A DNA stretch of 64,000 nt, taken from an uncultured Planctomycetaceae bacterium (GTDB lineage Bacteria; Planctomycetota; Phycisphaerae; SM23-33). The notes under the pieces were generated by a model. It made no database searches. It had not been told where the DNA came from and worked only from the letters and a program-made list of their open reading frames with translations. This document shows, piece after piece, positions 1-64,000 of this stretch (its first letter is position 1; every line of letters begins with the position of its first letter). Made by a program: the position numbers and the translations under genes. Location of the stretch: positions 2,296-66,295 of the forward strand of contig CAZLBC010000001.1 of the NCBI GenBank assembly GCA_964557575.1, read 5' to 3'.

Positions 1-82
1 GCGGCCATGGTCGGTTTCCTCCAGTTAGTTGTTTCGTTCCCGGTCCGGCAATAAAAATATCACGGAGGATTACGATTTACAA

Positions 83-128
83 GAGTTTTCTCGGGAAGTT
101 TACAAGGTTTTTCTCGGGAAGTTTACCT
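83..128. promoter_or_regulatory. promoter-like direct repeat, two units of UUUUCUCGGGAAGUUUAC
   Basis: Same about 22-bp unit as at 1713, 6363, 16549, 21539, 52766 and, inverted, 55247. Confidence 0.4.
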
Positions 129-656
129 GCCGGAGATTTCCTCGCGACGCCACTGGAAACGGCGGCCAAGCTCAACGAACATCTGGCTGACGCGGGACTC
201 GGTGAGTCCGATTTCGTGTCCGATTTCCTTCATCGTCGCGCCGCTCATCCGCATCTTGACCATGCCGTTCTCGACTCCGGGCAAAACGGTGTCCACCCAG
301 TCCTCGACCGCGACCCGGGAATAGCCGTCGTAGGGGGCCGGGCTGCAAACGCAATCGCGCGACCCGGACGGATTCAGGTCTTCGAGATAGACGTCGTTAT
401 CCTTTTTCCGGCGCGCCGAATCCTCTCGGCCGTGTTCCTTTCGCATATAATCGATCGCGCGCTGTTTGACGCGAACGTTGATGAACGTGTCGATGCTCAA
501 CCCGTCGTCCCTGTAATCTTTAAGTTCCCGCCATACGGACAACAGGACCTCGTTGATCAGGTCGTCCCACTCGTGTCGGGGGAGCTTGTTGGCGCAGAAC
601 ATCCGCGCGCATTTCTCGATGTAAGCGATGTTGGCGTTGAAGAGTTCGTCTTGCAT
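123..656 (-). CDS. RNA polymerase sigma factor (sigma-70/ECF-like)
   Basis: ORF 123..959 trimmed to ATG at residue 102 (GAGGACGAGGAC upstream). Has a C-terminal HTH resembling sigma region 4 (TMKEIGHEIGLTESRVSQM) and a region-2-like helix (LINEVLLSVWREL). Confidence 0.55.
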   Translation of the reverse strand: MQDELFNANIAYIEKCARMFCANKLPRHEWDDLINEVLLSVWRELKDYRDDGLSIDTFINVRVKQRAIDYMRKEHGREDSARRKKDNDVYLEDLNPSGSRDCVCSPAPYDGYSRVAVEDWVDTVLPGVENGMVKMRMSGATMKEIGHEIGLTESRVSQMFVELGRRFQWRREEISGR

Positions 657-862
657 GGGTTTGTCCTCGTCCTCGAATGTTCGCTCGGAGGGCGACGCGT
701 CCAAACGCCGCCCTTGGTTGGTTTTTCGGTCCGACTGAAATAGTATGCGCGGTCCTCGCGGGTTCAAGGAAAAAACTCCAGAGTTCTTTCCTTGTCGGTA
801 AAACCCCCGGGCACCGTGCCCGGGGGCTGTTGCGGGCGGGGACCAGCCGCCCTGCTGGAGGA

Positions 863-1657
863 TCACAGCTTCTCGGCCGTGGCCGCTTCGCGGTTCCAGA
901 TCACGGTATCCCACTCCGATACCCACGGTTCGTGAAGCGAATTGTAGATGTCGATGCAATCGTGCGCGTCGAATCCGCCCGCGACGGCGATCTCACCGAT
1001 CCGGTCGTACTCCATGGCGTCGCGGATCATGCGCCGAAGTTCTTTCTTCGTCCCGTTCCACAGGCCGCAGTCGTCGCCGCAGTGAAAACCGGGGATGACT
1101 TCGCCGTTGATGTTGTAGATCACGACGTTGCGGCCGCGACTGCGAAGAATCGGGAACTCCCGGGAAACGCAGCGTTGCGCGCGGATCGCTCCGTTGTTGT
1201 ACGCGGCGGAGACCTTCTCCTTGATCTCCCGCAGGGTCGGCAGGGAATCGTAAATCTCTCCGCTCGACCACTGGTGACCGTGGCGCAGCACGTTGCGCCC
1301 GAAGTACCGCGAGATCACTTCGCGGGGGCCGTCCTTGCCGGGCACCTTGGTGACCCGGTTGACAACGCCGGAGCGTTCCCGCGCCTTGTGGTCGGACACG
1401 CTGCGGCGGCCGTGCAGGAACGTGTACAGCGCGTCCTCAAACTGGTTGACGTCGCTGAAGTAATGATCCGTGATCCGGTCGCCGGAGTCGGACGCGCTGA
1501 ACGCGTACCGGGTGTCCCGGCCGAAACTCCAAATCTTAGCAACGCGCTGGAACGCGTCGGCTTCCTCGTTCGTCAGGTGAACGGGAACGGTCATCCGACC
1601 GCTCTTGAGTCCCTCGATCACCGCTCGGATTCCTTCGTAGGTTTTTGTCTCGATCAT
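863..1657 (-). CDS. hypothetical protein
   Basis: ORF 863..1822 trimmed to Met56, which is preceded by GGAGGAGACA. The 5' leader is conserved with genes at 16477 and 21463. Confidence 0.5.
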   Translation of the reverse strand: MIETKTYEGIRAVIEGLKSGRMTVPVHLTNEEADAFQRVAKIWSFGRDTRYAFSASDSGDRITDHYFSDVNQFEDALYTFLHGRRSVSDHKARERSGVVNRVTKVPGKDGPREVISRYFGRNVLRHGHQWSSGEIYDSLPTLREIKEKVSAAYNNGAIRAQRCVSREFPILRSRGRNVVIYNINGEVIPGFHCGDDCGLWNGTKKELRRMIRDAMEYDRIGEIAVAGGFDAHDCIDIYNSLHEPWVSEWDTVIWNREAATAEKL

Positions 1658-1712
1658 GGTTGTCTCCTCCAGTGTTGTGGTCTTCGATCCTGTCGTCCGG
1701 AAGTAAATGTAA

Positions 1713-1760
1713 AAGATTTGTCGGGGAGTTTCAAGAAAAATATCGGGGAGTTTTGAAAAT
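1713..1760. promoter_or_regulatory. promoter-like direct repeat (two units) upstream of gene 863..1657
   Basis: GATTTGTCGGGGAGTTTCAAG and AAAAATATCGGGGAGTTTTGAAAA, 60-100 nt upstream of the minus-strand start. Confidence 0.45.
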
Positions 1761-1923
1761 AAATGCTTGGCGGCCCCCGTGAAAACCCTTGTAACGAGAA
1801 GCGGGAGCATGGTAAAGTTCACATGTGACCACCCGCGTACTTGGCATCGAAGGTGAAAGCGCGGGGACCGGATTTGCGCCGTACCGGGGAATCATCTAAA
1901 CTGCGCCAAGGAGGTCAAGAGCG

Positions 1924-2430
1924 ATGCAACGCTACCCGGTCCCGACTGAAGACGACTTCGTCGTCGAACTGAACGCGGACAGAAAGCTTTTATGCGACGC
2001 GGACGTTCACCCCGTGCGCGATCAGGTGCAGTCCGTCATCGACGGCCGCCAGCCTCCGCTCGAATGGCTTACCCTGTACAACAGCGCGGACATCGTCGCG
2101 GCGTACCGACGGCTTCGCGACGCCGTGACGGTCTACCGTGAAACCAAGCGGAAGCTGGCGGGTTCCGGCTGTTGGGTCAGCGTGTCCAACGCGGCGACGG
2201 TGCGCACCACGCCGGTCGAAATCGCGCAACGCGTAACCGAATGCCGGTGGAACCTCGTCGCCGCCGTCGTCGAAGGGTTGTACGGCGACGCGAAGTACCG
2301 CGCCGCGTCGCTTTGGAACCTGCGGAAGACATTGCTGGTTCGCATGGCGCGCCGTCGGAAGATCAAACGGTACTCCCGCATGCGCAAGCACGAACTGGTG
2401 TACGCGCTGGTCGCCGACGGCTTCGGCTAG
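1924..2430 (+). CDS. hypothetical protein (Rho_N-like C-terminal segment)
   Basis: AAGGAGG lies 9 nt upstream of ATG. One of only three plus-strand genes; TAG stop, followed by a hairpin terminator. Confidence 0.6.
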   Translation: MQRYPVPTEDDFVVELNADRKLLCDADVHPVRDQVQSVIDGRQPPLEWLTLYNSADIVAAYRRLRDAVTVYRETKRKLAGSGCWVSVSNAATVRTTPVEIAQRVTECRWNLVAAVVEGLYGDAKYRAASLWNLRKTLLVRMARRRKIKRYSRMRKHELVYALVADGFG

Positions 2431-2460
2431 AAGGCGGACATCGAACGGTTCGAATAAGCG

Positions 2461-2493
2461 AAACCCCCGGTATTACCCGGGGGTTTCTTTTTT
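2461..2493. terminator. bidirectional rho-independent terminator
   Basis: AAACCCCCGG-TATTAC-CCGGGGGTTT followed by TCTTTTTT. Lies between convergent genes. Confidence 0.6.
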
Positions 2494-2526
2494 CCGCGCG
2501 TCACATGTGTCGGGGGGACTGAACGG

Positions 2527-5500
2527 TTAGTTCGCGCGGAGTTCCTGTTCCTCTTGGCAGTTCGGACCGGAGCAGAACAGCGGGTCTTCGCCGTCCGAAC
2601 CAACGTATTCGGACCAGTCAAGCGGACGGATCGCGGCGCGCCGACGGTTGTACTCCTCTTCCGTGATCCCTTCCTGCGGCGACTGCGCGTACACGCCCGC
2701 CGCCGTGTGCGGAAGAAGCGAAACCGATTTCGTAACGGGAGCCAGCGTGGACAACACGTCTTCGATCTGGTCCTCCTCGTGCATCGGGTTGAACCGGTAC
2801 AGTTTCATGCCGGTTGAGTCGCTTGTTATCCGTATGGCGGAATCCGCGTACTCCTCGCTTTCGGACAGCGTCCGCAGGATTCGCGGCGCGTCGTGCGGGT
2901 CGATGATCGGGTCGTGCAACCCGAACAAAAAGCCTTGGAGTTCATCAGAGTTCGGCAACGCTTCCGGCTTCCACGCCTTTGTCAGGACCCACTTCGGTTT
3001 GAAGAAGAGAGTATTTGACACCGCATTATCAGACCACTCCCTTTGCACGAACATGAGGTTCGCGGCCTGCTCCCACAGACTCGCCTCCGTCGCGGGCTTC
3101 GCCGGTCCTTGAAGAACCGGGAACTCGAAGACGAGCGTTTTCGGGTTGACCTTGTCCGGTTCGCAGGGAACCCCGGCGTCCTGCAAGACAGACACGACAG
3201 GGGCCGTCTCGGAGACGCGCACGCGCATCAGCGTGTGGCGGAACGTCGGGTACCCGATCCCGCTGGTCCGGCCAGCCAACTTGGGCGTGGTTCCTCCCGG
3301 TTTCACGGTCGTGACGCGGATGCTTTCCGGGATACCGGCTTCGGCCGCGAGATCGCGGTTGACTTCACGAATCAAGTTGTAACCGTCTCGGAGCCACCGG
3401 GTGACCTTGTTGATCGGATGCGCCGCCTTCCAACCGGTCAGGTCGACGAGACCGACCCCGATGCGCCGGTTCCGCGCGACGACGCGGTTCGTTTCAGGAG
3501 AGTGCGTCGGAAGCAGGTTGACGCTGCTGCAGTAGATCGCGGCGTACCGGCACGCGTTGAGCCAGTCTTCGACGGTATTGCACCGCGTCGGGAGCGTCTC
3601 GGCGATGTTGCACGTTTCGAACGATTCCAAGGGGACCTCGCCGCACTGTTTGGACGAAACCCACACTTCCTTGTCTCGGCCCCCGTCGGTCGTACCCGCG
3701 AAACCTCCGATGAAGAAGCGGTGTGTTTCGTCCACGGTTCCGTTGTACACGTCTTCGTACCCGTCGAACTCCACAGATATAACTTTGTGGTTATACCCGT
3801 CGGCGCGTTTCTCCAAGTCCTTCCACGACTGGAACGGCGAGGACTTCCGGCAGATTTCAGAGGATACCCCGGACGCCCTGCACGCTTCCACCCATTCCAT
3901 CTTCTTCGGTGTCCGCCCCAGTTCAAACGACAAGTCCAAGAAGACTGCGATCTGTTGTTCCCGGACGTTCTCCCGGCGCGCGTCAAACGTCTTCTTCCTC
4001 CCCTCACGGCGTTTCGCGATCAATCCCGGGTCGGAGTTCATCGCGGCCAGCGAGACTTCGTGAGAGGCGTACGCTTGCTCTCTTCGGTTGGACGGTACGA
4101 TAAACGTTTCTCCTGTCGCTTCACAGACCTTCGTGACCATGACGCGCCCGTCAACAATACCCGCTTCCAGCCCGGATTCCAACAGTTCGTGCAACAGCCG
4201 CACGGTACGGGGGTCGCAATCGGAGAAGTCTTCGACTCCCGCCTTCGCGGCGCACCGCTTGGCGAACGCCGTAATCGTTCCAAGTTCAGCCTTCCGGAAT
4301 TTCGAGAACGACGTCGGAAGATCGCGAGTGACGGCGTACTCCTGCCATTCTTGCTTCGAAAACCTGCGACCGAGATGCCCGGCGAGGTTCACCCCGTGTT
4401 CTAAGAGCGCATCGTTAGTCACGCCGCAGTATCGGGAATTGCTCTCTCCGTCCGAGTGCTCAGACAGATGCGGGAACTCCGATCGGATTTCGAGGTTTTC
4501 AGTCCGGTTATCCGTTTTGCGGCCGTTTATGTGATGAACATGAAGTCCCTGCCGGGGTTCGATCCCGAAGTGCGCCTGCGCGATCAGCCTGTGTTCAGCG
4601 CGCGTTTCGCCGCCAATTGAGAACGTATTGTACTGATCGGCTCTCGATTCACTGCGTCCGTCCGGGAAGTACCGGCTCAAAATACGGAGGGAGTCCCCGC
4701 ACGAGAGTTCTTCGACGGCCTTGGTTTCCTGTCCGCCGCGCAGGTACAACTTGTGGTTCCCCGTCAAGCGCAGGATGTCGCCGCTGTCCAGCACGACCTT
4801 GTACACCGCGACTTTCTTGCCCGTCGCCCGGGGACGGCGCATCCAGTGGATGCCCAACGATCCGTCCAACAACTCGGTGAAGACCCGGACGTCCTGTCCG
4901 GATTCCGCGAGTTCCCGTATCGGGACGGCTCCCCGTCCGTCCGCCGTCAAAACCAGCGTATCTCCAGTCATACACGGGTTCAACCCGGTCGCCTTGTCTT
5001 CCCGCACGTTCGACGCTTTTCCGACGCGCAGGCGGCCGCGCTTCACGTTGACCATGTTCAGGTACCCCGGCTCGCCGTTCTTGATCACGCGTTCGGCGAT
5101 CTCTCCGAGCTTGGCGAAGTCCTCGGGGGTTTCGAGAATCACGCTGTTGTTCGACATCCATCCGATTTCGGCGCGATCCGGATGCTTTTCGTAGTCCTTC
5201 AAATCGGCGAACGTCGGATCGCTGACCGGGGCCAACGAAATTTCTGCGCTACGCCGGACATTTCCGGCGACAACGCAGCATCCGATCGCGTTGAAGATGT
5301 CGACCTTCAACCGCATGGAATCGTATTCGTGTTCGGGGTCGAGAATTTCCGATCCGGGGTTGATGTTGTTGCGCCATTCGCGGTATTTGCGGAAGTACGT
5401 TCGGATTCTCTCGTGCAGTTCCTTGAGCGGGCCGGGACCGGAAGCGCGTCCGCCGAATCCCCGGATCGGCGATCCCTCCGGACGGATTTCAGAGTAGTCG

Positions 5501-6159
5501 AACGTCCACTTCGGCTGGTCCGGGCGAAGATACGAGTCAATCAACCGTTGAACGGATTCGCACCAGCCTTCCCGGCTGTCCGGGATCACGTAGGTTTCTT
5601 CGTTTTCCTCGGGAGGTTCGACGACCTCCGTCAAGTCGTTGCGGTACGGGCGGAATCCGACGCCCACGCCGTTCATCAGGGCGTCCATCGTCCAGTACGC
5701 GGCTTTTCCGATGTTTTCCCTCACCTCGACGAAGGCGCAGTTGAACAGGGCCATTCCGCCGCGTTCGTAGATGTAATCGGTGCCCATCGCCCACAAGCCC
5801 CGGCCCGGCGGCATCCATTCCATCTTGAACGCGGAGACCGCCATTTTGTACGCGGTCTCCTGCCATTTGTCTTCGTCCCATCGGATGCGGTTCCGAATGT
5901 AATGGTTCTTCCGGATGGACAGAACGCCTTCGATCACGCGCTTGATCACTTGCCACCAGCGTTCCTGCCCGATCTGGACAGGATCGCCGTTTTCATCGCG
6001 GACCAGCTCTCCGGTATCCCGGTCGCGGTCCCAAACAGCGCGTGAATACGTGCGGTAAAAGACGAACTCGCCGATTTCCCCGAAGTCCGGTTCCATCGTA
6101 CGGAGATTGTAAACGGTCGATTCGGCGAGGGTGAAGCGGTTTTCTTTGGGTACGAACAC
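2527..6159 (-). CDS. nrdJ: class II (adenosylcobalamin-dependent, NrdJ-like) ribonucleotide reductase, intein-containing
   Basis: Has the FVFYRTYSR N-terminal motif. The catalytic-site motif NP-CGEVPLESFETCN is split by a 443-aa insert. GTG start with GGAGG 6 nt upstream (alternative ATG at 6096, or the ORF start at 6231). Confidence 0.8.
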   Translation of the reverse strand: MFVPKENRFTLAESTVYNLRTMEPDFGEIGEFVFYRTYSRAVWDRDRDTGELVRDENGDPVQIGQERWWQVIKRVIEGVLSIRKNHYIRNRIRWDEDKWQETAYKMAVSAFKMEWMPPGRGLWAMGTDYIYERGGMALFNCAFVEVRENIGKAAYWTMDALMNGVGVGFRPYRNDLTEVVEPPEENEETYVIPDSREGWCESVQRLIDSYLRPDQPKWTFDYSEIRPEGSPIRGFGGRASGPGPLKELHERIRTYFRKYREWRNNINPGSEILDPEHEYDSMRLKVDIFNAIGCCVVAGNVRRSAEISLAPVSDPTFADLKDYEKHPDRAEIGWMSNNSVILETPEDFAKLGEIAERVIKNGEPGYLNMVNVKRGRLRVGKASNVREDKATGLNPCMTGDTLVLTADGRGAVPIRELAESGQDVRVFTELLDGSLGIHWMRRPRATGKKVAVYKVVLDSGDILRLTGNHKLYLRGGQETKAVEELSCGDSLRILSRYFPDGRSESRADQYNTFSIGGETRAEHRLIAQAHFGIEPRQGLHVHHINGRKTDNRTENLEIRSEFPHLSEHSDGESNSRYCGVTNDALLEHGVNLAGHLGRRFSKQEWQEYAVTRDLPTSFSKFRKAELGTITAFAKRCAAKAGVEDFSDCDPRTVRLLHELLESGLEAGIVDGRVMVTKVCEATGETFIVPSNRREQAYASHEVSLAAMNSDPGLIAKRREGRKKTFDARRENVREQQIAVFLDLSFELGRTPKKMEWVEACRASGVSSEICRKSSPFQSWKDLEKRADGYNHKVISVEFDGYEDVYNGTVDETHRFFIGGFAGTTDGGRDKEVWVSSKQCGEVPLESFETCNIAETLPTRCNTVEDWLNACRYAAIYCSSVNLLPTHSPETNRVVARNRRIGVGLVDLTGWKAAHPINKVTRWLRDGYNLIREVNRDLAAEAGIPESIRVTTVKPGGTTPKLAGRTSGIGYPTFRHTLMRVRVSETAPVVSVLQDAGVPCEPDKVNPKTLVFEFPVLQGPAKPATEASLWEQAANLMFVQREWSDNAVSNTLFFKPKWVLTKAWKPEALPNSDELQGFLFGLHDPIIDPHDAPRILRTLSESEEYADSAIRITSDSTGMKLYRFNPMHEEDQIEDVLSTLAPVTKSVSLLPHTAAGVYAQSPQEGITEEEYNRRRAAIRPLDWSEYVGSDGEDPLFCSGPNCQEEQELRAN
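3646..4974 (-). mobile_element. intein with HNH homing-endonuclease domain inside nrdJ
   Basis: Begins CMTGDTLVLTADG (block A) with block B RLTGNHKLYL. Has an internal HHINGRKTDNRTENL HNH motif. Block F/G-like EDVYNGTVDETHRFFIGG ends ...SSKQ followed by extein Cys (CGEV), so it appears to end in Gln rather than Asn. Confidence 0.7.
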
Positions 6160-6362
6160 GGGCGGGCCTCCAAACGGTTGATGTTGCGCACAATCCTGTT
6201 TTATACATCGCCCGGATTGCGGTGTCCACACTCAATACATCGGGCAGGGAGGGCTAATCCGAACATAAACTTTTCGGGATTTTACAAAAAACATCACAAG
6301 TCGCTGGTTCCGTCCGGATTTTCAAACGAACTTGGAAACCCGGACGGACCCTGAAAAAATTT

Positions 6363-6414
6363 CAAGTTTTTTCGAGCCGGGACCGACACAAATTTTTCTT
6401 CGGGGAATTACAAA
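6363..6414. promoter_or_regulatory. promoter-like repeat units in nrdJ / peptidase divergent region
   Basis: TTTTTCGAGCCGGGACCGACAC and AATTTTTCTTCGGGGAATTACAAA. Confidence 0.4.
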
Positions 6415-6486
6415 TTTTTTCTTTGATAGTTTAACGAACCGGGGGTAAACTTGGCAAATGGAAGATTTCCAACTGGAGGAACGACC

Positions 6487-7347
6487 ATGGAAGACATCCG
6501 AAATACGCTGCGAAACCTAGCCGAGGCCGCTGATCGCGGGGATTTCATCCGATCCCTTCTGACGGAACGCGGCGTGCCTTTCCGCGACCAGCGGTTCCCC
6601 TGTCACGGGAAAACGAACATCCTCGTCGACTTCGGCCATCCCCCCGAATCGTGGCGGCACGTGTACGGCGCGCACTACGACGCGGTGTCCGGCTCTCCGG
6701 GAGCCAACGACAACGGCGCGGCGTGCTTGTCCTTGGTGCATCTCGCGGCGCGCGTTCACTCAGCGGGAGAAACGCCGCCCCTGTGCATCGTGTTCTTCGA
6801 CGGCGAAGAGCCGGAGAACCGGTACGACGACACCGGCGCGTACTGTCCCGGGTCGTACTTGTTCGCCGACGAGCTGATGATTTGCGCCGGGCAGCCGGAA
6901 CTCGCCGTCGTACTGGACGTGACCGGCTTCGGCGACACGCTGCTCTGGGACGGCGCGGGCGGCGAAGAAACGCCGATGACCGAGGCGGTGCGCCGCGTGG
7001 TCCCGGACGTCATCGGCGAATGGACTCCAACGTCGGACGAGCGGTTGATGGCGAACGCCGGAATGTACGCGATCCTGTTGACGGTGATCCCGTCCGAGGA
7101 AATCGCCGGAACCCGGACGACGTGGGAAACGCTGCACTCCATGGAAGACAACGCGGACACCGTGGACCCGGATAACATCCCGTGGGTATCGGAAATCCTG
7201 TGGTGCCTTTCCCGTCCGCTGTCAGGGCTTCCCGCTCCGCTGGCGGAGTCCAAGGCCCCTTCCAACGTAAACGCGCGTGAGAACGCGCTGGACGCGCTCT
7301 ACGCCGGTGCCCCTGACTTTGACGACGTTGAATCCTCCGAGGACTGA
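6487..7347 (+). CDS. M28-family zinc peptidase-like protein
   Basis: GGAGGA lies 6 nt upstream of ATG. HYDAV and GANDNGAA motifs are typical of M28 metallopeptidases. Confidence 0.45.
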   Translation: MEDIRNTLRNLAEAADRGDFIRSLLTERGVPFRDQRFPCHGKTNILVDFGHPPESWRHVYGAHYDAVSGSPGANDNGAACLSLVHLAARVHSAGETPPLCIVFFDGEEPENRYDDTGAYCPGSYLFADELMICAGQPELAVVLDVTGFGDTLLWDGAGGEETPMTEAVRRVVPDVIGEWTPTSDERLMANAGMYAILLTVIPSEEIAGTRTTWETLHSMEDNADTVDPDNIPWVSEILWCLSRPLSGLPAPLAESKAPSNVNARENALDALYAGAPDFDDVESSED

Positions 7348-7836
7348 TCAGTCCTCGGTTTTTCGATATACCTTTTCCTCGTGGACGTGACCGCCGCTGA
7401 ACGGTTCGGCGGACGGGTCATCCACGGGAAGCGGCGGAAGCATCGACCACCCGTTCGCTTCGTCCATCAGCCACTGGATGTCCCGGGAACACGCGTCACA
7501 CGCGCTGTCGGGGCATATCTTGTACAGGGTGTGAACGACAAACACGTTCGTGTCCGGCTCCCACTGGATGAAGCTCGGCTTCATGACGTAACTGTCGAGG
7601 GGAACCGCGATGTCCATGCGCGGGATGAACGGCATCTGAATCGTTTTTGAAAATCGGAATTGTTCTTCGATCGGGCGCGACGCGCCCTTCAAAATCTCCA
7701 TGTTCTCCCGGTACGTATCCTCGTCGAGATCGCCTGTTTCCCGGAGCTGTTCGAGTTGCGCCTTGTTCGACGCTTGCAACACCGGGTGCATTCCCCCGGT
7801 GTTGATAACGTGAAGCATGATTTGAACCGTGTGCAT
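7348..7836 (-). CDS. hypothetical Cys-rich protein
   Basis: ORF 7348..8208 trimmed to Met125 behind TAGGAGG. The conserved CCGATAAC..GGGTAGGAGG motif lies upstream. Its stop and the stop of the plus gene form the palindrome GAGGACTGATCAGTCCTC. Confidence 0.5.
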   Translation of the reverse strand: MHTVQIMLHVINTGGMHPVLQASNKAQLEQLRETGDLDEDTYRENMEILKGASRPIEEQFRFSKTIQMPFIPRMDIAVPLDSYVMKPSFIQWEPDTNVFVVHTLYKICPDSACDACSRDIQWLMDEANGWSMLPPLPVDDPSAEPFSGGHVHEEKVYRKTED

Positions 7837-7842
7837 GTCGTT

Positions 7843-7863
7843 ACCTCCTACCCGGTTATCGGC
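7843..7863 (-). promoter_or_regulatory. conserved motif CCGATAA(C/T)..CGGGT(A/G)GGAGG fused to RBS
   Basis: Five occurrences (7843, 16864, 18699, 22995, 47350), each ending in the SD 6-9 nt before a minus-strand start. Confidence 0.4.
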
Positions 7864-7892
7864 TAGCGAGGAAATTATCAGAAGTGATTTTG

Positions 7893-8348
7893 TCAAGAAT
7901 CTTCGAAATCGTCGTCGTGTCGTCCTTCGTGACGCGGTGATTCCGCGCCGAACCACCGGGGGGTCCCGTCGCGCGTCTTGGTGTGCATGAACCCCCATCC
8001 GCCGTCGTTCACGGCGTCGACGATCTGACGAAACGAAACCCACCCGTTTCCGTTCAGCGGCGGAACTTCGCCGTTCAGGATCATGTTCCGGATTTCCGGA
8101 TCGTCCGCGTGGTACGACGCCTCGGGCGTCAAAAGAAACAGGCTTTTCCCGATGTTGGACAAGGTGGGGCGTCCCTGCGCCTTGCGCTGGCGACGGACCT
8201 TGTGCCATATCCCGTTCACTAGAACAGCTTTACCAATATTGTACAGCTTCAAGTGGTGGACCGTAAGCATGTCGTCCGGGTCCCGGTCGTACGGTGTGCC
8301 AGACATTAATTCCAGAATTAAATTTCGTTTAGGTTCCCGTGTTGTCAT
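7893..8348 (-). CDS. hypothetical protein
   Basis: Long ORF, but no clear RBS at any of three candidate ATGs. Confidence 0.35.
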   Translation of the reverse strand: MTTREPKRNLILELMSGTPYDRDPDDMLTVHHLKLYNIGKAVLVNGIWHKVRRQRKAQGRPTLSNIGKSLFLLTPEASYHADDPEIRNMILNGEVPPLNGNGWVSFRQIVDAVNDGGWGFMHTKTRDGTPRWFGAESPRHEGRHDDDFEDS

Positions 8349-8418
8349 TGGAATTGAGCACCGATCCTCGTAAACTGTGAGCAGGGGAATTGATTATTCT
8401 AACTCAAAGGAGCGTGCG

Positions 8419-8559
8419 ATGCGCAGCGAAACCGCCAACCACGACAACATCAATTTTCTGAAATCCGCCCGAGCATTCACAATCACGATGTGGACGATAT
8501 CCATCGCGTCCGTCGTTTTGGGGATCGCCGCGCTCGTTCTCCGGGCGTTCGTCGACTAG
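8419..8559 (+). CDS. small membrane protein (46 aa)
   Basis: AAGGAG lies 6 nt upstream of ATG. Hydrophobic segment WTISIASVVLGIAALVL. Confidence 0.4.
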   Translation: MRSETANHDNINFLKSARAFTITMWTISIASVVLGIAALVLRAFVD

Positions 8560-9929
8560 CTGAAGAACATCCGGCGTATCTGCGTCCGGCGCGATTCCGT
8601 CAACGTCTCTTCGATTTCTTCGTCGTCTTCGTCTTCGTCTTCGTCTTCGTCTTCCGCGTCCACGTCGTCCGGCGGAACGTAGGCGTACGCCCGCTCCGCC
8701 TTCGCCCCGAACTGCGCCAAGAAATCCTCGAAGTCCTTCGAGAATTGTTCCCAGTCGACTTTCGGCTCCATGACGGCCGCCGTCTCGGGTTCCTCGAAAA
8801 GAATCGACTCTGAAACATTCGCGTATTCGCACTCGTCGGAATGCGCTTTGTCGTAGACTTCCCAATCAGCATCCTTGTCTAACCAGTCGTCATCATCGTG
8901 TTCCGTTTCTTTTTCTTCGAAGTCCAAAATCATACTGTCGTTCGAAATGCTTTGAATACCGAACTCAGCCGCGAGTTTGTCTGCCCACCCTTTATAAATC
9001 CTGCTCTTCCGGGGATTGTCGCCAATTCCAAACAGTTTCCATTTAAAACCATCCTCAAGAAGTGCTGGGATAATTTCGTCGTGAACGATCCTGTACACAG
9101 TGTGGAATATCCGGAGTGTTGCGAGTCCAGAGGCTTCTTCATCTGCGTCCCCGAACACGAAATCTTCGGGACCAAAATGAATTTCGTAGTCAAGTGGGCT
9201 TGTTGCGTACCAGCCGTCTCGCTTAACAATAAGTTTGAACTCGCCAACCGGGGTTGAAAACAGGTAATCTGGAAAAACTAATAGACCGTATTGGTTCTTT
9301 GTAACCTCACCCGTTGGTTTCCATGGATAAGGTTTGTCCCCGATCCGTTCAGCAATGCTGTAGTCTTCAAACAACGCGCGAAGAACGAGTTTCCGAGACT
9401 CCTCGACCTTGCCGGGTTTCGGCCGCCCCGCCACGGTGATATGAAATTCAAGCTCCATCCCGTTGTCGGCCGTCGGAAGCGGAGTCAGCCCCAACGACAT
9501 GCGCCTGCGTTGCAATTCCGGGGATTCGATACGGATGAACCAGACGCGGTCCATGGCGTCCCATCCGATCGGGTCGACATCGACCATGTCTTTCAGCCAA
9601 AATTCAAACTGGTCGCCGCCGGTGAGGATCGCGTCTTTCCACCCGTCCCTCCCGTAAACCTTCTGAAGCTCTTCAACCTCGGAAGCGCGGACGACGGTAA
9701 CATGCGGGTTGTCGTAGCGGGGTTCGCACGGAACGCCGTTATACTGCAGAGCTTGAAAAGCGGACGACGGGATTCCCTTGTCGACCTGCAGGAAAGCCCA
9801 TGGTCCGTTGTCGCCTTCCTCGGCCTTCAACGTTCCCGTGAATGTCACGGTTTGCGCCCGGAGTTCCGGCTCCCCGACGTAGGCTTCAACCAGCGAACGG
9901 ACATGCGCGCTCTGGTTTATTCGCATCAT
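8556..9929 (-). CDS. 2H phosphoesterase (LigT/CPDase-like) fused to a C-terminal domain with poly-acidic tail
   Basis: Two H-x-T/S-x motifs (PHVTVV and FHITVAG) about 80 aa apart in the N-terminal 180 aa. The C-terminal DEDEDEDEDEDDEE tail is encoded by a (GTCTTC)n repeat. Confidence 0.6.
   Translation of the reverse strand: MMRINQSAHVRSLVEAYVGEPELRAQTVTFTGTLKAEEGDNGPWAFLQVDKGIPSSAFQALQYNGVPCEPRYDNPHVTVVRASEVEELQKVYGRDGWKDAILTGGDQFEFWLKDMVDVDPIGWDAMDRVWFIRIESPELQRRRMSLGLTPLPTADNGMELEFHITVAGRPKPGKVEESRKLVLRALFEDYSIAERIGDKPYPWKPTGEVTKNQYGLLVFPDYLFSTPVGEFKLIVKRDGWYATSPLDYEIHFGPEDFVFGDADEEASGLATLRIFHTVYRIVHDEIIPALLEDGFKWKLFGIGDNPRKSRIYKGWADKLAAEFGIQSISNDSMILDFEEKETEHDDDDWLDKDADWEVYDKAHSDECEYANVSESILFEEPETAAVMEPKVDWEQFSKDFEDFLAQFGAKAERAYAYVPPDDVDAEDEDEDEDEDDEEIEETLTESRRTQIRRMFFS
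8621..8657. repeat. (GTCTTC)n hexanucleotide repeat
   Basis: Encodes the DE-repeat tail of the 2H phosphoesterase protein. Confidence 0.7.
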
Positions 9930-9939
9930 CGGCCCCCTG

Positions 9940-12282
9940 TTACCTGATCGTTGTGACGTCGTCCCCGTAATTCTCGACCTTCGGTTCGATCAGCGGCATG
10001 CCCGATTCGATCGCGGCTTCGATCCGAGTAAGTTCGTTCATGAACCGGTCCCTGCGCCAGCCCTGCACGTTGTAGACGTTGGTGTCGGGGCGCGTGGAAT
10101 AATACCGGGGTTCGTCTTCGTCGACGAAAACCAGTCGCTTGACGTCGTTCGGTTGTCCCGGGAGACGCGATGCGTAGTCGTCGATATTCCACACCGCATC
10201 GGCCGCGCCGTGCGTAATGAACTCAAGGAACCGCGTCCAGTCCGTTTCCCACCATGTTTTCTTTTGTGTCAGGACGACGCGCGCCGGAGGCTTCGTATCG
10301 TCACGTGTTTGCTGCTGTTGCTCGGCTTCCGGCTCCGGAAGTTGTTCGCCTTCCGGCTCCGTCGCGGCCTGCGGCATTCCAGCAGTCGGAGGCCCGTAGT
10401 CGAACGCGACTTCCGGGGCTTCCCGGCGCGGATCGTCCATGACTGACTGCTCAACGAGCGCGCGGAGCGACGGGTCCATACAAAGCGACGCGCCGAGTTG
10501 AGACGCGGAACGCTTGGTGTAAAAGTACACCGCGCGGCCGTTGAATGGTTTGACCCGGTACACCGCGTATTTTCCTTCGTCCGGCATCTTGTCGACGGAC
10601 TGCACGCCGCTTTGCCGCATCTTGTCGATCAGTTTCTCTTTCCCGACCGACCACGCCATTCCCTTGCCGCCAGCGTATCCGGCCATCTTGTAGAACGGGG
10701 AGTGCGCGTACATCTGCTGAAGGAAGTTCTCCGGGTTGTTCATCTGACTGTCAAGCCAGTTCGGCGGCGATCCGGTTGCCCGGTATCCCTGTCCCGGAGC
10801 CTGTTGCTGCCCTCGCGCTTGCGGTTGTCCCGGAACTTGCTGCTGTCCCGGGGCCGGGACGAATACGTTTCGCGAACCCGGAGCGGCTTGCTGTTGCGCT
10901 CCCCTCGCGGCTGGTGCGGCCTGTTGTTGCCGGGGAGCTGCCTGTTGTTGCCGGGGAGCTGCCTGTTGTTGCCGGGGAGCTGCCTGTTGTTGCTGCGCGG
11001 CGGCCGTTTGCTCACCGCGTTGCTGCTGTCGAAGCATTCGGAGTTCGTGCTTTTGCTGGTCTCGCGCGGCGACGCGTTGCTGCCGTTCCGGACTGGTGTA
11101 ATGCTGCCACCCGGCTTTTCCGACGGCTCCCGCCGCCCGGCCCAAAGCTCCCAGCGTTTTCCCGGCGACTCCGGCTGCGCCGCGCACGGCTTGTCCCGCA
11201 ACCTGCGCACCCTTTTGAAGAACCTGACCGGATACACGGGGGTCGCCGCTTTTGGAAACGGTTCCCGTTCCGGACCACCCGCCTTCGTAATTTGTATGAA
11301 GCTCGTATCTTTCCCCGTCCGGCATCATGACACGAAGCCACGAATTGTCGCCGGACAACGCGGTCTGCAAGCTCGGCCCGGTCGCGCGGACTTCGAACAA
11401 AAGACGTTCGCACTCCGAGAAAAGAGTTTCAATGACAAGCGGAACGCGTCCGCCCAACGCTTCCGCGAGCGATTCCTTCCACTCCCCGGCCTTCTTCAGA
11501 AATGCTTTGTAACTCCGATCGATTTCCTGCATGTTCTGCTGTTGCATCTCCGGAGTCATATTTCGGGATTGCAGCAACTTGTTGAGCATATCGACAAGTT
11601 TCTGTCCGTATTGCTTCGCTTCGGGACTCGCTTGCTGCAGCAACTGCTGCACGTGGTCCCGCGCCTGCGTGGCGTTCTGAACCAAGTCGGGGCGAAGCTG
11701 TTGGCCGCTTTGTTCCTGCCCGGCCGATTGCGCTCCTGAACCTTCCGGCGCGCCTTGCGCCCAATTTCGAGCCGCTTGTCCGGCGGATTTAACTCCCTGA
11801 TCAATTCGCTGCTGACCGCGCCCGACGGCTTGGTCCGCTCGCTGAAGCATCTCGCCGCCTTTCTCGACGGCTTGCCTTCCTTTCGCGGCGACCTGTTTCC
11901 CCTTTTCCACGGCTCCCTTGGCTGCGCGCGTGACGTCTCCCTGCTCCGGGTACAGAGCGGCGACTTCCGCCGCGAACGTCTTCGGGTCGACCGGCTGGCC
12001 GTTCTTCAGAACTTGGTCCGAGAACTTCAACGTGTCGGCCGCGAACTTCTCGGCGTGTCCGAGGTAGGTTCGGGCCATCGGCACGTTTCGCCACGCCGCT
12101 CCCTGTTCAGCTCCCGGCGTCGTTGGCAACGCCGCGCCCGCTCCGCCTTCCGGCTGCCCGGGCTGCGGTTGAACAGCTTGCGGATCACCTTGAACCGCTT
12201 GCGCCTGCGCCGCTGCGGCTTCTTCCTGCTCACGCAGGATTCGACGAACTTCCGGCGGGATACTCAGTTCTTCGTTTTTCAT
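9940..12282 (-). CDS. large Gln/Ala-rich repeat protein (possible virion-internal/ejected protein)
   Basis: 780-aa ORF. ATG overlaps the end of the downstream gene. Contains QQQAAPR x4 from a 21-bp tandem DNA repeat. The C-terminal 200 aa are non-repetitive. Confidence 0.55.
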   Translation of the reverse strand: MKNEELSIPPEVRRILREQEEAAAAQAQAVQGDPQAVQPQPGQPEGGAGAALPTTPGAEQGAAWRNVPMARTYLGHAEKFAADTLKFSDQVLKNGQPVDPKTFAAEVAALYPEQGDVTRAAKGAVEKGKQVAAKGRQAVEKGGEMLQRADQAVGRGQQRIDQGVKSAGQAARNWAQGAPEGSGAQSAGQEQSGQQLRPDLVQNATQARDHVQQLLQQASPEAKQYGQKLVDMLNKLLQSRNMTPEMQQQNMQEIDRSYKAFLKKAGEWKESLAEALGGRVPLVIETLFSECERLLFEVRATGPSLQTALSGDNSWLRVMMPDGERYELHTNYEGGWSGTGTVSKSGDPRVSGQVLQKGAQVAGQAVRGAAGVAGKTLGALGRAAGAVGKAGWQHYTSPERQQRVAARDQQKHELRMLRQQQRGEQTAAAQQQQAAPRQQQAAPRQQQAAPRQQQAAPAARGAQQQAAPGSRNVFVPAPGQQQVPGQPQARGQQQAPGQGYRATGSPPNWLDSQMNNPENFLQQMYAHSPFYKMAGYAGGKGMAWSVGKEKLIDKMRQSGVQSVDKMPDEGKYAVYRVKPFNGRAVYFYTKRSASQLGASLCMDPSLRALVEQSVMDDPRREAPEVAFDYGPPTAGMPQAATEPEGEQLPEPEAEQQQQTRDDTKPPARVVLTQKKTWWETDWTRFLEFITHGAADAVWNIDDYASRLPGQPNDVKRLVFVDEDEPRYYSTRPDTNVYNVQGWRRDRFMNELTRIEAAIESGMPLIEPKVENYGDDVTTIR
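10917..10998. repeat. 21-bp tandem repeat x4 (CTGCCTGTTGTTGCCGGGGAG)
   Basis: Read directly. Encodes QQQAAPR repeats. Confidence 0.7.
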
Positions 12283-12288
12283 GTCGAA

Positions 12289-13287
12289 TCAGCCCTTGCG
12301 GTTGCGGTTCTTTCGCGGACCTCTGCGTCCGATCGGTCCGCGCGGTTGACGCTTGCGACGTTTCTTCGCCTTTTCGTCGTCGAAATCGGGACCGTCGTCG
12401 ACCGGCATCGGGCAGCGGCCCGCGCCGCGACCGGTCCGAGGGCCTTCGCCTTCCGGTCCGGTGCCGTCGAGATTCCGTTCGCACAGCATGCGCCCGATGA
12501 CGCCGCGCATCGAATCGTGAACCGACCCGACTTTCGACCCGGTGTACTCGTCGCCGGTTTCGCTGTCCTTGTCGGACCTCTGGTACATGGAATTTCCGAC
12601 CGTCATGCCGGAAGTTCGCGGCAAGTCGGCGGTCTGAACGCCGGGTTTCTGGTTCCCGGCGGCGGGCGGAATGTCCGCCGGGTCGTCGCCTGATCCGCCT
12701 TCGCTGGCGGGGAAATCCTTGTGGCCGATGGAAGTGATCGCGCTTCCCGACGTAGGGATGGTCGTCGTGGCATGCGCTTTTTGACTGGCGAGGTTGTCCG
12801 GGTCGATGTCGCGGCGGTTGTCCGCGCGGTCGCGTTTCTTGGCCGGACCGTGCCCTTTGACGCCGAAATCTCCGGGAAGCGTGTGCGCCGGGTTCATCTC
12901 CGCTTCGGTCACCCGGTTGGTCAAATCGAGGTCGTCGAGCATGCCGAGTTGAATAACGATGTCTTGAACCGCCTCGTTCATGTAATCGATCAGACCCGTG
13001 TCCACAACACGCTGTAGGAAGTCGAGCATCTCGGAGTCGGAACCGTTGCCCCGTTGTCCGGACGTCAGCCTGTCCAGCGACTCGGCGACATACTCGACCG
13101 GGTCGATGTCCGGCGCGTCCATCGGAACGCCCATCCCGCCGCCGGGCGACGGCATCGGACCCCAGTCGGCCGACGCTTTCGGCCCCTCGATCGAAATGTC
13201 TTCCACGATTTCCCGCGCGCCCTCGCAGCCGATCTGCGTGTGGGACGGCATCAGGTTCTCTCGAATGATCCGGCGAATGTCGCTCAT
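12289..13287 (-). CDS. hypothetical protein with polybasic C-terminus
   Basis: Trimmed to Met19 behind TGGAGGA. The out-of-frame 414-aa Arg-rich ORF covering this region was rejected. Confidence 0.5.
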   Translation of the reverse strand: MSDIRRIIRENLMPSHTQIGCEGAREIVEDISIEGPKASADWGPMPSPGGGMGVPMDAPDIDPVEYVAESLDRLTSGQRGNGSDSEMLDFLQRVVDTGLIDYMNEAVQDIVIQLGMLDDLDLTNRVTEAEMNPAHTLPGDFGVKGHGPAKKRDRADNRRDIDPDNLASQKAHATTTIPTSGSAITSIGHKDFPASEGGSGDDPADIPPAAGNQKPGVQTADLPRTSGMTVGNSMYQRSDKDSETGDEYTGSKVGSVHDSMRGVIGRMLCERNLDGTGPEGEGPRTGRGAGRCPMPVDDGPDFDDEKAKKRRKRQPRGPIGRRGPRKNRNRKG

Positions 13288-13337
13288 GGGATAATCCTCC
13301 ATTCCGCAGGACATCATACGCCGGGGCGCGAAATAGA

Positions 13338-13526
13338 TCAAACGTCGTCTTCGACGGTTTCACATCCTCGGGGACATGTCCGGGTTCCCGATCCGCCGGT
13401 CCCCTCGCACAGCGGACACTCGACGGGACCGACTCCGGGTTCGTCCCATCCGCCCCTGCCAGCGCAGCCGTCACATGGAATCTCGACCATCTTCTCGCCG
13501 CACACAGGGCATTTAACGAGCTTCTC
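13338..13526 (-). CDS. zinc-ribbon protein (four CxxC, DnaJ-type CxxCxGxG)
   Basis: TTG start 7 nt after AAGGAG. Contains CPVC, CDGCAGRG, CPLCEGTG and CPRGC. Confidence 0.4.
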   Translation of the reverse strand, partial: EKLVKCPVCGEKMVEIPCDGCAGRGGWDEPGVGPVECPLCEGTGGSGTRTCPRGCETVEDDV

Positions 13527-13560
13527 CAAGGCTTTTCTCCTTATCCGGGTGCTGAAGCAC

Positions 13561-13590
13561 AAACGCAAAAAGGGCGTCCGTGGACGCCCT
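13561..13590 (-). terminator. rho-independent terminator after SNF2 gene
   Basis: AGGGCGTCC-ACG-GACGCCCT followed by TTTTGCGTTT on the minus strand. Confidence 0.55.
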
Positions 13591-13615
13591 GTATTCTATC
13601 CTGAAGGCCGTACCC

Positions 13616-16477
13616 CTAAAATGGGGCGACCGCAAGTTCCGATTCCGGCAGACGGGACAGGTCGTAAATGTTTGCCTTTTCCGCTTTCTTCGGCTTCGCG
13701 TCGGCGTGATCGCCGAGGTCGACCGGAGCTTCCGCCTTCCGGGAGTTCAACGCGGCGTCGATGTTGCGCGCCTTCTTCGCGATCGTCTCGGCGATGTACG
13801 CGTCCAGCGATTCGTCGACAACGATGTAGTAGCTGTTGACGCATTGCGTTTGCCCGATCCGATTGGCGCGGTCCTCGGCCTGATCGACATCGCCCGGCCG
13901 CCACGGCAGTTCGGCGAAAACGACCGACGTCGCTTCGGTCAGCGTGATTCCTTCCCGGCAGGCTTGGATCGATCCGACGAAGACGCGGATGCCGTCGTCG
14001 TTCTGGAAGCGGTCGATCGACTCCTGCTTGGCCGCGTCGTCCATGCCGCCCTGCACCTGCACGACGCCGTATTCGGAAAGCGCGGCGGCGACTTGGTCCT
14101 GCACGTCGCGGTGATGCGCGAAAACGATTACTTTCTTGTTGCCGGACAGGACCTGATCGGCGAACTCGGCCGCGTGCTTGATCTTCAGCGATCCGATTTC
14201 CGCGCGAAGTTTGCTCATTTCTTCGAACAGGGCCGGGCTTCCCCGCAATTCGGAGATCGCTTCTTCGGCGTTGCCTTCGTTGATGTCTTCGAGCGAAATC
14301 CCGGCGTCCGACAACAGCTTGCGCTGCCGGGCTAGAATCCGCGACGCGCCCTTGACGTCCGACGGGTCCAACCGGACGACAGTGCGAATCTTGCCGGGGA
14401 GTTCCGTCAGGACTTCGGACTTCATCCGGCGCAGCATGAACTTCGAACGCATGATGCGCTGCAATTCATCGAGATTCGTCGCGCCGTCGTCCACCCAGCC
14501 CCAGCGGCCTTGATGCGCGCCGCAGTAACGGCGGGTGTACTTCTTGTAACCGCGACCAAGGCCCTTGGGATCGAGGTGGCGCAGCATCGCGTACAATTCC
14601 TTCGGACGGTTCGGGCAGGGGGTTCCGGTCAGGAAGTAGTTGCGGTTCGCCCGGTGCGCGACGCCTTCGACCTCGCGCCTCTTGCCGGAATCCCAGTAGC
14701 CGAACGCGATTTTCGCGCGGGTGGCCGTCCGGGTGTTCTTTCCGTAGTGGGCTTCGTCCCACACGGCGACGTCCCACGAGTAGTTCATCAGCCCGGGGCG
14801 GACGTTCTTCTGCGACAGGTTCGACCATCCGCAGATAACGAAATTCGCACGGGGGTCAATCGTCTTGTTGCCGTTGACGACTTGGATGGTCCAATCGCCG
14901 ACGAGCCACTTCTCGGCTTCCCGCTTCCAGTTCAGCCGCACGCTGGGCGGACAAACGACCAGCACTTTGCGGACGGACTTGTCGGCGTTGACCGCGCCGA
15001 GGACCTGAATGGTGTTGTGTGTCAGGATCGCGTGTTCCGTAACGTACAATCGGTCGGCGGCGTCAACGGAAATACAAACGCTTTCCACGTCGCGGACGTA
15101 CTCGACAGACTTAACCGTGCGGACGGGGTGCGCGTGTTTTCCGGGGTTGTACTTAGAAACCTTGCGACGGATAGTAAAGGGAGCTATCGTTTTTGGCAGG
15201 CGAATACGCACGGGGTACTCCGTGGGTTTCCCCTCGGAAGATCGATCGTATTCGTGTACAGACGCGATGCCGCCCAAACACTCCACCAGTTCTTGAACAT
15301 CGCAGGCGAGCGACCGGCTCGTCGTGTGATACGTCAGCCGGTTCCGTTCGGCACTGCAGCCGCCATCGCAGTCCATGAGTCCCTGCAACAGAGCGATACG
15401 CTGCGCCGGGGAGGATTCAAGGTACTGACGTGGTATGCGTTTGTCCTTGCTTCCGACGTCCAACCCGAGTTCCCTGATGCTTCTGATCGTTTCAAGAATA
15501 ACCGTGCGCGACGCGTTATCATACGTTTGGATCGCCCCGATTTCCGCCCCTGCCTTGACGATGTTTTCAACTATCTCGTCCAAGTCGGCGGCGTTCACCG
15601 TCGCCACTGCGCTGCTGCCCCTGAGACCCCCGTTCGCTATCAGTACGCCGAGCACGTACGCGGGCACGGGCAGTTCGGCGGCAGCACCAAACCGGGCAGG
15701 TCCAGATAGCATAGGCAACTGCAGCTTCACACCTTCCAAGTTCAGCTTCGTCGCTCTACCCTTCTCGTGCGATAACTCGATAGTCGGCCGATCCAGAAGC
15801 TGCTGGGTAGTTAGCGTCAGGTCGCTCAAGGTTCGCCCCCCGCGCCAGTATTTGACAGTCCACAGGTGCTCTGGACCGGACTCTACGCGGGACTCGTCAC
15901 TGAAGGTAACACGGTAACTTGGCTTCACACCCTGCGGGAACACGCCGACGACGTTCACGGGATGTCCGTCGCTGCCAATGACACGATCGCCCACACGCAG
16001 TGAGCCTATCGTCGTCCACCCGGTCGGTGTCAGCACGTGTGTGTCCACAGGTTGCTGCTTTCCGAGGCCCATGTCGTCGGCCAACAGGACGTCGCTGCTG
16101 TTGACGAGGTACTCAATGCCCGCCTTCTGAAACGGCATGTAAGCGAGTCCCTCGGGGGCCGGGGCGTCGAAGTCGCCGGTCGTGGCGCGGGAGCCGTTGA
16201 TGCGGTCGAGGATCGGCTGCACGAGAGCTTTGACGGCGTCGTCGCAGTAGTCGATCAGCGGCACGCACTTGTCCGCTTGTTTCGCCCGGCAGAACCACGT
16301 GCAAGGGGTGCCGGTTTCAGAGCCGGACTTGTCGAACGCGAACCCGACGCCGCCGCGCTTCCTTGAAAGGGCCGAGACGTCGTTCCAGTACGCGTCGCGT
16401 TCGGCCGGGCTTCCCCGGAAGGCTCCGGACAGTTCCGCGACGATCAGGTTCTTGTCTTTGCTCAGGGTCAGTTTCAT
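13616..16477 (-). CDS. SNF2-family helicase, intein-containing
   Basis: GGAGGACACC RBS. The P-loop LLADDMGLGK-[349 aa]-TIQVLGAV reconstitutes DEMGLGKT. C-terminal helicase motifs are present (DEAHYGKN, LTGTPCPN). Confidence 0.8.
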   Translation of the reverse strand: MKLTLSKDKNLIVAELSGAFRGSPAERDAYWNDVSALSRKRGGVGFAFDKSGSETGTPCTWFCRAKQADKCVPLIDYCDDAVKALVQPILDRINGSRATTGDFDAPAPEGLAYMPFQKAGIEYLVNSSDVLLADDMGLGKQQPVDTHVLTPTGWTTIGSLRVGDRVIGSDGHPVNVVGVFPQGVKPSYRVTFSDESRVESGPEHLWTVKYWRGGRTLSDLTLTTQQLLDRPTIELSHEKGRATKLNLEGVKLQLPMLSGPARFGAAAELPVPAYVLGVLIANGGLRGSSAVATVNAADLDEIVENIVKAGAEIGAIQTYDNASRTVILETIRSIRELGLDVGSKDKRIPRQYLESSPAQRIALLQGLMDCDGGCSAERNRLTYHTTSRSLACDVQELVECLGGIASVHEYDRSSEGKPTEYPVRIRLPKTIAPFTIRRKVSKYNPGKHAHPVRTVKSVEYVRDVESVCISVDAADRLYVTEHAILTHNTIQVLGAVNADKSVRKVLVVCPPSVRLNWKREAEKWLVGDWTIQVVNGNKTIDPRANFVICGWSNLSQKNVRPGLMNYSWDVAVWDEAHYGKNTRTATRAKIAFGYWDSGKRREVEGVAHRANRNYFLTGTPCPNRPKELYAMLRHLDPKGLGRGYKKYTRRYCGAHQGRWGWVDDGATNLDELQRIMRSKFMLRRMKSEVLTELPGKIRTVVRLDPSDVKGASRILARQRKLLSDAGISLEDINEGNAEEAISELRGSPALFEEMSKLRAEIGSLKIKHAAEFADQVLSGNKKVIVFAHHRDVQDQVAAALSEYGVVQVQGGMDDAAKQESIDRFQNDDGIRVFVGSIQACREGITLTEATSVVFAELPWRPGDVDQAEDRANRIGQTQCVNSYYIVVDESLDAYIAETIAKKARNIDAALNSRKAEAPVDLGDHADAKPKKAEKANIYDLSRLPESELAVAPF
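15011..16057 (-). mobile_element. class-3-type intein with LAGLIDADG homing endonuclease in SNF2 P-loop
   Basis: Starts QQPVDTHVLTPTG (Gln at position 1, block A DT). Trp in block B (EHLW), Cys in block F (ESVCISVD) and Thr in block G (ILTHN|T) give the WCT signature. LAGLIDADG motifs YVLGVLIANGG and LLQGLMDCDGG. Confidence 0.7.
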
Positions 16478-16548
16478 GGTGTCCTCCAGTGTTGTGGTCT
16501 TCGGTCCTCGACTCCACCGGAAATCTTATCGTGACCCGGGTTCATGTT

Positions 16549-16596
16549 CAAGAAAAATATCGGGGAGTTTACAAATTTTTTCTCGGAGAAATACAA
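16549..16596. promoter_or_regulatory. promoter-like direct repeat (two units) upstream of SNF2 gene
   Basis: GAAAAATATCGGGGAGTTTACAAA and TTTTTTCTCGGAGAAATACAAA. Confidence 0.45.
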
Positions 16597-16619
16597 ACCC
16601 CGGGGATTCACGCCCCGGG
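16597..16619 (-). terminator. hairpin CCCCGGGG-ATTCACG-CCCCGGGG
   Basis: Followed by only UUUGUAUUU on the minus strand, so it is a weak terminator candidate. Confidence 0.3.
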
Positions 16620-16710
16620 GTCCACTCCTGCCCCGTATACAGTTTTGCTTCTCGGAAGGAAAGCGGACGTTAAGTAGGCGCGTGTGGTCTCCCGAACCGG
16701 GGCGTTATAT

Positions 16711-16848
16711 TTCTTATGTTGAAAGAAAAGGAGTGCTTTCGAAGCGTCCGGGGGCGCGCGGTTTCGGGTCTCCTCGGAAACGCGCGCGCGCCGACAGCGT
16801 CAACGCCATCGCCGCGATCGTCAGTATCGTGAGGAAACCAAGAAACAT
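16711..16848 (-). CDS. small hydrophobic protein (45 aa, MFLGFLTILTIAAMALTL...)
   Basis: Below the ORF-track threshold. GGGAGA lies 6 nt upstream. The conserved CCGATAATACGGGTGG motif lies immediately upstream. Confidence 0.3.
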
Positions 16849-16863
16849 CCATGTTCTCCCGTC

Positions 16864-16882
16864 TGCGTGTCCACCCGTATTA
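16864..16882 (-). promoter_or_regulatory. conserved motif CCGATAATACGGGTGG upstream of small ORF 16711..16848
   Basis: See 7843. Confidence 0.4.
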
Positions 16883-16904
16883 TCGGATGAATCGCCGGGC
16901 GACT

Positions 16905-17414
16905 TTAGAATAAATCAGGGTTTTCGTTCAATACGTCCTTGTCGAGGTAATCGTCGCCGCGCCAGATTATTTTCTCCGCGTCGTAACTCTCCGGAGAAAG
17001 ATTCGGGTAACCGACGACCTTGTCGGCGCGGGGGTCGAACACGACGCCGGAAACAGCCAGCCAGTAATGTCCGCCGTTTCCGCGATACATCTCAACGGGA
17101 AGCCCGGCACCCTGAAAAACGGGCATCCACTGCGCGCAGGAATCGTACGCGTTGCACCAGTCGCACCGCTGCGACATCTCCGGGTACGCCTGCACGATGA
17201 CCTGTCTCGTGTTCTGGTCGGCGCGGGGATCGATCCAGATTCCGTCCAGCTTTTCCGCCGGATCGAGGTCGATGATTTCCATGGCCGCCGGGTCGACGTC
17301 GAACGCTTCCTCGTCCTCGTCCTCGTCCTCGTCCTTGGTTTCTTCCTCGACGAGGTTCTGTATTTTCTCGGCTTCCAGCAAGAGACGGGCGAGCGCGCTT
17401 TCAGGAATCTTCAT
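16905..17414 (-). CDS. hypothetical acidic protein
   Basis: ORF 16905..17549 trimmed to Met46. Contains a DEDEDEDEE run. Confidence 0.45.
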   Translation of the reverse strand: MKIPESALARLLLEAEKIQNLVEEETKDEDEDEDEEAFDVDPAAMEIIDLDPAEKLDGIWIDPRADQNTRQVIVQAYPEMSQRCDWCNAYDSCAQWMPVFQGAGLPVEMYRGNGGHYWLAVSGVVFDPRADKVVGYPNLSPESYDAEKIIWRGDDYLDKDVLNENPDLF

Positions 17415-17590
17415 TGGTGTGCCTCGCGGATTTTCTGCATGCTCGCCTCCGATTTCCAGTATAGGCAGGGAACCGGACTCCGACAACTGTTTGTCGCCGG
17501 AGTCCGATCCTGCGGGGGCGGGATCAGGGGGAGGGCTGCGGGCGGGCACCCGTAGTATCGGCGCGTCGCCCCCCGGCCCTTTAACCCGAT

Positions 17591-18187
17591 TTACGAATTT
17601 TCCTCCGAAAACGTCGTGCCGTACAAAAGCCGGTACATGTTGTCCGCGTTCGCCTTCGCGCGAGACGGCGTCGCGGCGGCGACGGCCTCGTCCACGGTAT
17701 CGGAAAGCGTCTGCAAACGTTCCATCACTTCCCGGTGATGCAGTGCATTGCCCATGATGTTCGGGTACAAGCGCAAACTGTCGACTGCCACGGCGGACAG
17801 GGCCTCCACGAGGCTCAACGCCGCGACGCGGACAGAATCCGATTCACGGAGTCTCCGCTTGGCCGCCATCTGTCCGGCCGTCGAGGCGGCGCGGACGACG
17901 GCGTCGCGCTCACCCAAGCCCACGCCGTCGTGAAGCCATTCCTGCAAAACGCGCGGGTCCCCGTACCGGGCGCAGGTGTTAAACAACTCCGAAACCCCGC
18001 GTTGAGGTTCCATAACCCCGTCGACGATCATCAACGCCGTGTCAAAAAACCGTCGAAGCCCCTCGGTATACGTTGATTTTCCGATAAACATTTTTGTTGT
18101 TTTCGTTTCGTTTATTCGCCCGGAGGCGCGGCTTTCCCACCGGCGCATCAGCGTCTCCCACATGGGCGTGTGTTCGGTATCGTTCAC
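17591..18187 (-). CDS. hypothetical protein
   Basis: GTG start with AGGAG 9 nt upstream. Confidence 0.45.
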   Translation of the reverse strand: MNDTEHTPMWETLMRRWESRASGRINETKTTKMFIGKSTYTEGLRRFFDTALMIVDGVMEPQRGVSELFNTCARYGDPRVLQEWLHDGVGLGERDAVVRAASTAGQMAAKRRLRESDSVRVAALSLVEALSAVAVDSLRLYPNIMGNALHHREVMERLQTLSDTVDEAVAAATPSRAKANADNMYRLLYGTTFSEENS

Positions 18188-18212
18188 GAATACTCACTCC
18201 TGACCGCGATGG

Positions 18213-18695
18213 TCATTTCGTAGCGGGCTGAAGCGTGTTCGCTTTCACCCATTCGATCCAGATTTCCAGCGTATCCGGATTCGACAGGTCGTATACGGGG
18301 ACTTCGACGGCGTGCGCCGCGCGAATCGCCCAGTATTGCGGCCCGGACCGATACGGGTCCAGCCAAACGACCAGTTCCTCCACGGGATCGTCGCCCTCGA
18401 TGCCGAGCACGGCGGACACGCAGGCTGCGGCGCGCCGCTTGAACCGTTTGGGCATCGCGTCAATCGACGCGTCAAGCTGCAACATCCGCTCGTCCGCCCA
18501 CTTCTTGGCGTACTTGCCCTTGTAGATTTCGAACGTTCCGCCGACACGTCGCGCTCCGTCCTCGAACGGACCGTCTCCGACGCCGTCGCTGATTCGCAGC
18601 TTCTTGGCGACTCCGAAAACGCGCCCGATCCCGCGCATTACGTTCTGAACAACGACAGGGGCCATCGGCCCCGACAATCCGGCGTAGCTTTTCAT
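18213..18695 (-). CDS. hypothetical protein
   Basis: TAGGAGG RBS preceded by the conserved CCGATAATACGGGTAGGAGG motif. Confidence 0.6.
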   Translation of the reverse strand: MKSYAGLSGPMAPVVVQNVMRGIGRVFGVAKKLRISDGVGDGPFEDGARRVGGTFEIYKGKYAKKWADERMLQLDASIDAMPKRFKRRAAACVSAVLGIEGDDPVEELVVWLDPYRSGPQYWAIRAAHAVEVPVYDLSNPDTLEIWIEWVKANTLQPATK

Positions 18696-18698
18696 GCT

Positions 18699-18718
18699 CG
18701 TCCTCCTACCCGTATTAT
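18699..18718 (-). promoter_or_regulatory. conserved motif CCGATAATACGGGTAGGAGG
   Basis: See 7843. Confidence 0.45.
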
Positions 18719-18925
18719 CGGCACGAGGACTGAAATTTGATAAGGCTTTCCGTTATTTTCCACCAAGAAACATTCCGAGAACCTGCCGAATTATCGGTCC
18801 GGTGATCATCCCGCCGTGTTTTTTGATCATGTCCATGGCGTGTTTTCGCTTCTCGGGGGCGGCGTTGCGCAGTTTTCCCCACAACCACCGAGACCATGCG
18901 CGCTGCCGGTTTTGGCCGTCTTCGT

Positions 18926-19323
18926 TTATTTCGACGGCTGCCTGCGCCGCCCTCCCCGAAAAGGGCGCGGCGTCGACTCCAGAACGGATTTGACGATATC
19001 TTCCGAAACGCGCACCGTTTCGAACCGGGTGGCGTTTCGCGGATCGACGTCTTCCCAGTCGTCGGGATCGTGACTCGGTTCGTCGCGTTGGACCATGACG
19101 GTCGGCTTGTCGCGCTTGCGTCTCCGCTTTTTGCGTCGCATGTCGCGAACCCGGTCTCCGACGTCGGACGAACGTTTCGTTCCGGGAACGATGGTCGCGT
19201 CGATGTCGTCGTACTCTTCGGTCATGGTCTTGTGGACGCCGCGACCGCCTCCGGCGTATTCGGCCGCGCGCGCCGCTTCGGTCAACTGCATCGCCACCTT
19301 GTAGCGGGGATCGACGTTTCGCA
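18926..19323 (-). CDS. hypothetical protein with polybasic segment
   Basis: ORF 18926..19942 trimmed to internal Met (AGGAG 8 nt upstream). The Arg-rich N-terminal extension was rejected. ATGATCATG overlaps the upstream stop. Confidence 0.4.
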
Positions 19324-19326
19324 TGA

Positions 19327-19875
19327 TCATGGCTCCTGTTCGTTCACTTTCCTCACATTGTAAATCGAGTGCACCTCGGCGTTGTTTCCGGGCAAGTCCG
19401 CACGCCATATTACATTCGTCGCGGGGAGGGTCAACACGGTTCCGTTCGCGACGTCGCGAACCGTGAACTCCGTCGTGTGTTCCGAGTCCGGACCGGTGAA
19501 ACCCGTCAGTATTCCGCGCCGCTTCGACCGGCCGTCCGGGTGAACGTTGTACCAGACCTCGTCTCCGACGGAATACACGCGCTGCCCGCTTTGCAACTTC
19601 CAGTCGGTGCGCATCCAAATCTTCGCGGAGCCGTCCTGCCACAGGGCTTTCACGGCGTTGTTCCAAACGTTCAGAATGATCGCGTACGAATCTTTCCTCG
19701 GATACCCGAGACCCTGCAAAATATATTTGACGTGCTGTCCGATCTGAACGGGAAGGCCGACAAGCGAGGAGGACTGGTAGTCCTCGGACCGGTACACGAT
19801 TCCGTCGTTGAACCGCTCTCCGAGGTTCAATATGTTTTCGCTGCTTTCGTTTATCGGCCAACCGCTTTTTCGCAT
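19327..19875 (-). CDS. hypothetical protein
   Basis: GGAGGAC RBS. Confidence 0.6.
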   Translation of the reverse strand: MRKSGWPINESSENILNLGERFNDGIVYRSEDYQSSSLVGLPVQIGQHVKYILQGLGYPRKDSYAIILNVWNNAVKALWQDGSAKIWMRTDWKLQSGQRVYSVGDEVWYNVHPDGRSKRRGILTGFTGPDSEHTTEFTVRDVANGTVLTLPATNVIWRADLPGNNAEVHSIYNVRKVNEQEP

Positions 19876-19926
19876 TTGAAAGTCCTCCGCGCATAATCAT
19901 ACACGCACGGAGAGCTTCGACGCAAG

Positions 19927-20451
19927 TCAACGCATCCGGCATTCGCGCCAGATGTTGAACGCCTGTCGCGCCGCTTCAACGGTTTTGTTGATTGTGGACT
20001 GCGGATCGGTCGTCGCGACCAGCTCCTCGTCGCCGAGGATCACGTCGGCCGCGTACGTTCCGTCCGAGTTCGCGCGGAACACGAACTTCCCGACGACGAC
20101 AGCCGGTTCCGGGTTCACGTTCCGGTTGGCCTCCGCCGCGACGGCGGTTTCCCGCCGGTACCGCCAATGCCGCTTCGCCTCGACGGCGTCCGAATCTTTC
20201 AACTCCCCGGCGTCGCCGACGATCGCCCAACGTCGCACGGTGTGTTTCGGATTTCGGTTGTCCTTCTGTCCGTACCGGACGACGTCCCCGGGCTGCGCGT
20301 CGATCTCGACAACGCCGCCGTCGTCGTTCCCGAGGTACGACCCCCATTCAACCTCGGGCTGTTCGCCCGTCTTCCAGTCGATCACTTTGAAAACCCACGG
20401 CTTGCTGCAGCGGCGCGGATTGTAGGAGCCGAACTCGACGCTCACGTACAT
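19927..20451 (-). CDS. hypothetical protein
   Basis: AAGGAGG RBS. Start abuts the upstream stop. Confidence 0.6.
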   Translation of the reverse strand: MYVSVEFGSYNPRRCSKPWVFKVIDWKTGEQPEVEWGSYLGNDDGGVVEIDAQPGDVVRYGQKDNRNPKHTVRRWAIVGDAGELKDSDAVEAKRHWRYRRETAVAAEANRNVNPEPAVVVGKFVFRANSDGTYAADVILGDEELVATTDPQSTINKTVEAARQAFNIWRECRMR

Positions 20452-20452
20452 G

Positions 20453-20743
20453 TCATCCTCCTTGGTCGGCGCGTCGCGCCTTGTCCCGCGCGTCCTCTAT
20501 CAGGTCGTCGTATAACTCCTGCCCGCGATCCGCGTCGATCAGACGGCGTTCAAAGCTGTCCGGGTCCTCGAACCCCGCGTCGCCTTCGACGCTTGTGACG
20601 CGCTCCACGCGCCACTCCGGGTATTCCGCAGGAGCCGTCCTCGAAGCAGGAGCGTACCGACCGCTCACCGTGACAACGGCGCGAACTTCGTATTCCGCGC
20701 CGTCGTCTTCGATCACCGTCACCGCTTGAAAACTCCCGCCCAT
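20453..20743 (-). CDS. hypothetical protein
   Basis: AAGGGAGA RBS. Confidence 0.55.
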   Translation of the reverse strand: MGGSFQAVTVIEDDGAEYEVRAVVTVSGRYAPASRTAPAEYPEWRVERVTSVEGDAGFEDPDSFERRLIDADRGQELYDDLIEDARDKARRADQGG

Positions 20744-20758
20744 CGGTTTCTCCCTTTG

Positions 20759-21463
20759 TCATACCCGTCGAGCACACTCCGGGCCGATTCCCCGCTGCAC
20801 GCTTTCGGGATCGGTCAAGTCCCGGCCGCACCGCAGGCAACGCCCGAGGTGGAACACCCTGTAGCCGTCCGGCAGTTCGCCGTCATGCGCCTGCATGCGG
20901 TCGATCGCCCACAACAGAACCTGAATGCTCTTCGGAACGTCCGGGGCGTCCGCGTCTTTTTTCATGTGGCAGACCGTGTTCCAGTCCAGCCAATTAACCC
21001 ACTGTCCGTGCCACTTGCCCTTGACACGGATTGACTTTCGGGTGCTGCGGAGACCGTTGTTCTCCCACAGGCCGAGACTGGCGTAGGCGTACCGGTTGTC
21101 CGCGTTGCCGCCATGCCCTTCCTTCAACACGCCGACGAATACCGGCAGGTCGACTTCGTCCGGAGAGGTGAGGTCGGCGGTGTCTTCGTGCGAACGCAAA
21201 CCGACTTCGATACCGTACGCGCACGCGTCGGACCACAGTTCCCGCGCGTCCAGCGTTCGAGGGGCCGTCTTGGTTTTCTCGCGAATTATTTCGAGGTCCG
21301 CGTCCCGCTTCGCTTCGTCCTTGTACAGGATTTTAACGAATCGCGGCGACGCAATACGGTAGGTGAAATGCTCGCCCGTCTTGCTCTGAACGGTGAAGAT
21401 CGCCTGTCCGGCGAAAAGCAAACGGGGGTCGGTGATGGTTCCGGTTTGTTCGGTCATGGTCAT
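20759..21463 (-). CDS. hypothetical protein (C-terminal CxxC cluster)
   Basis: Trimmed to Met25 behind GGAGGA. Conserved leader and promoter-like repeats lie upstream. Confidence 0.5.
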   Translation of the reverse strand: MTMTEQTGTITDPRLLFAGQAIFTVQSKTGEHFTYRIASPRFVKILYKDEAKRDADLEIIREKTKTAPRTLDARELWSDACAYGIEVGLRSHEDTADLTSPDEVDLPVFVGVLKEGHGGNADNRYAYASLGLWENNGLRSTRKSIRVKGKWHGQWVNWLDWNTVCHMKKDADAPDVPKSIQVLLWAIDRMQAHDGELPDGYRVFHLGRCLRCGRDLTDPESVQRGIGPECARRV

Positions 21464-21538
21464 TGCTTGTCCTCCAGTTCCGGTTTGTTCGGTCCTCGAC
21501 TCCACCGGACAGTCTACAGGAGAGGCAAACGGCATGCA

Positions 21539-21585
21539 AGAAAAACATCGGGAAGTTTACAAATTTTTTATCGGGGAGTTACCCG
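21539..21585. promoter_or_regulatory. promoter-like direct repeat (two units) upstream of gene 20759..21463
   Basis: AAAAACATCGGGAAGTTTACAAA and TTTTTTATCGGGGAGTTACCC. Confidence 0.45.
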
Positions 21586-21971
21586 CGCCACGGACGGGCT
21601 TCCAAGGGCGGCTTGTCGTCGGCCTTCCCGCGCTCCGAGTGCCACTGCTCGCGTTCCCGGGCCTCGGACTGTTCGTCTTCCGACGGGGATTCGAGTTCCG
21701 TCACCGGGGAGTTCTGAATCGCGGGAACCGTCACGTTCATGATTCGCGCCTTGTCCTCCGCCACGGCAAACGCGACAAACGCCAGTTCAATGCACCGCTG
21801 CCGAAGGTCTCCCTCGCCGGTCGTCAGCGTTTTGATAACCGCCTCGGACTTGGAAACGAGGTGATCCCCCTTTTGAAGCGGCGGGATTTGCTTCCAATAA
21901 TTCCACGCGTGCGCCGCGCTGGCGTCGCACTGTTCGAAAAAACGCCGGAGCTTTTCGTGCATTTCGTTCAT
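21579..21971 (-). CDS. hypothetical protein
   Basis: ATGA overlap with the upstream gene. Confidence 0.5.
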   Translation of the reverse strand: MNEMHEKLRRFFEQCDASAAHAWNYWKQIPPLQKGDHLVSKSEAVIKTLTTGEGDLRQRCIELAFVAFAVAEDKARIMNVTVPAIQNSPVTELESPSEDEQSEAREREQWHSERGKADDKPPLEARPWRG

Positions 21972-22387
21972 TCAGGAGGGTCTCCAGACAACGGGATGTC
22001 GCGATCGAGGTACGCCGTAGCGGTTTGCCAGTATTTCCAGAACCGCTTTCGCCCGGCCGTGTCGGTCACGTGGTCCCCCGTCGAGAACTTCGCGTAGTAC
22101 ACTCCGCCGAGCGTCTCTTGGAAAACCGTCAGGTTGTCGTCGCGCACGTACGGCTTACTCGCGTACCCGAGAGTATGGTGCCACTGAACCCAGTGGTCCG
22201 GAAGCACTAAACCCATCGTTCGCATGTATGTTTTCGGTTTGTTTTCAACGTCCGCGATCGCGGCGTCCAACGCTTCAAGCTGGTTAAGAACGGCCGCGTC
22301 GGCCGTATCGCGCAAGAGGCGTACGAGCGAATCGTACGCCTCTCGAACACGCGGAAGTCTTGTCTTGAAATCAGTCATCGCTTTCAT
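21968..22387 (-). CDS. hypothetical protein
   Basis: Start ambiguous (Met58, Met62 or Met65). All lie inside the 3' end of the upstream gene. Confidence 0.4.
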   Translation of the reverse strand: MKAMTDFKTRLPRVREAYDSLVRLLRDTADAAVLNQLEALDAAIADVENKPKTYMRTMGLVLPDHWVQWHHTLGYASKPYVRDDNLTVFQETLGGVYYAKFSTGDHVTDTAGRKRFWKYWQTATAYLDRDIPLSGDPPE

Positions 22388-22964
22388 CCGGTTCGGCATC
22401 CGGTTCGCACACGTAGTCTTCCTCGTAATACTCCGCGTCATCGTACGTTTCGGTTTCGGCGCAGTGACGGAAAAGTGCGATCGCTTCCCGGATGTGTTCA
22501 ACGTGCTCTTCGAGCGTGGCGTGCGGTTCGACCGGCTTGCCGAAGATGAACTCCGACTGGCGAACGACATCGAACCGACGCGCGTAATCGGGATCGCAGC
22601 CGACCACGACCGCCGCGAACGGGGGCGTCAGACCGTTGTCGATGGACGATTTGAGCATTCCCATGGCGAAGCCCAACTCGTAGAGGCAGATCGGCCCGAC
22701 GGTGTCGTCGGTCATCCACATCGTGAACATGTCCGCCGTGTTCCAGAGGTTTTCGGCTTCCCACCGGATTTGCTCGACGCCCGCGTTCTTGTCGCCGACA
22801 TCGAACTCGGCGCGGCGCGGGTTCACCAGCGTGCATTCCTCGTTTTCCAAGGATTCACGGACTTTCGACTGCCAGTCCTCGCTGCCGGTGATCGTTCCGG
22901 CCATGAAAATGATCGGTCGCGGCGCGTCGGCGGGAACGGTGTTCGGGGATTCGACGTACAGCAT
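22371..22964 (-). CDS. nucleoside 2-deoxyribosyltransferase-like (DNPH1/Rcl-like) protein
   Basis: AGGAGG RBS. N-terminal PIIFMAGTITGSEDW is typical of the deoxyribosyltransferase-like fold. Confidence 0.5.
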   Translation of the reverse strand: MLYVESPNTVPADAPRPIIFMAGTITGSEDWQSKVRESLENEECTLVNPRRAEFDVGDKNAGVEQIRWEAENLWNTADMFTMWMTDDTVGPICLYELGFAMGMLKSSIDNGLTPPFAAVVVGCDPDYARRFDVVRQSEFIFGKPVEPHATLEEHVEHIREAIALFRHCAETETYDDAEYYEEDYVCEPDAEPDESDD

Positions 22965-22994
22965 GATTTCGGTCCTCCTGTTCGAGTGTAAAAT

Positions 22995-23015
22995 CCAAGT
23001 CCACCCCCTTTTTAT
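22995..23015 (-). promoter_or_regulatory. variant motif CCGATAAAAAGGGGGTGG
   Basis: See 7843. Confidence 0.3.
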
Positions 23016-23053
23016 CGGATACAAACCGGAACAACATGAGGAAAAATCCGAAA

Positions 23054-23557
23054 TTATCTCGGTTTTCGAAGCTGCGCGAAGGCGTCTTGCGCCCCGGGCG
23101 CAGCCGGAGCCTGACCCGGGCGGATGATCCGACCCTGTCTTTCCGGCGTGACGATTTGGTCGCTTTCCGGCGTGTACTGCTTTTTGATCACGTCCTTGAG
23201 TTGCTGCTCTCCGGGGGACGTGATGTCCAACCAGACGAACGGTCCGCCCATCAGGGCGCGGCAGAAGAACTTGACCGGCCGCCGGTTCTCGGGCTTGTTC
23301 AAGTCCTCGCTCCCGAGGAAAATCCCCATCTGCATGCGCGCTTCGCTGAACGTGCACATGACCTGCCCGTTCGGACTCGGCGATATCTGCATGTACACCG
23401 CGCGGTCGACGGTCAACACGCTGTCCGGGCCGACGGTCGGCTCCTCGTCGCCGTTCTCCACAGGTTCCCCGTCGATGTGCGTGACTTCCAAAAGGGTCGG
23501 ACGGCCCATGTTCATGGCGTGCAGCCACCAGCGGATTTCTTTTGTTTCTTCAGACAT
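23054..23557 (-). CDS. hypothetical protein
   Basis: GGGAG RBS. Trimmed to Met6. Confidence 0.5.
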   Translation of the reverse strand: MSEETKEIRWWLHAMNMGRPTLLEVTHIDGEPVENGDEEPTVGPDSVLTVDRAVYMQISPSPNGQVMCTFSEARMQMGIFLGSEDLNKPENRRPVKFFCRALMGGPFVWLDITSPGEQQLKDVIKKQYTPESDQIVTPERQGRIIRPGQAPAAPGAQDAFAQLRKPR

Positions 23558-23629
23558 CTTCGCTCCCTTCAAAAGAGGGTTGGGCCGGTTCGCTCTTGCG
23601 GCGACAATGGCCTGTTGATCGTATGCGGC

Positions 23630-24238
23630 TTATTCCGTTTCGCCGCCTGTTTTGGTCCAGTATTCCCGCACCCACGCAGTTCCGCGTTTCAGCAGCTTGT
23701 CCGCGCCGCCGGTAAGCATCGATTCCACGGTGGGCTTCCCCGGGAACGGCGACACCTGATTGGCCGCCCATTCGATGATCTGCGTGATTTTGGTCTCGCC
23801 GAGTTCTTCGACAATGTCGATGTCTTCGCGACCGAAGTGCGCCTGCGCGTCGGCCTTGATGCGGTCGGCCAGACCAGTCAGTTTGTCTTTGACCGCCACG
23901 CCGACCTGTGTAGCGTCGTCGCCCTTTTCCAGCCGGTCCACCGTGTACTCGGCGATCTCGAAGAAGTCGCGCTCGACGAAGCCGGACGCGCGCATCAGCG
24001 CGAACCGTTTGAAACGTTCCTCCAATCGTTCGGCGCGCGTCAGGTTTTCGTTTTCAAGCCTGACTTCCGAATTTTTGATCTGCGCCTTCAGCATTTTCTG
24101 GAGGTACCATCCGACGACCGGGATCACGAACACCATGACCAGCGTCAACAGCATGTTCGCCCACCACGGCGCGCCGGGGATTTCAATCGGTTGGACTTGA
24201 TCGACGGATTGCGCCAACGGAAGAAGGATCGGAAGCAT
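23630..24238 (-). CDS. membrane-anchored protein
   Basis: AGGAGGG RBS. N-terminal TM segment MLLTLVMVFVIPVVGWYL. Confidence 0.55.
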   Translation of the reverse strand: MLPILLPLAQSVDQVQPIEIPGAPWWANMLLTLVMVFVIPVVGWYLQKMLKAQIKNSEVRLENENLTRAERLEERFKRFALMRASGFVERDFFEIAEYTVDRLEKGDDATQVGVAVKDKLTGLADRIKADAQAHFGREDIDIVEELGETKITQIIEWAANQVSPFPGKPTVESMLTGGADKLLKRGTAWVREYWTKTGGETE

Positions 24239-24249
24239 GGAACGCCCTC

Positions 24250-24594
24250 CTACTGCAGCAGGACGCGCTTGACGACGTCCCGGCTTTCATGAATGGACTC
24301 CTTGATCGAAATCGTCCACGGCGACACGACGCGGTCGTCCTTGCGCGCCTTGTCGTTCGGTTTCAAACAGAACCCGGGGTGGCCCGACAAGATTTCGGCG
24401 ATCTGTCGGATGGCCCACTCCGACCCGTCGGCGAGCAGCACGATGTTTTTCCCGTCTTTCTCGAACTCCACTTCCGCTCCGTTGCCCGCGCGGAACACGG
24501 CGTTGCCGTCCTTCTCGGAGAGCAACACGTAGCCGTACGCCATCAGCGCGGCGTGGAGCTTGCGGACCCAATCGATCTTCGGCGTTGTGATCAT
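24250..24594 (-). CDS. hypothetical protein
   Basis: Sits in the coupled operon. Confidence 0.5.
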   Translation of the reverse strand: MITTPKIDWVRKLHAALMAYGYVLLSEKDGNAVFRAGNGAEVEFEKDGKNIVLLADGSEWAIRQIAEILSGHPGFCLKPNDKARKDDRVVSPWTISIKESIHESRDVVKRVLLQ

Positions 24595-25232
24595 GGTTCG
24601 AATCCTTCGTCACGGGCGAAATCGAATCCCTGCGCCCTGATGTCCCTTGTGAAATCGCTTCGGTAAAACGGCATCACCTTGAGAATGATGTCAAGGTGCT
24701 TGCAGATCACGCCCTTCATCTGCGGATTTCGCACGTCCGGGCGTATGTTTTGCGCGTAGACGGCGGCGTCCAACCCGTTCATGATATACCAGTATCCCCA
24801 ATATTTGAACGACGGGCACGTGCAATGCAACGCGATGTCGCCGGACATCATCATGAGATACACGCGATCGGCCATCGTCTCGCCGGGGCTGTTCATCGCG
24901 TCTTTGAAGTCGAGAAACGAGACCGTCTGGTACCACGCGTCGGTCCCGAACCGTTGCGGGTATCCGCGCTCGATCGATCGGGGCGACATCGGCGTCTTGT
25001 ACAACGCGAAAAACACCGGGTCGTTGTCCGGGATCGGGACTTCCGTGGCGGCGGTCATGTACCCGACGTGCGACGAGTTCTGCGGGCTGGAAGGGTTGTA
25101 CGGGACGTAGCGGACTCCACGTCGTTCGGTCTCCCGCCGGTACTCGCCGTGGTGAATGAAGTTCGGGTCGACGGCCTGCCGGATGTCCTGATACGTGAAC
25201 TCGTGGAGGAAACGGGTTCGAGGCGTTATCAT
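24591..25232 (-). CDS. SWIM-type zinc-finger protein
   Basis: GGAGA RBS. CTCPSF...CKH matches the CxCxnCxH SWIM pattern. Confidence 0.45.
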   Translation of the reverse strand: MITPRTRFLHEFTYQDIRQAVDPNFIHHGEYRRETERRGVRYVPYNPSSPQNSSHVGYMTAATEVPIPDNDPVFFALYKTPMSPRSIERGYPQRFGTDAWYQTVSFLDFKDAMNSPGETMADRVYLMMMSGDIALHCTCPSFKYWGYWYIMNGLDAAVYAQNIRPDVRNPQMKGVICKHLDIILKVMPFYRSDFTRDIRAQGFDFARDEGFEP

Positions 25233-25849
25233 TTCTTTCTCCGCTTCGCTCGCCTGCGACGGCGTTGCGCGCGCCGCTTGTTGGTCCGGTATTCCGGATT
25301 CGGTTTTCCGCTGGCGTACTTCGGAAACGCCCGACGACGGTACTGAACGGTCGTCTCGCCGCTCTTGTTCCGGAACTTCTGGAGGTAGCCTTTGCGAAAC
25401 AACGTCCACGTCAGGTAGTTGTACATGAACGGCGCGACCGGCTTCAGGCTTTTGATGTACCCCTTTGGAAGGCCGGACTTGCCCGGCTGCCCGTCTTCGG
25501 TCAGCCAACCCGCGAGATACGCTTCAAGCTCTTCCTGCAGGATCACGTCCCCGCTGGCGAGGACCGGTTCCATATCCAACTCGCGAATCGCGTATTCCTT
25601 GCCGCCGGTCGAGTTGGCTTCGGGAGAATGCCATACAACATGAATCAGTCCGTCGCCGGGAACGTCGGTCACCTTGTAAAACCCGGGTTCCACGTCGACC
25701 CCGATGTCGGCATCGGTCAGCGCGCCGTCGGAGACCACCTCGAAAGCATCCCCCGGCTCCAAGCCTTCGACGACGGGTATTCCCATGGATATGGCAAGCC
25801 GCTCTTCGTCGGTCAACGTCGGATGATACAGTATGTCTCTGTCAAGCAT
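25229..25849 (-). CDS. hypothetical protein with polybasic C-terminus
   Basis: GGAGGT RBS. C-terminal RRAQRRRRRAKRRKK. Confidence 0.55.
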   Translation of the reverse strand: MLDRDILYHPTLTDEERLAISMGIPVVEGLEPGDAFEVVSDGALTDADIGVDVEPGFYKVTDVPGDGLIHVVWHSPEANSTGGKEYAIRELDMEPVLASGDVILQEELEAYLAGWLTEDGQPGKSGLPKGYIKSLKPVAPFMYNYLTWTLFRKGYLQKFRNKSGETTVQYRRRAFPKYASGKPNPEYRTNKRRAQRRRRRAKRRKK

Positions 25850-25960
25850 CGCAACCTCCGCCGATTATTATGCGGCTTTCACACGTCCAACGCAAACCAT
25901 GGAGTTGATCGTCGAATATTCGTATTCGACCGTAAAGGATACTTAGGGGCGACCTGATCG

Positions 25961-26563
25961 TCAACCTGCATCCTCGACCAGCTCGATGGTCACCCGGGTT
26001 CCGCGCTCTTTTCCCGCGTCGAGGTCCTTCTTCAAGACTTGCTCCTGTCCCATGTAAAGATCGCACCACTCCGGCGTGTCGTCGCGGACCCACCCGAGTC
26101 GAACAAGCACGTCAAGAAGCCCCTTCGCGGAACCGCCGAACAGGCTTTGCCTGTCGATCTTGCGCTGCCGCAGGGAAAATATGGTAACGCGCACCTTCTT
26201 TTCCGCGCGCCGGACCTTGCCGATCCCGGCGGCTTCCAGCGCACGGTACGCCGCGCCCTTGTCTCGCACGCGCAGGTGCGGCGACATGTGGTATTCATTG
26301 ATGCTTCGACAGTGGAAATCAAGCGTCCACTCCTGCGGGAACTTCGGCTTCGGACAGTCGTCATTCGCCGGGTACCGCTCCTCGGCGGTCAGCATGCGCT
26401 TTCGTTTTTTCTTTTTCTTCTTTTTGGCCTTCGGCAAAATCCGCTTGTCCGAGTCCGGGGAACAGTACGGACACGGGGCCTTGTGCGGCGGACAAGTATC
26501 CAAGTCGTGCATAAACGACTGGCCGCAGGAAGTGCAAACGAGCTTTACCGTTCTGACCAGCAT
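25961..26563 (-). CDS. zinc-ribbon / RusA-like Holliday-junction resolvase fusion
   Basis: N-terminal CTSCGQ...CPYCSP, a poly-Lys linker and a C-terminal DRQSLFGGSAKGLLDVLVRLGWVRDD matching the RusA family core. Confidence 0.5.
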   Translation of the reverse strand: MLVRTVKLVCTSCGQSFMHDLDTCPPHKAPCPYCSPDSDKRILPKAKKKKKKKRKRMLTAEERYPANDDCPKPKFPQEWTLDFHCRSINEYHMSPHLRVRDKGAAYRALEAAGIGKVRRAEKKVRVTIFSLRQRKIDRQSLFGGSAKGLLDVLVRLGWVRDDTPEWCDLYMGQEQVLKKDLDAGKERGTRVTIELVEDAG

Positions 26564-26567
26564 GCGC

Positions 26568-27293
26568 TCACGCTCCGTATCCGAGCTTATTGTTAACACC
26601 GTCGAATCCGTGCGCGCGGTACGCGGCTTCGACAGAGTCGCTCCAGTAGTCTTGGAACCTTGAAGGCGAACCTCCGGAGTATGTAAGCGTTTCAGCCCCG
26701 ATCGCGTCCCGGAGGCTTTCCAGCGAAACGCCGTCCGCGCCCACCGCCTCCACAATCGAAACTAATGCCGTGCGCTGCGCGTCCTCGCCGTTCAACCCGG
26801 ACACGTCGGCGAACGCGACTTCGCGCGCGTCCGACCGACCGACCCAGTCAAGCAGCGGACGGATTCCGTCGTGAAGGTTTCCGTGAAACCGATCAATGAA
26901 AACCCGAAGGTTCTCACTCGGCGTTTTTCCCGGGGAACGCCACCCCCACCGACCGCTCCGTTCACACCACCGCATGAACGACACAAGCGTATCTCGAATG
27001 TCCCGGTGAACGAACAGAACAACACCGTCGAAATCTCCGACGGTTTCCGGACCAATGTGACCCACGACGAACTCGCCGGGATTCAGAGAAGCGCACACTT
27101 CGGGCGCGCGGATTCCACAAGCGTATTTTTCTGGATTCTCTCGCGCGTTGCGGATGTCCGGGTTCGCCCCGTAATTGCTGACGAACCCCGTGGACAGGTG
27201 AAGTCCGCGATTGGCAAGTCCGATACGCTTCAAGACTTCGGCAACAAGATACGTTCCGGACTTCGGTATGCTGCAGACGACTGTTTGTTTCAT
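26568..27293 (-). CDS. sulfotransferase
   Basis: 5'-PSB motif CSIPKSGTY and 3'-PB motif RDIRDTLVS of PAPS-dependent sulfotransferases. Confidence 0.65.
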   Translation of the reverse strand: MKQTVVCSIPKSGTYLVAEVLKRIGLANRGLHLSTGFVSNYGANPDIRNARENPEKYACGIRAPEVCASLNPGEFVVGHIGPETVGDFDGVVLFVHRDIRDTLVSFMRWCERSGRWGWRSPGKTPSENLRVFIDRFHGNLHDGIRPLLDWVGRSDAREVAFADVSGLNGEDAQRTALVSIVEAVGADGVSLESLRDAIGAETLTYSGGSPSRFQDYWSDSVEAAYRAHGFDGVNNKLGYGA

Positions 27294-27946
27294 TCCTTGG
27301 CGTTTCCGTCCTCGATCTTCGGCAACCAATGCTTGCGACAACTCTCGTAAAAGTCCAGAAACTCTCCATGTTTTTCTTTGACGACTTCCAAAACAGCGTT
27401 CCGGTCGAACTCCTCGTTCCACGTTGTGAAGTTGTGCAAGGGGGAAGCGTCCACTTTCTCAAAGCCCGTGATCGCGGACAATTTGTCGAAGCTCGCCTGC
27501 ATGTGTTCCGCGAATCCGCAGAACAGGAACATTTCCGGACAAGGGTTCTTCGGAAGGTACTCCATAAGCCGTACCGGAAACCGTTCTGCGAAGTCCAGAA
27601 CGCCTTTGGGTTCCCCTTCGAAGTATTTCCCGTGTATCAGCATAGTGTCGCCTTTGACCAGCCAATTCTTTATCCAGTAAAAATAGAACGACGCCATGAT
27701 GGACACCGGGTCTCGAAGCCACGTGATCATTTGCCCCGGTTCAAACGTTTCGATCGCGCGCCCCTGCAACCGGTCGAAGTGCGTAAACACGAGCCGGTGT
27801 TTTTCACGATCGAACGCTTCTTCCTTCGAACACCACCAACTCTGGTCCTGCGTGAACCACTTCTTCCGAAGAAATATTCTGACGGCCGTCCCGGCGGTCT
27901 TCGGAACGTGCACAAAATAAAGTATTTTTTCCGGGGCGTACCGCAT
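27290..27946 (-). CDS. sulfotransferase-like protein (second paralog)
   Basis: HVPKTAGT PAPS-loop-like motif. ATGA-coupled to neighbours. Confidence 0.5.
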   Translation of the reverse strand: MRYAPEKILYFVHVPKTAGTAVRIFLRKKWFTQDQSWWCSKEEAFDREKHRLVFTHFDRLQGRAIETFEPGQMITWLRDPVSIMASFYFYWIKNWLVKGDTMLIHGKYFEGEPKGVLDFAERFPVRLMEYLPKNPCPEMFLFCGFAEHMQASFDKLSAITGFEKVDASPLHNFTTWNEEFDRNAVLEVVKEKHGEFLDFYESCRKHWLPKIEDGNAKE

Positions 27947-27971
27947 GTTCGCGCCTCGCTGCAAGCCCGCG

Positions 27972-28625
27972 TCACTTCTTCTCGAACCAAACCGCTCCGT
28001 TGCCCCCGTCGACGGTGTTCAGCAAAACCTCGCCGAAATACTCGGCGACCGCCTTGCGACAACCCGCGAGGTTGTAATCGTCTATGATCACTATACCTCC
28101 CGAACTGACAAACGGGTACAGGTGTTCGAGGCAGACAAGCGTCGAAGAGTACAAATCGCCGTCCAGCCGCAGCAACGCAATCGGATCGCCGTCCCACAAC
28201 GGAACGGTGTGCTGAAACCATCCCTTGTGATACTGAAGAATTTCCTCCGGCACGCCCCACCGATCCATGAGGCGTTGAACGCCTTCCAACGAACAAACGG
28301 AGTGCCCCGAGGACACGAGTCTTCCGGCCGCGTCGGGAGCCTTCGGTCCGATTCCCGGCTGCTGGTCGTCTTCGGGACCGGCTTCGGGGATTCCCTCGAA
28401 CGAGTCGAACAGGTGAAACTTTCGCGGAGGACCGTCAGGGTCCAGTCCCATCTTCGCCAACGCCATGATCGCAACCTGCGCGCCGCGATAAACCCCGCAC
28501 TCCACAAAGTCTCCCGGAACGCCGTTCTTCAGAACACGCTCGGTCATTTCATGCGTGTGGCGGTACACCGGAGGAGGCGTCAACGCGTTGTTCATGACCA
28601 AGTCTACGATATCTTGCTTCTTCAT
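27972..28625 (-). CDS. TylF/MycF-family SAM-dependent O-methyltransferase
   Basis: GDFVECGVYRG, LFDSFEG, LRLDGDLY and GGIVIIDDY motifs. AAGGAAG RBS. Confidence 0.7.
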   Translation of the reverse strand: MKKQDIVDLVMNNALTPPPVYRHTHEMTERVLKNGVPGDFVECGVYRGAQVAIMALAKMGLDPDGPPRKFHLFDSFEGIPEAGPEDDQQPGIGPKAPDAAGRLVSSGHSVCSLEGVQRLMDRWGVPEEILQYHKGWFQHTVPLWDGDPIALLRLDGDLYSSTLVCLEHLYPFVSSGGIVIIDDYNLAGCRKAVAEYFGEVLLNTVDGGNGAVWFEKK

Positions 28626-29200
28626 TCTGCGGTCTTCCTTGCTATCAAAACCGGAGGATTCTGATGTTCGTGTTCCGGAAATTCAAACCACCGGGAAAGT
28701 TTATCCCGCCACCACGCCATGGGGTGAACGGTCAAATGCAGGTTCTCCACGCCTTCCGGCGCGGGCGTCGAAGCGTAATGGGTCGCGATCGTCATGAACA
28801 GCATGCCGCCCGGTTTCAACTTGTCGCTCCACGTTTCGAACGTCGGTTCGACGTCGAACTCCCGAAGATGCTCCAGCATGTCGAACGATGTGATGGCGTC
28901 AACGCGCCCGGGTACCGCGTCCAGATTCCACGCGCCTCCGTGCAAAAACGTTATTCCCGCAGGAACCGGATCGTGCCGATGTACGTCGACTCCGTACAAC
29001 CGAACAACATTCGCGTCGAACATCTTGAGAAAGTTGAACCGTCCGCAACCGCAGTCGATCATCGAAGGATTGTCGCGGTCCGACAGAAACCGGGATACGG
29101 ACGGCTGCAGTTCGCCGCCGTGATTCGTCGTTCCGTACTGTGGGTTTTCAGCATACACCTCGTCATACACGCGCCGGTAAAACGCTTCGTTCGCGCTCAC
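28622..29200 (-). CDS. class I SAM-dependent methyltransferase
   Basis: GTG start after GGAGGA. Motif I IDCGCGRFNFL; also DAITSFDMLEHL and LKPGGMLFM. Confidence 0.6.
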   Translation of the reverse strand: MSANEAFYRRVYDEVYAENPQYGTTNHGGELQPSVSRFLSDRDNPSMIDCGCGRFNFLKMFDANVVRLYGVDVHRHDPVPAGITFLHGGAWNLDAVPGRVDAITSFDMLEHLREFDVEPTFETWSDKLKPGGMLFMTIATHYASTPAPEGVENLHLTVHPMAWWRDKLSRWFEFPEHEHQNPPVLIARKTAE

Positions 29201-29946
29201 AAGTATTTCCTCCAGTCAACGGAAGGAAATACCTTCAGTCGCCCTCCCGTGCCGTTAAGTATCGTCATTTGAGGATTGGCGTCAGCCAACTTGGCCCAGT
29301 GTTTTAATGAAACTTCCAACGCGAGGTCGGTTGTCAATTTCTCGCCGTTCTCCTCTTTCTCGTACTGACGCGCCCGCGCTTCCATCCAAGGAAGAAGCCA
29401 CGCGTCTTCAGGCTGTCCGGGAAATTCGTAGAAGTATTTCTTTCCGTCCTCTACTTGACAGTCGTTTCCAAGAAGGATTATCGGACTGCACCCGAGAATG
29501 GCGGCGAAATGAACCGCGCACTGAATGGAAGAGTGCCCGTATATGAGATTCTTCGCGGAGGGGTCCATCAGCAGGGTTTCGTGAGTGCTGTCCGCGAACG
29601 CGTACAGCAAGTACCTGTACTGTGGTCGGTAAACTCCTCCCCACCAGTCAACGCACTGAATGTTTTGCGTCGCCATGACAATATCACAGTTCGCCCACCG
29701 AACCGTTTGCCAATGCTTTCGCCAGATTACCCGCCAGTCGCTTGAAAAGAAAAAAGGCGCGCTCGGAAACTTTACGATCGCGCTGTTCACGGCGATGACC
29801 GGTTTTCCCTTAAACGCATCTTGCGGAATGCTTCGAAGGCTCGGACCCGACGCCGCGACAAAACCGGGTTGGCCCTTGTACTGTCCGCGCACCGCGTGGA
29901 ACGGGTCGTTTTTATTATAAAAATCCGCTATCGAAAAAGGTTTCAT
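29197..29946 (-). CDS. DUF115/MptE-like (Maf-type) glycan-modification protein
   Basis: PVIAVNSAI...GHSSIQCAVHFAAILGCSPIILLGNDCQ resembles the 6-hydroxymethylpterin-diphosphokinase-like fold found in motility-accessory-factor glycosylation proteins. Confidence 0.45.
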   Translation of the reverse strand: MKPFSIADFYNKNDPFHAVRGQYKGQPGFVAASGPSLRSIPQDAFKGKPVIAVNSAIVKFPSAPFFFSSDWRVIWRKHWQTVRWANCDIVMATQNIQCVDWWGGVYRPQYRYLLYAFADSTHETLLMDPSAKNLIYGHSSIQCAVHFAAILGCSPIILLGNDCQVEDGKKYFYEFPGQPEDAWLLPWMEARARQYEKEENGEKLTTDLALEVSLKHWAKLADANPQMTILNGTGGRLKVFPSVDWRKYL

Positions 29947-30641
29947 TCCGGAACTTGCCCCATCCCTTGGTTTACGAAAAGAACGTGATCGGCGACTTCG
30001 GAATCCGGCGACGCGTAGACCATTTTAGACTTGTCGCTGTCTATCCAGTGCACGCCCATTCGCGCAGTTACAACGCTCATCGCGGTCTGATCATGCCGAT
30101 GGCCAAGCACGCGCGGATCGCTCGAACAAGAACCGTCGTTGTTGTTCCACGGACCCGGGAAGATGTTGCCATCATTCCCCATCTCGATCATCGTGTCAAG
30201 AAACGCGTTCGCCTTGTCGTTTCGAAAGTCAAGACCGACGATGCACCCCATCAAGTCCGTCATTTCCATGGCTTCGTCCCGGGTCAAACCAAGACGCTCC
30301 AACGCGGCGTCGTGGCACCACTGGCCGACTTTCCACCCGTTGTACTGAAAATACCATCCGGTCTTATCGATGTATTCCAGTATCGGGTCGATCGGCTTCA
30401 TGACGGCGATCGCCGAGTCGAGCCAAAGCACGACGTCGTGCCCGTTCTCCTTTGCAATGCGGATTGCGTGGAACTTGAACGCGTACGGCGACGCTTCATG
30501 CGTCGGACTCCCCGGAGGAAACTCGTTGGTCCATTTAAGGAGCGGAACTTCGGGAGAGTGACGATTGAGCGTTCGTTCGAGTCTTCGCTGCCCTCTCGGG
30601 TACCAGCCCCCGACCGCGACGTTGACAACAACGGGATTCAC
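29943..30641 (-). CDS. putative glycosyltransferase
   Basis: GTG start after AGGAGA. Only weak similarity to nucleotide-sugar transferases. Confidence 0.4.
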   Translation of the reverse strand: MNPVVVNVAVGGWYPRGQRRLERTLNRHSPEVPLLKWTNEFPPGSPTHEASPYAFKFHAIRIAKENGHDVVLWLDSAIAVMKPIDPILEYIDKTGWYFQYNGWKVGQWCHDAALERLGLTRDEAMEMTDLMGCIVGLDFRNDKANAFLDTMIEMGNDGNIFPGPWNNNDGSCSSDPRVLGHRHDQTAMSVVTARMGVHWIDSDKSKMVYASPDSEVADHVLFVNQGMGQVPE

Positions 30642-30651
30642 GCTTGTTCTC

Positions 30652-32910
30652 CTATTCGTGTCTGCGCGTCCGTCTGGACGACTTGCGATCGTGCGGGTCC
30701 TCCCGTTCGGCCTTCACGCCTTCCGTGCGAAAAGACGACCGATGGTGCGACGGCGGACCGTCCTCGTTTTTCTCGGCGGTTTCCCGCGCCTGCTGTTCCC
30801 GGATTTGCTGGCCGAAGACGGACGCCGCTCCTTCCGGCGTCGGCCGGTAAACGTACAACGGAACGGGGATGAACCGTTCGGTCTTGATCATTCCCGATTT
30901 CGCCATGCGCTCCGAATAATCGGCGTCCTCGCCGAAACTGGCGTTAATGAAGGGGAACTTGATCGCGATCGACCGGCGAACGGCGTTCCAGTGGTTCGGC
31001 GGCCGGAAGTACATGTGATCGTTCTCGAAATAATGGTCGTACATCAGGCTGTGAATGAACGGCTTGGGCGGGTCGGACATCATCATTCCGCCGAACGTGA
31101 CCGCGTCCACGTCTCCGGCGGCCAACGCGCCGAGGATCGTCTCCATGTACTTGTCAGAGACGTCGTCGTCATCGTCGAGGAACATGATGTATTCCCCGCG
31201 AGCGCGTTGAATCAAATTCGTTCGCTTCTCGCCGATCGTCCGCTGTCCGGAGTCCTCGTCGATCAGAATTTCAACGCTCCGTTCCATCCGGATCGCGCGA
31301 ATCTGGTCCGCGATCTTCCCGCACAACGCCGTGCGCATGTCGCGCCGCTTTACCATCGTCGGCATCAGGATCGATAAGAGCATGCGCGGCTGTACGCCGC
31401 CGAAATCCTCGGATTTTCGCCGAAGGTAGACCGGTTGGTCGATGTGGTAAAACTTGGAATCCCGGGAGTACAACTCGTCGGTAATCTCCGCGCCGTGCGT
31501 GGACGGGTGGACGTGGTGAACAACCGACCAGTCAATGTACGCCTGCCGGGCGAGGAGACCGCCGACGTCCGTGAACTCGTTGTCGCACCACATCCCCTGA
31601 TACGCGGGATTGTACGCGTACCCGAAGCGGTCGTAATACTTCTTTCCGACGATGACCTGCGTGTTCAACCGCTTGCCGACGCCGCCGTCGTGAAACCAAA
31701 GGCTCCCGTCGGTATCCGGGAAATACTTCTCCATGGCCATGAGGATCGCGTCGTCCCACCCGGCGAACTGGGGAATGACGTCGTCTTGCGCGAGCATCAT
31801 GACGTCCCACGGTTCCGTAACGTCGTTGATCCCCCGATTGAACGCGTCGATCTTGTTCCTCGACGAACCGCCGACGATCGTGATCTCGCATCCGTACGCT
31901 TCACACGCGGCGACGCGCTGCAGGATTTCCTCGGTCATGGTTTCATCGTCATCGTCGTACACGACGAGAAAGTGAACCTCGTTGCGCCGCGAAAGCTGCC
32001 TGCAGTATTTTTTCTCGAACACGTCGAGGAACTTCTCCGGACGTGAACGCGTCGGAAACTTGACCAAGAGCCGGTGCATCCGGCGAACGCCGCCGCCGAG
32101 TTGCAAGAAGTTGGACGCCGGACGTTCCGGCGCGTTGCCTCGTCCGACCATGTTCTCGATGTTGTGGCGCGCGAAATCGTTCCGGTTCGGTTCGTGCGCT
32201 TTGTCGTACAAGAGACTGTCGAGGTAATCCGCCGGGTTTTCCTCGGACTTCAGTTTCGATATCGGCACGACCGTCTTTCCGAACGACACGGCCTTGGACA
32301 CGGGACGTTCCGTTTCCCGCGCCGGATCGTAGAACACGACACGGGAACACATGATTGCCTTGTCAATGTCGTCCGGCATGCAGACCGAATAGTTCACCGG
32401 GAACTGCGACAGCGTGTCCACGACATCCTTGGTCACCGGGGGGAGGATCGTGAACTGCTGCCGGTTCTTCAAAAAAGCCTGAATCAACTTCAGCCATCCG
32501 GGGTCGTCCACCGGAAGGCCGTACACGCACACTTCGGATGACGGAACATTGAAAGACACCGGTGCCCACGCGCTGTTTCCGACCACGCTGCGAAGCGTGT
32601 CGACGTCGCTTTTCACGGCCGTGATGATCCCGGCGAACCGGCCTTCCTTGGCAGCCGTCATGGAACGGATCAGGAGTTTCCGATCGACGGACGCGACCAG
32701 TCCGAACACGCGCCCCGGAAACTGTTTGCACAAGTACCGGGTGCCAAACGCGTCCGGGTCGTCGGCGACGAAAAACCAGTCGTACCGGGACAGGCTGAGG
32801 TGCATCGCCCGGTCGATCGGGTAGAAATCGAACCCCTGCGCGACGGCGAGGGCCTCGGCATACGCGTAAGCGGCTTTCGTCTTTGTCGACGCGATTACAC
32901 AGGCTTTCAT
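30652..32910 (-). CDS. multidomain glycosyltransferase (two GT-A/GT2-like DxD domains)
   Basis: LSILMPTMVKRRD...IMFLDDDDDVSDKY and VHFLVVYDDDDETMTEEIL show GT2 DxD signatures. 752 aa. Confidence 0.7.
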   Translation of the reverse strand: MKACVIASTKTKAAYAYAEALAVAQGFDFYPIDRAMHLSLSRYDWFFVADDPDAFGTRYLCKQFPGRVFGLVASVDRKLLIRSMTAAKEGRFAGIITAVKSDVDTLRSVVGNSAWAPVSFNVPSSEVCVYGLPVDDPGWLKLIQAFLKNRQQFTILPPVTKDVVDTLSQFPVNYSVCMPDDIDKAIMCSRVVFYDPARETERPVSKAVSFGKTVVPISKLKSEENPADYLDSLLYDKAHEPNRNDFARHNIENMVGRGNAPERPASNFLQLGGGVRRMHRLLVKFPTRSRPEKFLDVFEKKYCRQLSRRNEVHFLVVYDDDDETMTEEILQRVAACEAYGCEITIVGGSSRNKIDAFNRGINDVTEPWDVMMLAQDDVIPQFAGWDDAILMAMEKYFPDTDGSLWFHDGGVGKRLNTQVIVGKKYYDRFGYAYNPAYQGMWCDNEFTDVGGLLARQAYIDWSVVHHVHPSTHGAEITDELYSRDSKFYHIDQPVYLRRKSEDFGGVQPRMLLSILMPTMVKRRDMRTALCGKIADQIRAIRMERSVEILIDEDSGQRTIGEKRTNLIQRARGEYIMFLDDDDDVSDKYMETILGALAAGDVDAVTFGGMMMSDPPKPFIHSLMYDHYFENDHMYFRPPNHWNAVRRSIAIKFPFINASFGEDADYSERMAKSGMIKTERFIPVPLYVYRPTPEGAASVFGQQIREQQARETAEKNEDGPPSHHRSSFRTEGVKAEREDPHDRKSSRRTRRHE

Positions 32911-33668
32911 CAGAAGAACCCTTTCAGCTTCTCGGGAATTTCCCCGTTTCGCAATTGTTCCATAGCTTCATCGGGGTTCACCCCGAGGTTGCGTATAAGA
33001 AACTCCAATGATTTTTCATCGTTTGGATTGATTCCGATCGCGTACAAACGCTGTCGAATCTTTTCGGCCATCTCCGGCGGAAGCTGCGCGAGCAGACCGG
33101 ACAACGTACGCTGCGCCGGGGTCTTGATCGGGTTGGCCCCTTCCTGTCCGCGCGCTTCGGCGATCCGCTGTTCTTCCGTCATGGCGATTCGCGCCGAGAA
33201 CGCTTCTCCGAGGCCGCTCATCACAACGCCCATCAACGGTTCGATGTATTCAATGCCGACCTGTCGGTCGGATACGTCCTCCAGCACGCCTTCCATGTTA
33301 AGTACGACCCGATCGACGATTTCGTGTATTTTGCGGCGCGTAAGCGCGACCTTGCTCATGTTGCGCGCGTCGTTCAACAGCTTGGAACTGGAAGTGCGGA
33401 CGGCGGCGAACAAGTCTTGGCGGGGGATCAACCGCATGCAGTAGTTGCTGCAATAGACTTTTATCATCGGTTTGAATCGCCGAAGACGCGCGGCGACAAG
33501 CGCGGTTTGCGGGCTTTCCGTGAACACCGACTTGGGGGCTTCCGGTTCGGTTTCCCGCTTCGGCTTGGCCTTGTCGGCGGCGTCGAACGCGGTAATGAAA
33601 TCACGCGCCTTGGACGCGCGTCCGCCCCACAGCTTTTTCTTTCTCGGTCTCGACGTGTCGTCGGTCAT
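32910..33668 (-). CDS. hypothetical protein
   Basis: Lies between the portal gene and the glycosyltransferase. ATGA overlap. Confidence 0.5.
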   Translation of the reverse strand: MTDDTSRPRKKKLWGGRASKARDFITAFDAADKAKPKRETEPEAPKSVFTESPQTALVAARLRRFKPMIKVYCSNYCMRLIPRQDLFAAVRTSSSKLLNDARNMSKVALTRRKIHEIVDRVVLNMEGVLEDVSDRQVGIEYIEPLMGVVMSGLGEAFSARIAMTEEQRIAEARGQEGANPIKTPAQRTLSGLLAQLPPEMAEKIRQRLYAIGINPNDEKSLEFLIRNLGVNPDEAMEQLRNGEIPEKLKGFF

Positions 33669-33712
33669 GGCCGCGCTCCACTCCGTAGGTGGTCAGGCCG
33701 CGCATCAAACGT

Positions 33713-35455
33713 TTATTCGGCGGTCTGCTCCGAGGTCTTGTCGGTCTTGTCGGACTTCTCTTTCTCTTTCTCCGCACGTTTGCGCTCTTCTTCGAGGGCG
33801 TCAAGCCGTTCGGCGAACTCCGCGCGGAACTTCACGCGTTCGTCGCCCTGCCGCAGGTCCGATTCAACCATTTTCATCAGGTCTCGCGGGAGCTGCAGTC
33901 CGACATTCCGAGACTCGACGCGCCATTCGACATTCCGTTGCTGACCCTCTTGGATCGCCTGCGCGACTTTCGGGTGCGTCATCACGTTTTCGGTCGCTTC
34001 CTCGGGAGACGCCCCGGTATTCCGAAGGTCGTGTAGCGCGTCGATGACGGTCTCGGTAAACGACTTCGTGAATATCGGAAACTCCGTAAGAACGACTTCC
34101 AACCACGCGGATTCATCGACCCCGAGCGTCGAACCGATCCGCGCGAGCGTCTCCATGGACCGCAGCCGCGCCTCGAACGTTTCCAGCCGGTATAGCTCTT
34201 CCAACGCGCTGGGCGGAACCATGCACAGGGTAAACGAATTTTCCTCGATGAGCGGATCGACGCCTCTGTACTTCAAATCCATCATCGCCAAACGGGCGAC
34301 CTCTGCAAGAAAAATCCTCTGGAGATTCGCGGCTTGCCGCGCGAACCTCGAATCCTGCTGAGACGGGCTTCGTTCGAAATTCGCTTGCCCCTCGTACCCG
34401 AAGTACCCCTTCGGCGCGCGCAACGCGCCGAACATGCGGTCGAGGAACATTTCGAGGTCCCGCATGTCGTCGACGCCCTTGGTTCCGGGAAGCACTTCAA
34501 CGTCCGTTTGATCCGCTTCGCGGAACCAGATGAAGAAATCCTCGTTTTCAGCCAGCAACGTGTACACGCTGGCGAAGTCGACGTTCGTCGGGTCGAAGTT
34601 ATAATCGCGCTTGACGTTCCGACGGTACTTCTCGATTTTCATTTCGGCGTCCACCGCGCCGAGACCGGTCACATCGATCTTGTGCTTGTAACGGTCGGGG
34701 TTTCGAAGCAACCGCATCAACGCGACCTTGTCCTCCATCATCTGAACCTGACGCCAGATGCGGCGGGCACCGAACAGCGTGGACGTTCCGTAAATTCGCC
34801 GCACGCTTCGCCCCAGTTTCCGGAAATGCAGGAAATCCCACGGCTTGGACAGAAGCTGAATGTTCTTCTGCTTGCTGACTTGCATGCCGTAGTTGTAGGT
34901 TTCCTCCGACTGGTACGGCGTGAAACCGCGAAGACGTCCGTACTCGTCGTGTACGCGGGAAATCGTCGCCGGGTGGTAGTTTATCAGCCGCTGAACGCCT
35001 GACTTCGGCTCCGCCAGAATGAACTCGAACTCGTCGCCGTACTTGGCCAACTGCCGCATGATCGGCTGCGCCAATTCGTCGGAAAGTCCGGTTTCGGCCA
35101 ACATGCTGTTGACCATGGACTCGACGTCCTTGTTGTGGCTCTCGCACCATACGATGACTCCGCGCCGGGCGTCGCGCTGCGTGGCGTCTTCGGTCAATTG
35201 TTCGAGGAACGCGAAGATCGTCGGGTCCAATTCCATCTCATCGTACAGGGCGTAGAGCAACGCCCGCTCCTCCTCGAACTGGAGGAGTTGGTTGTACATC
35301 ATCGACATCGGGTTCGGCACGACTCCGGTCGGCGTCTCGACGCCCATCGCGCCGGGGAACGGGAGCCGAACCGGTTGACGCGAAAGCGGCTTGTCGTAGC
35401 CGTAAAGCTGCAGAAGCGACGGTTCCGGAGAAAGAGAATATCTTTTGACAACCAC
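33713..35455 (-). CDS. portal protein (putative)
   Basis: 580-aa gene starting 3 nt after the terminase stop. GTG start after AGGGAGG. Call rests on size and position. Confidence 0.5.
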   Translation of the reverse strand: MVVKRYSLSPEPSLLQLYGYDKPLSRQPVRLPFPGAMGVETPTGVVPNPMSMMYNQLLQFEEERALLYALYDEMELDPTIFAFLEQLTEDATQRDARRGVIVWCESHNKDVESMVNSMLAETGLSDELAQPIMRQLAKYGDEFEFILAEPKSGVQRLINYHPATISRVHDEYGRLRGFTPYQSEETYNYGMQVSKQKNIQLLSKPWDFLHFRKLGRSVRRIYGTSTLFGARRIWRQVQMMEDKVALMRLLRNPDRYKHKIDVTGLGAVDAEMKIEKYRRNVKRDYNFDPTNVDFASVYTLLAENEDFFIWFREADQTDVEVLPGTKGVDDMRDLEMFLDRMFGALRAPKGYFGYEGQANFERSPSQQDSRFARQAANLQRIFLAEVARLAMMDLKYRGVDPLIEENSFTLCMVPPSALEELYRLETFEARLRSMETLARIGSTLGVDESAWLEVVLTEFPIFTKSFTETVIDALHDLRNTGASPEEATENVMTHPKVAQAIQEGQQRNVEWRVESRNVGLQLPRDLMKMVESDLRQGDERVKFRAEFAERLDALEEERKRAEKEKEKSDKTDKTSEQTAE

Positions 35456-35458
35456 GGC

Positions 35459-38400
35459 TTACGCCTCCCTGTTCTGAATCATTTCCCGGACCTTTTTAAG
35501 CGTCGACTCCTGATAGGTCATCGCGCCGTCGACGGTCGGAGTCAACAGTGTACCGACCTGCTCGTCCTGCATGCAATTCCAAACCGCGCCGCACACGGAG
35601 TCTGAAACATCCTTGCTGTTGTGCACAAAAACCCCGACCGAAAGAGCGAAATTATTCCACTCGTCGACTTCAAGGTCGTAGACGGGAACCGGCTCGTCCA
35701 GAGTAACCGGAATAACGTACCGGACTCGATGGTTGTCGCCGGTTTCATCAGCCAAGTACCGGTCCCGGCTTTCGTACCCGCCATTACGTGGAAACTGACG
35801 AGTTATCGGCATCAACCGGTCCCGCACGGGTACGAGGTCTTTGGCGCGCTTATACGAACCGTCTCGGAGCATCCATAGGTGTTCCGGAGTGCACCGAGCA
35901 ACCGCGCCGTTGTCGAGTATCACGTCAATCAGGTTCTTCGTGGTCTTCGTTTTACGCCCGCGCGCCCAACCGGCGACGATACTCCCGTCAGGCCGTGCGG
36001 AATAGACCCATCCTTCCCAACCGTCCAATTCCGAAATCCGGCGACACGTCCCGTCAAGCAGCGGGATTCGGGTGTCACCCGTAAAACAACCGCCCGGAGG
36101 GTGATCAATCTTGTCTTCGTCAGTCAACTCCAACGCGAGCAACTCGTCCTCAAGAACCTCGTGTTTCGGCCATGTAATCCGGTTCTCGTTCAGGATTGTT
36201 TTGAAAACATAATACTGTTCCGGACGCCTGTCGAGCGTCAGATACCCGGCTTCGATCCGGGACTTCTTCAGGTATTGAATTTCCCCCTGACCGGCCGGAG
36301 AGTCGTACGTTACTTTTCGGAGGACGAAGTTTTTCTCTTTCAGCCACAGGATGAAATCGCGGATTTTCTCCCAGTCCACTTCGTCCGTGTCAGGCGTGAT
36401 CTGAAGCGCGAAGTCGACCTCTATCGTCAACTCCGTACGCCGGTCGTAGTGTCCGGTGTCGGTACGGACCTGCCGCGAAACGGCTTTCGTCGGGTGGACC
36501 ATCGCGACGCCGACGGCGTCGCCGTTTCGCGAAATGTCAACATGGATGTACCGGGGGGAGTGCGGCATGCGTTTCGGGACGTCGCGGGAAGATCGAACCG
36601 TAAGGAACTCTTCGCGGAGAACGTAGTCCTGAATGCGGTCCGGGCGTTGAAGGTCGATCTTCATCGGACAGTCCCAGCGCGCTCCCATCCCGGCAACGAA
36701 CGGGTGCGGAAGAACGGCCTCCCCGTCGTTCTCCCACTCGACGGAAGCCTCTATAATCGGCTGGCCGCGAGGGAAGAACGGATTGATCGCTTCCGACGGT
36801 ATCCCGGCGATGTCGCGCAGGGAACCGATCGGGTCTTCGTTGAACGCGCGGAAATCCTCCACCGGGACGTCAATAGTGCGAACGCCGCGCGGAGGATTTC
36901 CTCCCTTCTTGATGCGAAACTGTCCGAATCCAAGGTTTTCCACGCCGTCGAGACAATGCGGCTTCACGAATTTGTTGCCGACAACAAATCGAAACGTCAA
37001 CCCCGATTCCCGCCGTCCGGATTTCGGCTGAAATTCCCACTGCGGGCCGCCGACGACGTGCACGTTCCGGTTGTTGGCAACCTCGCGCTTCCGAATTTCC
37101 AAGTACGAGTTTGACGCCTTCGTGGACGAAATGTGAATGATCATGCCGGACGTCGCGAACCGCGATTCCATGCGCCGGGAAGTTTGCTGGACGAGGCTGT
37201 GGACCTTCCCCTTCTCTTCCAACGTCTTGGCCTTCTTCTGCTTCTTCGTCTGCATGTGGAAGTTCATTTCGTCGATGGCCAGACAAAACAGGTTGTGTCC
37301 AAGAACGTGAAAAGCAGCGGAACCGATCATAAACTTAATATTCTTGGGGAAATGCAGTTCGCTGTACTGCTCCTTGTACCAGAACTTCTCCTTGAAATAC
37401 GGCGACTGGTCCAGAAGACCGAGAAGCGTCGACATTCCGACATCCGTCAATCTCAACGTCGCGTTGTAAATACCGAAGACGATCGGAGACCCCTTGGACA
37501 ACCCGTGGTATCCGGCGGGATCGCGCAGGCAGGACAACTGATAAAGTTTGAAGATCATCATGACCATGGAATTGAACGTGTTGTGACTCATGAATCCGTC
37601 GGAAACGTAACTCGGGTCGTCCTCCACCGACAAGTCGTAGCAGTGCGCGTGATCGTCGTCCACGGTTTCGACCGTATCAAATAGCAGGTGTCCTCTGGCG
37701 ATAGCGCACAGAACGTCAGGAAGCGTTCCCGCCGCATCCAAGACCTCGTTCAAGAGCCGTCTGGTTGCACGTTGTTTAACGAGGCGTCTCAGGAGCCGGG
37801 ACGGTCCCTTGCGCTTTTCGTACCCGTCTGGAGCCTCTCCGCGTTTGTGCCGGGGCTGCATCTTTCGAAGTTCAGCGACGCATGTCTCAGGAATCCTGAA
37901 CGAAAACGAGTGATCACAGTTTCGGTTCCACCGGGAAGCCCGTTCGATCAAAGCCGCTTGTTTCCGGTCGTGGTAGTGACCAATCTGCGCGGCGAACTTT
38001 GCTTGAGAGTCCGTACCGACAACCCGAACGGTATACGCCCGCCCTGTAACGTAACGAGTGCCTGCGTCAGTATACGCGGCTTCCTTTGACGTAACCGAAC
38101 AGTACATTCCGAGCGACGTCAAAAGAACCCGAACCTGACGCGCTAATTGCTCAGACGTTGTCGTGAGGGAACAGTCCGAATCGCCGCTGTACCCGTCGCC
38201 CGAGAACAAACCCCTGAGATACGCGCAAACTCCCGCTCGGCTGCTTCTGAAAACAACTGGAGGAATCGTGCGGGTCCCGCTTTTTTGACCTTCGCCTTCT
38301 CGAAGAACCGAATCCGGTCTTGGTTTAATCGTGAACTCTTTTGAAAACTCAGACCGTGCATCTCGGCTTCGTTCGTGAACCCACTCGATTCCAAGTTCTT

Positions 38401-39172
38401 CCCGAACGAAATCAAAAAGGTTCAAAACATAATCGTATTCCTCTTCGTGTACGCTTACTCGTGCATACCTGACGTCTGGTGTCCAACAACCTTCAGCCGT
38501 TTCCCAACCGAGGGCTTCCATCGCTCCTTCCGAAAAACCTGAATTTGTCGGGAAAGCGTACGGGTATTCCAGAACACAATCGCCTTCGACCAAGTCTTCC
38601 AACGCCACCCATTCGACGTCAAGCCCTCGAAGAACACGAATACGGTGGTTCGGTCGGCCTTCAAATACGTGTCCGTGTTTTGTAGTCACTTTCTTAGTTG
38701 AAGTCAGTCCTTCGTTGTGATACTCGGAAATCGGACAGTACCCTGACTCAGTCAGAACCTCGACGTTCATCCTGTTATCGACAATATCTTCGATTGGAAT
38801 CATCCCGCGAGACGTCGAGATCAGCGTACCTCTTCGGCTACACTTCCCGATTCCAATTCCGCCATCGATGATCACTTCGTTGATCTGATTCCTCGGGTCG
38901 AACGTCGTCAACAATTCCTTTTGCCATCGCGGCCAGATGTCCACGCCGCCGAGGTAGTACGGATTCGTGATAAACTCGTCGATTCCGACCGGAGGCTCGT
39001 CGTAGTCCATCTGCGTAATAAAATCCCGGGACAGCGACTTGCCGCTGTTCCGCAGCGATTCTTCAATTCCGCGAATCGCCCACGTCTTTTCACTGTCCGA
39101 CAACGAATCGAAAAACCGAAGGACTTCCGAGTCGAGCTTCGCCAGCGCAGCGCGAATTTGGTCGACGTTCAT
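35459..39172 (-). CDS. terL: terminase large subunit containing two inteins
   Basis: Walker A GGIGIGK-[intein]-TFNSM reconstitutes GIGKT. ATPase and nuclease regions are present. Position is upstream of the portal gene. Confidence 0.8.
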   Translation of the reverse strand: MNVDQIRAALAKLDSEVLRFFDSLSDSEKTWAIRGIEESLRNSGKSLSRDFITQMDYDEPPVGIDEFITNPYYLGGVDIWPRWQKELLTTFDPRNQINEVIIDGGIGIGKCSRRGTLISTSRGMIPIEDIVDNRMNVEVLTESGYCPISEYHNEGLTSTKKVTTKHGHVFEGRPNHRIRVLRGLDVEWVALEDLVEGDCVLEYPYAFPTNSGFSEGAMEALGWETAEGCWTPDVRYARVSVHEEEYDYVLNLFDFVREELGIEWVHERSRDARSEFSKEFTIKPRPDSVLREGEGQKSGTRTIPPVVFRSSRAGVCAYLRGLFSGDGYSGDSDCSLTTTSEQLARQVRVLLTSLGMYCSVTSKEAAYTDAGTRYVTGRAYTVRVVGTDSQAKFAAQIGHYHDRKQAALIERASRWNRNCDHSFSFRIPETCVAELRKMQPRHKRGEAPDGYEKRKGPSRLLRRLVKQRATRRLLNEVLDAAGTLPDVLCAIARGHLLFDTVETVDDDHAHCYDLSVEDDPSYVSDGFMSHNTFNSMVMMIFKLYQLSCLRDPAGYHGLSKGSPIVFGIYNATLRLTDVGMSTLLGLLDQSPYFKEKFWYKEQYSELHFPKNIKFMIGSAAFHVLGHNLFCLAIDEMNFHMQTKKQKKAKTLEEKGKVHSLVQQTSRRMESRFATSGMIIHISSTKASNSYLEIRKREVANNRNVHVVGGPQWEFQPKSGRRESGLTFRFVVGNKFVKPHCLDGVENLGFGQFRIKKGGNPPRGVRTIDVPVEDFRAFNEDPIGSLRDIAGIPSEAINPFFPRGQPIIEASVEWENDGEAVLPHPFVAGMGARWDCPMKIDLQRPDRIQDYVLREEFLTVRSSRDVPKRMPHSPRYIHVDISRNGDAVGVAMVHPTKAVSRQVRTDTGHYDRRTELTIEVDFALQITPDTDEVDWEKIRDFILWLKEKNFVLRKVTYDSPAGQGEIQYLKKSRIEAGYLTLDRRPEQYYVFKTILNENRITWPKHEVLEDELLALELTDEDKIDHPPGGCFTGDTRIPLLDGTCRRISELDGWEGWVYSARPDGSIVAGWARGRKTKTTKNLIDVILDNGAVARCTPEHLWMLRDGSYKRAKDLVPVRDRLMPITRQFPRNGGYESRDRYLADETGDNHRVRYVIPVTLDEPVPVYDLEVDEWNNFALSVGVFVHNSKDVSDSVCGAVWNCMQDEQVGTLLTPTVDGAMTYQESTLKKVREMIQNREA
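35618..36088 (-). mobile_element. intein 2 (mini-intein) in terminase C-terminal domain
   Basis: CFTGDTRIPLLDG start, block B CTPEHLWM, ends VGVFVHN|S. 157 aa with no endonuclease domain. Confidence 0.7.
37580..38842 (-). mobile_element. intein 1 (LAGLIDADG-type) in terminase P-loop
   Basis: CSRRGTLIST start, block B TKHGHVF, LAGLIDADG-like AMEALGWETAEG and AYLRGLFSGDGY, ends SHN|T. Confidence 0.7.
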
Positions 39173-39173
39173 G

Positions 39174-40241
39174 TCACTCCCCCAGTTGCTTCCTGCGGAT
39201 AATCTTCTTGAGGTGGCGCGGAACCGGCCATTCGAGAAGCATCGAAACGACTTCGTTTATTTCTTGCCAAGTCGCGTCGGGGAACCGCCGCTTCAACCAC
39301 TTCGTATCCGCGCCCAGCGCAGCGAAAGCCCACACCTTGTCCAACCTCGGAACACCTGTCGGAGAACCGACGACGTCCAAAAGCGTGGCGGGGGTGTGCG
39401 ACCGGCAAACGGCGTTCATCCGAAGACTGTGGTGGATCACGTTCGACACCAAGTTGTTCCGTGTCCTCCATTTCTGGACGCGCTGACATCCGCAACCCAT
39501 GACTCGCGCGATTTCGCCGTCCGACCATCCGTCAGCCCACATCTTACGGAAAAACTTTTCGTCCATCCCGAATTTACGCTGCTTCCCGGTCGGAACGCCT
39601 AATTTTCGAAGCCACCGCTTCAACGTGGACTTCGCGACTCCGACGCGTTCCGCGAGTTCCGCGTCGGACATCATCATTCCGCGATCCAAAACCAGTTTCC
39701 TTACCTGCTGCCCCACGGAAACGAACAAAAAGTCCCGGGCCTGCTGCGGGTCGCGGTTCATCCCGAGTTCGGACCGGAGTTTGACAACCGTCGTCTTGGC
39801 GCGTCCCACGGCTTCCGCCAGTTCCCTGTTGCTCAAATGCGGGTTTTCCGTCAGCACCCGTTGTATCTTGTTCCGCAGACGGGTTCGTGCGGCTTTCGAC
39901 CGTTTCGTCGCGACGCCGAGCTTGCGCCGTATGTACGACATCATATCACGCGACACGCCGAGAACCTCGGCTGCTGTTTTACATTTTGCTTTCGGGTTGT
40001 CCGCCATAAACCGCTTGTACCGCTCGCACAATTCGTCCATCTGCGCCGCCGTTCGTTTCGCCGGGCGTCCGACGCGAATGCGAATGACGGATACGTCGGA
40101 CTGGCTGATCATCAAGGCTTCGGCTATTTCAGGGTTCGGGGCGTCCGGGTGTTCATCCAAATAGTCAACCACCGCCTGCCGAAGTCGTTTCGTTTCCGCT
40201 TTCGTGCGACGTTTCTTCTTCTTCTTCTTCTTGCGCGCCAT
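39174..40241 (-). CDS. DNA-binding protein with five tandem HTH repeats (putative terminase small subunit)
   Basis: AGGAGG RBS. N-terminal poly-Lys from a (AAG)n run. Repeated HTH-like units ending ...RKLG or ...ELG. Located directly upstream of terL. Confidence 0.45.
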   Translation of the reverse strand: MARKKKKKKKRRTKAETKRLRQAVVDYLDEHPDAPNPEIAEALMISQSDVSVIRIRVGRPAKRTAAQMDELCERYKRFMADNPKAKCKTAAEVLGVSRDMMSYIRRKLGVATKRSKAARTRLRNKIQRVLTENPHLSNRELAEAVGRAKTTVVKLRSELGMNRDPQQARDFLFVSVGQQVRKLVLDRGMMMSDAELAERVGVAKSTLKRWLRKLGVPTGKQRKFGMDEKFFRKMWADGWSDGEIARVMGCGCQRVQKWRTRNNLVSNVIHHSLRMNAVCRSHTPATLLDVVGSPTGVPRLDKVWAFAALGADTKWLKRRFPDATWQEINEVVSMLLEWPVPRHLKKIIRRKQLGE

Positions 40242-40959
40242 CTTCCGGGGCCTCCTGCACTGGAACGTCAATGACGGGTCCGTCCGGCCCGGCGGAAACC
40301 AAATCGGACCTACCGGCTCCTTCCAAAGCCTTCCAGAACTCGCGCAACCGGTCCCGGGATCGCGGGGATTCCGGAGGTTCGGGCGCGTCGGGATCGTGTT
40401 CGAATATGTTGATAACCGTGTTTGTCTGGTTGAAAAGCTCGTCGACTCCCTTGTTCCGGTCGACGGACATTTTCTTGACGTAGTCCAACGCTTCGCTCAT
40501 CGACTTTTCCATGATCTGGTAGACCTTGGCGAGATTACTGTCGGACATGTCGGCCAAGCGTGCGGGGTCGAGGAGGAGTTCGCGGATGTCTTCCAGTTGT
40601 TCGTACAGCGTGCCGACGGTTTGGATGCGTCGAACGGCAAACAGGTTCAGCGCGACCCGAAATCGCGCGTCGTGGTCCTTCAACAGGTTGTGAATGACCT
40701 GCTGCGCGATGTTGTCGATCTGGTCGTCGGACAGAATATTGCGAACGACGGTGTCCGTAATGGCGGGCATCGAGTCAGGATCGGACAAGTCAAGGAGATT
40801 CAGGTCTTCGCTCGGCGACACCGCACCGTACTTTTCCTGAAACTCCTCCATCGACATCCCGTGCTTCTGCCGGAGATGCGTGTTCGTGATCCGCTTCATC
40901 GACTGCCCGCATATCGGACACTCAATCAGCCTTCGCGCTTTCTTCTTCTTCTTTGCCAT
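40165..40959 (-). CDS. zinc-finger protein (CPICGQ...HLRQKH)
   Basis: Overlaps both neighbours. Both the 3' end and the start are uncertain. Confidence 0.35.
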   Translation of the reverse strand: MAKKKKKARRLIECPICGQSMKRITNTHLRQKHGMSMEEFQEKYGAVSPSEDLNLLDLSDPDSMPAITDTVVRNILSDDQIDNIAQQVIHNLLKDHDARFRVALNLFAVRRIQTVGTLYEQLEDIRELLLDPARLADMSDSNLAKVYQIMEKSMSEALDYVKKMSVDRNKGVDELFNQTNTVINIFEHDPDAPEPPESPRSRDRLREFWKALEGAGRSDLVSAGPDGPVIDVPVQEAPEDGAQEEEEEETSHESGNETTSAGGG

Positions 40960-41476
40960 GTTTCCAACCGAAATTCATCGACTTTTCAAGGTGCGCCACC
41001 CGCCGCCGGATTTCCCGGTCGTCGACTCCGCTCCGCTCGGCGAGAACGCCGACGGGAACTCCCCTATGGTATTCCTTCAGAATGTCGACATTCCGGATCG
41101 CGGCTTTCACCGCACCGATAGTCGGAAACTTGACGGAAAGTCCGCCGAAAATTTCAATGATCCGAAGGAATTTCTCAGGGCCGATGATTTGGAGGATTTC
41201 CGGACAAAGATCGAACGGATCAATTCCGACAAGGGCCAATGACAAAGACTCGCCGTCGATAGTCGGCGAGTCTTTGTCTTGGTTCCCGGAACGGAACACG
41301 GCTTCCGCGACTTGTGTCAGCTTCACCGCTCGCGATCCGTCGATTTCATGTACGTGCGCCATGTTCGCGGAATCCGGCTTCGACCCGGATTCCAAGTGCG
41401 CCATCGCTTCGTTCAATGCTTCACGAAACTGGCCGCCATGGCGTATTTCGAGGGTTTCACGCGATTTTTCCACCAT
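40922..41476 (-). CDS. Mor-like transcriptional activator
   Basis: ILQIIGPEKFLRIIEIFGGLSVKFP matches the Mor-family core; a C-terminal HTH follows. Start uncertain. Confidence 0.45.
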   Translation of the reverse strand: MVEKSRETLEIRHGGQFREALNEAMAHLESGSKPDSANMAHVHEIDGSRAVKLTQVAEAVFRSGNQDKDSPTIDGESLSLALVGIDPFDLCPEILQIIGPEKFLRIIEIFGGLSVKFPTIGAVKAAIRNVDILKEYHRGVPVGVLAERSGVDDREIRRRVAHLEKSMNFGWKHGKEEEESAKAD

Positions 41477-41564
41477 ATCGTACGCCCGCCCACAAGGGAA
41501 ACAACGGGTCGATGATACAGGCGCAGGGTGGTCCTATGCAAGTAAATTTCAGAACCGCGCGGCA

Positions 41565-44033
41565 TCAGACCGTTTCGTACGAAGTGATCCCGTCTTCCTT
41601 CACGGCTTTTAGGACGGTGTGAGGGCCGATGATCGCCACGTCTCCCCGGTGCGTGATCAAGATTTTCGTACTGACCGACACATCGCGCAGGAGAAGCTGC
41701 ACAACGCGACTCGCAGCCTCTCCGTCGAGGTTTGACAGGATTTCATCGTAGGCTTCCACGTTGGGCTGCACCGTGCTGGCAGACCGGTTGAGGTCCCGGA
41801 AGGCCAAAAACAGCGCGACGTCGACTTTTCTCCGCTCTCCGCCGCTGGACGCGTCGTAGGAGCCTCCGGCCGTTGAAACGTACAGCGTGATCTTGTCGAT
41901 CAGGTTCTTGTCCTTTTTCTGCCGCACCGGGGACAGCGAAATCTGCGTATGCACGTCGAAAAGGTACGCACAGTGAGCTTTCAACCGCTCGTTCAGGTAT
42001 TGCAACACCGAATCCATCATGAACGACCGGATTCCGGCCAATCCGAAGGACTTCACCACGTATTCGAGGACGTACGCTCGGTCCGTGGCCTCTTTCACCT
42101 TCTCACGGCGGACCGCCACCAGCGAATCGATCTGCTTTATCTGGTTTTCGATCGATTTCACCGTCACGTACGGGTCGGACTCCCGGAGCGTCTTCAACGC
42201 ACCCTCCGTGCGAACGATTTCCGTCGCCAAGTCGCCGGAAACCCGGCGTTTATCCGCCAAAACGGCATCGATGTCGTTCCGATACTTGTCCCGGATTTTG
42301 TACACCTCGCGCAACGACGTTTCAGCGGCGTCCACCTGCGCCTTCGCTTCGGAAACGCTCGTCGCCGACCGGGATTCGAACTCCTCGACCTCCTGATCAT
42401 GGACCGCTTGGACGCGCGCCCGTTCCGCGTCCGCCGCGCCTTGCTCATACGACCGCTTCTGCTGCAAATGGCCTATGCGCCGGTCGATCTCGTCAAGTCC
42501 TTCCGGCTGGCTGTCGGACAAGCGCGCGAGTTCTTCGTTGGCGGCCGCCGTTTCCTGGTCGCGCGCCGCTGTCAACGCGTTGATCGCGTCCACGACGGAA
42601 TTGCGCTCTTCGTGCAGCTTCGCTCGCTCGTCGTTGTGCGCCGCGACGAGCTTTTCGTCTTCGGCGATGGCGGTCTTCGCGGCCTCGATCCTGTTCACGA
42701 TCTCGCAACGCGCCTCGTCCGGGTTCAGCATCTCCGAAATATGCTGACGCATGGACTGAGCCGAAACGACGCCGCCGCACGTCGGACACTTGGAACCCGG
42801 TTCCAGCGTCATCTCCTCGATACGACGATCAAGCGTCGCCAGATCGCTTTCAGCGGCTTGTAAACGGCCTCTGACGGTCATATCGGGTTGGCGCGGGGTC
42901 CAAGCCCGGAGTTGAGCGTCCAACGCGCTGATCCGTTCGTTGTGCGGAGCGACGGATTCGGTTAAATCCGTGTTCGCCTTCGCTATCCGCGCCCGGATTT
43001 CCTCCGCCTTTTGATTGTGCGCCGAGATCGCGGCGTTCCGCATTGCGTTGTCGTTCGCGATCTCGGCGTCAATCGCGGAAACCTTCGACTGAAGCGTGGA
43101 AACGGCCTCGGTCATGTGTCGCCGCTGGTTTTCCATGAGCGCGTTTCGTTGCGCGTTCACCTGATCCTCGACCGTTTGCAAATTTTGCTTCAAGCCTTGG
43201 ATATGCGTGTTCCACCCGTCGATCTGACTATCGTACTGACCGATGTTCGCCGCCTTCTGCTTCTCGGTTTCGGCGATTTCCCTCGACAAGGCGTCGAAGC
43301 CGGTCTGGCGCGTTTGCAGCAACTCGGAAAGACGCGCGATTTCCGTGTCGATCGACGTTTTCTTGAAGTCCGCGTCGACATTTTCCGCTGAAAGCGTGAT
43401 GTTCAACTCCGCCTTCTGATCCTCCAAAGCGACAATGGCGGATTCTTCCTGCGCTACAGCGGCTTTTACGGCGTTCAACCGGTGCTTGGCCTCGTCGTGA
43501 GCTTCCGCGAAGACGTTCGCTCCGATAAGCCCCTCGATGAACTCCTTCAGTTCCCGATCCGACATGTCCGTGTACCGGAATTGGAATCCCTGCCCGATCA
43601 AAACGAGCCGGGCGAACGCGTCGGCGTCCATTCCGAGTTCCCGCGTCACGACGTTCTGCGTAACGCGCGGGTCGGTTCCGGAAATGTCGGTCCCGTCCAG
43701 CACGGCGATGAACGCATGCTTGTGCTCCTTGTGCTTGCGATACCGGTCCACGACGAGTTCGCCGTTGGCGACCTGCACGACAACGCGGACGTGGCAGTTC
43801 TTCTTGGTCTTCTTGTTGACGACGTTGTCGACGTACCGAACTCCGCGCAGCGTCTTTCCGTAAAGACACCAATACAACGCCTCAATCATGGCGGACTTGC
43901 CGGAACCGTTGGACTCCGCGCTCGGATCGTCCCGATTCTCGCCGGTCACGACAAGCAGTCCCCGGTTTTCGACGTCGAGGTCCATCGACCCGATGGACAT
44001 GAAATTTTCAGCTTGGATTCTTTTGAATTTCAT
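41565..44033 (-). CDS. sbcC: SbcC/Rad50-like recombination ATPase
   Basis: N-terminal Walker A NGSGKSAMIEAL, a long coiled coil, zinc hook CPTCGG, and C-terminal SGGERRKV with Walker B ILITH. Confidence 0.75.
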   Translation of the reverse strand: MKFKRIQAENFMSIGSMDLDVENRGLLVVTGENRDDPSAESNGSGKSAMIEALYWCLYGKTLRGVRYVDNVVNKKTKKNCHVRVVVQVANGELVVDRYRKHKEHKHAFIAVLDGTDISGTDPRVTQNVVTRELGMDADAFARLVLIGQGFQFRYTDMSDRELKEFIEGLIGANVFAEAHDEAKHRLNAVKAAVAQEESAIVALEDQKAELNITLSAENVDADFKKTSIDTEIARLSELLQTRQTGFDALSREIAETEKQKAANIGQYDSQIDGWNTHIQGLKQNLQTVEDQVNAQRNALMENQRRHMTEAVSTLQSKVSAIDAEIANDNAMRNAAISAHNQKAEEIRARIAKANTDLTESVAPHNERISALDAQLRAWTPRQPDMTVRGRLQAAESDLATLDRRIEEMTLEPGSKCPTCGGVVSAQSMRQHISEMLNPDEARCEIVNRIEAAKTAIAEDEKLVAAHNDERAKLHEERNSVVDAINALTAARDQETAAANEELARLSDSQPEGLDEIDRRIGHLQQKRSYEQGAADAERARVQAVHDQEVEEFESRSATSVSEAKAQVDAAETSLREVYKIRDKYRNDIDAVLADKRRVSGDLATEIVRTEGALKTLRESDPYVTVKSIENQIKQIDSLVAVRREKVKEATDRAYVLEYVVKSFGLAGIRSFMMDSVLQYLNERLKAHCAYLFDVHTQISLSPVRQKKDKNLIDKITLYVSTAGGSYDASSGGERRKVDVALFLAFRDLNRSASTVQPNVEAYDEILSNLDGEAASRVVQLLLRDVSVSTKILITHRGDVAIIGPHTVLKAVKEDGITSYETV

Positions 44034-44410
44034 TCGGTATCGTCTTCCGTGTAATCGAAAACAACGCTTTTGTGTTCAAACCACCGCTTCACGAAATCGC
44101 GGATCGCCGCGTCTCTGTCGGGGTCCCTGAAACAGTCCAAAATCCCCTCGCGGAACCGCTGGTTCGGAAGCTCGGCCAAGAACATGTGAAACAGCGGAAG
44201 CGCGATCCGACCGTGCATCGCCTCGGCCATGGCGCGCTCGACCTTTACTTGTTCCTGTATCCCGGAAACGATCGATCGCGCCTGCGGACTTTCCGGGTCG
44301 CCGACGGCCTTGCGAAGAAACCGAACGATGTTCGGACACTTCGCTTCGACGTCGCGGACCTGCTCCGGCGTGATCGGATCGGGTACATCGGGATGCTTCT
44401 CATTCACCAT
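44030..44410 (-). CDS. hypothetical protein
   Basis: GAGGAAGG RBS. ATGA coupled. Confidence 0.5.
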   Translation of the reverse strand: MVNEKHPDVPDPITPEQVRDVEAKCPNIVRFLRKAVGDPESPQARSIVSGIQEQVKVERAMAEAMHGRIALPLFHMFLAELPNQRFREGILDCFRDPDRDAAIRDFVKRWFEHKSVVFDYTEDDTE

Positions 44411-45482
44411 GCGGACGCACCTTCCTCAAAATGTCCAACCCTTCCGCCTCGACGGCTTTCGCCAGCCGGACCGGAGGGACCTGCCGCGTGTACTCCCGGA
44501 ACGCGTCCTCGGGAGACGTGTGCGCGTTGATGTCGCTCCGGTTGACGACGTCGGGCGGATCGTCCGGAACCACGGTGACCTTCATGCCCTTCGGAACGCG
44601 ACGTCCGTCCAGCTTGTCGCCTTCCGCCGACGGAAGATACGTCCGCACGTTCCACCGGTCGACCGGGATGTCGCAAACGTCCCGGAGCCGCTTCATTTCG
44701 TCCTCGGCTTGCACGTGCGTGTCAGCCTGTATGGTGTGGACCGGGCGCGCCGCCGGGTTGGAAATCCATTTGAAATCCTGCAGGACGGGCAGCCGGGGTT
44801 CGGGCAGGTCGAGGAGCACCGCTCCGCGCGGGCAATCGACGATGTGGTCCTTGTACGTGTGGTACAAGCACGAACCGACGACCAAGCTGTGCCCGACGAC
44901 CTGCGGATGATGGTAGTGACCGCCGACGTAATAGATCGCGTCCTCGTTCCCGATTCCGGGGCCGAACGTGTTGTCGACGCCGCGCTCCTCGATCAGACCG
45001 CCGGGTTCATACATCGCTCCGGAGACCTCAAGGTGTCCCACCATGAAGCTCGCGTCCGGGTCGGAAGTGTACCCGACTTCGTTGAACGGGATCACGCGAA
45101 TCTTCACGCCGCCGATTTCCACCGTCGTTTCCTTGTTGATGACGCGCATCTTGTCGTTGGGAAACACGTCGGAAATCACTTCGACGGAAGTCCACAGACC
45201 GCCCTTCTTGAACATGTCGTGGTTTCCGGGGATGGCGTACACCGGAGCGTCGGACGTCGTGACCAAATGCCGGAATCCGGACTTGACCGCGTGAATGCTC
45301 GGCGTGTCGACCGACTTCTGGAAGTGGAACACGTCGCCGAGAAAGAACACGGCGTCAACGTTTTCGGCATTCGCGCGATCCGCGACAAACTCGAACGTTC
45401 CCTTGATCTGATCCAGAAAGCTCATGCCGAAAAGGCCGTGCTTGATGGTCGCGTGCAAGTCGGTGAAGAACAGTATTTTCAT
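44400..45482 (-). CDS. sbcD: SbcD/Mre11-like nuclease
   Basis: Calcineurin-like phosphoesterase motifs: ILFFTDLH, FLGDVFH, GNHD, GHYHH. Confidence 0.75.
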   Translation of the reverse strand: MKILFFTDLHATIKHGLFGMSFLDQIKGTFEFVADRANAENVDAVFFLGDVFHFQKSVDTPSIHAVKSGFRHLVTTSDAPVYAIPGNHDMFKKGGLWTSVEVISDVFPNDKMRVINKETTVEIGGVKIRVIPFNEVGYTSDPDASFMVGHLEVSGAMYEPGGLIEERGVDNTFGPGIGNEDAIYYVGGHYHHPQVVGHSLVVGSCLYHTYKDHIVDCPRGAVLLDLPEPRLPVLQDFKWISNPAARPVHTIQADTHVQAEDEMKRLRDVCDIPVDRWNVRTYLPSAEGDKLDGRRVPKGMKVTVVPDDPPDVVNRSDINAHTSPEDAFREYTRQVPPVRLAKAVEAEGLDILRKVRPHGE

Positions 45483-45703
45483 TCGGAGTCTTCCTTTTCA
45501 GTTTCATTCCGCAGTTCGGCGCAGCGTGAACACACAAGGTTTCCGTTCGCGTCTTCCTCGGCGCACGCGTCGCAAATCGTCGCGCCGCATTCGCACTCCG
45601 TGATGTCGCCTTTGTACACGACTGCGCCGCAACCGACACACTCGGCGTCATCCGGCCCGATGTCATGCGGGTTCGGTTCGATGTAATCATCAGGATACGT
45701 CAT
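45479..45703 (-). CDS. Cys-rich small protein
   Basis: Trimmed to ATG 7 nt after GGAGG. Eight Cys in 74 aa. Confidence 0.5.
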   Translation of the reverse strand: MTYPDDYIEPNPHDIGPDDAECVGCGAVVYKGDITECECGATICDACAEEDANGNLVCSRCAELRNETEKEDSE

Positions 45704-46424
45704 CTTCACGCCTCCACTCAAAATGATGAAACATTCCGCCGTCCTGCTTGTGCTGGCGGAGCTTCGCCGCGACTTGCCTGCCCAAACCCGTCAGCTTGAA
45801 CACCGGGTTGACCCCGGTTCCATCCCATATCAAGAGACCTTCGGCCTCGGCGTCCTTGCAACAGGACCAGTCGTCGTGACCGTACAAATCGATCGACGAC
45901 GCGCCGCCTTGTCCCTCGAGACGCGTCGGATGCTCTTTGTCCCCGCAACGCGCCGTCGGGATTCCGGCCCCGTGGCAGGTGTTCCGCATGTGCTGCGGAT
46001 TGGCGACGCCCCCGTAATCGACGACCCGGGTCTCGATGTACGCGAATGTCGACCAGTGGTCTTTTCCCCACATCTCGACCGGAATCTGCGTGAATCCGCT
46101 GGCGAGGCGTCGAAAGCGGCCGTCGACACCGTACCCGTAACCGACGGGAACCTTGATGTAATCCCGGTGGTCCACGCGGTCGACAAAAACAACCGGCGCG
46201 CCACAGGACGGACACGGCTTCCCGCTCGCGAAACGCGAATACGCTCCGCGCGTCGGCGCGTCGGCGGACCGAGTGAGCTTCCGGCCGCAAAGCGTGCATT
46301 TATAGTGCGCCATCTCCGCGCGGCCGTAAAGCCGGATGCGCTTCATCTTCGGCTTGGGAAGCCGCCAGTTGGCCGGTTCCGCCGTTTTCAACTGAAACGT
46401 CCCGGTTTCGCTCTTGTCGCGCAT
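45690..46424 (-). CDS. hypothetical protein with zinc-ribbon motifs
   Basis: GGAGGA RBS; ATG one codon after GTG. Contains CTLCGRK...CPSCG. Confidence 0.5.
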   Translation of the reverse strand: MRDKSETGTFQLKTAEPANWRLPKPKMKRIRLYGRAEMAHYKCTLCGRKLTRSADAPTRGAYSRFASGKPCPSCGAPVVFVDRVDHRDYIKVPVGYGYGVDGRFRRLASGFTQIPVEMWGKDHWSTFAYIETRVVDYGGVANPQHMRNTCHGAGIPTARCGDKEHPTRLEGQGGASSIDLYGHDDWSCCKDAEAEGLLIWDGTGVNPVFKLTGLGRQVAAKLRQHKQDGGMFHHFEWRREDDVS

Positions 46425-46702
46425 CACGTGTCCTCCGGTCCCATCGGGGTTCCAACGGGAGGGAACCCCAATTCCTCTTGTACGTCAACGACATTCTTCG
46501 CAATCCGCTGAAGAAGGGTTTGCCCGCACGCCGAACAGTACACTTCATACTGTTCAACATCTTTTCCCTTGATCCGCCCCACGCTCTTGACCTTGAGCCG
46601 GTGTTCCCGGATCGCGCAACCGCACACGCCGCAGGCTTTTCGCATCTGCGCGGTTACCGGCTCGACGCTGGCCAAAAATCCTTTCGGGAACTCAAGCGAC
46701 AT
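46424..46702 (-). CDS. zinc-ribbon protein
   Basis: CGVCGC...CSACG. GGAG RBS. Confidence 0.5.
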   Translation of the reverse strand: MSLEFPKGFLASVEPVTAQMRKACGVCGCAIREHRLKVKSVGRIKGKDVEQYEVYCSACGQTLLQRIAKNVVDVQEELGFPPVGTPMGPEDT

Positions 46703-46703
46703 G

Positions 46704-47336
46704 TCAACTCCACAAAAGCTCTTTCATCGTGTGCCACTTCTTCTCGATCGCTTCCAATTCTTCGACGCGCGCCTTCAACTGATCGGCTTCCGCGAGTTTC
46801 CGCTGTTGGGCCGCCGTTGCGCCCTTGACGAACTCCTGCGCCTCGGCGAGCGCGGCCTTCGACTGGTCCAACTCTTCCCGCAACTCAGCGTTTTCCGCGT
46901 AAAGCGTGTTCAAAGACGACATCAAGTGGTCGATCACGGAAAGTTCCGCCGCGTTGTCGACGCCCTTATCGGATTCCGCGCTTTCAAGGAACCGGTTCGC
47001 CTTGTTCATCGCCCTGTTCATCGCGCGGTACTGGCGAAGGTCCCGCGTGTCCCGGAGATTGAATTTACGTGCGACGTAATTCAACGTCCCGAGCGTGTCC
47101 ATGCGCGGATCGCACACGATGGAATCGTCGCCGTTGTCTTTGGCCCCGGGGCCATGGTCGCTCACGCGGATCGAAAACAACAGGGTTCCGTTGTCCGTGT
47201 ACGCATGAAGATATATCGATCCGCGTTCGGAACGATGCTCCGTGCATTCCATCTTCCACACGTACTTAATGTACTCGCGGCACTTGTCCGCCGCTGCTTC
47301 AACTTGCTCTTGGGTCGGCTTGTCGTGTACGCTCAT
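46704..47336 (-). CDS. hypothetical coiled-coil protein
   Basis: Trimmed to Met6 behind GGAGGAC. Motif 2 lies upstream. Confidence 0.55.
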   Translation of the reverse strand: MSVHDKPTQEQVEAAADKCREYIKYVWKMECTEHRSERGSIYLHAYTDNGTLLFSIRVSDHGPGAKDNGDDSIVCDPRMDTLGTLNYVARKFNLRDTRDLRQYRAMNRAMNKANRFLESAESDKGVDNAAELSVIDHLMSSLNTLYAENAELREELDQSKAALAEAQEFVKGATAAQQRKLAEADQLKARVEELEAIEKKWHTMKELLWS

Positions 47337-47349
47337 AAAAATGTCCTCC

Positions 47350-47372
47350 ACCCGGTATATCGGGTAGAGGAC
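47350..47372 (-). promoter_or_regulatory. variant motif CCGATATACCGGGTGGAGGAC
   Basis: See 7843. Confidence 0.35.
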
Positions 47373-47403
47373 GGCGATTCATGAGGATAATTTTGAATTT
47401 TAT

Positions 47404-47491
47404 GGCGGAATGCGGAGGACACGATCCTCAGTCGCCCTGCGACCCAACGGGTTAGCAACCCGCGCCAGCACGCCTGTCTGATTCGCATTCC
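47404..47491 (-). tRNA. tRNA-Ser (anticodon GCU), class II
   Basis: Acceptor GGAATGC/GCATTCC, G73 and encoded CCA. Anticodon loop UUGCUAA, long variable arm GTCGC-AGG-GCGAC. T-loop is unusual (AUCGUGU). Confidence 0.6.
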
Positions 47492-47493
47492 GA

Positions 47494-47582
47494 TGGCGGA
47501 GAGCGGAGGACACGATCCTCACACCGTATCGGTGCAAACGACTTTCGAGGCCGCTCCGGCGCGCCTGTCCGGTTCACTCTCC
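47494..47582 (-). tRNA. tRNA-Ser (anticodon CGA), class II
   Basis: Acceptor GGAGAGU/GCUCUCC. Loop CUCGAAA; long variable arm CACCG-AUA-CGGUG. Same unusual T-arm. Confidence 0.6.
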
Positions 47583-47729
47583 GCTGTTTCGCCGATCGAT
47601 CTCTTCGTTTACAACCCGCAAACGTTCCGCGTACTTCGGCCCCCACTGCTCGTACATCTTGCGATGAATCTTCAGCTTCGTCACGCAGAAGCTCTTGATC
47701 CTGCGCGCGTAATGTTCCAAGTCTTCCAT
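47574..47729 (-). CDS. small hypothetical protein
   Basis: GAGGA RBS; coupled to the upstream gene. The last codons and TGA lie within the 5' end of tRNA-Ser(CGA). Confidence 0.35.
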   Translation of the reverse strand: MEDLEHYARRIKSFCVTKLKIHRKMYEQWGPKYAERLRVVNEEIDRRNSGE

Positions 47730-47730
47730 G

Positions 47731-47985
47731 TCAATCCTCGACGACGTACTTGTCCGACGCGACCGTGACATAGTCGTAGTTCGTCGACAAATCCGATCCG
47801 AAATGAAGCTCGTCCATGGTGAACGGGCCGCCTTCCGCGTGCCTGCGCTTCACGCGCTTGACTCTTTCAACGTGGTCGACTTCCACGACGGAATCCTTGG
47901 CGAACTTCTCGTCGGTTGCCGTGTGCATAAAACACCCGCCAAAGCGTCTTTCGAGTTGCAAGTCTTCGACGAATCTAACCAGCAT
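47731..47985 (-). CDS. hypothetical protein
   Basis: Trimmed to the Met just downstream of tRNA-Ser(GGA). AGGGGAATAGGA upstream. Confidence 0.45.
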   Translation of the reverse strand: MLVRFVEDLQLERRFGGCFMHTATDEKFAKDSVVEVDHVERVKRVKRRHAEGGPFTMDELHFGSDLSTNYDYVTVASDKYVVED

Positions 47986-48003
47986 TCCTATTCCCCTGTA
48001 AAA

Positions 48004-48095
48004 TGGCGGAGAGCGGAGGACACGATCCTCAGGCGGTTTCTTCCGACCCGTCCGGATTCCAACCGGAGCCAGCGCGCCTGTCTGGTTCACTCCCC
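48004..48095 (-). tRNA. tRNA-Ser (anticodon GGA), class II
   Basis: Stem UCCGG/CCGGA with loop UUGGAAU. Shares its T-arm and acceptor 3' end with the other two Ser genes. Confidence 0.55.
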
Positions 48096-48226
48096 GGGAG
48101 TGCGAAATCGAGTTTGATCTTTTCAATCGGTCGCGCCGGAACGACGGTGACCTTGGTCACCTCGGTGATGTTCCCGAATCGGTCTCCGTAGAGAACAACA
48201 TCGGTTGCCACACTGTGAATGTTCAT
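48029..48226 (-). CDS. small hypothetical protein
   Basis: ATGA coupled to the upstream gene. The ORF runs 22 codons into tRNA-Ser(GGA); its true end is uncertain. Confidence 0.3.
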   Translation of the reverse strand: MNIHSVATDVVLYGDRFGNITEVTKVTVVPARPIEKIKLDFALPGSEPDRRAGSGWNPDGSEETA

Positions 48227-48504
48227 GTCGCGTCCGCCGCCTTCCCGTCCTCGACGTTCTGAAGAACATGCAACGCCGCGTCTTCCCAGTATGAGTCCCA
48301 AAACGGACAATGACTGTCGATGTCGGTTCGAACGCGGTGCAACGACGATTCCGGGTTCTTGCAGAAAAACTCGGCGGTCGCCGGAAGGTTTTCACGACCT
48401 TCGCTTCCGCGATACCAATGCCTGCACGTCCGGCATTTTTCCATCCAATCGGCGTGGACGCGGACCGCGAAACCCCACGGGTCTTCCTTCACGTGATACG
48501 CCAT
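48223..48504 (-). CDS. Cys/His-rich protein
   Basis: CRTCRH...HCPFW. Confidence 0.5.
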   Translation of the reverse strand: MAYHVKEDPWGFAVRVHADWMEKCRTCRHWYRGSEGRENLPATAEFFCKNPESSLHRVRTDIDSHCPFWDSYWEDAALHVLQNVEDGKAADAT

Positions 48505-48543
48505 TTCGCCCGACCTTTCATTTCAACCTGCTCCCGTAAAATG

Positions 48544-48633
48544 GCGGAAGGAGGGGGAGTCGAACCCCCAAGGCTTTTACGCTCGACCGGGTTCAGGCCG
48601 GTTGCCGTCTCCTGTTTCGGATTGCCCTTCCGC
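48544..48633 (-). tRNA. tRNA-Ser (anticodon UGA), class II
   Basis: T-arm GGGGGUUCGACUCCCCC. Acceptor GGAAGGG/UCCUUCC-G-CCA. Loop CCUGAAC (C33 is unusual). Confidence 0.5.
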
Positions 48634-48915
48634 GTCCCACGATATTCTACTTTTGAAAATTTCTGAAAGAGCCGGGTCAACACCCTTGAACTTTTCGTAC
48701 AGTTCTCGGTACGTCATCGAATACGCGCCTTCCGGGACTTCCTCCACCCATATAGGCGTGAACGGCGGTTCGAACGTTTTGCCAAAATGTTCTATCGTTA
48801 CCGGACCTTTTTCCCGGAGTACCCCGGTTACAGGTTCCAGCGCAGCGCGCGGTCCCAAGTATTTACGAAAAACCGGTTGAAGCGCGCCAAACGATTCCCT
48901 GTTACCGCCGCTCAT
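48577..48915 (-). CDS. hypothetical protein
   Basis: GGAAGGA RBS at Met29. The 3' end overlaps tRNA-Ser(UGA). Confidence 0.4.
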   Translation of the reverse strand: MSGGNRESFGALQPVFRKYLGPRAALEPVTGVLREKGPVTIEHFGKTFEPPFTPIWVEEVPEGAYSMTYRELYEKFKGVDPALSEIFKSRISWDAEGQSETGDGNRPEPGRA

Positions 48916-49058
48916 CGGCTTGTCCTTCCGCGACACGATCGGGCTTTCGACCCTTCGTTGCTTCAACGATCCGGTTGCTCGCGTCAATGATCGCGGCAAC
49001 CAGATCGTCCTTTTCCTTTTGCGTAGAACGCTTTTCTTGCTCGTTCATACCGATCCAC

Positions 49059-49634
49059 CTATGTCTTGACGAACGGCTGCCACGCGGGACGGGTCGCCGC
49101 CAGTTCAGCCAGTCGACGGTACGCCATCCACGAAGGCTTCTTCGGATCGACCCGAAGCCGCATTCCGGCTTGCTTCGGAGTCCGGTCAGCCTTGGTTTCG
49201 TTGCACTTCCGGCAGGACGCCACGCAGTTTTCCCACGTGGTCCTGCCTCGCTGGGACCGGGGAACGACGTGATCGATCGTCAACTCCTTCTTTTCGAACT
49301 GCTCGCCGCAGTAGGCGCAGCAGTTGTGCTCCCGCTTGAAGACCGCCGACTTGGAGTAGTTCACGGTGCGCTGCGGAACCTTGTCGTACTCCGCGAGAAC
49401 GATCACTTCCGGACATTCGAACTTGAAATCGCGCGCGCCGGGAACAAACGGCCGATCGGGCCGCACGCCGCGCTCGGCCCAGTCGTCCCACGTGTACGTT
49501 ATGAACGTCTCGTGGTCGACGACCGTCGCGCCGCCGGTGTATAGGTGGCCGATCGCGTCAGCGACCGTCGACACCGCGATCGGCATCCAGTTCCGGTTCA
49601 GAACCAGAACCGACATCTGAAGCACGTCCTGCAT
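49059..49634 (-). CDS. HNH homing endonuclease (free-standing)
   Basis: AAGGAGGG RBS. CAYCGEQF...LTIDHVVPRSQRG...WENCVASCRKCNETK HNH core. Confidence 0.7.
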   Translation of the reverse strand: MQDVLQMSVLVLNRNWMPIAVSTVADAIGHLYTGGATVVDHETFITYTWDDWAERGVRPDRPFVPGARDFKFECPEVIVLAEYDKVPQRTVNYSKSAVFKREHNCCAYCGEQFEKKELTIDHVVPRSQRGRTTWENCVASCRKCNETKADRTPKQAGMRLRVDPKKPSWMAYRRLAELAATRPAWQPFVKT

Positions 49635-49935
49635 CGCTGACGCCCTCCTTTGAAACAGGGACCCTTGAAAATTTTTCCCGAAGGAAATCGATATCACACC
49701 AGATGATTTTCCCTTCGAGCGTCAACAGGACGCCCGGATGATTCGGCGTTCGAACTGGGAGTCGAATGTGAACGGGGAAATCGCCGCCGGGCGGGACAGC
49801 CCGGACCTTGGCTTTCTTTCCATCCGCTCGATTGTACCAGACCCCCTCCCATTCGCTTCGGTGGTCCCGGGACGCCTTCTTTGGATTTCGCCGCTTCTGC
49901 GGACGCTTCTTGCGATTCTTTTTTTGTTTCGGCAT
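49558..49935 (-). CDS. hypothetical protein with polybasic N-terminus
   Basis: GAGGG RBS. The 3' end overlaps the HNH gene by about 77 nt. Confidence 0.4.
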   Translation of the reverse strand: MPKQKKNRKKRPQKRRNPKKASRDHRSEWEGVWYNRADGKKAKVRAVPPGGDFPVHIRLPVRTPNHPGVLLTLEGKIIWCDIDFLREKFSRVPVSKEGVSDAGRASDVGSGSEPELDADRGVDGR

Positions 49936-49956
49936 TCCGCCCTCGATCGTTAAAAA

Positions 49957-50030
49957 TGCCCCCGGTGAGGGTCGAACTCACACTGCCCGAGGCTTAAACT
50001 CGGTCCCTCTGCCAATTGGGGTACGGGGGC
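49957..50030 (-). tRNA. tRNA with Leu anticodon UAA, class I architecture
   Basis: Acceptor GCCCCCG/CGGGGGC, A73. D-arm CCCC-AAUUGGCAGA-GGGA. Anticodon stem CCGAG/CUCGG with loop UUUAAGC. 5-nt variable loop. Confidence 0.5.
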
Positions 50031-50036
50031 GTCGGT

Positions 50037-50324
50037 TTAGTCGTTGAAATCGAACCGCTCCCGGCGTTCCTCGTCTTCAATCCGCACCGACTCGGCTTCC
50101 GCCTGAACCGCCGGGTTTTCCATGTATGTCCGAAGCGCGCGGTAAACCGGAAAACGCTGCCCGTCGTACACCGACGGCGGATCATCTTCCATTTCGCCGA
50201 CGAGCCAGTCCAGATATAAAATGTCTTCGTCGGCGATGTCGCCGATCGTGGAACCCTTGTACTTGCCGAACGGAACGACGGTGTCTTCGGCTTGGCTGAA
50301 CGGCATTTCGTTTTGATCGGTCAT
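50037..50324 (-). CDS. DUF3820-like protein (PFGKYKG motif)
   Basis: GGGAGG RBS. VPFGKYKGSTIGDI...LDWL. Confidence 0.5.
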   Translation of the reverse strand: MTDQNEMPFSQAEDTVVPFGKYKGSTIGDIADEDILYLDWLVGEMEDDPPSVYDGQRFPVYRALRTYMENPAVQAEAESVRIEDEERRERFDFND

Positions 50325-50407
50325 CTAAAGCACCTCCCTCAACCGTAATATCGGATCAAAGGCGCGAAACGTTAAGTGCTTTTTCAAATTACAGGGGAAA
50401 TTTATAG

Positions 50408-50481
50408 TCCTCCGGGCGGGATTCGAACCTGCAACCGTCCCGTTATGAGCGGGGAACTCTAACCGTTGAGTTTACCGGAGG
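50408..50481 (-). tRNA. tRNA-Met (anticodon CAU; elongator or Ile-lysidine type)
   Basis: Acceptor CCUCCGG/CCGGAGG, A73. Loop CUCAUAA. Confidence 0.6.
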
Positions 50482-50484
50482 AGA

Positions 50485-50520
50485 TGGCGCGCCCGCGAGG
50501 ACTCGAACCCCGAATCTTCC
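50485..50520 (-). other. tRNA 3'-half-like fragment (T-arm + acceptor 3' strand + CCA)
   Basis: CGGGG-UUCGAGU-CCUCG-CGGGCGC-G-CCA with no 5' acceptor partner. Followed upstream by a 16-bp hairpin. Confidence 0.4.
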
Positions 50521-50554
50521 TGCGCCTTTCGTCTTTTCGACCAGTACCTCCTGC

Positions 50555-50591
50555 TTCTAAACAGTAGAAGCAGAGGGTACGAATGCCAAGA
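50555..50591. repeat. 16-bp near-perfect hairpin
   Basis: GTACCTCCTGCTTCTA-AACAG-TAGAAGCAGAGGGTAC between tRNA-like elements. Confidence 0.5.
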
Positions 50592-50597
50592 TAAAAG

Positions 50598-50678
50598 CAG
50601 CGGCGACGGGAGTCGAACCCGCATGTGTCCAGTTACCCTTTCTCCAGTTTAGAAGACTGAGGGGATACACCGCTGATC
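50598..50678 (-). tRNA. tRNA-like gene, anticodon undetermined
   Basis: Good acceptor (AGCGGUG/CGCCGCU) and T-arm (GCGGG-UUCGACU-CCCGU), but the central cloverleaf could not be resolved by eye. Confidence 0.35.
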
Positions 50679-50865
50679 CGTTGTGCTATGAGCGCGTTTA
50701 GTTTTGGCCTGCCGTCGGGTTACGATCCCGACTCCCCAGTCTCGCCTCCAGCTTCAGGATGGCCATCCGTCTGCTATCGGCCCACGTGGAAGGGGCGCGG
50801 TCCAACGATCATCGACAGGTTTTGAAAAACGCGAGTTTTCCGTGCCCGGAAAACGGGAAATTCAA

Positions 50866-50943
50866 TGGTGCCCCCGGTCGGATTCGAACCGACACCTTGA
50901 CCGCTTTTGAAGCGGCTCCCTCTGCCAATTGGGGTACGGGGGC
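50866..50943 (-). tRNA. tRNA with Leu anticodon CAA, class I architecture
   Basis: Same 5' half as 49957..50030. Loop UUCAAAA. A73 and CCA encoded. Confidence 0.5.
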
Positions 50944-51101
50944 GACCTCGGACGCCTTGCGCTCCCTCTTCGACGAAGGACACCTTGGCAGGTCTGCGCC
51001 TTGCCGGTGCCGGGATCGCCGGGGTATTTAGGCCACCGGCCCGTCAGAGTCCCCGACGCAACCCGCGTCGCGAAGTACGAGCCTGTCGTACAGGACCCTG
51101 A

Positions 51102-51126
51102 CGGGCCGAACGGGATTCGAACCCGC
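51102..51126 (-). other. tRNA 3'-half-like fragment
   Basis: GCGGG-UUCGAAU-CCCGU-UCGGCCC-G with no 5' partner. The next tRNA starts 27 nt away. Confidence 0.35.
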
Positions 51127-51152
51127 ATCTTCCGAGCTTCTCTAAAATCAAA

Positions 51153-51227
51153 TGGGACGGGTGGGATTCGAACCCACGGTTTCCTGATTAAAAGTCAGGT
51201 GCATTAGGCCAACTATGCTACCGACCC
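51153..51227 (-). tRNA. tRNA-Lys (anticodon UUU)
   Basis: Stem CCUGA/UCAGG with loop CUUUUAA. D-stem GCAU/AUGC. Confidence 0.6.
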
Positions 51228-51426
51228 GTGTACTTTTTCCACCGAACAACCTCCGTCCACTTGTTTTTCGCCGATGGAGGCTCGACTTCCATAATCTGTT
51301 TCGCACTGCATTCCACACAGTATCGAAATTCAGCCCATCGCTGCCATTTATGAAATCCAATCGAGCAACGAAGAGGACGTTTCAAAAATCCCAGCATCGC
51401 CAAACGCCTCGAAAAAACAGTAAGAG

Positions 51427-51499
51427 CTGCTCCGGCAGGGTTCGAACCTGCAATCTTCTGATTCAGAGTCAGACGCGTTTCCATTTACGCCACGGAGCA
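51427..51499 (-). tRNA. tRNA-Gln (anticodon CUG)
   Basis: U1:A72 as in tRNA-Gln. Stem UCUGA/UCAGA with loop CUCUGAA. Confidence 0.65.
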
Positions 51500-51501
51500 G
51501 A

Positions 51502-51577
51502 TGGTCCTGCCGGAAGGAATCGAACCTTCTAATACCACCTTATCAGAGTGGCCTCTGTACCATTCGAGTTCGACAGG
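51502..51577 (-). tRNA. tRNA-Ile (anticodon GAU)
   Basis: Loop CUGAUAA. CCA encoded. Confidence 0.6.
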
Positions 51578-51582
51578 AAAAA

Positions 51583-51656
51583 TACGTCCGGCGGGATTCG
51601 AACCCGCGACCTTCGGTTTAGGAAACCGATGCTCTATCCGATTGAGCCACGGACGC
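51583..51656 (-). tRNA. tRNA-Arg (anticodon CCU)
   Basis: D-arm GCUC-AAUCGGAUA-GAGC. Loop UUCCUAA. Confidence 0.65.
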
Positions 51657-51657
51657 G

Positions 51658-51891
51658 TCACGATCCGCCGTAGACGGGATTGTACGGCGACGTCGCAGAA
51701 GCATTCATTTCATACACGCTCACGCCGGTCGCGTCCGTCACGACGGTCTCTTCGGTGACGATGGACACGTCGGCGTAATACTGCGAAAGCAGAGAAGTCA
51801 TCTCGGCGGCGACGCCGGTCAAGACGACTTTCTTCTCGGCTCCGGGAAGCGTTGAATCCGGGATGGTAACGACGATTTTGAATCCGGCCAT
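51658..51891 (-). CDS. hypothetical protein
   Basis: GGAGGAG RBS. Abuts tRNA-Arg(CCU). Confidence 0.5.
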   Translation of the reverse strand: MAGFKIVVTIPDSTLPGAEKKVVLTGVAAEMTSLLSQYYADVSIVTEETVVTDATGVSVYEMNASATSPYNPVYGGS

Positions 51892-51924
51892 GACGGTCTC
51901 CTCCGTTGTTTCAACCGAGGCGGA

Positions 51925-52749
51925 TTATAACACGAGCCGGAAACCGTCGCCAACAGACAGGGTGGACACGTACGACATGGCCTTCTCGCGCGCTTCCAAC
52001 AGGCGGACGAACTCTTTTTGAGAGCCGCCCTTGTCGGGGTGCGCGACCTTGGCTTTCTCGCGGAAGTTGCGCATGACGACGCGCTTCGCCGCTTCCATGT
52101 CGTCCGGGAGTTCCACGCGGCTGACGTCGAGGACGTCCCACCACCATTCCGACGGAGGCTTGACAGGTTCCGGTTCCCTCGCGGGATCAGGTTCCGACCG
52201 AGCCGATCCGAGTTTCGGAATGAAGTGGATTACGCTCAACGACTTGTCGGAGTCCGGGTAGCCGAACATGGTCAACGTCGTCTTGAACGTCAACCCGTGG
52301 TGCGCCGCGACGACAAGCGGTTCAATCGCCTGTTCGCGGACTCCGGGATTCGTCCGAAGCTGGACGTACTCCCTGACCTCGGCGAGCGTCGGCTTGTCCG
52401 CCTTCGACTTCAAAAAGACGTCCGCCGCGTGGTAAATCTCCCACGGGGTGGACAGCCAGCTTCCGACTGTTTCCTCCCCGTCACCATCCGGTCTTTGCGG
52501 GAACTCGCCCTGCGGAAAATGCACGTACTCGGCGGTGTACCAAGGTTCGCGTTCGTACACGCCCATTCGGCTCAATTTCATCTCCGGCTTCACGTTATAC
52601 GCGACGACGGGCATCCCCGTGGCGGTGCGTCCCTTAAACACGGTTCGAGTTCCCATGAAGTCCGTCTTCTCGTACGTGTAAACGTAGACGGGGCGCGGTC
52701 TAGGCGGTTCTCGCGTGTAGTCGGTGAACAGGATAAGAAGCTCGTTCAT
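51925..52749 (-). CDS. J-domain (DnaJ-like) protein
   Basis: C-terminal ...KVAHPDKGGSQKEFVRLLEAREKA with an HPD motif. A promoter-like motif lies upstream. Confidence 0.55.
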   Translation of the reverse strand: MNELLILFTDYTREPPRPRPVYVYTYEKTDFMGTRTVFKGRTATGMPVVAYNVKPEMKLSRMGVYEREPWYTAEYVHFPQGEFPQRPDGDGEETVGSWLSTPWEIYHAADVFLKSKADKPTLAEVREYVQLRTNPGVREQAIEPLVVAAHHGLTFKTTLTMFGYPDSDKSLSVIHFIPKLGSARSEPDPAREPEPVKPPSEWWWDVLDVSRVELPDDMEAAKRVVMRNFREKAKVAHPDKGGSQKEFVRLLEAREKAMSYVSTLSVGDGFRLVL

Positions 52750-52765
52750 GGATCAAGAAATAACT

Positions 52766-52785
52766 CGGGAAGTTTCGTGCGTCAA
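52766..52785. promoter_or_regulatory. single promoter-like unit upstream of J-domain gene
   Basis: AACTCGGGAAGTTTCGTGC. Confidence 0.3.
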
Positions 52786-52797
52786 ATGAAAAATAGA

Positions 52798-52872
52798 TGG
52801 TACTCCCGGCAGGAGTCGAACCTGCATCTCGACATTCGGAGTGTCGCGCCTTGTCCGTTGGGCCACGGGAGT
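52798..52872 (-). tRNA. tRNA-Arg (anticodon CCG)
   Basis: Stem CGACA/UGUCG with loop CUCCGAA. CCA encoded. Confidence 0.6.
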
Positions 52873-52877
52873 AAAAA

Positions 52878-52954
52878 TGGCATCCGGCGAGGGACTCGAA
52901 CCCCCAATCGCGACATTCGTAGTGTCGTGCCTTATCCAGTTAGGCCAGCCGGAT
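52878..52954 (-). tRNA. tRNA-Arg (anticodon ACG)
   Basis: D-arm GCCU-AACUGGAUA-AGGC. Loop CUACGAA. Confidence 0.6.
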
Positions 52955-52995
52955 GCATTCGCGGAACGTTATCGGTTGTCAAAGAGCATTCAAAA

Positions 52996-53068
52996 TTACC
53001 CCGGCAGGGTTCGAACCTGCAACCTTCTGATTCAAAGTCAGAAACGCTTCCAGTTGCGCCACGGGGTA
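52996..53068 (-). tRNA. tRNA-Gln (anticodon UUG)
   Basis: U1:A72. Stem UCUGA/UCAGA with loop CUUUGAA. Confidence 0.65.
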
Positions 53069-53076
53069 CCGAATAT

Positions 53077-53152
53077 TGGAGGCCCCAGCCGGAGTCGAAC
53101 CGAGCGATAAACGATTTTGCAAACCGTCCCCTTGCCGCTTGGGTATGGAGCC
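53077..53152 (-). tRNA. tRNA-Cys (anticodon GCA)
   Basis: Loop UUGCAAA. U73 discriminator and CCA. Confidence 0.6.
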
Positions 53153-53158
53153 ATGGAG

Positions 53159-53232
53159 GGTGACCGACGAGGTTCGAACTCGTACTCTTCTGACTCACAA
53201 TCAGGTATGTTGCCAATTACACTACGGTCACC
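53159..53232 (-). tRNA. tRNA-His (anticodon GUG)
   Basis: Extra G-1 pairing with C73. Loop UUGUGAG. Confidence 0.65.
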
Positions 53233-53243
53233 GTCGAATGCTA

Positions 53244-53333
53244 TGGTGCGGGATGAAGGAATTGAACCTTGTCGGCAGCCACCACGATGTTTTGCGCCAG
53301 AGACTTTACAGGCCCCCTCGTGGAACATCCCGC
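53244..53333 (-). tRNA. tRNA-Tyr-like (anticodon GUA), atypical 90-nt structure
   Basis: Perfect acceptor GCGGGAU/AUCCCGC-A-CCA and a T-loop UUCAAUU. Loop CUGUAAA in a GGGGC/GUCUC stem, but no room for a normal D-arm. CCACGA/UCGUGG pairing encloses the anticodon arm. Confidence 0.35.
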
Positions 53334-53349
53334 ACTTGGTTTTCAAAGA

Positions 53350-54291
53350 TCAAGCCTGCGACAGTTTCAGCCAGATCGCGACCATGATTTCGTCGACGAC
53401 TTCGTCAACGGTGCGATCCTTGGTTTCAACAACGCAGTCGGCTTCCGCCGGTTCTTCGTACGGATCGTCGATCCCGGTGAATCCCTTGATCTCACCGGCG
53501 CGGGCTTTCGCGTACAAGCCCTTGACGTCCCGCGCTTCGCACTCTTCGAGACTGGTGGCGACGTGGACCATGAAGAACCGCTTGTCGCCGATCAGGTCTC
53601 TCGCGGACTGCCGGGCTTCCGCATACGGCGAGATCGCCGCCGTGATCGCGATTCCTCCGACGTCGGCGACCGACTTCGCCACGAAGGAAAGCCTTCGAAT
53701 GTTTTCGTCCCGGTCCTCTTTCGAGAATCCGAGTCCCCGGTTCAAGTTCGTCCGGACCTCGTCGCCGTCCAGAACCTTCACCCGGTGTCCGAGTTCGTTC
53801 AACCGGCTTTCAAGAGCCACAGCGATAGTGCTCTTGCCAGAACCTGACAGCCCGGTAAACCAGATGACAAGGCCATTGCCTGCGTCACCACCGGTTGCGA
53901 GGACTTCCGCCGTCGCCATTGGAACCTTTTCCCGCCACGACTCGTCGCCTTCCGCCATGAGCGTTCGGACTTGGGTCGCCGAGATTCCGCCGATCTCCGG
54001 CGGCACGACGTCCTGTAAGTCACGAACTTCATAGCCGACCTTTCGTCCGACGACCACCGCCGCGATGTCCGGGATGGCCATGACGCGAACACAACCGGTT
54101 TTGATTTCGTCGGAGTACACGGCGCGGATCATCGCGATCCGCTCTCCCAGCGTGTACGGGTCTCCGTCGTTGACCGGCGTGTCCCGCACGGCGATCAAGA
54201 CGTTCTCGTCGCGATCCAGAGCTTGCTGGATCAGCCATTTGTGGCCATTGTGGAACGGCTGCCACCGGCCGATGTAAAGCGCGTACTTCAT
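53350..54291 (-). CDS. cysC: bifunctional HxGH-nucleotidyltransferase-like / adenylylsulfate (APS) kinase
   Basis: N-terminal [12 protein letters not shown] ((H/T)xGH nucleotidyltransferase). C-terminal [13 protein letters not shown]...LDGDEVR...AISPY matches the APS kinase core. GAAGGGAG RBS. Confidence 0.75.
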
Positions 54292-54356
54292 TCGTAAACT
54301 CCCTTCAAAAAAATTTGCGCTGAAGAGAGGATAGCAACGCCGCGCTTTTCATTCAA

Positions 54357-54433
54357 TGGTGCTCCGGGTGAGAGTCGAACTCACACTGTACAGTGTCTGA
54401 AACTGCTCCCTCTGCCAATTGGGGTACCGGAGC
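54357..54433 (-). tRNA. tRNA with Leu anticodon CAG, class I architecture
   Basis: Same D-arm and T-arm family as 49957..50030. Stem GCAGU/ACUGU with loop UUCAGAC. A73 and CCA. Confidence 0.5.
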
Positions 54434-54438
54434 GTAGA

Positions 54439-54512
54439 TGTCCACGGTGAGAGTCGAACTCACACTTTCATGATCCTTAGTCATGTCCCTCTGCCAATTG
54501 GGGTACGTGGAC
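54439..54512 (-). tRNA. tRNA with Leu anticodon AAG, class I architecture
   Basis: Stem CAUGA/UCAUG with loop CUAAGGA. A73. Confidence 0.5.
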
Positions 54513-54518
54513 GAATTT

Positions 54519-54594
54519 TGGCTCTCCGGGGTGGACTCGAACCACCAACCTACTGCTTAACAGGCAGTCGCTGCTACCATTGAGCTACCGGAGA
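54519..54594 (-). tRNA. tRNA-Asn (anticodon GUU)
   Basis: Stem ACUGC/GCAGU with loop CUGUUAA. CCA encoded. Confidence 0.6.
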
Positions 54595-54601
54595 ACGTAA
54601 A

Positions 54602-54674
54602 TGGACCGGAGGGGAATCGAACCCCTGACCTTCTACTTGCAAAACAGATGCTCTACCGATTGAGCTACCAGCCC
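54602..54674 (-). tRNA. tRNA-Ala (anticodon UGC)
   Basis: G3:U70 wobble pair. Loop UUUGCAA. Confidence 0.65.
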
Positions 54675-54766
54675 GTGAACGCCGTCGGAAAAGGTTGCCG
54701 GGCGTTATTTGATTGTGCATCATTCACATTGATGTGCGTTTACCAGTTACGCCAACCCGCCGTCAA

Positions 54767-54793
54767 GGTGGCGGGTGAAGGATTCGAACCTCC
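54767..54793 (-). other. tRNA 3'-half-like element in a hairpin
   Basis: GGAGG-UUCGAAU-CCUUC-ACCCGCC-A-CC. The acceptor-like strand pairs with a downstream GGCGGGU instead of a 5' tRNA half. Confidence 0.3.
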
Positions 54794-54838
54794 ATTACTG
54801 AAACGTCTGGACAGGTTCCGACGGCGAATATTGCGTCA

Positions 54839-54910
54839 ACGAGTGCCGGATTCGAACCCAAAACCAACCACCCTCGTACACGCGGGTTCGTCGCGCTAGG
54901 ACTCGTTGAC
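54839..54910 (-). pseudogene. degenerate tRNA-like sequence
   Basis: Perfect 7-bp acceptor AACGAGU/ACUCGUU and UUCGAAU loop, but a poor T-stem and no D-arm. Confidence 0.3.
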
Positions 54911-54936
54911 TTGATTTTCAAAGATCGAAAAATTTA

Positions 54937-55011
54937 TGGTGGCTCCCCGCCGAGTCGAACGGCGACTTCCGCGTTTTCAGCGCGGCGTACACTCCAGTAT
55001 ACGAGAGAGCC
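54937..55011 (-). tRNA. tRNA-Phe (anticodon GAA)
   Basis: Stem CCGCG/CGCGG with loop CUGAAAA. CCA encoded. Confidence 0.6.
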
Positions 55012-55013
55012 AA

Positions 55014-55050
55014 TTAAAAAACCCCTGTCCGGAGGGCCGAACAGGGGTTT
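55014..55050. terminator. rho-independent terminator (strong on minus strand)
   Basis: CCCCTGT-CCGGAGGGCCGA-ACAGGGG flanked by an A-run and a T-run. Precedes tRNA-Phe on the minus strand. Confidence 0.55.
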
Positions 55051-55246
55051 CGTGTGTGCAACCGGTGTTCAGCCCTACGTGGTGCCCTCCAAATTGAAGG
55101 CATAAATCGCCGCGCACGACAGGAGGTTTCTGTCGTTGTGGCGATGTATCTGTTGGCTGAATCGTTTGGTGAACATCATCATGTTTCCGTTCGCGCCTTT
55201 CGGCGTTCCGTTCGTATCACGATGGAAATGTACAAGGGTCGACGCG

Positions 55247-55272
55247 CGGCGTCAAGAAACTTCCCAATATTT
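55247..55272. promoter_or_regulatory. same unit in inverted orientation within palindrome CAAGAAA...TTTCTTG
   Basis: CAAGAAACTTCCCAATATTTTTCTTG. Confidence 0.3.
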
Positions 55273-55281
55273 TTCTTGTTT

Positions 55282-55527
55282 TTATTCCGACGTCTTCCAC
55301 GTCCACGTTACCGCTTCCTCCGGCTCTTCCGGACCGCGATCCGGAATAATCACGATCCGGCTCGTCAACGAAACATCGCAAACCGCGTCGGATTCCGCGA
55401 TTTCCCGGATCAACTCCCGAATCGCGGTCATGTGCTTCGTGATCTTCGATCGGTACTCCGCGAGTTCCGGACGGATGTCGTTCACGAGTTCTTCCTTCGG
55501 AACAAGCACGTTTTTAACGGTTTTCAT
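55282..55527 (-). CDS. hypothetical protein
   Basis: GAGGTGA RBS. Confidence 0.5.
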   Translation of the reverse strand: MKTVKNVLVPKEELVNDIRPELAEYRSKITKHMTAIRELIREIAESDAVCDVSLTSRIVIIPDRGPEEPEEAVTWTWKTSE

Positions 55528-55530
55528 GCG

Positions 55531-56136
55531 TCACCTCGCGTTATGGTTCGATTGCACCTGCCGGATTCCAAACCCGTCGCTGTGCATAACGATTTGCGAT
55601 GCGGGATTGTTCGTCTCGGAACCTGCGTCAAGCCGAACGCGGTACGCTTCGCCGAAAGACTCGTCCAGCCGTTCGACGATAACGCCCGGCGTGCGCGCGC
55701 TGAAAACATCGGTGATCACCCCGTCGCCGACCCGGTAGTCCACGCCAATGTCTCGCAAGTTGAAAACGGCCTGCAAACCGCCGAGCGAAGACATGCTGTC
55801 CAGTACGCGCGGGTCGTCCGGGTTCCTGTCCACATCGAACGACCGCTCTTCGCCGTCGCCGTAAAACGCGGACACCTTGCGGCCGACGACGTCAACCACC
55901 GCGCCGAACAGCGCGCCGATAACGTGATCGCTGGCGATCCACAACACGGGGTCGCCTACGCGGAAATCCTTCGTGAGAAGCGTTGGGGGCGCGACAGGAC
56001 GTCGAACGCGCTGCAGTACGGCATCTGCGGACGGGGGAAGGTTAAACGCCGCCAGAGAAGCGTACAAACGGCTTCCGCGCGGAACGCCGTTGTCCACGAC
56101 CTTCCCGCGAACGTGAAACTTCATGTTGGATTCCAC
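55531..56136 (-). CDS. hypothetical protein
   Basis: GTG start after GAGGAG. Confidence 0.5.
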   Translation of the reverse strand: MESNMKFHVRGKVVDNGVPRGSRLYASLAAFNLPPSADAVLQRVRRPVAPPTLLTKDFRVGDPVLWIASDHVIGALFGAVVDVVGRKVSAFYGDGEERSFDVDRNPDDPRVLDSMSSLGGLQAVFNLRDIGVDYRVGDGVITDVFSARTPGVIVERLDESFGEAYRVRLDAGSETNNPASQIVMHSDGFGIRQVQSNHNAR

Positions 56137-56600
56137 TGCACGATCTCCTCGACGTCAACATCCTCGAAATCCGTCAAGGGGATCGCGCGGCCCTCCTTGC
56201 GAAGTCCGAGTACCGTCTGGTCTAACAACTGAAGTATCGGCGGACTGACAAACACGAGGCACTTCCGGAACTCGTCTTCCGCGACGTCGGCGATCTTCCT
56301 AAGCGGGGTTAAACGGATCGCCTGCCGGAACATGTGAAGGGAGGCGCGCATGTAGACTTCCGTGTCGAGGCTGTCGCCCAACCGGTAACCTTCAACGCGG
56401 CGATGCGGCGCGCCGCGCTCCACGGGACCCGCGTTCTTGGCTAAGTCGCGCTCAACCCGCAAGCGGCGCGACACGAACTCCAGCGAATCATAGACAACGA
56501 TCCCGATCGGAAACGCGTCGGGGTTGATGACAACCGGGGCGATCACCGTGTTTCCCTCGGCGACGTACGCGTAAACCCATTTTCCCTCAAATCGGGGCGT
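56121..56600 (-). CDS. C-terminal portion of a protein that may be joined to the upstream ORF by a +1 frameshift
   Basis: The protein-like frame begins with no start codon at ...FEGKWVYAYVAEG. It is reached from ORF 56587..56901 by a +1 shift at AUU UGA G. Confidence 0.3.
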   Translation of the reverse strand, partial: TPRFEGKWVYAYVAEGNTVIAPVVINPDAFPIGIVVYDSLEFVSRRLRVERDLAKNAGPVERGAPHRRVEGYRLGDSLDTEVYMRASLHMFRQAIRLTPLRKIADVAEDEFRKCLVFVSPPILQLLDQTVLGLRKEGRAIPLTDFEDVDVEEIVQWNPT

Positions 56601-56901
56601 CAGCACAACTGGATTCCTCTCCGAACCGTCCCTTGCGAAGCACGCGAAGAAGCGGGTACACTTTCGGGTTCTCTTCCGCAAGCGCGGCGAAGAAACGACA
56701 CCGCTTGACAATGAAGTCGGTGCGCCCCACACCGCCGACCACGCAAGCGACACGCGGCGACGGTTCGTCTTCCATGTAAACGCGCGCGACCTCGGCTTCC
56801 GGGATGATCTTCGAAAGCATCACGAAGGCTTCGTTGAACTCCCGGCGGAGGCCGTTCTCGTTAACCCAGTTCAGGACTTCCGGTTCCACGTTCTTTTTCA
56901 T
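56587..56901 (-). CDS. hypothetical protein (N-terminal part of possible frameshifted gene)
   Basis: GGAGAG RBS. Ends at a TGA that overlaps the continuing frame. Confidence 0.45.
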   Translation of the reverse strand: MKKNVEPEVLNWVNENGLRREFNEAFVMLSKIIPEAEVARVYMEDEPSPRVACVVGGVGRTDFIVKRCRFFAALAEENPKVYPLLRVLRKGRFGEESSCADAPI

Positions 56902-57094
56902 TATCGCTCTCCGTGCCGCGTTCCGCGTCGAGAGCAGTATCCGAGATCAGTTTCGAATAGTCAAATTCGTCCCCGGTCGGGCTTTCAACCGTTGAAAGCA
57001 TGACCGACGCAAGCTGATGTCCGATGCTCGATCTCCAAAGCCATGTGGACCTTTTCCGGGGAAAACCCCCGAATTTCATTGAACGAAATCATCC
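56861..57094 (-). CDS. small protein whose two halves lie in different frames (possible +1 frameshift)
   Basis: ATG at 57094 sits 7 nt after AAGGAG and gives MISFNEIRGFSPEKVHMALEIEHRTSACVGHAFNG, then TGA. The +1 frame continues ESPTGDEFDYSKLISD... to 56861. Confidence 0.3.
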
Positions 57095-57171
57095 GGTTTC
57101 TCCTTGTAAAAGAAGCCCGCGAGGGGAACGCGGGCTGCTGACGGGGTGATCGACGGATTTTGGGGATACCG

Positions 57172-57486
57172 TCAATCGTTGGGTTTCGGGTGGATTCGGG
57201 CCAGAATGTCGACTTGAGAAATCAGCATGTAATCCTCGTCGTCGACTTTGATTTCGGTTCCCCCGTACATCGCGATGATGACGCGGTCTCCGCTTTTGAG
57301 GGGGCACTCCCCGTCCCCGTCCTCGACGGGAACATTGATCACGGTCGCCTTGTTCGTGGCCTGCTGCGCCGTGTGCGGCAGTATAATGCCGCCTTTCGAG
57401 ACGTCTTCCGGCTTGTCTTTTTGAACGAGAATACGATCGTTCAACGGTTCAAGTCGGCACGTCTTCTTTTTCGCTTCGGACGTCAT
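57172..57486 (-). CDS. groES: co-chaperonin GroES
   Basis: GGAAGGAG RBS. LEPLNDRILVQK...GGIILPHTAQ...GDRVIIAMYGGTEIKVDDEDYMLISQVDILA matches the Cpn10 family. Confidence 0.8.
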   Translation of the reverse strand: MTSEAKKKTCRLEPLNDRILVQKDKPEDVSKGGIILPHTAQQATNKATVINVPVEDGDGECPLKSGDRVIIAMYGGTEIKVDDEDYMLISQVDILARIHPKPND

Positions 57487-57533
57487 TCCGGACTCCTTCC
57501 TGAAAAAATGGTGGATCGTGCTAAAAAATTTTT

Positions 57534-57640
57534 GACCCTGACAGGATTCGAACCTGCACTGCATTAGTTTCTTGCACCACTTCACAGCCCGGCTCTTGGT
57601 GCAACACACCGGGGCGTCTGCCATTTCCGCCACAGGATCA
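57534..57640 (-). other. tRNA-like element (about 107 nt) with unresolved fold
   Basis: 3' end GCAGG-UUCGAAU-CCUGU-CAGGGUC-A pairs with GAUCCUG 107 nt upstream. D-loop AAAUGGCAGA resembles the Leu-type family. Confidence 0.25.
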
Positions 57641-57648
57641 AATTCTAA

Positions 57649-57670
57649 ACACACACACACACACACACAC
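57649..57670. repeat. (AC)11 dinucleotide microsatellite
   Basis: ACACACACACACACACACACAC in the non-coding region between the tRNA-like element and the tmRNA. Confidence 0.8.
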
Positions 57671-57852
57671 GACTTTGGCGAACCGCAGCGTAACGCATCC
57701 GCACCGACCGCCATTGACCCTACTCCGGTAACGCGGCTCAGTCCTGACCAAGCCCCTTCGGGTCCGCGCCGACCTGATGGATGCCGAACTATAGCGTCAC
57801 GTGCCGGACTTACAACATCACGTACTCGACGATCTCAAAGCCGTGAATATTT

Positions 57853-58315
57853 TGGTGGAGGCGAGGGGAATCGAACCCCTGTGCTGAATCTCTTCCGTAT
57901 CAGCGTCCCCATGTTCACCCTAGTCCTGCCTCACTCCAAGGGTACGGTGAGGGGCTTGTTGTGACACGTTTCCAGTGCCGCACACGGGTCGTGCGCAAAT
58001 GAGGAGTGCGTCTTTCCGCGTCGTCCCTCGTATGTACCTCGAACGCCGGGACTTACTTGTCAGCCGTCTCTCCGCACAGGGTTGTCCCCGTGGCCCCCAT
58101 GTTTCGCTCGCCGCTACTTAGGGTGCGCTGTCCGTTCTTGTAGGTGTCCCCATGACGTTACCAGAACAATCTCACGTCATGGAGTGCGGCTAGGCCGCGT
58201 TTGCTAAAGCAGGTTCAGCAATTAGTTGTTGAGCGCAGTTTTTAACGTGGACTGACGTTCATACCACGACATGCAGCCGATACTTCCAACGACCAGTCGA
58301 AACCAAGTCGCCCCC
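57853..58315 (-). ncRNA. ssrA: tmRNA (SsrA-like)
   Basis: 5' end GGGGGCGACUUGGUUUCGACUGG pairs with 3' end AGGGG-UUCGAUU-CCCCU-CGCCUCC-A-CCA. The UUCGAC 5' motif matches bacterial tmRNAs. Internal candidate tag reading frame ...AEPALANAA-UAG. No protein-coding ORF over 800 nt. Confidence 0.55.
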
Positions 58316-58352
58316 GATTTTCAAAGATCACGCTGAAACGGGTAATTCCGTT

Positions 58353-58850
58353 TCAGCGGCGCAAAATACTGTCGAAAATCCCGGAGAATCCGCTGACGAA
58401 AACCGGGCAATTACAAAATTCGATCCCGGCGGCTTCGATCCGCTGCTCGATCTCAGCCTGCAACACGAGCCAAGCGATCGTCCCGATCTTGTCCGCCGTA
58501 GAACGCCCGACGGGCTTCTCCGAAAATGTTCCGTCATCGTCGGGAACCATCACCGAGACGCGGAATCCGGACGGTTTGACTGGTACCGTGACCGCGTCTT
58601 CGGAATACTTGGCCGCGCTTTCGTCAGCCGAGTAGGTCTCCGTGACGTAGATTTCGCGTACTCCCTTGAATTTGACCTTGATCAGTTCGTCCCCCGCGTC
58701 CTCGTGCGAGACGGCCTCTTGATCCGGCATGTCGACCTCTGCGGCCGTAAACATGTCGGAAACCAAATCGACGAGTTCAAACAAACGCTTGACGCGCTCT
58801 TCCTCGGTCCGCTCGACACGGAGCTTCGCTTCAACCTGAATCTTCGGCAT
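58353..58850 (-). CDS. hypothetical protein
   Basis: GAGGAGG RBS. Lies downstream of the tmRNA. Confidence 0.55.
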   Translation of the reverse strand: MPKIQVEAKLRVERTEEERVKRLFELVDLVSDMFTAAEVDMPDQEAVSHEDAGDELIKVKFKGVREIYVTETYSADESAAKYSEDAVTVPVKPSGFRVSVMVPDDDGTFSEKPVGRSTADKIGTIAWLVLQAEIEQRIEAAGIEFCNCPVFVSGFSGIFDSILRR

Positions 58851-58918
58851 CTTTTTTTTCCTCCTCGATTACCGATTCCTCTACACCCGTATATATCGGC
58901 AAACGAGGGCAAAAAACA

Positions 58919-59386
58919 TTAGTCTTTCTTCGACTTTTTCTTCTTTTTTCGTTTCTTGCGGTTCAGCGGCGACGGCTCGTCCTGCGGAAGGTACCCGCTT
59001 CCGGGTTGTCCCATCGCAGCGGAGGTCTGCGAGAATCCGCCGACATTCCCCGACGTCATCGCTTCGCCGACGGTGCCCTTGTCGGCATTGTCCCGGACTG
59101 TCCGCGCGGCTTTCAGCAGTCCGGCCTTGACCTCGTCGAACGGGATCACCGTGGAGTAGTAATACGGGTCCTCCGTCAGGTGATCCAGCGTGATTTCCAA
59201 CGCCTCTCCGGCGTCGTCGGTGTGTTCCATTTCAACAGCAATGCCCGCGACAATCTGGCAGTAGCAAAAATCTCTGACACGTGCGTCGTCCCCGACGCCG
59301 CCTTCGACCTCATTACCCGCCATGCTCGGGTCGTCATCGGATTCCCGGAGCATCCGGTGCATCACGTCTCGACTTGTACGCTTCAT
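58919..59386 (-). CDS. hypothetical protein with poly-Lys C-terminus
   Basis: ACGGAGGG RBS at Met19. Confidence 0.5.
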   Translation of the reverse strand: MKRTSRDVMHRMLRESDDDPSMAGNEVEGGVGDDARVRDFCYCQIVAGIAVEMEHTDDAGEALEITLDHLTEDPYYYSTVIPFDEVKAGLLKAARTVRDNADKGTVGEAMTSGNVGGFSQTSAAMGQPGSGYLPQDEPSPLNRKKRKKKKKSKKD

Positions 59387-59444
59387 AAAAAAGCCCTCCG
59401 TTTCGCAACCAAGTATGCGACGGAGGGCCTCACGTGTCAAATAA

Positions 59445-59515
59445 TGCGTCGGACGGGGATCGAACCCGTTACCACGTTTTTAGAGAACGCCGCCTATCCA
59501 TTCGGCTTCCGACGC
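59445..59515 (-). tRNA. tRNA with anticodon CUA (amber-suppressor-like)
   Basis: Acceptor GCGUCGG/CCGACGC, A73. Anticodon stem GCGUU/AACGU with loop CUCUAAA (U33, anticodon CUA, purine 37). T-arm ACGGG-UUCGAUC-CCCGU. Confidence 0.5.
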
Positions 59516-59523
59516 AATTCGAC

Positions 59524-60216
59524 TTAAACGTCCGAGATGCGGCCGGTCTTGGGATCGACGTCGACGACAAACGGGGAAACGGAAGGTCCGTACCGGTTCA
59601 CCGGGACCGACACCTCGGCTCGATTGTGCATCCGAAGGTCTTCCGGACGGTGAATCTCGATCACCGCTGTCGCCATCGCCGCCGTCGCCCACGGGGCTTC
59701 CCCGGGACCTTCCCTCGAAGACTCCTTTGACGATCCGCTGTCGAAATCCCCGTTGCGTCGCAACTGGGTACTGGTGAACACCGGACACCCCAGCGCGGCC
59801 CCGACGCGCTGCAGCGCGCAAAAAGCCAAAGACGTGCTGATACGCGGAATCGGGTCCACGATCAGCATGTCGGTCTGGAAAGCCGCACGCGAGACCACGC
59901 CCAACACGTCGAAGAAAACCAAATCGGGCGACAACGTCCGGTACGTGTCGGAAAACAACGATCCGTCAACCTCGTTCGGGAGAAAGTCGCTGTACTTGAG
60001 CATGACCTCGCTCGGCGACAATTCGAAGTCGGAGGTCATGTGGATCACGTTGAACCCGTTCAACGCGGCGTGCGCTCCGATGGAGCAAAGCATCGAAGTC
60101 TTCCCGTCCTTCGGGCGCGCCGCGACCACGACCACGTCACCCGCGTGAAACCCTTTGTCCGGGTGACTCGCGCGAACGGCGTTGTTGATTTTTGAAAAGG
60201 GAGTTTCAATCGACAT
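59524..60216 (-). CDS. DnaB-like / RecA-fold ATPase domain protein
   Basis: VVVAARPKDGKTS Walker A and LIVDPIP Walker B-like. Only the C-terminal helicase domain is present. Confidence 0.5.
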   Translation of the reverse strand: MSIETPFSKINNAVRASHPDKGFHAGDVVVVAARPKDGKTSMLCSIGAHAALNGFNVIHMTSDFELSPSEVMLKYSDFLPNEVDGSLFSDTYRTLSPDLVFFDVLGVVSRAAFQTDMLIVDPIPRISTSLAFCALQRVGAALGCPVFTSTQLRRNGDFDSGSSKESSREGPGEAPWATAAMATAVIEIHRPEDLRMHNRAEVSVPVNRYGPSVSPFVVDVDPKTGRISDV

Positions 60217-60286
60217 GATTCGGTCCTCGATTAGAAAAAGGTGAAAAGAAAAGCCGAACCCTGTCCAAAGGTTCGGCCGGTTTCAG

Positions 60287-60652
60287 TCATTCGCGTTCGG
60301 AGCAATACTGCATGGTCGTCATCGCGAACTGCTGCGACCAACCCCATTCGTCCATGACGAACTGGTTGAACTCCTCGGTCGTCAGTTCGACTTCGTCGCC
60401 GACTTGAAGCTCGAACATCCGAATGAACTTGTTGTACTCCTTCTCGAACGTCCGTGGTGCCTGTTTGGCGAACGGGACGAGAGGGTCTCCGTTGCTGACG
60501 CGTTCGATCTGCTCCTGCAGGTGCTTGACGACCTGCTTCTGGTAGATTTCCTGCGCCTCTTCGGCGTTCTTGATGTGCGTCTCCCGATTCTTCCGGAGAA
60601 TCTCCAGAATCTCGGCCTTGGGAAAACGACGTACCGTCGCGTTGCGGTTCAT
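60287..60652 (-). CDS. hypothetical protein
   Basis: ORF 60287..61042 trimmed to Met131 behind GAGGAGG. Confidence 0.5.
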   Translation of the reverse strand: MNRNATVRRFPKAEILEILRKNRETHIKNAEEAQEIYQKQVVKHLQEQIERVSNGDPLVPFAKQAPRTFEKEYNKFIRMFELQVGDEVELTTEEFNQFVMDEWGWSQQFAMTTMQYCSERE

Positions 60653-60675
60653 GTCGTGTACCTCCTCAAAGTGGT

Positions 60676-60713
60676 AAAAAAAAAACGAACCGGTCAGACG
60701 TTCTGACCGGTTT
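60676..60713 (-). terminator. rho-independent terminator
   Basis: 11-bp stem AACCGGTCAGA/TCTGACCGGTT followed by U10 on the minus strand. Confidence 0.6.
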
Positions 60714-60879
60714 CCTGTTCCTGTTGTACCGCCCGGATCACCGCGATGTGCTGGATAAACGCTTCTTTCGCGAATTTCTCGACTTCGTGTTTTTGCGCGA
60801 CCGCGTCTTTCGAACCGTAGTGTTTCGCGATTGACTCGCGAACGGCGCGTTCGACATCGATTGTGACCTTGACCTTCAT
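60694..60879 (-). CDS. small hypothetical protein
   Basis: CGGAGGA RBS at Met22. The stop lies inside the terminator stem. Confidence 0.45.
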   Translation of the reverse strand: MKVKVTIDVERAVRESIAKHYGSKDAVAQKHEVEKFAKEAFIQHIAVIRAVQQEQETGQNV

Positions 60880-61011
60880 CGGTTCCTCCGAGAATAAAAC
60901 CGCGCCGGTCGCCTCCCCCGGTGTCAGATACCGCAGTGCCAAAGAACCGGGTTATCGTCCTGCGGTCTGTGAGGCGGCAATCGCTCCACCATGACCGGCG
61001 CGGAATTTTAA

Positions 61012-61084
61012 TCGTCGCGGAGGGATTCGAACCCCCAACCAACTGGGTGTAAACCAGTCACTCTAACCGTTGAGTTACGCGACG
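61012..61084 (-). tRNA. tRNA-Val (anticodon UAC)
   Basis: D-arm ACUC-AACGGUUA-GAGU. Stem ACUGG/CCAGU with loop UUUACAC. Confidence 0.6.
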
Positions 61085-61092
61085 GATGCCCG

Positions 61093-61410
61093 CTACATTT
61101 CCAACGTGATGGTTCCCTGTTTTCCTCCGGAACTTCCGACAATTTCGCCATGGAGGATGTAGCAGTTCTCCATGGAACGAACCGCGTCGCGCTTCAAAAT
61201 GAAATCGTCGGGGTCGCCGTCGGATTCCTTCACGACAACGAAAACATCCCGGGGCGTCATCGTCAGCTTTTTCGGGATGTCCGGGACATCGCCCGCTTGC
61301 GTTTCGAACACCTTGACGGCGCATCCCGCGTCCGCAAGAGAATGCCGAATTGCTTCGGCGACTGTCGTCTTTCCCGCGCCGACCGGGCCTTCAATCGTAA
61401 TCTTCAACAT
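61093..61410 (-). CDS. P-loop NTPase (small kinase-like)
   Basis: GAGGTGGA RBS at Met18. GPVGAGKTT Walker A. Confidence 0.5.
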   Translation of the reverse strand: MLKITIEGPVGAGKTTVAEAIRHSLADAGCAVKVFETQAGDVPDIPKKLTMTPRDVFVVVKESDGDPDDFILKRDAVRSMENCYILHGEIVGSSGGKQGTITLEM

Positions 61411-61463
61411 TAGTGTCCACCTCGTGTTCAAACTATAAAATGAACTGAGCTGCCGCACCAACT

Positions 61464-62564
61464 TTATTGCGCGCCTTTTCTACGATTACAATCCGCGCAA
61501 AGCATACGTCCATTATTCGTATCCGTCTTGCCGCCTTGAGACCATGGAGTAATATGGTCGGCGTGCATTTCCGCCAGATCGCATTCTTTATCACATTGCG
61601 CGCATTGGCCGCTTTGTTTCTCATACATCGTGCGTCGTTGCTTCTTATCGAAAGCTCGAATGTTGAGATGTTTTACTTCTCCCGTGAGAACATACGCATA
61701 AATCCCGCGTTTATTCGTCACGTCTTCATCAGCCATCAACACGGAAATCCGATCTTCCAACTCTTCAGCATCAAGCGTGTCATTTTTGTGAGCTTCGTAC
61801 ATTTCATTCCACGGCAAGCCCTTCATCTCTTTGCGGTATTCCGTAAATACCGTTTGGACCCAGCGTATCACTTTTTTGAAGTAGTTCCATAGAGAATTTG
61901 CATTTTGCCGGTGCTGATGGGTCGCCATGTAAGATCGAATGTGCATGTCGTTCGGCTGATTCTCTTTCGTCGCCCACTTGATGGCCAATTCAAGCAATTC
62001 TTGCCGAATCGGACTGCCTTTGACGTAGGCCCCTCCAAGTTGATAAGCCGCACAGCTTCTCCGAGAAAACCGTCTCTTCGCGTCGGACAACCATGGACCA
62101 GTATATACAGCGTTGCGTAGTTCTTGTTCAGTTAATGGTTCTCCGGCAATGTTAACGGTCTTGAACCATTCCAATAACTCGGTATGACTTCCCGAGCACT
62201 GATAAATCATGAGTTCGTAGTCAAGAATGCGGGACTGGGTCTCTTCACCCAAGTTGGCAAAGTTCATTGCATTGACTTGGAACATGCCGGAAACGTATTG
62301 GCAGATTGAAATAGTGCGTTGCTGTCCGTCGAGGATTTCGAAAGTGTCATCATCATGTTTGGCCCAGTACATGATATTAAGGGGCAAGCCTTTGAGCACG
62401 GAGTCAATAACCGCATTACGTTGGGCGGCGTCATAAACGAACTCTCGTTGATATGGCGGTCGGATGTCTAACAGGCCGTTGTAGCCTTTGACTCCTTCTT
62501 CCGCGTTATCTTCGTACCCGGCCACAACTTCGCGAATCGGGATATTGTGCAGTTCAACTCTCAT
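61464..62564 (-). CDS. DUF262 + HNH (GmrSD-like type IV restriction endonuclease-like)
   Basis: N-terminal ILDGQQRT (DGQQR, DUF262/ParB-like NTPase). C-terminal HADHITPWSQGG...N...CADCNRRKG (HNH/DUF1524). Low GC compared with its surroundings. Confidence 0.7.
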   Translation of the reverse strand: MRVELHNIPIREVVAGYEDNAEEGVKGYNGLLDIRPPYQREFVYDAAQRNAVIDSVLKGLPLNIMYWAKHDDDTFEILDGQQRTISICQYVSGMFQVNAMNFANLGEETQSRILDYELMIYQCSGSHTELLEWFKTVNIAGEPLTEQELRNAVYTGPWLSDAKRRFSRRSCAAYQLGGAYVKGSPIRQELLELAIKWATKENQPNDMHIRSYMATHQHRQNANSLWNYFKKVIRWVQTVFTEYRKEMKGLPWNEMYEAHKNDTLDAEELEDRISVLMADEDVTNKRGIYAYVLTGEVKHLNIRAFDKKQRRTMYEKQSGQCAQCDKECDLAEMHADHITPWSQGGKTDTNNGRMLCADCNRRKGAQ

Positions 62565-62628
62565 GAGGTTATTCCTTTGTTGTCATTTGTTTCTGTACAG
62601 TTCTGTCATGTATGCGTAGGAATAATGA

Positions 62629-62826
62629 TTATACATCTTCCTCTGTAATATCGCCTATCTTGATTAAGACGTATTGGTAAAACCTACTGTCATTACTAGG
62701 ACTTAAAGAAATACGTCCTATTGGCACCTTAAAACAGGGGTCATTTTCTGTGGTTTTGATCTCTATCGTATTACCTGTTTGCCTACAAAAGTAAGTATTA
62801 ATACGGGTTCTTTTCTTGTCTTTCAT
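62629..62826 (-). CDS. small hypothetical protein (island)
   Basis: AT-rich 65-aa ORF between the MTase and the GmrSD-like gene. Confidence 0.4.
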   Translation of the reverse strand: MKDKKRTRINTYFCRQTGNTIEIKTTENDPCFKVPIGRISLSPSNDSRFYQYVLIKIGDITEEDV

Positions 62827-62836
62827 GTCTTGTTTC

Positions 62837-63820
62837 CTATTCCTCTGTTGTTATTGGATGAAGGTTGCGAATGAGTACCCTGACATACTTAGTCTTCCCA
62901 TTAACTGATCCTTCTTTATCTTTGATTAGTCCATGAGGTTTGCTCGGTATTGCTCGTGACTTTTTGAGGTCATTGCAATTTAGTATCTCAAATTGTCTTG
63001 GGCAATATTTATCAAGGAACGTAATTGGCACGCCCATCACTCCGGGATAGTCCTCGGGAATATCTTTTACGCTATCGACGTTAATGGCGTCGTAGTTATC
63101 ATAGGCGAGATGTTTGTCGGGGTCGTAAAGCGCGATCAGGTCAATTGGTTGGTTGCGTTTCTTGTGGTTCATGTTGGTAAACCAACATGTATTGCCTAAT
63201 TTGACAAACTTCTGTCCCCCATCCTCATAACATCCACGTTTTCCTATTGGAGTATTATCGGGTACTCGATAAGAGCGACTTCCGCCTACTACCCCCATCC
63301 ATACCTTGTTCTCCCTGATAAGCGGAAACATCTCCTTATATGTAAGCGCATTCATATTGCCGATGATCAAGAACTTCTTTTTATACTGGACAAGTTGTGC
63401 GACGTATTCACGAAACAGGGAGAATGGCGGGTTGGTACAAACTATGTCGGCTTCCTTTAGCAACTCCACGCACTCCGGGCTGCGAAAATCCCCGTCACCC
63501 GCCAAAGGGGTAATCTCGATTTCATCTATATCAGGAACGCCGTTGCCGTTTTGGTCGCCTTCATATACGAACTTCATGGCGCGACCTGTTAGTCCGCCGA
63601 TGTATGAAGTCGCGATAAGCTTCTTTAGCTTCAGATGCTCGAACTGCTTGGCGAAGTAATCCCAGAACTTTGATTCCAACGGGTCGTCGCAATTCAGGTA
63701 GACGACTTTGTTCTTGAAATGTCGCCAGTAATGGTATGCCTCGGCTTCGATATCCTCAAGGCGGGTATAGAACTCGTCGTTCTTCGTCGTCTTCGCTTTA
63801 TGCAGATTGCGATTTGCCAT
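62837..63820 (-). CDS. DNA methyltransferase (N6-adenine/N4-cytosine, NPPF motif)
   Basis: AAGGAG RBS. CTNPPFS motif IV and an FxGxG-like IATSYIGG. AT-rich relative to the rest of the window. Confidence 0.7.
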   Translation of the reverse strand: MANRNLHKAKTTKNDEFYTRLEDIEAEAYHYWRHFKNKVVYLNCDDPLESKFWDYFAKQFEHLKLKKLIATSYIGGLTGRAMKFVYEGDQNGNGVPDIDEIEITPLAGDGDFRSPECVELLKEADIVCTNPPFSLFREYVAQLVQYKKKFLIIGNMNALTYKEMFPLIRENKVWMGVVGGSRSYRVPDNTPIGKRGCYEDGGQKFVKLGNTCWFTNMNHKKRNQPIDLIALYDPDKHLAYDNYDAINVDSVKDIPEDYPGVMGVPITFLDKYCPRQFEILNCNDLKKSRAIPSKPHGLIKDKEGSVNGKTKYVRVLIRNLHPITTEE

Positions 63821-63841
63821 TCATCTTCTCCTTCCGGCTAT

Positions 63842-63905
63842 CAAATAAAGACCGCCGACCTGATGGTTATGAGCCACCCGAGCTACCTGACTGCTCCATC
63901 CCGCG
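63842..63905 (-). pseudogene. 3'-truncated initiator tRNA-fMet-like gene
   Basis: CGCGGGAUGGAGCAGUCAGGUAGCUCGGGUGGCUCAUAACCAUCAGGUCGGCGGU closely matches the bacterial initiator tRNA 5' two-thirds (anticodon CAU). It breaks after the 5' T-stem, where the RBS of the AT-rich MTase gene begins. Confidence 0.5.
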
Positions 63906-63919
63906 ATCGATTTTCAAAA

Positions 63920-63991
63920 AGCCGAGAGCCGGATTCGAACCGGCGACCTGCGGTTTACAAAACCGCTGCACTGCCTCTGTGCTATCCCGGC
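63920..63991 (-). tRNA. tRNA-Thr (anticodon UGU)
   Basis: Stem GCGGU/ACCGC with loop UUUGUAA. T-arm GCCGG-UUCGAAU-CCGGC. Confidence 0.6.
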
Positions 63992-64000
63992 GTAGTGTCG

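What the first reader, a model, noticed from the sequence alone, without database searches (positions are those of the whole stretch)
50485..57640. Several orphan tRNA 3'-halves and degenerate tRNA-like sequences
Four elements (50485..50520, 51102..51126, 54767..54793 and 57534..57640) have a good T-arm plus acceptor 3' strand, two with CCA, but no matching 5' half at the right distance. Two more degenerate tRNA-like stretches lie at 54839..54910 and about 50718..50745. One fragment is followed by a 16-bp hairpin, and another folds back on a local complement. They could be relics of tRNA-gene turnover, integrase att cores copied from host tRNAs, or minihelix-like RNAs.
Basis: seen in the sequence. 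Interest (0 to 1): 0.5.

Follow-up and report, generated by a model that had tools for sequence, protein, structure and literature searches.

The report
Phage Y-RNA-like tRNA mimics
The "orphan tRNA halves" in this phage's tRNA gene cluster are mostly not debris: at least one, probably more, are tRNA-shaped non-coding RNAs of the Y-RNA kind, the partners of a Ro60-type RNA-quality-control protein that the phage encodes in a highly divergent form.

Summary
The T-arm + acceptor-3'-strand motifs are real, but they lie on the minus strand, like all 23 tRNAs and the tmRNA.

- **Element C (54826..54680):** T-arm, 7-bp acceptor stem closed by a loop, D-arm, anticodon-like hairpin, all enclosed by an 11-bp terminal stem. 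This is the YrlA (bacterial Y RNA) plan. A covariance model built only from other phages scores it 58 bits (E~3e-11).
- **Association:** the same RNA core occurs in 20 of 31 phage loci with this protein and 0 of 30 controls. In bacteria it sits 130-400 nt upstream of the gene.
- **Element B:** a long-closed-stem variant, with an analog in the nearest relative.
- **Element D:** a complete tRNA-like RNA (Rfam tRNA 31.9 bits, cut-off 29) with a module hairpin instead of an anticodon arm.
- **Element A and the two degenerate stretches:** unresolved.

The att-core reading fails for all pieces, and the relic reading fails for C and probably B. Rfam's YrlA cut-off is not met. I rate this a new variant of a known kind.

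The parts
54680..54826 (-). Element C: complete YrlA-like Y RNA candidate. Parts: terminal stem CGCCGTCGGAA (54826..54816) with TTCCGACGGCG (54690..54680); T-arm 54793..54777; closed 7-bp acceptor hairpin ACCCGCC (54776..54770), loop ACCTTGAC (54769..54762), GGCGGGT (54761..54755); D-arm 54752..54736; anticodon-arm-like hairpin CATCA-AUGUGAA-UGAUG 54734..54718.
   Evidence: Joined halves give a perfect cloverleaf at ARAGORN's default threshold. Rfam YrlA core aligns in the same order, 17.7 bits. Model R1, trained without the window, gives 58.2 bits, E 2.9e-11. The MFE fold forms the terminal stem. Own-flank duplex is -38.7 kcal/mol, second best of its 23 candidate partners. Coordinates.
50947..51142 (-). 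Element B: long-closed-stem variant filling the whole gap between tRNA-Lys and tRNA-Leu. Parts: 5' motif GAGAAGCUC 51142..51134; outer stem CUCGGA 51136..51131 with UCCGAG 50952..50947; T-arm 51126..51110; 12-bp closed stem 51109..51098 with 51047..51036 around a 50-nt insert with two hairpins; reduced D-like arm 51033..51018.
   Evidence: Permuted-layout detector hit. Cloverleaf after joining is weak, with almost no D-stem. MFE -100 kcal/mol shows the closed stem and outer stem. R1 gives 29.6 bits, E 4e-4, which is within the range of tRNA-tRNA junction false positives. An analog with a 13-bp closed stem lies in L037 17658..17742, 37.7 bits.
57533..57639 (-). Element D: regular-order tRNA-like RNA. 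Parts: acceptor GATCCTG (57639..57633) with CAGGGTC (57540..57534), discriminator A, no CCA; D-arm 57630..57614; T-arm 57557..57541. The anticodon/variable region is replaced by a 5-bp stem (57613..57609 with 57592..57588) interleaved with an 8-bp helix UUGCACCA/UGGUGCAA (57604..57597 with 57579..57572).
   Evidence: Rfam tRNA 31.9 bits, above the cut-off of 29, full model length, with a 16-nt 'anticodon loop' and a 29-nt variable insert. ARAGORN -i calls it with an implausible fold. Helix coordinates. No counterpart in L037 14264..14513.
50485..50577 (-). Element A: 13-bp hairpin (50577..50565 with 50559..50547), then T-arm 50512..50496, acceptor-3'-type strand CGGGCGC 50495..50489, G, CCA 50487..50485. 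It abuts tRNA-Met (50481). Unresolved.
   Evidence: No downstream complement exists. No upstream 7/7 partner lies within 230 nt. 0 of 2016 joins with the 50695 piece yield a tRNA call. Local fold. Whole 219-nt region has z = -3.4.
54835..54910 (-). Degenerate tRNA-like hairpin immediately 5' of element C: 10-bp terminal stem GTCAACGAGT (54910..54901) with ACTCGTTGAC (54844..54835), and a T-loop-like GGGTTCGAATCC with a poor stem. It is preceded by the TCTTTGAAAA motif (54924..54915). Possibly a second, YrlB-like RNA of the same unit.
   Evidence: Sequence and fold. Motif statistics. Rfam tRNA only 17.4 bits across this region.
50715..50731 (-). T-arm-like hairpin with a non-consensus loop (TCGGG-ATCGTAA-CCCGA). 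This is the finder's 'about 50718..50745'. No supported tRNA-like fold.
   Evidence: Called only at ARAGORN's relaxed threshold, which also gives many obvious false positives. Coordinates.

Best explanation
The tRNA array of this ~198-kb T4-like phage is interspersed with tRNA-shaped non-coding RNAs of the Y-RNA kind.

Element C, and probably B, have the YrlA layout. The 5' and 3' ends pair into a terminal stem. Between them sit a T-arm, an 'acceptor' stem closed by a loop, a D-arm and, in C, an anticodon-arm-like hairpin.

Inferred mechanism. The RNAs are transcribed with the tRNA array and released by the tRNA-processing enzymes that cut the neighbouring tRNAs. Their terminal stem binds the phage's divergent Ro60-like ring protein (TROVE-fold + vWA), which is encoded at the head of the same array. 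The tRNA-like domain then acts as the adaptor or gate that recruits a tRNA-recognising or exonucleolytic partner, as Y RNA tethers Ro60 to PNPase in Deinococcus and in Thermus phage phiLo. The likely role is RNA (perhaps tRNA) quality control or repair during infection.

Element D is most simply the same idea in regular tRNA order: open acceptor, with a closed module hairpin in place of the anticodon arm. Element A is unresolved.

Shown here: the anatomy; membership of C in a conserved RNA class; co-occurrence of that class with the Ro60-like gene; and the protein's fold.

Inferred, not shown: expression, processing, binding and function.

The confidence of 0.68 is for the statement as a whole. 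For 'C is a YrlA-type RNA cognate to the Ro60-like gene' alone I would give about 0.8, for B about 0.55, for D about 0.4.
For: Anatomy:
- The layout T-arm -> closed 7-bp hairpin -> D-arm is found in the window only at C and B. It gives 0 hits in 628 kb of reversed control sequence.
- Un-permuted C gives a perfect cloverleaf.
- An 11-bp terminal stem encloses C.
- Rfam YrlA aligns its T / acceptor stem-loop / D core to C in the same order.

Class membership:
- Model R1 was built from 22 elements of other phages, with the window excluded. It scores C at 58.2 bits, E 2.9e-11, inside the range of its training members.
- Terminal-stem pairing was not selected by my detector. Own-flank duplex energy averages -32.1 versus -23.4 kcal/mol for swapped flanks. 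The cognate flank is the single best partner in 9 of 23 cases.

Partner protein:
- L036 is contiguous with the window (100% over 8070 bp). It encodes P0121 (547 aa) followed by an ARPP-1/2 protein.
- The AF2 model has pLDDT 91.
- Foldseek: the top six PDB hits are all Ro60/TROVE.

Association:
- R1 hits of 45 bits or more occur in 20 of 31 viral loci with this protein and in 0 of 30 control phage loci (Fisher 2e-8).
- All are on the gene's strand and mostly 0.2-4 kb away.
- In cellular genomes the best hits lie 130-400 nt upstream of the gene on the same strand. Two of them get full-length sub-threshold Rfam YrlA matches of 40.4 and 35.1 bits.
- The nearest relative, L037, keeps the synteny and has a C-type and a B-type element side by side.

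Literature:
- Phage Ro60 with adjacent Y-like RNAs that bind it and host PNPase: PMC12135203.
- ROT/TROVE with a tRNA-like partner in jumbo phages: PMC7824862.
Against: - Rfam's curated YrlA cut-off (69 bits) is not met by C (17.7 bits, core only). It is not met by any element in seven phage loci either.
- The proposed Rsr-contact motif GNCGAAN0-1G is absent from C. It is too common in this genome to be informative.
- The Ro60 assignment is by predicted fold only. No TROVE signal appears in any of 40 family members, or with the family profile against PDB sequences.
- In this phage the RNAs lie 8-15 kb from the gene, not adjacent to it.
- The paired-ness counted is circular, because my detector required those pairs.
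- R1 also scores ordinary tRNA-tRNA junctions at 20-40 bits, so B's 29.6 bits proves nothing by itself.
- D has no homolog in the nearest relative.
- A fits no model.
- There are no expression or binding data.
Confidence: 0.68

Rival explanations
1. Relics of tRNA-gene turnover. The elements are decaying pseudo-tRNAs and fragments left by duplication, deletion and recombination inside a fast-evolving phage tRNA array. For C specifically, two tandem copies would each have lost an outer half. They would have no function.
For: - A, 54910..54835 and 50731..50715 resolve into no consistent fold.
- The insert carrying C is absent between tRNA-Phe and tRNA-Ala in relative L037, and D has no counterpart there. 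This shows gain and loss within the array.
- Chen et al. warn that dimeric tRNAs mimic YrlA in searches (PMC4201824).
Against: - C has every stem intact: 7/7 acceptor, 4/4 D, 5/5 anticodon-like and 5/5 T, plus an 11-bp terminal stem that no tRNA dimer would supply.
- The same plan, with different sequences in every stem, recurs next to one protein family in dozens of phages and bacteria.
- No piece is a recent copy of an intact tRNA.
- The neighbouring D-arm-less RNA and the Tyr-like RNA are also conserved, with compensatory changes.
Confidence: 0.12
2. True circularly permuted (or two-piece) tRNA genes. The precursor would be cut in the acceptor loop by RNase P and 3'-trimmed, with CCA encoded or added. 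This would give a tRNA with a free acceptor end. It would then work either as two base-paired pieces or after ligation of the outer ends by an RNA ligase, and would be aminoacylated and used in translation or in tRNA replacement.
For: - Joined C is called tRNA-His(GUG) at ARAGORN's default threshold.
- 9 of 22 related elements carry N-CCA exactly after the 7-bp strand (P ~2e-11). 10 of 23 have true anticodon-arm geometry, with R37 in 10/10 and U33 in 7/10.
- The M. smegmatis YrlA with a 7-bp stem is cleaved by RNase P and receives CCA in vivo (PMC4201824).
- Regular-order RNAs with open acceptor + NCCA and the same inserted module exist in related loci.
Against: - The outer ends form a plain 11-bp helix, not a bulge-helix-bulge splice motif. 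Bacteria have no tRNA splicing endonuclease (established knowledge).
- C duplicates an anticodon already served by a normal tRNA-His gene, and it lacks the bacterial His identity pair G-1:C73, having A73 instead.
- The anticodon-like loops are not conserved, and several lack U33.
- L035's element has a 6-bp stem closed by a 6-nt loop, with no room for a discriminator or CCA.
- No RNA ligase was seen in the 64-kb window, but most of the genome is unseen.
Confidence: 0.08
3. Ro60-independent tRNA decoys. The tRNA-shaped RNAs would act on their own as sponges or decoys for host tRNA-targeting defence nucleases or tRNA-modifying enzymes, protecting the phage's tRNA supply. The Ro60-like gene would merely be a neighbour in the same translation and repair island.
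For: - The elements sit inside a large tRNA array with a tmRNA and a suppressor tRNA.
- The anticodon-like loops are diverse but tRNA-like.
- In this phage they are 8-15 kb from the Ro60-like gene.
- The D-arm-less and Tyr-like mimics show that this lineage makes several kinds of tRNA-like RNA.
Against: - The tight positional coupling to the Ro60-like gene in bacteria (130-400 nt upstream, same strand) and in most phage loci is what is expected of a cognate RNP partner.
- The conserved terminal stem is the Ro-binding feature of known Y RNAs (PMC4201824, PMC12135203) and is unnecessary for a decoy.
Confidence: 0.1
4. Integrase attachment-site cores: tRNA 3' fragments carried by, or left behind by, an integrative element.
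For: Only the generic fact that att sites often overlap tRNA 3' ends. A ends in CCA.
Against: - There are no direct repeats above ~65% identity between any orphan piece and an intact tRNA 3' end.
- No integrase was found among the ORFs examined.
- B and C continue into matching 5' strands, which att cores do not.
Confidence: 0.02

Closest known systems
YrlA (Y RNA-like A; Rfam RF02553), the tRNA-mimicking Y RNA bound by bacterial Ro60/Rsr (Chen et al. 2014, PMC4201824; structure preprint 10.1101/312249)
   Same: - Order of modules: terminal stem, T-arm, acceptor-like stem closed by a loop, D-arm.
- tRNA-like conserved nucleotides in the T and D loops.
- Encoded on the same strand near a Ro60-type gene.
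- Often several copies per locus.
- A 7-bp acceptor stem as in the M. smegmatis YrlA, which is processed by RNase P and CCA-added.
- Also found in phages.
   Different: - Below Rfam's gathering score everywhere tested (17.7-40.4 vs 69 bits).
- No GNCGAAN0-1G motif in C. The phage set instead shows a GRGRACU...UUACAG signature in the 5' strand (seen by eye, with only TTACAG picked up by the k-mer test).
- A subset, including C, has an extra anticodon-arm-like hairpin, so the ends leave from the variable-arm position.
- Many have N-CCA encoded in the loop.
- The partner protein has no detectable TROVE sequence signature.
- In this phage the RNAs are embedded in a tRNA array 8-15 kb from the gene.
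Thermus phage phiLo Ro60 with Yrl1/Yrl2 (PMC12135203; PDB 9KOP, 9L5Y)
   Same: - A phage-encoded Ro60 ring protein with Y-RNA-like genes on the same strand.
- The proposed function (an RNP that can engage host PNPase) is the template for the mechanism inferred here.
   Different: - The phiLo Yrls are described as stem-bulge-stem RNAs with a CGAA motif, not as tRNA mimics.
- phiLo Ro60 is recognisable as TROVE by sequence.
- Its Yrls lie directly upstream of the gene.
Circularly permuted tRNA genes (Cyanidioschyzon merolae and other algae, prasinovirus BpV1, Thermofilum; Maruyama et al. 2010 as cited in PMC3673656)
   Same: The 3' half (T-arm + acceptor 3' strand) lies upstream of the 5' half (acceptor 5' strand + D-arm + anticodon arm), joined by a short linker. 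Joining the halves in silico restores a cloverleaf.
   Different: - Those genes rely on a bulge-helix-bulge motif and the archaeal/eukaryal splicing endonuclease to circularise the precursor. Here the ends form a plain helix in a bacterial-type phage.
- The anticodon is redundant and the identity elements are wrong for His.
tmRNA, including two-piece permuted tmRNA
   Same: A tRNA-like domain combined with extra structured modules. One standard tmRNA is encoded 214 nt upstream of D in the same array (57853..58315, 88.9 bits).
   Different: C, B and D have no mRNA-like reading frame and no pseudoknot series. The Rfam tmRNA and permuted-tmRNA models do not match them.

Membership tests
YrlA / Rfam RF02553 | Module order T-arm -> closed acceptor-like stem-loop -> D-arm, with tRNA-like loop nucleotides | tested here: met
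   C: (Rfam aligns model positions 30-81 in this order). R1 gives 58.2 bits. B: order met but the D-arm is degenerate.
YrlA / Rfam RF02553 | 5' and 3' ends pair into a terminal stem (the Ro-binding module) | tested here: met
   C: 11-bp helix 54826..54816 with 54690..54680. Class-wide own-versus-swapped flank energies.
YrlA / Rfam RF02553 | GNCGAAN0-1G motif near the 5' end (proposed Rsr contact) | tested here: not met
   Absent from C and from 21 of 23 related elements. The motif occurs 226 times in the window, so hits near A and B carry no weight.
YrlA / Rfam RF02553 | Score at or above Rfam's curated gathering threshold (69 bits) | tested here: not met
   C 17.7 bits. No YrlA hit at the gathering score in seven phage loci. 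Best relatives reach 40.4, 40.4 and 35.1 bits.
YrlA / Rfam RF02553 | Encoded next to a Ro60/Rsr gene | tested here: inconclusive
   A Ro60-fold gene is on the same molecule and strand, but 11 kb from C. In most related phage loci the distance is 0.2-4 kb. In bacteria it is 130-400 nt.
YrlA / Rfam RF02553 | Bound by Ro60 in vivo; carries tRNA-type modifications (pseudouridine, dihydrouridine) | not testable with these tools
   Needs immunoprecipitation and modification mapping.
Ro60 / TROVE protein family (for P0121) | TROVE domain recognisable by sequence (Pfam PF05731) | tested here: not met
   No TROVE hit in P0121 or any of 40 homologs. The family profile finds no Ro60 among PDB sequences.
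Ro60 / TROVE protein family (for P0121) | HEAT-repeat ring followed by a vWA domain (Ro60 fold) | tested here: met
Canonical tRNA (Rfam RF00005) | Full cloverleaf in linear order, scoring above the gathering threshold (29 bits) | tested here: met
   D only: 31.9 bits, full length. A, B and C are not met (best 17.4 bits across C's region; A 0 of 2016 joins).
Canonical tRNA (Rfam RF00005) | 5-bp anticodon stem with a 7-nt loop presenting an anticodon | tested here: not met
   D has a 16-nt loop and a 29-nt insert that can pair with it. ARAGORN's intron solution is not credible.
Circularly permuted tRNA genes | 3' half upstream of 5' half; joining restores a cloverleaf | tested here: met
   C. 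B only weakly.
Circularly permuted tRNA genes | Bulge-helix-bulge motif formed by the precursor termini for endonuclease/ligase circularisation | tested here: not met
   The termini of C form an uninterrupted 11-bp helix.
Integrase att core in a tRNA gene | Near-identical direct repeat of a tRNA 3' segment, plus an integrase nearby | tested here: not met
   Best repeat identity is ~65%. No integrase among the ORFs scanned.

The most novel reading that the evidence does not exclude
The closed-acceptor elements with a 7-bp stem, an encoded N-CCA and a genuine anticodon arm may be processed into tRNA-like molecules with a free CCA end. RNase P and 3' trimming in the acceptor loop would do this, as shown for M. 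smegmatis YrlA. The products would be two-piece or re-ligated and could be aminoacylated. That would make them the first permuted or split tRNAs of the bacterial world, carried on a Ro60-type scaffold. One possible use would be as a reserve or repair template when host anticodon nucleases attack the tRNA pool. More modestly, a large unannotated clade of Ro60-fold proteins (no TROVE signature, always paired with an ARPP protein and often with big tRNA arrays) and its cognate tRNA-mimic RNAs would exist across phages, Planctomycetota and Myxococcota.
Probability: 0.1. Interest if true: 0.85.

Novelty: new variant of a known kind. Interest (0 to 1): 0.58.

Why it matters
Ro60-Y RNA particles are an old puzzle: an autoantigen in humans and an RNA-quality-control machine in bacteria. 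The job of the bacterial Y RNA's tRNA-like domain is still unknown.

This locus points to a sizeable set of Ro60-fold proteins that sequence models miss. Each appears to have a recognisable tRNA-mimic RNA partner, and they are physically embedded in phage and bacterial tRNA arrays beside a tmRNA, a suppressor tRNA and other atypical tRNA-like RNAs. That context ties the Y RNA's tRNA mimicry to tRNA supply, surveillance or repair during phage infection, which makes the link directly testable.

There is also a practical consequence. Annotation pipelines will report such elements as nothing, as pseudo-tRNAs, or as tRNA fragments.

Tried and rejected
- **Intron-containing tRNAs.** ARAGORN -i finds only D at the default threshold. 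At the relaxed threshold it produces about 25 obvious false positives across coding DNA, so its calls over A, 50706..50784 and 54767..54872 were discarded.
- **A as a split tRNA.** Joining A to the 5' piece at 50695 gave 0 of 2016 tRNA calls.
- **Close relatives via the APS-kinase fusion gene.** The 33 IMG/VR loci (at most 56% identity) have no tRNA array nearby and served only as controls.
- **GroES as an anchor.** No relatives found.
- **Characterised phages.** Only generic tRNA similarity.
- **Exact D pattern in IMG/VR.** Nothing found.
- **GNCGAAN0-1G as evidence for Ro binding.** Too frequent in this genome to count.
- **Longest ungapped flank helix as a terminal-stem statistic.** Not discriminating (10.1 vs 8.7 bp). 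Replaced by duplex energies.
- **Covariation counts on my own detector's hits.** 100% paired by construction, so I treat them only as showing sequence diversity.
- **Sequence-level Ro60 assignment.** Failed.
- **Burroughs & Aravind 2016 RNA-repair survey.** Could not be retrieved. What I recall of it (Rot/TROVE and Band-7 scaffolds with cognate ncRNAs) is from memory and is not used as evidence.
- **TROVE gene inside the window.** None among the large ORFs scanned. The gene lies just outside the window.

Full report
**Setting**

The window is part of a 198,081-bp contig. It comes from a T4-like myovirus, with a T4-type portal, an RNR carrying an intein, homing endonucleases and GroES. From 47.4 kb to beyond 64 kb it carries a tRNA array entirely on the minus strand. 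ARAGORN tRNAs. There is also a 463-nt tmRNA at 57853..58315 that ARAGORN misses and Rfam finds at 88.9 bits. Because everything is on the minus strand, the finder's 'T-arm + acceptor 3' strand' strings are reverse complements. Any conventional 5' half would lie at higher coordinates.

**The observation**

All four elements have a consensus T-arm followed by seven nucleotides in the acceptor-3' position. Orphan T-arms are enriched. Six lie on one strand in 7.5 kb, against about one per 14 kb in 565 kb of other phage DNA. L034, a separate Logan assembly of run SRR7048227, matches the window at 4319 of 4320 bases across 55929..51610, so the layout of element C is not a one-off misassembly. The details need correction as follows.
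- D has an exact 5' partner and is a complete tRNA-like molecule by Rfam's own cut-off (31.9 vs 29 bits).
- B and C have their 5' strands downstream.
- Only A carries a full CCA.

**Element C**

Read 5'->3' on the minus strand, the parts are as follows.
- T-arm GGAGG-UUCGAAU-CCUUC.
- ACCCGCC, an 8-nt loop (ACCUUGAC), and the exact complement GGCGGGU.
- UG, then a D-arm GCGU-AACUGGUAA-ACGC.
- A, then a hairpin CAUCA-AUGUGAA-UGAUG.

Joining the downstream piece to the upstream piece gives a textbook cloverleaf. ARAGORN calls it tRNA-His(GUG) at its default threshold over many junction choices. A systematic detector for this layout finds only C and B in the window and nothing in 628 kb of reversed control sequence.

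At first sight this looks like a circularly permuted tRNA gene. Such genes are known from algae, one prasinovirus and an archaeon (PMC3673656) but, as far as my searches went, not from phages of bacteria. Three observations pointed elsewhere.
1. C duplicates the anticodon of a normal tRNA-His gene. It has A73 and no G-1, whereas the normal gene has the bacterial G-1:C73.
2. The sequences flanking C form a perfect 11-bp helix, CGCCGUCGGAA (54826..54816) with UUCCGACGGCG (54690..54680). This is not a bulge-helix-bulge motif.
3. A pattern search found an unrelated 113-kb viral contig (L035) with the same D-arm and layout. There the 'acceptor' is a 6-bp stem closed by six nucleotides, which leaves no room for a discriminator or CCA.

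**The YrlA connection**

A tRNA-like domain with a closed acceptor end, the order T-arm, acceptor stem-loop, D-arm, and paired 5'/3' ends defines bacterial YrlA Y RNAs (PMC4201824; 10.1101/312249).
- Rfam's YrlA model aligns its core (positions 30-81) to C in that order. The score is only 17.7 bits against a cut-off of 69.
- L035 has a full-length YrlA match (40.4 bits, E 1e-5 to 2e-7) 400 nt from its C-like element.

**The partner protein**

L036 is a second contig from the same run. It is identical to window 55931..64000 over 8070 bp and extends 3.5 kb further. It encodes P0121 (547 aa) and then an ARPP-1/ARPP-2 protein, on the array's strand at the head of the array.
- By sequence, P0121 has only a weak vWA hit. 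No member of its family shows a TROVE signature.
- Its AlphaFold model is confident (pLDDT 91, pTM 0.87). It shows about 355 helical residues followed by an alpha/beta domain.
- Foldseek's six best PDB matches are all Ro60/TROVE structures aligned over the full length.

So the phage encodes a Ro60-fold protein that sequence models miss.

**Association between RNA and protein**

The family alignment of P0121 retrieved 31 viral loci.
- My detector found orphan 'T-arm -> closed 7-bp hairpin -> D-arm' elements in about 20 of them. All are on the gene's strand, and L064 has five in tandem. It found none in the 33 kinase-anchored control loci, and one hit in 1.3 Mb of reversed sequence.
- I built a covariance model (R1) from 22 of these elements, excluding the window. 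It scores C at 58.2 bits (E 2.9e-11), within the range of its training members.
- Hits of 45 bits or more occur in 20 of 31 Ro60-like loci and 0 of 30 control loci (Fisher 2e-8).
- As Chen et al. warned, the model also picks up junctions between adjacent ordinary tRNAs at 20-40 bits, so scores in that range are not evidence.
- The pair counts are circular because the detector demanded those pairs. The terminal stem was not selected for. Each element's own flanks pair far better than swapped flanks (-32.1 vs -23.4 kcal/mol), and the cognate flank is the best partner in 9 of 23 cases.
- In 50 cellular-genome loci carrying the protein (Planctomycetota, Myxococcota and others), the best R1 hits sit 130-400 nt upstream of the gene on the same strand.
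- Two of those elements receive full-length but sub-threshold Rfam YrlA matches (40.4 and 35.1 bits). No element in seven phage loci reaches Rfam's cut-off.
- The nearest relative of the window's phage (L037, 56% identity in P0121) keeps the order Ro60-like, ARPP, tRNAs, tmRNA, GroES. It has two such RNAs side by side after tRNA-Ala.

**Variant features**

- 10 of 23 elements, including C, have a 5-bp/7-nt hairpin exactly one nucleotide after the D-arm, which is true anticodon-arm geometry. R37 is present in 10/10 and U33 in 7/10. In these elements the RNA ends leave from the variable-arm position.
- 9 of 22 have N-CCA exactly after the 7-bp strand (P ~2e-11). This recalls the M. smegmatis YrlA, which is cut by RNase P and receives CCA (PMC4201824).
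- The published GNCGAAN0-1G motif is absent from C and is uninformative in this genome. The 5' strands show a GRGRACU...UUACAG signature. I saw this by eye; the k-mer test recovers only TTACAG, at 8 of 23 elements and ~22-fold enrichment.

**Element B**

B has a T-arm and then a 12-bp stem (51109..51098 with 51047..51036) closed over a 50-nt insert with two hairpins. A reduced D-like arm follows. An outer stem (51136..51131 with 50952..50947) makes the RNA fill the whole gap between tRNA-Lys and tRNA-Leu. R1 gives 29.6 bits, which is not discriminating. L037, however, has an analog with a 13-bp closed stem, a reduced D-arm and a GGGGAACU 5' motif (37.7 bits). I regard B as a probable long-stem variant.

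**Element D**

D has a perfect 7-bp acceptor stem formed by its own ends, plus a D-arm and a T-arm. In place of the anticodon arm it has a 5-bp stem with a 16-nt loop, and that loop can form an 8-bp helix with the 29-nt 'variable' region. It encodes no CCA. It lies 43 nt upstream of the GroES start codon and has no counterpart in L037. Related loci contain 120-145-nt RNAs in regular order with an open acceptor, N-CCA and an inserted module carrying the same 5'-strand signature. D is most simply the regular-order counterpart of C. That is an inference.

**Element A and the degenerate stretches**

A (T-arm, CGGGCGC, G, CCA, then three nucleotides and tRNA-Met) has no downstream complement and no exact upstream partner within 230 nt. 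Joining it to the tRNA-5'-like piece at 50695 never yields a tRNA (0 of 2016). It is preceded by a long bulged hairpin. I could not assign it. 54910..54835 and 50731..50715 are weak. 54910..54835 is preceded by the same TCTTTGAAAA motif that precedes the tmRNA and the Tyr-like RNA, and that precedes the Y-like RNAs in L037. It may therefore belong to one unit with C.

- Att cores. No orphan piece is more than about 65% identical to an intact tRNA's 3' end, and no integrase was found.
- Relics. Excluded for C and unlikely for B. Still possible for A and the degenerate stretches.
- Minihelix-like RNAs. The nearest to the truth in spirit.

**What is known**

Phage-encoded Ro60 homologs with adjacent Y-like RNAs are on record for mycobacteriophages, CcrColossus, Bacillus phage G and Thermus phage phiLo (PMC4201824, PMC12135203). 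A ROT/TROVE protein 'with a tRNA-like partner' is noted in some jumbo phages (PMC7824862). The kind is therefore known. Four things appear not to be.
1. A Ro60-fold family invisible to TROVE models and paired with ARPP.
2. Its RNA partners falling below Rfam's YrlA cut-off.
3. The variant with a full anticodon arm and encoded CCA.
4. The embedding in tRNA arrays.

**Verdict**

I rate this a new variant of a known kind and of moderate-to-good interest. Expression, processing, binding and function are all inferred and need the experiments listed.

Noticed in passing
window 57853..58315 (-): A phage-encoded tmRNA (Rfam 88.9 bits, 463 nt with a ~190-nt insertion relative to the model). ARAGORN misses it in the window but finds its counterpart in relative L037 (tag AEPALAPAA*).
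   Followed up: partly
window 53244..53333 (-); L037 18120..18207: An atypical tRNA-Tyr(GUA)-like RNA with encoded CCA and no normal D-arm. A CCACGA...UCGUGG long-range stem encloses the anticodon arm. It is conserved in L037 at 76% identity with compensatory acceptor changes (GCGGGAU/AUCCCGC vs GGGCGUG/CACGCCC). ARAGORN misses it; Rfam gives tRNA-Sec 25.7 bits here and tRNA 29.7 bits in L037. It may be the phage's only tRNA-Tyr.
   Followed up: partly
window 50598..50674 (-); L063 18965..19043: A D-arm-less tRNA-like RNA with an 8-bp terminal stem, an anticodon-like loop CUUCUAA and a conserved block GAAAGGNUAACNGGACACAU before the T-arm. It has a clear homolog in an unrelated Ro60-like phage locus, with compensatory changes in the terminal stem. 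The L063 copy ends in ACCA. Function unknown.
   Followed up: partly
window 53340..53349, 54915..54924, 58318..58327 (-); L037 13837, 17429, 18107: The motif TCTTTGAAAW occurs exactly three times in the window (0.33 expected; 0 of 100 shuffles reach 3). Each copy is a few nt 5' of a non-canonical RNA: the Tyr-like RNA, the 54910 element + C, and the tmRNA. L037 shows the same placement. It is a candidate promoter or processing signal specific to these RNAs.
   Followed up: partly
window 59444..59516 (-); L037 12323..12395 and 6572..6646; L063 18225..18300: A suppressor-type tRNA with anticodon CUA (ARAGORN labels it 'Pyl') is conserved in relatives. L037 also has a tRNA with anticodon UUA. This may indicate stop-codon recoding or suppression in this phage lineage.
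   Followed up: no
window 49957..50030, 50866..50943, 54357..54433, 54439..54512 (-): All four tRNA-Leu genes are 74-78 nt with a short variable region and share the D-arm ACCCCAAUUGGCAGAGGGA. Bacterial-type tRNA-Leu normally has a long variable arm.
   Followed up: no
L035 1269..1378 and 1776..1829, upstream of L035:1965-4550: In an unrelated 113-kb viral contig, two YrlA-like RNAs lie immediately upstream of an 861-aa protein with Major Vault Protein shoulder/repeat and SPFH/Band-7 domains. This is a vault-like protein next to Y-like RNAs.
   Followed up: partly
L087 (Minicystis rosea), L106, L107, L076, L079, L096: In cellular genomes the divergent Ro60-like gene is flanked by very dense tRNA arrays, with dozens of tRNAs in 5-10 kb. 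'tRNA array + Ro60-like + YrlA-like RNA' looks like a mobile module shared by bacteria and phages.
   Followed up: partly
L040 ~6850..6984, L041 ~8686..8804, L059 ~4923..5047 and ~5739..5872, L065 ~8466..8608 and ~9760..9895: RNAs of 120-145 nt in regular tRNA order (open 7-bp acceptor, N-CCA, T-arm, anticodon-like hairpin) with a ~60-nt inserted stem that carries the same GRRACU...UUACAG signature as the closed-acceptor RNAs. L059 5848 shares C's T-arm and acceptor strand almost exactly and lies ~85 nt upstream of that phage's Ro60-like gene.
   Followed up: partly
window 47403..47491 (-): A probable fourth tRNA-Ser (GCU) abutting tRNA-Ser(CGA). It is called only at ARAGORN's relaxed threshold, but it is 76% identical over its 3' part to the neighbouring Ser genes (repeat family D10).
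   Followed up: no
window 57647..57672: A (CA)n/(GT)n dinucleotide microsatellite of about 12 units between the tmRNA and element D. It sits at the point where the relative L037 lacks D.
   Followed up: no
window 8556..9929 (-); L036:1636-2667 (window-equivalent ~65860..64829): RNA-repair-flavoured proteins: a 457-aa ORF with a weak 'Swiss Army Knife' 2H phosphoesterase domain, and the ARPP-1/ARPP-2 protein immediately downstream of the Ro60-like gene (a pairing conserved in L037).
   Followed up: no

Follow-up and report, generated by a model that had tools for sequence, protein, structure and literature searches.

A fusion of a small nucleotidyltransferase domain to APS kinase is a predicted minimal PAPS synthase of a phage

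We have analysed a 313-residue protein, encoded in a 64,000-nucleotide stretch of DNA (the whole of which is referred to here as the window), in which a small nucleotidyltransferase domain is joined to an APS kinase, and propose that this fusion is a minimal bifunctional PAPS synthase (sulfate + 2 ATP → PAPS) feeding the two sulfotransferases of the same phage, a reading that we consider probable. From genomic context and residue patterns we infer a sulfurylase activity for the N-terminal domain (N-domain), and it appears likely, if with slightly less assurance, that this ∼130-residue, NadM-derived domain represents a class of ATP sulfurylase not recognised before, the third beside Sat and CysDN. 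Sulfate activation is the entry to sulfur assimilation and to all PAPS-dependent sulfation. Only two types of enzyme for this step, Sat and CysDN, are named in a genome survey of ANME and methanogens from 2018 (PMC6286981). In the open-access literature we found neither a small or alternative ATP sulfurylase nor a family of nucleotidyltransferase (NTase)-APS kinase fusions described, and one literature match, the cyanobacterial NMNAT-C, was set aside as unrelated to the mini family described here.

Results

Fusion gene and its surroundings

The gene and the features that define it are as follows.

53350..54291, minus strand: fusion gene, 313 aa, complete, from the open reading frame list and domain matches; identical to database protein P0001
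54299..54306, minus strand: ribosome-binding site GAAGGGAG, 7 nt 5' of the ATG at 54291, read from the sequence
53893..54291, minus strand: mini HxGH nucleotidyltransferase domain, residues 1-133, predicted sulfate adenylyltransferase
54241..54252, minus strand: codons of the HxGH signature, H14-N-G-H17, from the translation
53878..53892, minus strand: flexible interdomain linker, residues 134-138 (pLDDT <50 at 135-138)
53377..53877, minus strand: predicted canonical APS kinase (CysC) domain, residues 139-305, from PF01583, TIGR00455 and 5cb6
53827..53853, minus strand: codons of the kinase P-loop, GLSGSGKST, residues 147-155, from the translation and the 5cb6 alignment
52798..53231, minus strand: downstream block of five tRNA genes (Arg-ccg, Arg-acg, Gln-ttg, Cys, His), by ARAGORN
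54357..54674, minus strand: upstream block of four tRNA genes (Leu-cag, Leu-aag, Asn, Ala), by ARAGORN

An earlier reading made from the sequence alone (the sequence-only reading) had placed the gene within a tRNA array, and ARAGORN bears this out, the gene lying between the two blocks with all of them on one strand. Its GC3 of 0.75 is similar to that of neighbouring genes, and P0001, the identical database protein, comes from a contig of 198,081 bp. When three stretches of the window (53 kb) were compared by megablast with 50,697 phage records, only short tRNA matches were returned, and the phage appears to have no close sequenced relative among those records. A role in tRNA repair or modification, prompted by the array, was rejected, as relatives of the protein show no association with tRNA arrays and its domains are metabolic. 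The predicted full-length structure has a pTM of 0.57, with a disordered linker and undefined interdomain geometry.

APS kinase half

The C-terminal half is securely assigned, by sequence comparison, as a canonical APS kinase predicted to phosphorylate APS at the 3' position. Pfam APS_kinase (PF01583) matches at 218.9 bits (E 4e-65, cut-off 21.1) over profile positions 2-151 of 152, TIGR00455 (apsK) scores 227.7 bits against a cut-off of 138.7, and the top solved structure is the Synechocystis APS kinase 5cb6 (E 1e-53, 56% identity). Every CysC motif to which the sequence-only reading had pointed was found; the P-loop GxxGxGK(S/T), LDGDxxR, DRxENIRR, ISPY and the lid motifs KGLYxKAR and FTGxxxPYExP align to 5cb6 free of gaps, with the substrate and ATP motifs all intact. 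Given the identity to a solved APS kinase, a score beyond the apsK cut-off and the presence of the APS-contacting motifs, the substrate of this kinase should be APS.

Small nucleotidyltransferase domain

The proposal of a small HxGH nucleotidyltransferase at the N-terminus also held, residues 1-133 matching Pfam CTP_transf_like at 31.7 bits (cut-off 21) and carrying both nucleotide-binding motifs, FHNGH at 13-17 (HxGH) and ISATQVR at 103-109 (ISxTxxR), which are invariant in the family. Further landmarks are R36 and the GRKVGY loop at 82-87, the HxGH motif itself falling within residues 8-17 and the second motif within GISATQVR at 102-109. Across 178 family domains G8, R9, H14, G16, H17, S104 and R109 are invariant, and R36, G82, R83, V85, G86 and Y87 are newly invariant relative to the archaeal NMN adenylyltransferase MjNMNAT. 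As the catalytic motifs are strictly conserved in all 178 domains, the N-domain is predicted to be an active nucleotidyltransferase rather than a relic. In its predicted structure (pLDDT 89) three strands are long, and residues 75-97, which contain neither strand nor helix, form a structured loop. Foldseek comparison with predicted viral structures (BFVD) returned only weak 'cytidyltransferase-like' matches.

The window protein departs from its family within this loop. Together with P0002, to which it is 81% identical, it has V80-V81 at the positions occupied by Asn and then Tyr or Phe in 173 of the 178 family members, and Ala replaces both E77 and S78. Because of these changes at 77, 78, 80 and 81 the window protein may be less active than its relatives, or altered.

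Relationship to ATP sulfurylases and NMN adenylyltransferases

Similarity to Sat-type ATP sulfurylase is slight. The Sat model PF01747 reaches only 13.6 bits on the fusion protein (E 0.046, cut-off 24.3), and over residues 11-36 only, while a single family member, P0242, attains 23.8 bits, its match falling on the C-terminal part of the model. No ATP sulfurylase in the PDB matched the family profile at E ≤ 10, and hhalign of the family against a shallow, five-sequence Sat alignment gave no meaningful alignment. The Sat motifs QxRN(P)xHxxH and GRDHAG and the N-terminal PUA-like domain are absent from the fusion protein, which has GRKVGY and lacks an N-terminal extension.

In contrast, the N-domain is closer to NMN adenylyltransferases (NMNATs) than to Sat. 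The family profile retrieves the archaeal NMNAT 1f9a from the PDB with an E of 7.5e-13, and the archaeal and NadM-type enzymes (MJ0541, 1f9a; Methanobacterium thermoautotrophicum, 1ej2; NadM-Nudix, 2qjt) share GRxQPFHxGH, NPFT, PDIE, GYEV and SxTExR with it. Sequence and fold indicate descent from an archaeal/NadM-type NMN adenylyltransferase and not from a Sat-type ATP sulfurylase.

The resemblance is interrupted between the PDIE motif and the GYEV strand. Here residues 77-109 of MjNMNAT are replaced by ∼8 residues, a net deletion of ∼25, the profile alignment jumping from 76 to 110 in MjNMNAT while the family profile moves from 74 to 83. Residues 77-109 presumably supply MjNMNAT with the nicotinamide-stacking Trp and a strand ending in SGNP, NMN contacts as in the 1ej2 and 1hyb structures. 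The deleted residues form the NMN-side segment, and their place is taken by a Gly/Arg loop whose new arginines are invariant. A second difference follows strand 2, where GIGSAQ in NMNAT corresponds to AVRDxP, with an invariant Arg, in the mini family.

These alterations bear on the possibility that the N-domain is still an NMN/NaMN adenylyltransferase serving NAD salvage during infection, its fusion to APS kinase having no pathway meaning. The top sequence and fold matches are indeed archaeal and NadM NMNATs, the HxGH, ISxTxxR and PDIE motifs are common to both, and NadM-type genes are frequent in phages. However, the NMNAT models score far under their cut-offs (NF002243, 65.1 against 127 bits; TIGR01527, 51.4 against 181.2 bits), with good alignment confined to residues 4-78 of the fusion protein, and the NMN-binding segment (a helix after DIE with Asn/Trp, and strand 4 ending in (S/T)(G/N)NP) is not intact. 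The sequence-only reading had itself named alignment to NMNAT with an intact NAD-binding site as a result that would count against sulfate activation; the alignment was found, whereas the intact site was not. With the genomic neighbourhoods considered below, we regard retention of NMNAT function as highly improbable.

Family size, fusions and genomic neighbourhoods

The family comprises 119 clusters at 50% identity (E ≤ 1e-30) and occurs on at least 538 IMG/VR contigs and in 98 GTDB species representatives, being distributed over phages, marine Bacteroidota, Marinimicrobia, Nitrospirales, Acidobacteriota, Poseidoniales and Methanosarcinales-related archaea. Its members are currently labelled 'cytidyltransferase-like' or 'NMN adenylyltransferase'. 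In the best 147 cluster representatives the domain is fused to an APS-kinase-type domain in 58 and free-standing in 68. Fusion has occurred in both orders, NTase-APS kinase in P0001-8, P0010 and P0011, and APS kinase-NTase in P0009, P0012-14, P0018 and P0036. Other fusions are observed as well: in relatives a mini-HAD phosphatase is fused to the neighbouring APS kinase, and in P0286 a DHHA1-type phosphoesterase is fused to the NTase, both of which fit the pathway.

Neighbourhoods were examined at 160 loci, 80 from IMG/VR and 80 from GTDB genomes. In 147 of them an APS-kinase-type domain is encoded on the same strand no more than 1.5 kb away, usually adjoining or fused, whereas Sat, CysD and CysN were detected at none of the 160 loci and nowhere in the window. 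Sulfotransferase-like open reading frames occur in the flanks of 49 loci and directly adjoin the gene at six (L006, L007, L010-12 and L016). The 20 largest neighbour clusters also include MetK, AdoHcyase and sugar-nucleotide enzymes, and no NAD-salvage partner (Nampt/NadV or Nudix) is among them. The partners of the mini family are sulfur-pathway genes rather than NAD-salvage genes, and the APS kinase linkage, like the lack of Nampt and Nudix among those 20 clusters, argues against a retained NMNAT activity.

Four Nitrospirales loci lack the APS kinase and show the order sulfite reductase, cysH, NTase. The cysH products carry CCxxRK, SxGCxxCT and ECGLH, which we take to be marks of APS reductases. 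From this gene order the NTase appears to occupy the ATP-sulfurylase slot of an assimilation operon in which sulfate activation would be the sole missing step; an NMNAT would have no role there.

Combined, the fusions to APS kinase in both orders and the linkage at 147 of 160 loci in the absence of nearby Sat or CysDN lead us to favour a role in sulfate activation, as do the frequency of neighbouring sulfotransferases and the Nitrospirales operon without APS kinase. The minimal sulfate-activation and phosphorylation enzyme envisaged in the sequence-only reading hence gains comparative support as a prediction from sequence, but the N-domain is not a shrunken Sat, its nearest relatives being archaeal NMNATs.

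The distribution of the domain also bears on a non-catalytic role, in which the N-domain would bind nucleotides or mediate oligomerisation and thereby regulate or stabilise the APS kinase, with APS supplied by the host. Such an arrangement would recall fungal ATP sulfurylase, in which the allosteric domain is APS-kinase-like and a pathway-related domain has been put to regulatory use in sulfate activation, and it would accommodate both the deviation of the window protein at the otherwise conserved N80 and Y81 and a full-length model without defined interdomain geometry. Against this, the residues of the HxGH catalytic signature are all invariant in 178 domains from phages, bacteria and archaea, the gene stands free in 68 of the best 147 cluster representatives, and the domain is present without APS kinase in the Nitrospirales operon. 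We find this role scarcely probable and retain sulfate activation as the preferred function.

Sulfotransferases and the glycan-modification cluster

The window contains two predicted consumers of PAPS within a cluster of sulfotransferase, glycosyltransferase and methyltransferase genes that adjoins the portal gene.

26568..27302, minus strand: sulfotransferase 1, Sulfotransfer_1-like, predicted PAPS consumer (PKSGT and RDIRDTLVS motifs)
27290..27946, minus strand: sulfotransferase 2, Sulfotransfer_2-like, predicted PAPS consumer (HVPKTAGT and LRDPV motifs)
27972..32910, minus strand: glycan-modification genes, namely a TylF-type O-methyltransferase, a second methyltransferase, an MptE-like protein, an unknown open reading frame and a 752-aa multi-glycosyltransferase, from Pfam and PHROGs

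The genes of sulfotransferases 1 and 2 share 13 nt at the start of sulfotransferase 1. Pfam gave nothing for either candidate at E ≤ 0.01, PF00685 appearing on sulfotransferase 1 only at E 0.055, and a sequence search of the PDB with the candidates returned nothing. The two sulfotransferases noticed in the sequence-only reading are nevertheless substantiated by their motifs and by their homologues. Sulfotransferase 1 has full-length homologues, P0190-P0194, at 29-37% identity which carry PF00685 with E down to 1e-23. Sulfotransferase 2 matches the PF03567 protein adjoining the P0009 fusion in a pairwise BLASTP comparison (E 2e-5) and is recovered by jackhmmer started from the PF03567 protein of locus L007.

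Supply of PAPS to these two enzymes by the fusion, as the sequence-only reading suggested, is plausible but circumstantial: sulfotransferase genes directly adjoin the fusion gene in several relatives, whereas in the window the two are 26 kb apart. The alternative of a sugar-phosphate nucleotidyltransferase serving the glycan cluster was rejected, the near-universal partner of the domain being APS kinase and not sugar-pathway enzymes.

A further explanation is that the fusion makes some other 3'-phosphorylated nucleotide donor, transferring AMP or another NMP onto a small acceptor that is not sulfate (for example selenate, sulfite, thiosulfate, phosphate or a phosphoramidate-type compound) before the kinase acts on the 3'-OH. 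Nucleotidyl transfer followed by 3'-phosphorylation has a precedent outside sulfate metabolism in the 3'-phospho-CDP-amidate of Campylobacter, where Cj1415-Cj1418 act jointly, Cj1415 being CysC-like and Cj1416 a nucleotidyltransferase. Moreover, one subgroup of the family, in Sano-like phages, has as its partners APS-kinase-like kinases that have diverged strongly, in a setting of DNA-metabolism genes (ThyX, DUF1599 and a DNA methylase), and this subgroup may do something else. The window kinase, however, has 56% identity to an APS kinase of solved structure and scores beyond the apsK cut-off, the Nitrospirales NTase lies with cysH and sulfite reductase, both acting on intermediates derived from sulfate, and the neighbours are Pfam sulfotransferases. 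For the window protein we consider a different donor unlikely and PAPS the probable product.

Discussion

The proposed mechanism places ATP-sulfurylase chemistry on a cut-down NadM/archaeal-NMNAT scaffold. In the first step the N-domain would bind ATP through its HxGH and ISxTxxR motifs and sulfate would attack the α-phosphate, with release of APS and pyrophosphate; that sulfate is held by R36, R83 and the G82-Y87 loop is conjecture. In the second step the C-terminal APS kinase would phosphorylate the 3'-OH of APS, yielding PAPS and, as happens in the PAPS synthases already known, pulling the unfavourable sulfurylase step forward. This PAPS would then pass to the two sulfotransferases of the glycosyltransferase/methyltransferase cluster, making sulfation by the phage independent of the regulated APS supply of its host.

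If this proposal is correct, reconstructions scored on sat and cysDN overlook sulfate activation in phages as well as in many lineages from marine and soil habitats, and the family would fill gaps of 'missing sulfate activation' in genome-based accounts of the sulfur cycle. The phage protein would be the smallest complete PAPS synthase known and a clear case of neofunctionalisation through deletion of a substrate pocket, and regenerating PAPS for enzymatic sulfation would be an attractive use of a single chain of 313 residues. Phage cysC auxiliary metabolic genes (AMGs) would need to be re-read, at least this class belonging to a complete PAPS-making unit with sulfotransferases and glycan-modification genes, which would suggest sulfated phage or host-surface glycoconjugates and not a boost to cysteine synthesis.

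Several known systems invite comparison. Phage cysC AMGs are described, in part of the text of one study, as widespread, transcribed and belonging to assimilatory sulfate reduction, and that part does not mention an accompanying small nucleotidyltransferase (PMC10914622). The kinase analysed here differs in being one half of a two-domain enzyme tied to sulfotransferases and not to cysteine synthesis.

The Sat-based PAPS synthases (human PAPSS1/2, Aquifex aeolicus 2gks, Thiobacillus denitrificans 3cr8, NF004040) likewise combine an adenylyltransferase and an APS kinase in one polypeptide, and both domain orders occur in nature. Their kinase domains are homologous to that of the fusion, NF004040 matching residues 99-305 and 2gks, 3cr8 and 1x6v being retrieved at E ∼1e-45, and Sat shares with the N-domain the HxGH α/β phosphodiesterase fold. 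The two differ in size, the N-domain having ∼133 residues in comparison with ∼200 in the catalytic domain of Sat plus its PUA-like domain, and the whole fusion 313 compared with roughly 550-630. CysDN, for which the Salmonella cysDNC operon served as reference, carries out the reaction proposed here (sulfate + ATP → APS + PPi) and has the same operon partner, cysC, but is a heterodimer of an N-type ATP pyrophosphatase and a GTPase, of a fold unrelated to the N-domain.

Parallels in overall logic are NadR (NMNAT with a P-loop ribosylnicotinamide kinase) and CoA synthase (PPAT with dephospho-CoA kinase), in each of which an HxGH adenylyltransferase and a P-loop kinase are joined in one short pathway. 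In CoA synthase, too, the target of the kinase is the 3'-OH of the adenosine in the adenylylated product. Both systems differ from the fusion in their kinase, NRK or DPCK instead of APS kinase, and in the acceptor, which is NMN or phosphopantetheine in NadR and CoA synthase and is predicted to be an inorganic anion in the phage enzyme.

Gene and phage setting

The fusion is encoded by a 313-codon open reading frame (ORF) whose ATG start codon is separated by 7 nt from an upstream GAAGGGAG, as read from the sequence, and its codon-position GC pattern is that of the adjoining genes. The gene lies inside a tRNA array, as the sequence-only reading had indicated, with tRNA-His and tRNA-Leu on either side. 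The window belongs to a large phage and carries genes for a portal protein, a ribonucleotide reductase split by an HNH endonuclease, a helicase, SbcCD and 23 tRNAs, nearly all window genes being located on the minus strand. A 198,081-bp contig in the database encodes a protein identical to the fusion, and no close relative of the phage was detected in the phage collection searched.

Features of the window
2527-6231, minus: 1234-aa ribonucleotide reductase ORF, HNH endonuclease segment at residues ~531-598
26568-27946: two overlapping sulfotransferase genes, predicted PAPS consumers
49059-49697: HNH gene
51925-52749, minus: 274-aa ORF in the tRNA array, J-domain-like end KAKVAHPDKGGSQKEFVRLLEAREKA with HPD motif, no Pfam match at E <= 0.01
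53231: end of tRNA-His
53350-54291, minus: fusion gene
54357: start of tRNA-Leu
57172-57714, minus: GroES/Cpn10 homologue (PF00166, E 2.5e-22), extended by ~85 residues at the N terminus
59444-59516, minus: tRNA with anticodon CUA (ARAGORN 'tRNA-Pyl'), a predicted amber suppressor
61464-62564: HNH gene fused to a GmrSD_N domain

The HNH segment of the ribonucleotide reductase suggests an intein or homing-endonuclease insertion. In 54 hand-picked ORFs the stop codons were TAG (7), TGA (33) and TAA (14); since TAG still terminates seven of them, wholesale TAG recoding is not evident.

APS kinase domain

Residues 139-305 match PF01583 over the whole profile (E 4e-65), the protein scores 227.7 bits against TIGR00455 (cut-off 138.7), and the Synechocystis APS kinase 5cb6 aligns to the same residues at E 1e-53. 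In comparison with 5cb6, the P-loop, LDGDxxR, DRxENIRR, ISPY, KGLYxKAR and FTGxxxPYExP motifs are all in place. Identification of the C-terminal half as adenylylsulfate kinase (CysC) was thus correct: by sequence the protein belongs to the APS kinase family, and APS kinase function of this domain is very probable.

Small nucleotidyltransferase domain

Residues 1-133 contain both nucleotide-binding signatures of HxGH nucleotidyltransferases (NTases), the HxGH motif and GISATQVR, and pass the generic PF01467 model, confirming the adenylyltransferase signature noted earlier. The best specific matches were the archaeal and NadM NMN adenylyltransferases (NMNATs), at 65 against a cut-off of 127 bits and 51 against 181 bits, while the ATP-sulfurylase model gave 13.6 bits against 24.3. 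Searching with this domain alone recovered 66 proteins, mostly of ~130-140 residues, at roughly 40-55% identity, and, with clusters taken at the 50% identity level, an exhaustive profile search recovered 119 at E <= 1e-30, rising to 1040 at E <= 1e-10. In a set of 178 domains drawn from every context, G8, R9, H14, G16, H17, R36, G82, R83, V85, G86, Y87, S104 and R109 are invariant, and Q11, P12, D37, P45, D75, I76, N80, Y/F81 and T106 nearly so.

Against the PDB, the family profile detected the M. jannaschii NMNAT 1f9a (E 7.5e-13) and the M. thermoautotrophicum NMNAT, followed by PPATs at ~E 2e-3; no ATP sulfurylase appeared among the matches at E <= 10. In the HMMER alignment, NMNAT residues 77-109, past the shared PDIE, are represented by only ~8 family positions (SVNYGRGV), homology resuming at GYEV and the SxTExR helix. 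Judging by NMNAT-NAD complexes, the shortened segment would correspond to an Asn/Trp helix, which stacks against the nicotinamide, and to a strand ending in SGNP. An AlphaFold model of the domain (63 sequences; pLDDT 89.3, pTM 0.81) has three long strands, with residues 75-97 forming a well-ordered loop without regular structure. Alignment to NMNAT with an intact NAD site, the outcome which the sequence-only reading had set against its own proposal, was therefore found in part: the alignment exists, but the 77-109 segment is not intact. By sequence and fold, the domain forms a family of its own, by descent a cut-down NadM-type enzyme which shares with Sat only the superfamily fold.

Of the NMNAT active site, the half that binds ATP is strictly kept and the part that would have enclosed the nicotinamide riboside is gone. 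Newly invariant are R36, which follows strand 2, R83, located in the loop that replaces the lost segment, and a loop rich in glycine. Such a pattern would be expected if the acceptor shrank from NMN to a tetrahedral oxyanion; placement of the two arginines at a sulfate site is conjecture.

Both the window protein and P0002, a relative with 81% identity, depart from the family consensus DIESVNYGRGVGY at the same stretch and deviate at N80, which is kept in 173 of the 178 domains. All absolutely invariant residues are retained, but the activity of the window protein could be reduced or altered.

Fusions and genomic linkage

Genuine APS kinase (APSK) is the fusion partner in either domain order among the database proteins, NTase-APSK in P0001-P0008, P0010 and P0011 and APSK-NTase in P0009, P0012-P0014, P0018 and P0036. 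The best 147 cluster representatives comprise 68 free-standing, 43 APSK-NTase and 15 NTase-APSK proteins and 21 with other extensions. An APS kinase gene directly adjoined the free-standing NTase in all three contigs examined. Linkage was then surveyed in 80 viral loci, from at least 538 matches, and 80 genome loci, from 98 matches (Saprospiraceae, Pyrinomonadaceae, Marinimicrobia, marine Bacteroidota, Nitrospirales, Patescibacteria, Poseidoniales, Methanosarcinales and others), by searching the ORFs of all six frames with HMMs built for the purpose. In 76 viral and 71 genome loci the NTase has an APS-kinase-type domain on its own strand within 1.5 kb. Neither a Sat domain nor CysD/CysN (reference, Salmonella cysDN) was detected in ORFs of the 160 loci or the window.

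The four Nitrospirales loci L156, L133, L149 and L158, in which no APS kinase occurs within 8 kb of the NTase, are the most informative of the linkage set. In all four, genes for a sulfite reductase (NIR_SIR) fused to TusA, CysH and the NTase follow one another on one strand (L156, 4641-8414), a TrpD-like Glycos_transf_3 gene coming after the NTase. CysH carries CCRVRK, SIGCAPCT and ECGLH, cysteine motifs which presumably mark Fe-S-containing APS reductases. As read from these genes, the pathway would need no APS kinase, and ATP sulfurylase would be its only missing step.

Sulfotransferase-like ORFs flank the NTase in 49 of the 160 loci, and Sulfotransfer_3/1 account for two of the 20 largest neighbour clusters. 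In L006, L007, L010-12 and L016 a sulfotransferase gene directly adjoins the module, in gene clusters that also encode glycosyltransferases, methyltransferases and sugar-nucleotide enzymes. In L016 (7484-10149; 286-kb bacterial contig), APS kinase and NTase are divergent from genes for an acetyltransferase, Sulfotransfer_3 and a small Nif11-domain protein; as Nif11 is RiPP-leader-like, the locus may specify a peptide natural product that is sulfated.

Phosphatases are a further partner. A C-terminal mini-HAD domain (~115 aa; DFDGV...SSRP...DDRGYKF) is fused to APS kinases, in some marine phages, and to diverged APS-kinase-like kinases, right beside the NTase gene (L013 2993-3940, L026, L032, L063, L106), and P0286 fuses a DHHA1-type phosphoesterase to the NTase. 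PAP phosphatases and pyrophosphatases both occur among these phosphatase classes, and either would aid a PAPS pathway; the mini-HAD domain could be one or the other, and these partners fit such a pathway.

Other arrangements were also observed. A small membrane domain, DUF2061, accompanies the module repeatedly: P0229 carries it fused to the NTase, in L013-L015 (2784-2996) it is encoded immediately ahead of the APS kinase on the upstream side, and the L039 APS kinase (4911-5624) appears to have a hydrophobic N-terminal extension which may be DUF2061. P0036, the most divergent APSK-NTase fusion, comes directly after genes for a TIR_2-domain protein and an uncharacterized 374-aa protein in an integrase-bounded island (L004 7651-10954, L005), which could be a defence-island context. 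In L137, L160, L163 (Methanosarcinales MAGs) and L147 (Nanoarchaeia MAG), at ~7995-9490, a fusion in the window order has a separate second APS kinase gene directly after it.

One subgroup has strongly diverged APS-kinase-like kinases, fused or adjacent, which pass PF01583 at 61 bits and lack the lid motifs (Xylella phage Sano gp35, L002 3584-4321; Stenotrophomonas phage DLP_6 gp227, L003 3590-4321; L038, L048, L064, L082, L085). Their neighbours are MazG, ThyX, DNA methylase, PD-(D/E)XK and DUF1599, and in phage Sano a cysteine dioxygenase gene lies near the module. Chemistry here may differ from PAPS synthesis, and the family-level claim is not extended to this subgroup.

Proposed reaction

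Sulfate activation, as the sequence-only reading proposed, is the best-supported explanation of the small domain, although as an NMNAT derivative and not a miniature Sat. The N-terminal domain would adenylylate sulfate; the C-terminal domain, as homology shows, converts APS to PAPS. ATP-sulfurylase equilibrium lies far towards ATP and sulfate, which would account for tight coupling of the NTase to APS kinase through fusion or overlapping genes, a coupling also seen in known PAPS synthases. The full-length model (pTM 0.57; linker 135-138 disordered) gives no fixed inter-domain geometry. PAPS users in the phage would be the two sulfotransferases, whose overlapping genes lie a short way downstream of the portal gene and next to those for two methyltransferases, an MptE-like protein and a 752-aa multi-glycosyltransferase; that the target is virion or cell-surface glycans is a guess. 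We consider a role of the family in sulfate activation probable, and the same activity in the slightly deviant phage protein a shade less so.

Comparison with known systems

Database entries name family members 'cytidyltransferase-like protein' or 'nicotinamide mononucleotide adenylyltransferase'. The literature searched yielded no account of the family, which is apparently unannotated and widespread. Phage cysC genes have been reported as assimilatory AMGs, the portion of that account considered here not mentioning a small NTase partner (PMC10914622). A genome survey of ANME and methanogens gives Sat and CysDN as the sole sulfate-activating enzymes and finds the APS/PAPS source unclear in many of the genomes; cysC is present in ANME-2c, marine ANME yielded no Sat, and reports of CysDN are confined to ANME-1 and ANME-2b (PMC6286981).

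The main rival would be that the transferase-kinase pair makes a donor other than PAPS, and the Campylobacter Cj1415-Cj1418 route to 3'-phospho-CDP-amidate demonstrates that this logic can serve other donors (PMC11800397). NadR and CoA synthase likewise share the combination of HxGH transferase and P-loop kinase. The window protein is not a member of the Sat family PF01747, nor, since it scores under the NMNAT family cut-offs and lacks the NMN segment, would it be a functional NMNAT. Read as a sulfate-activating enzyme, it resembles in mode of action the Sat-APSK PAPS synthases, in which both domain orders also occur.
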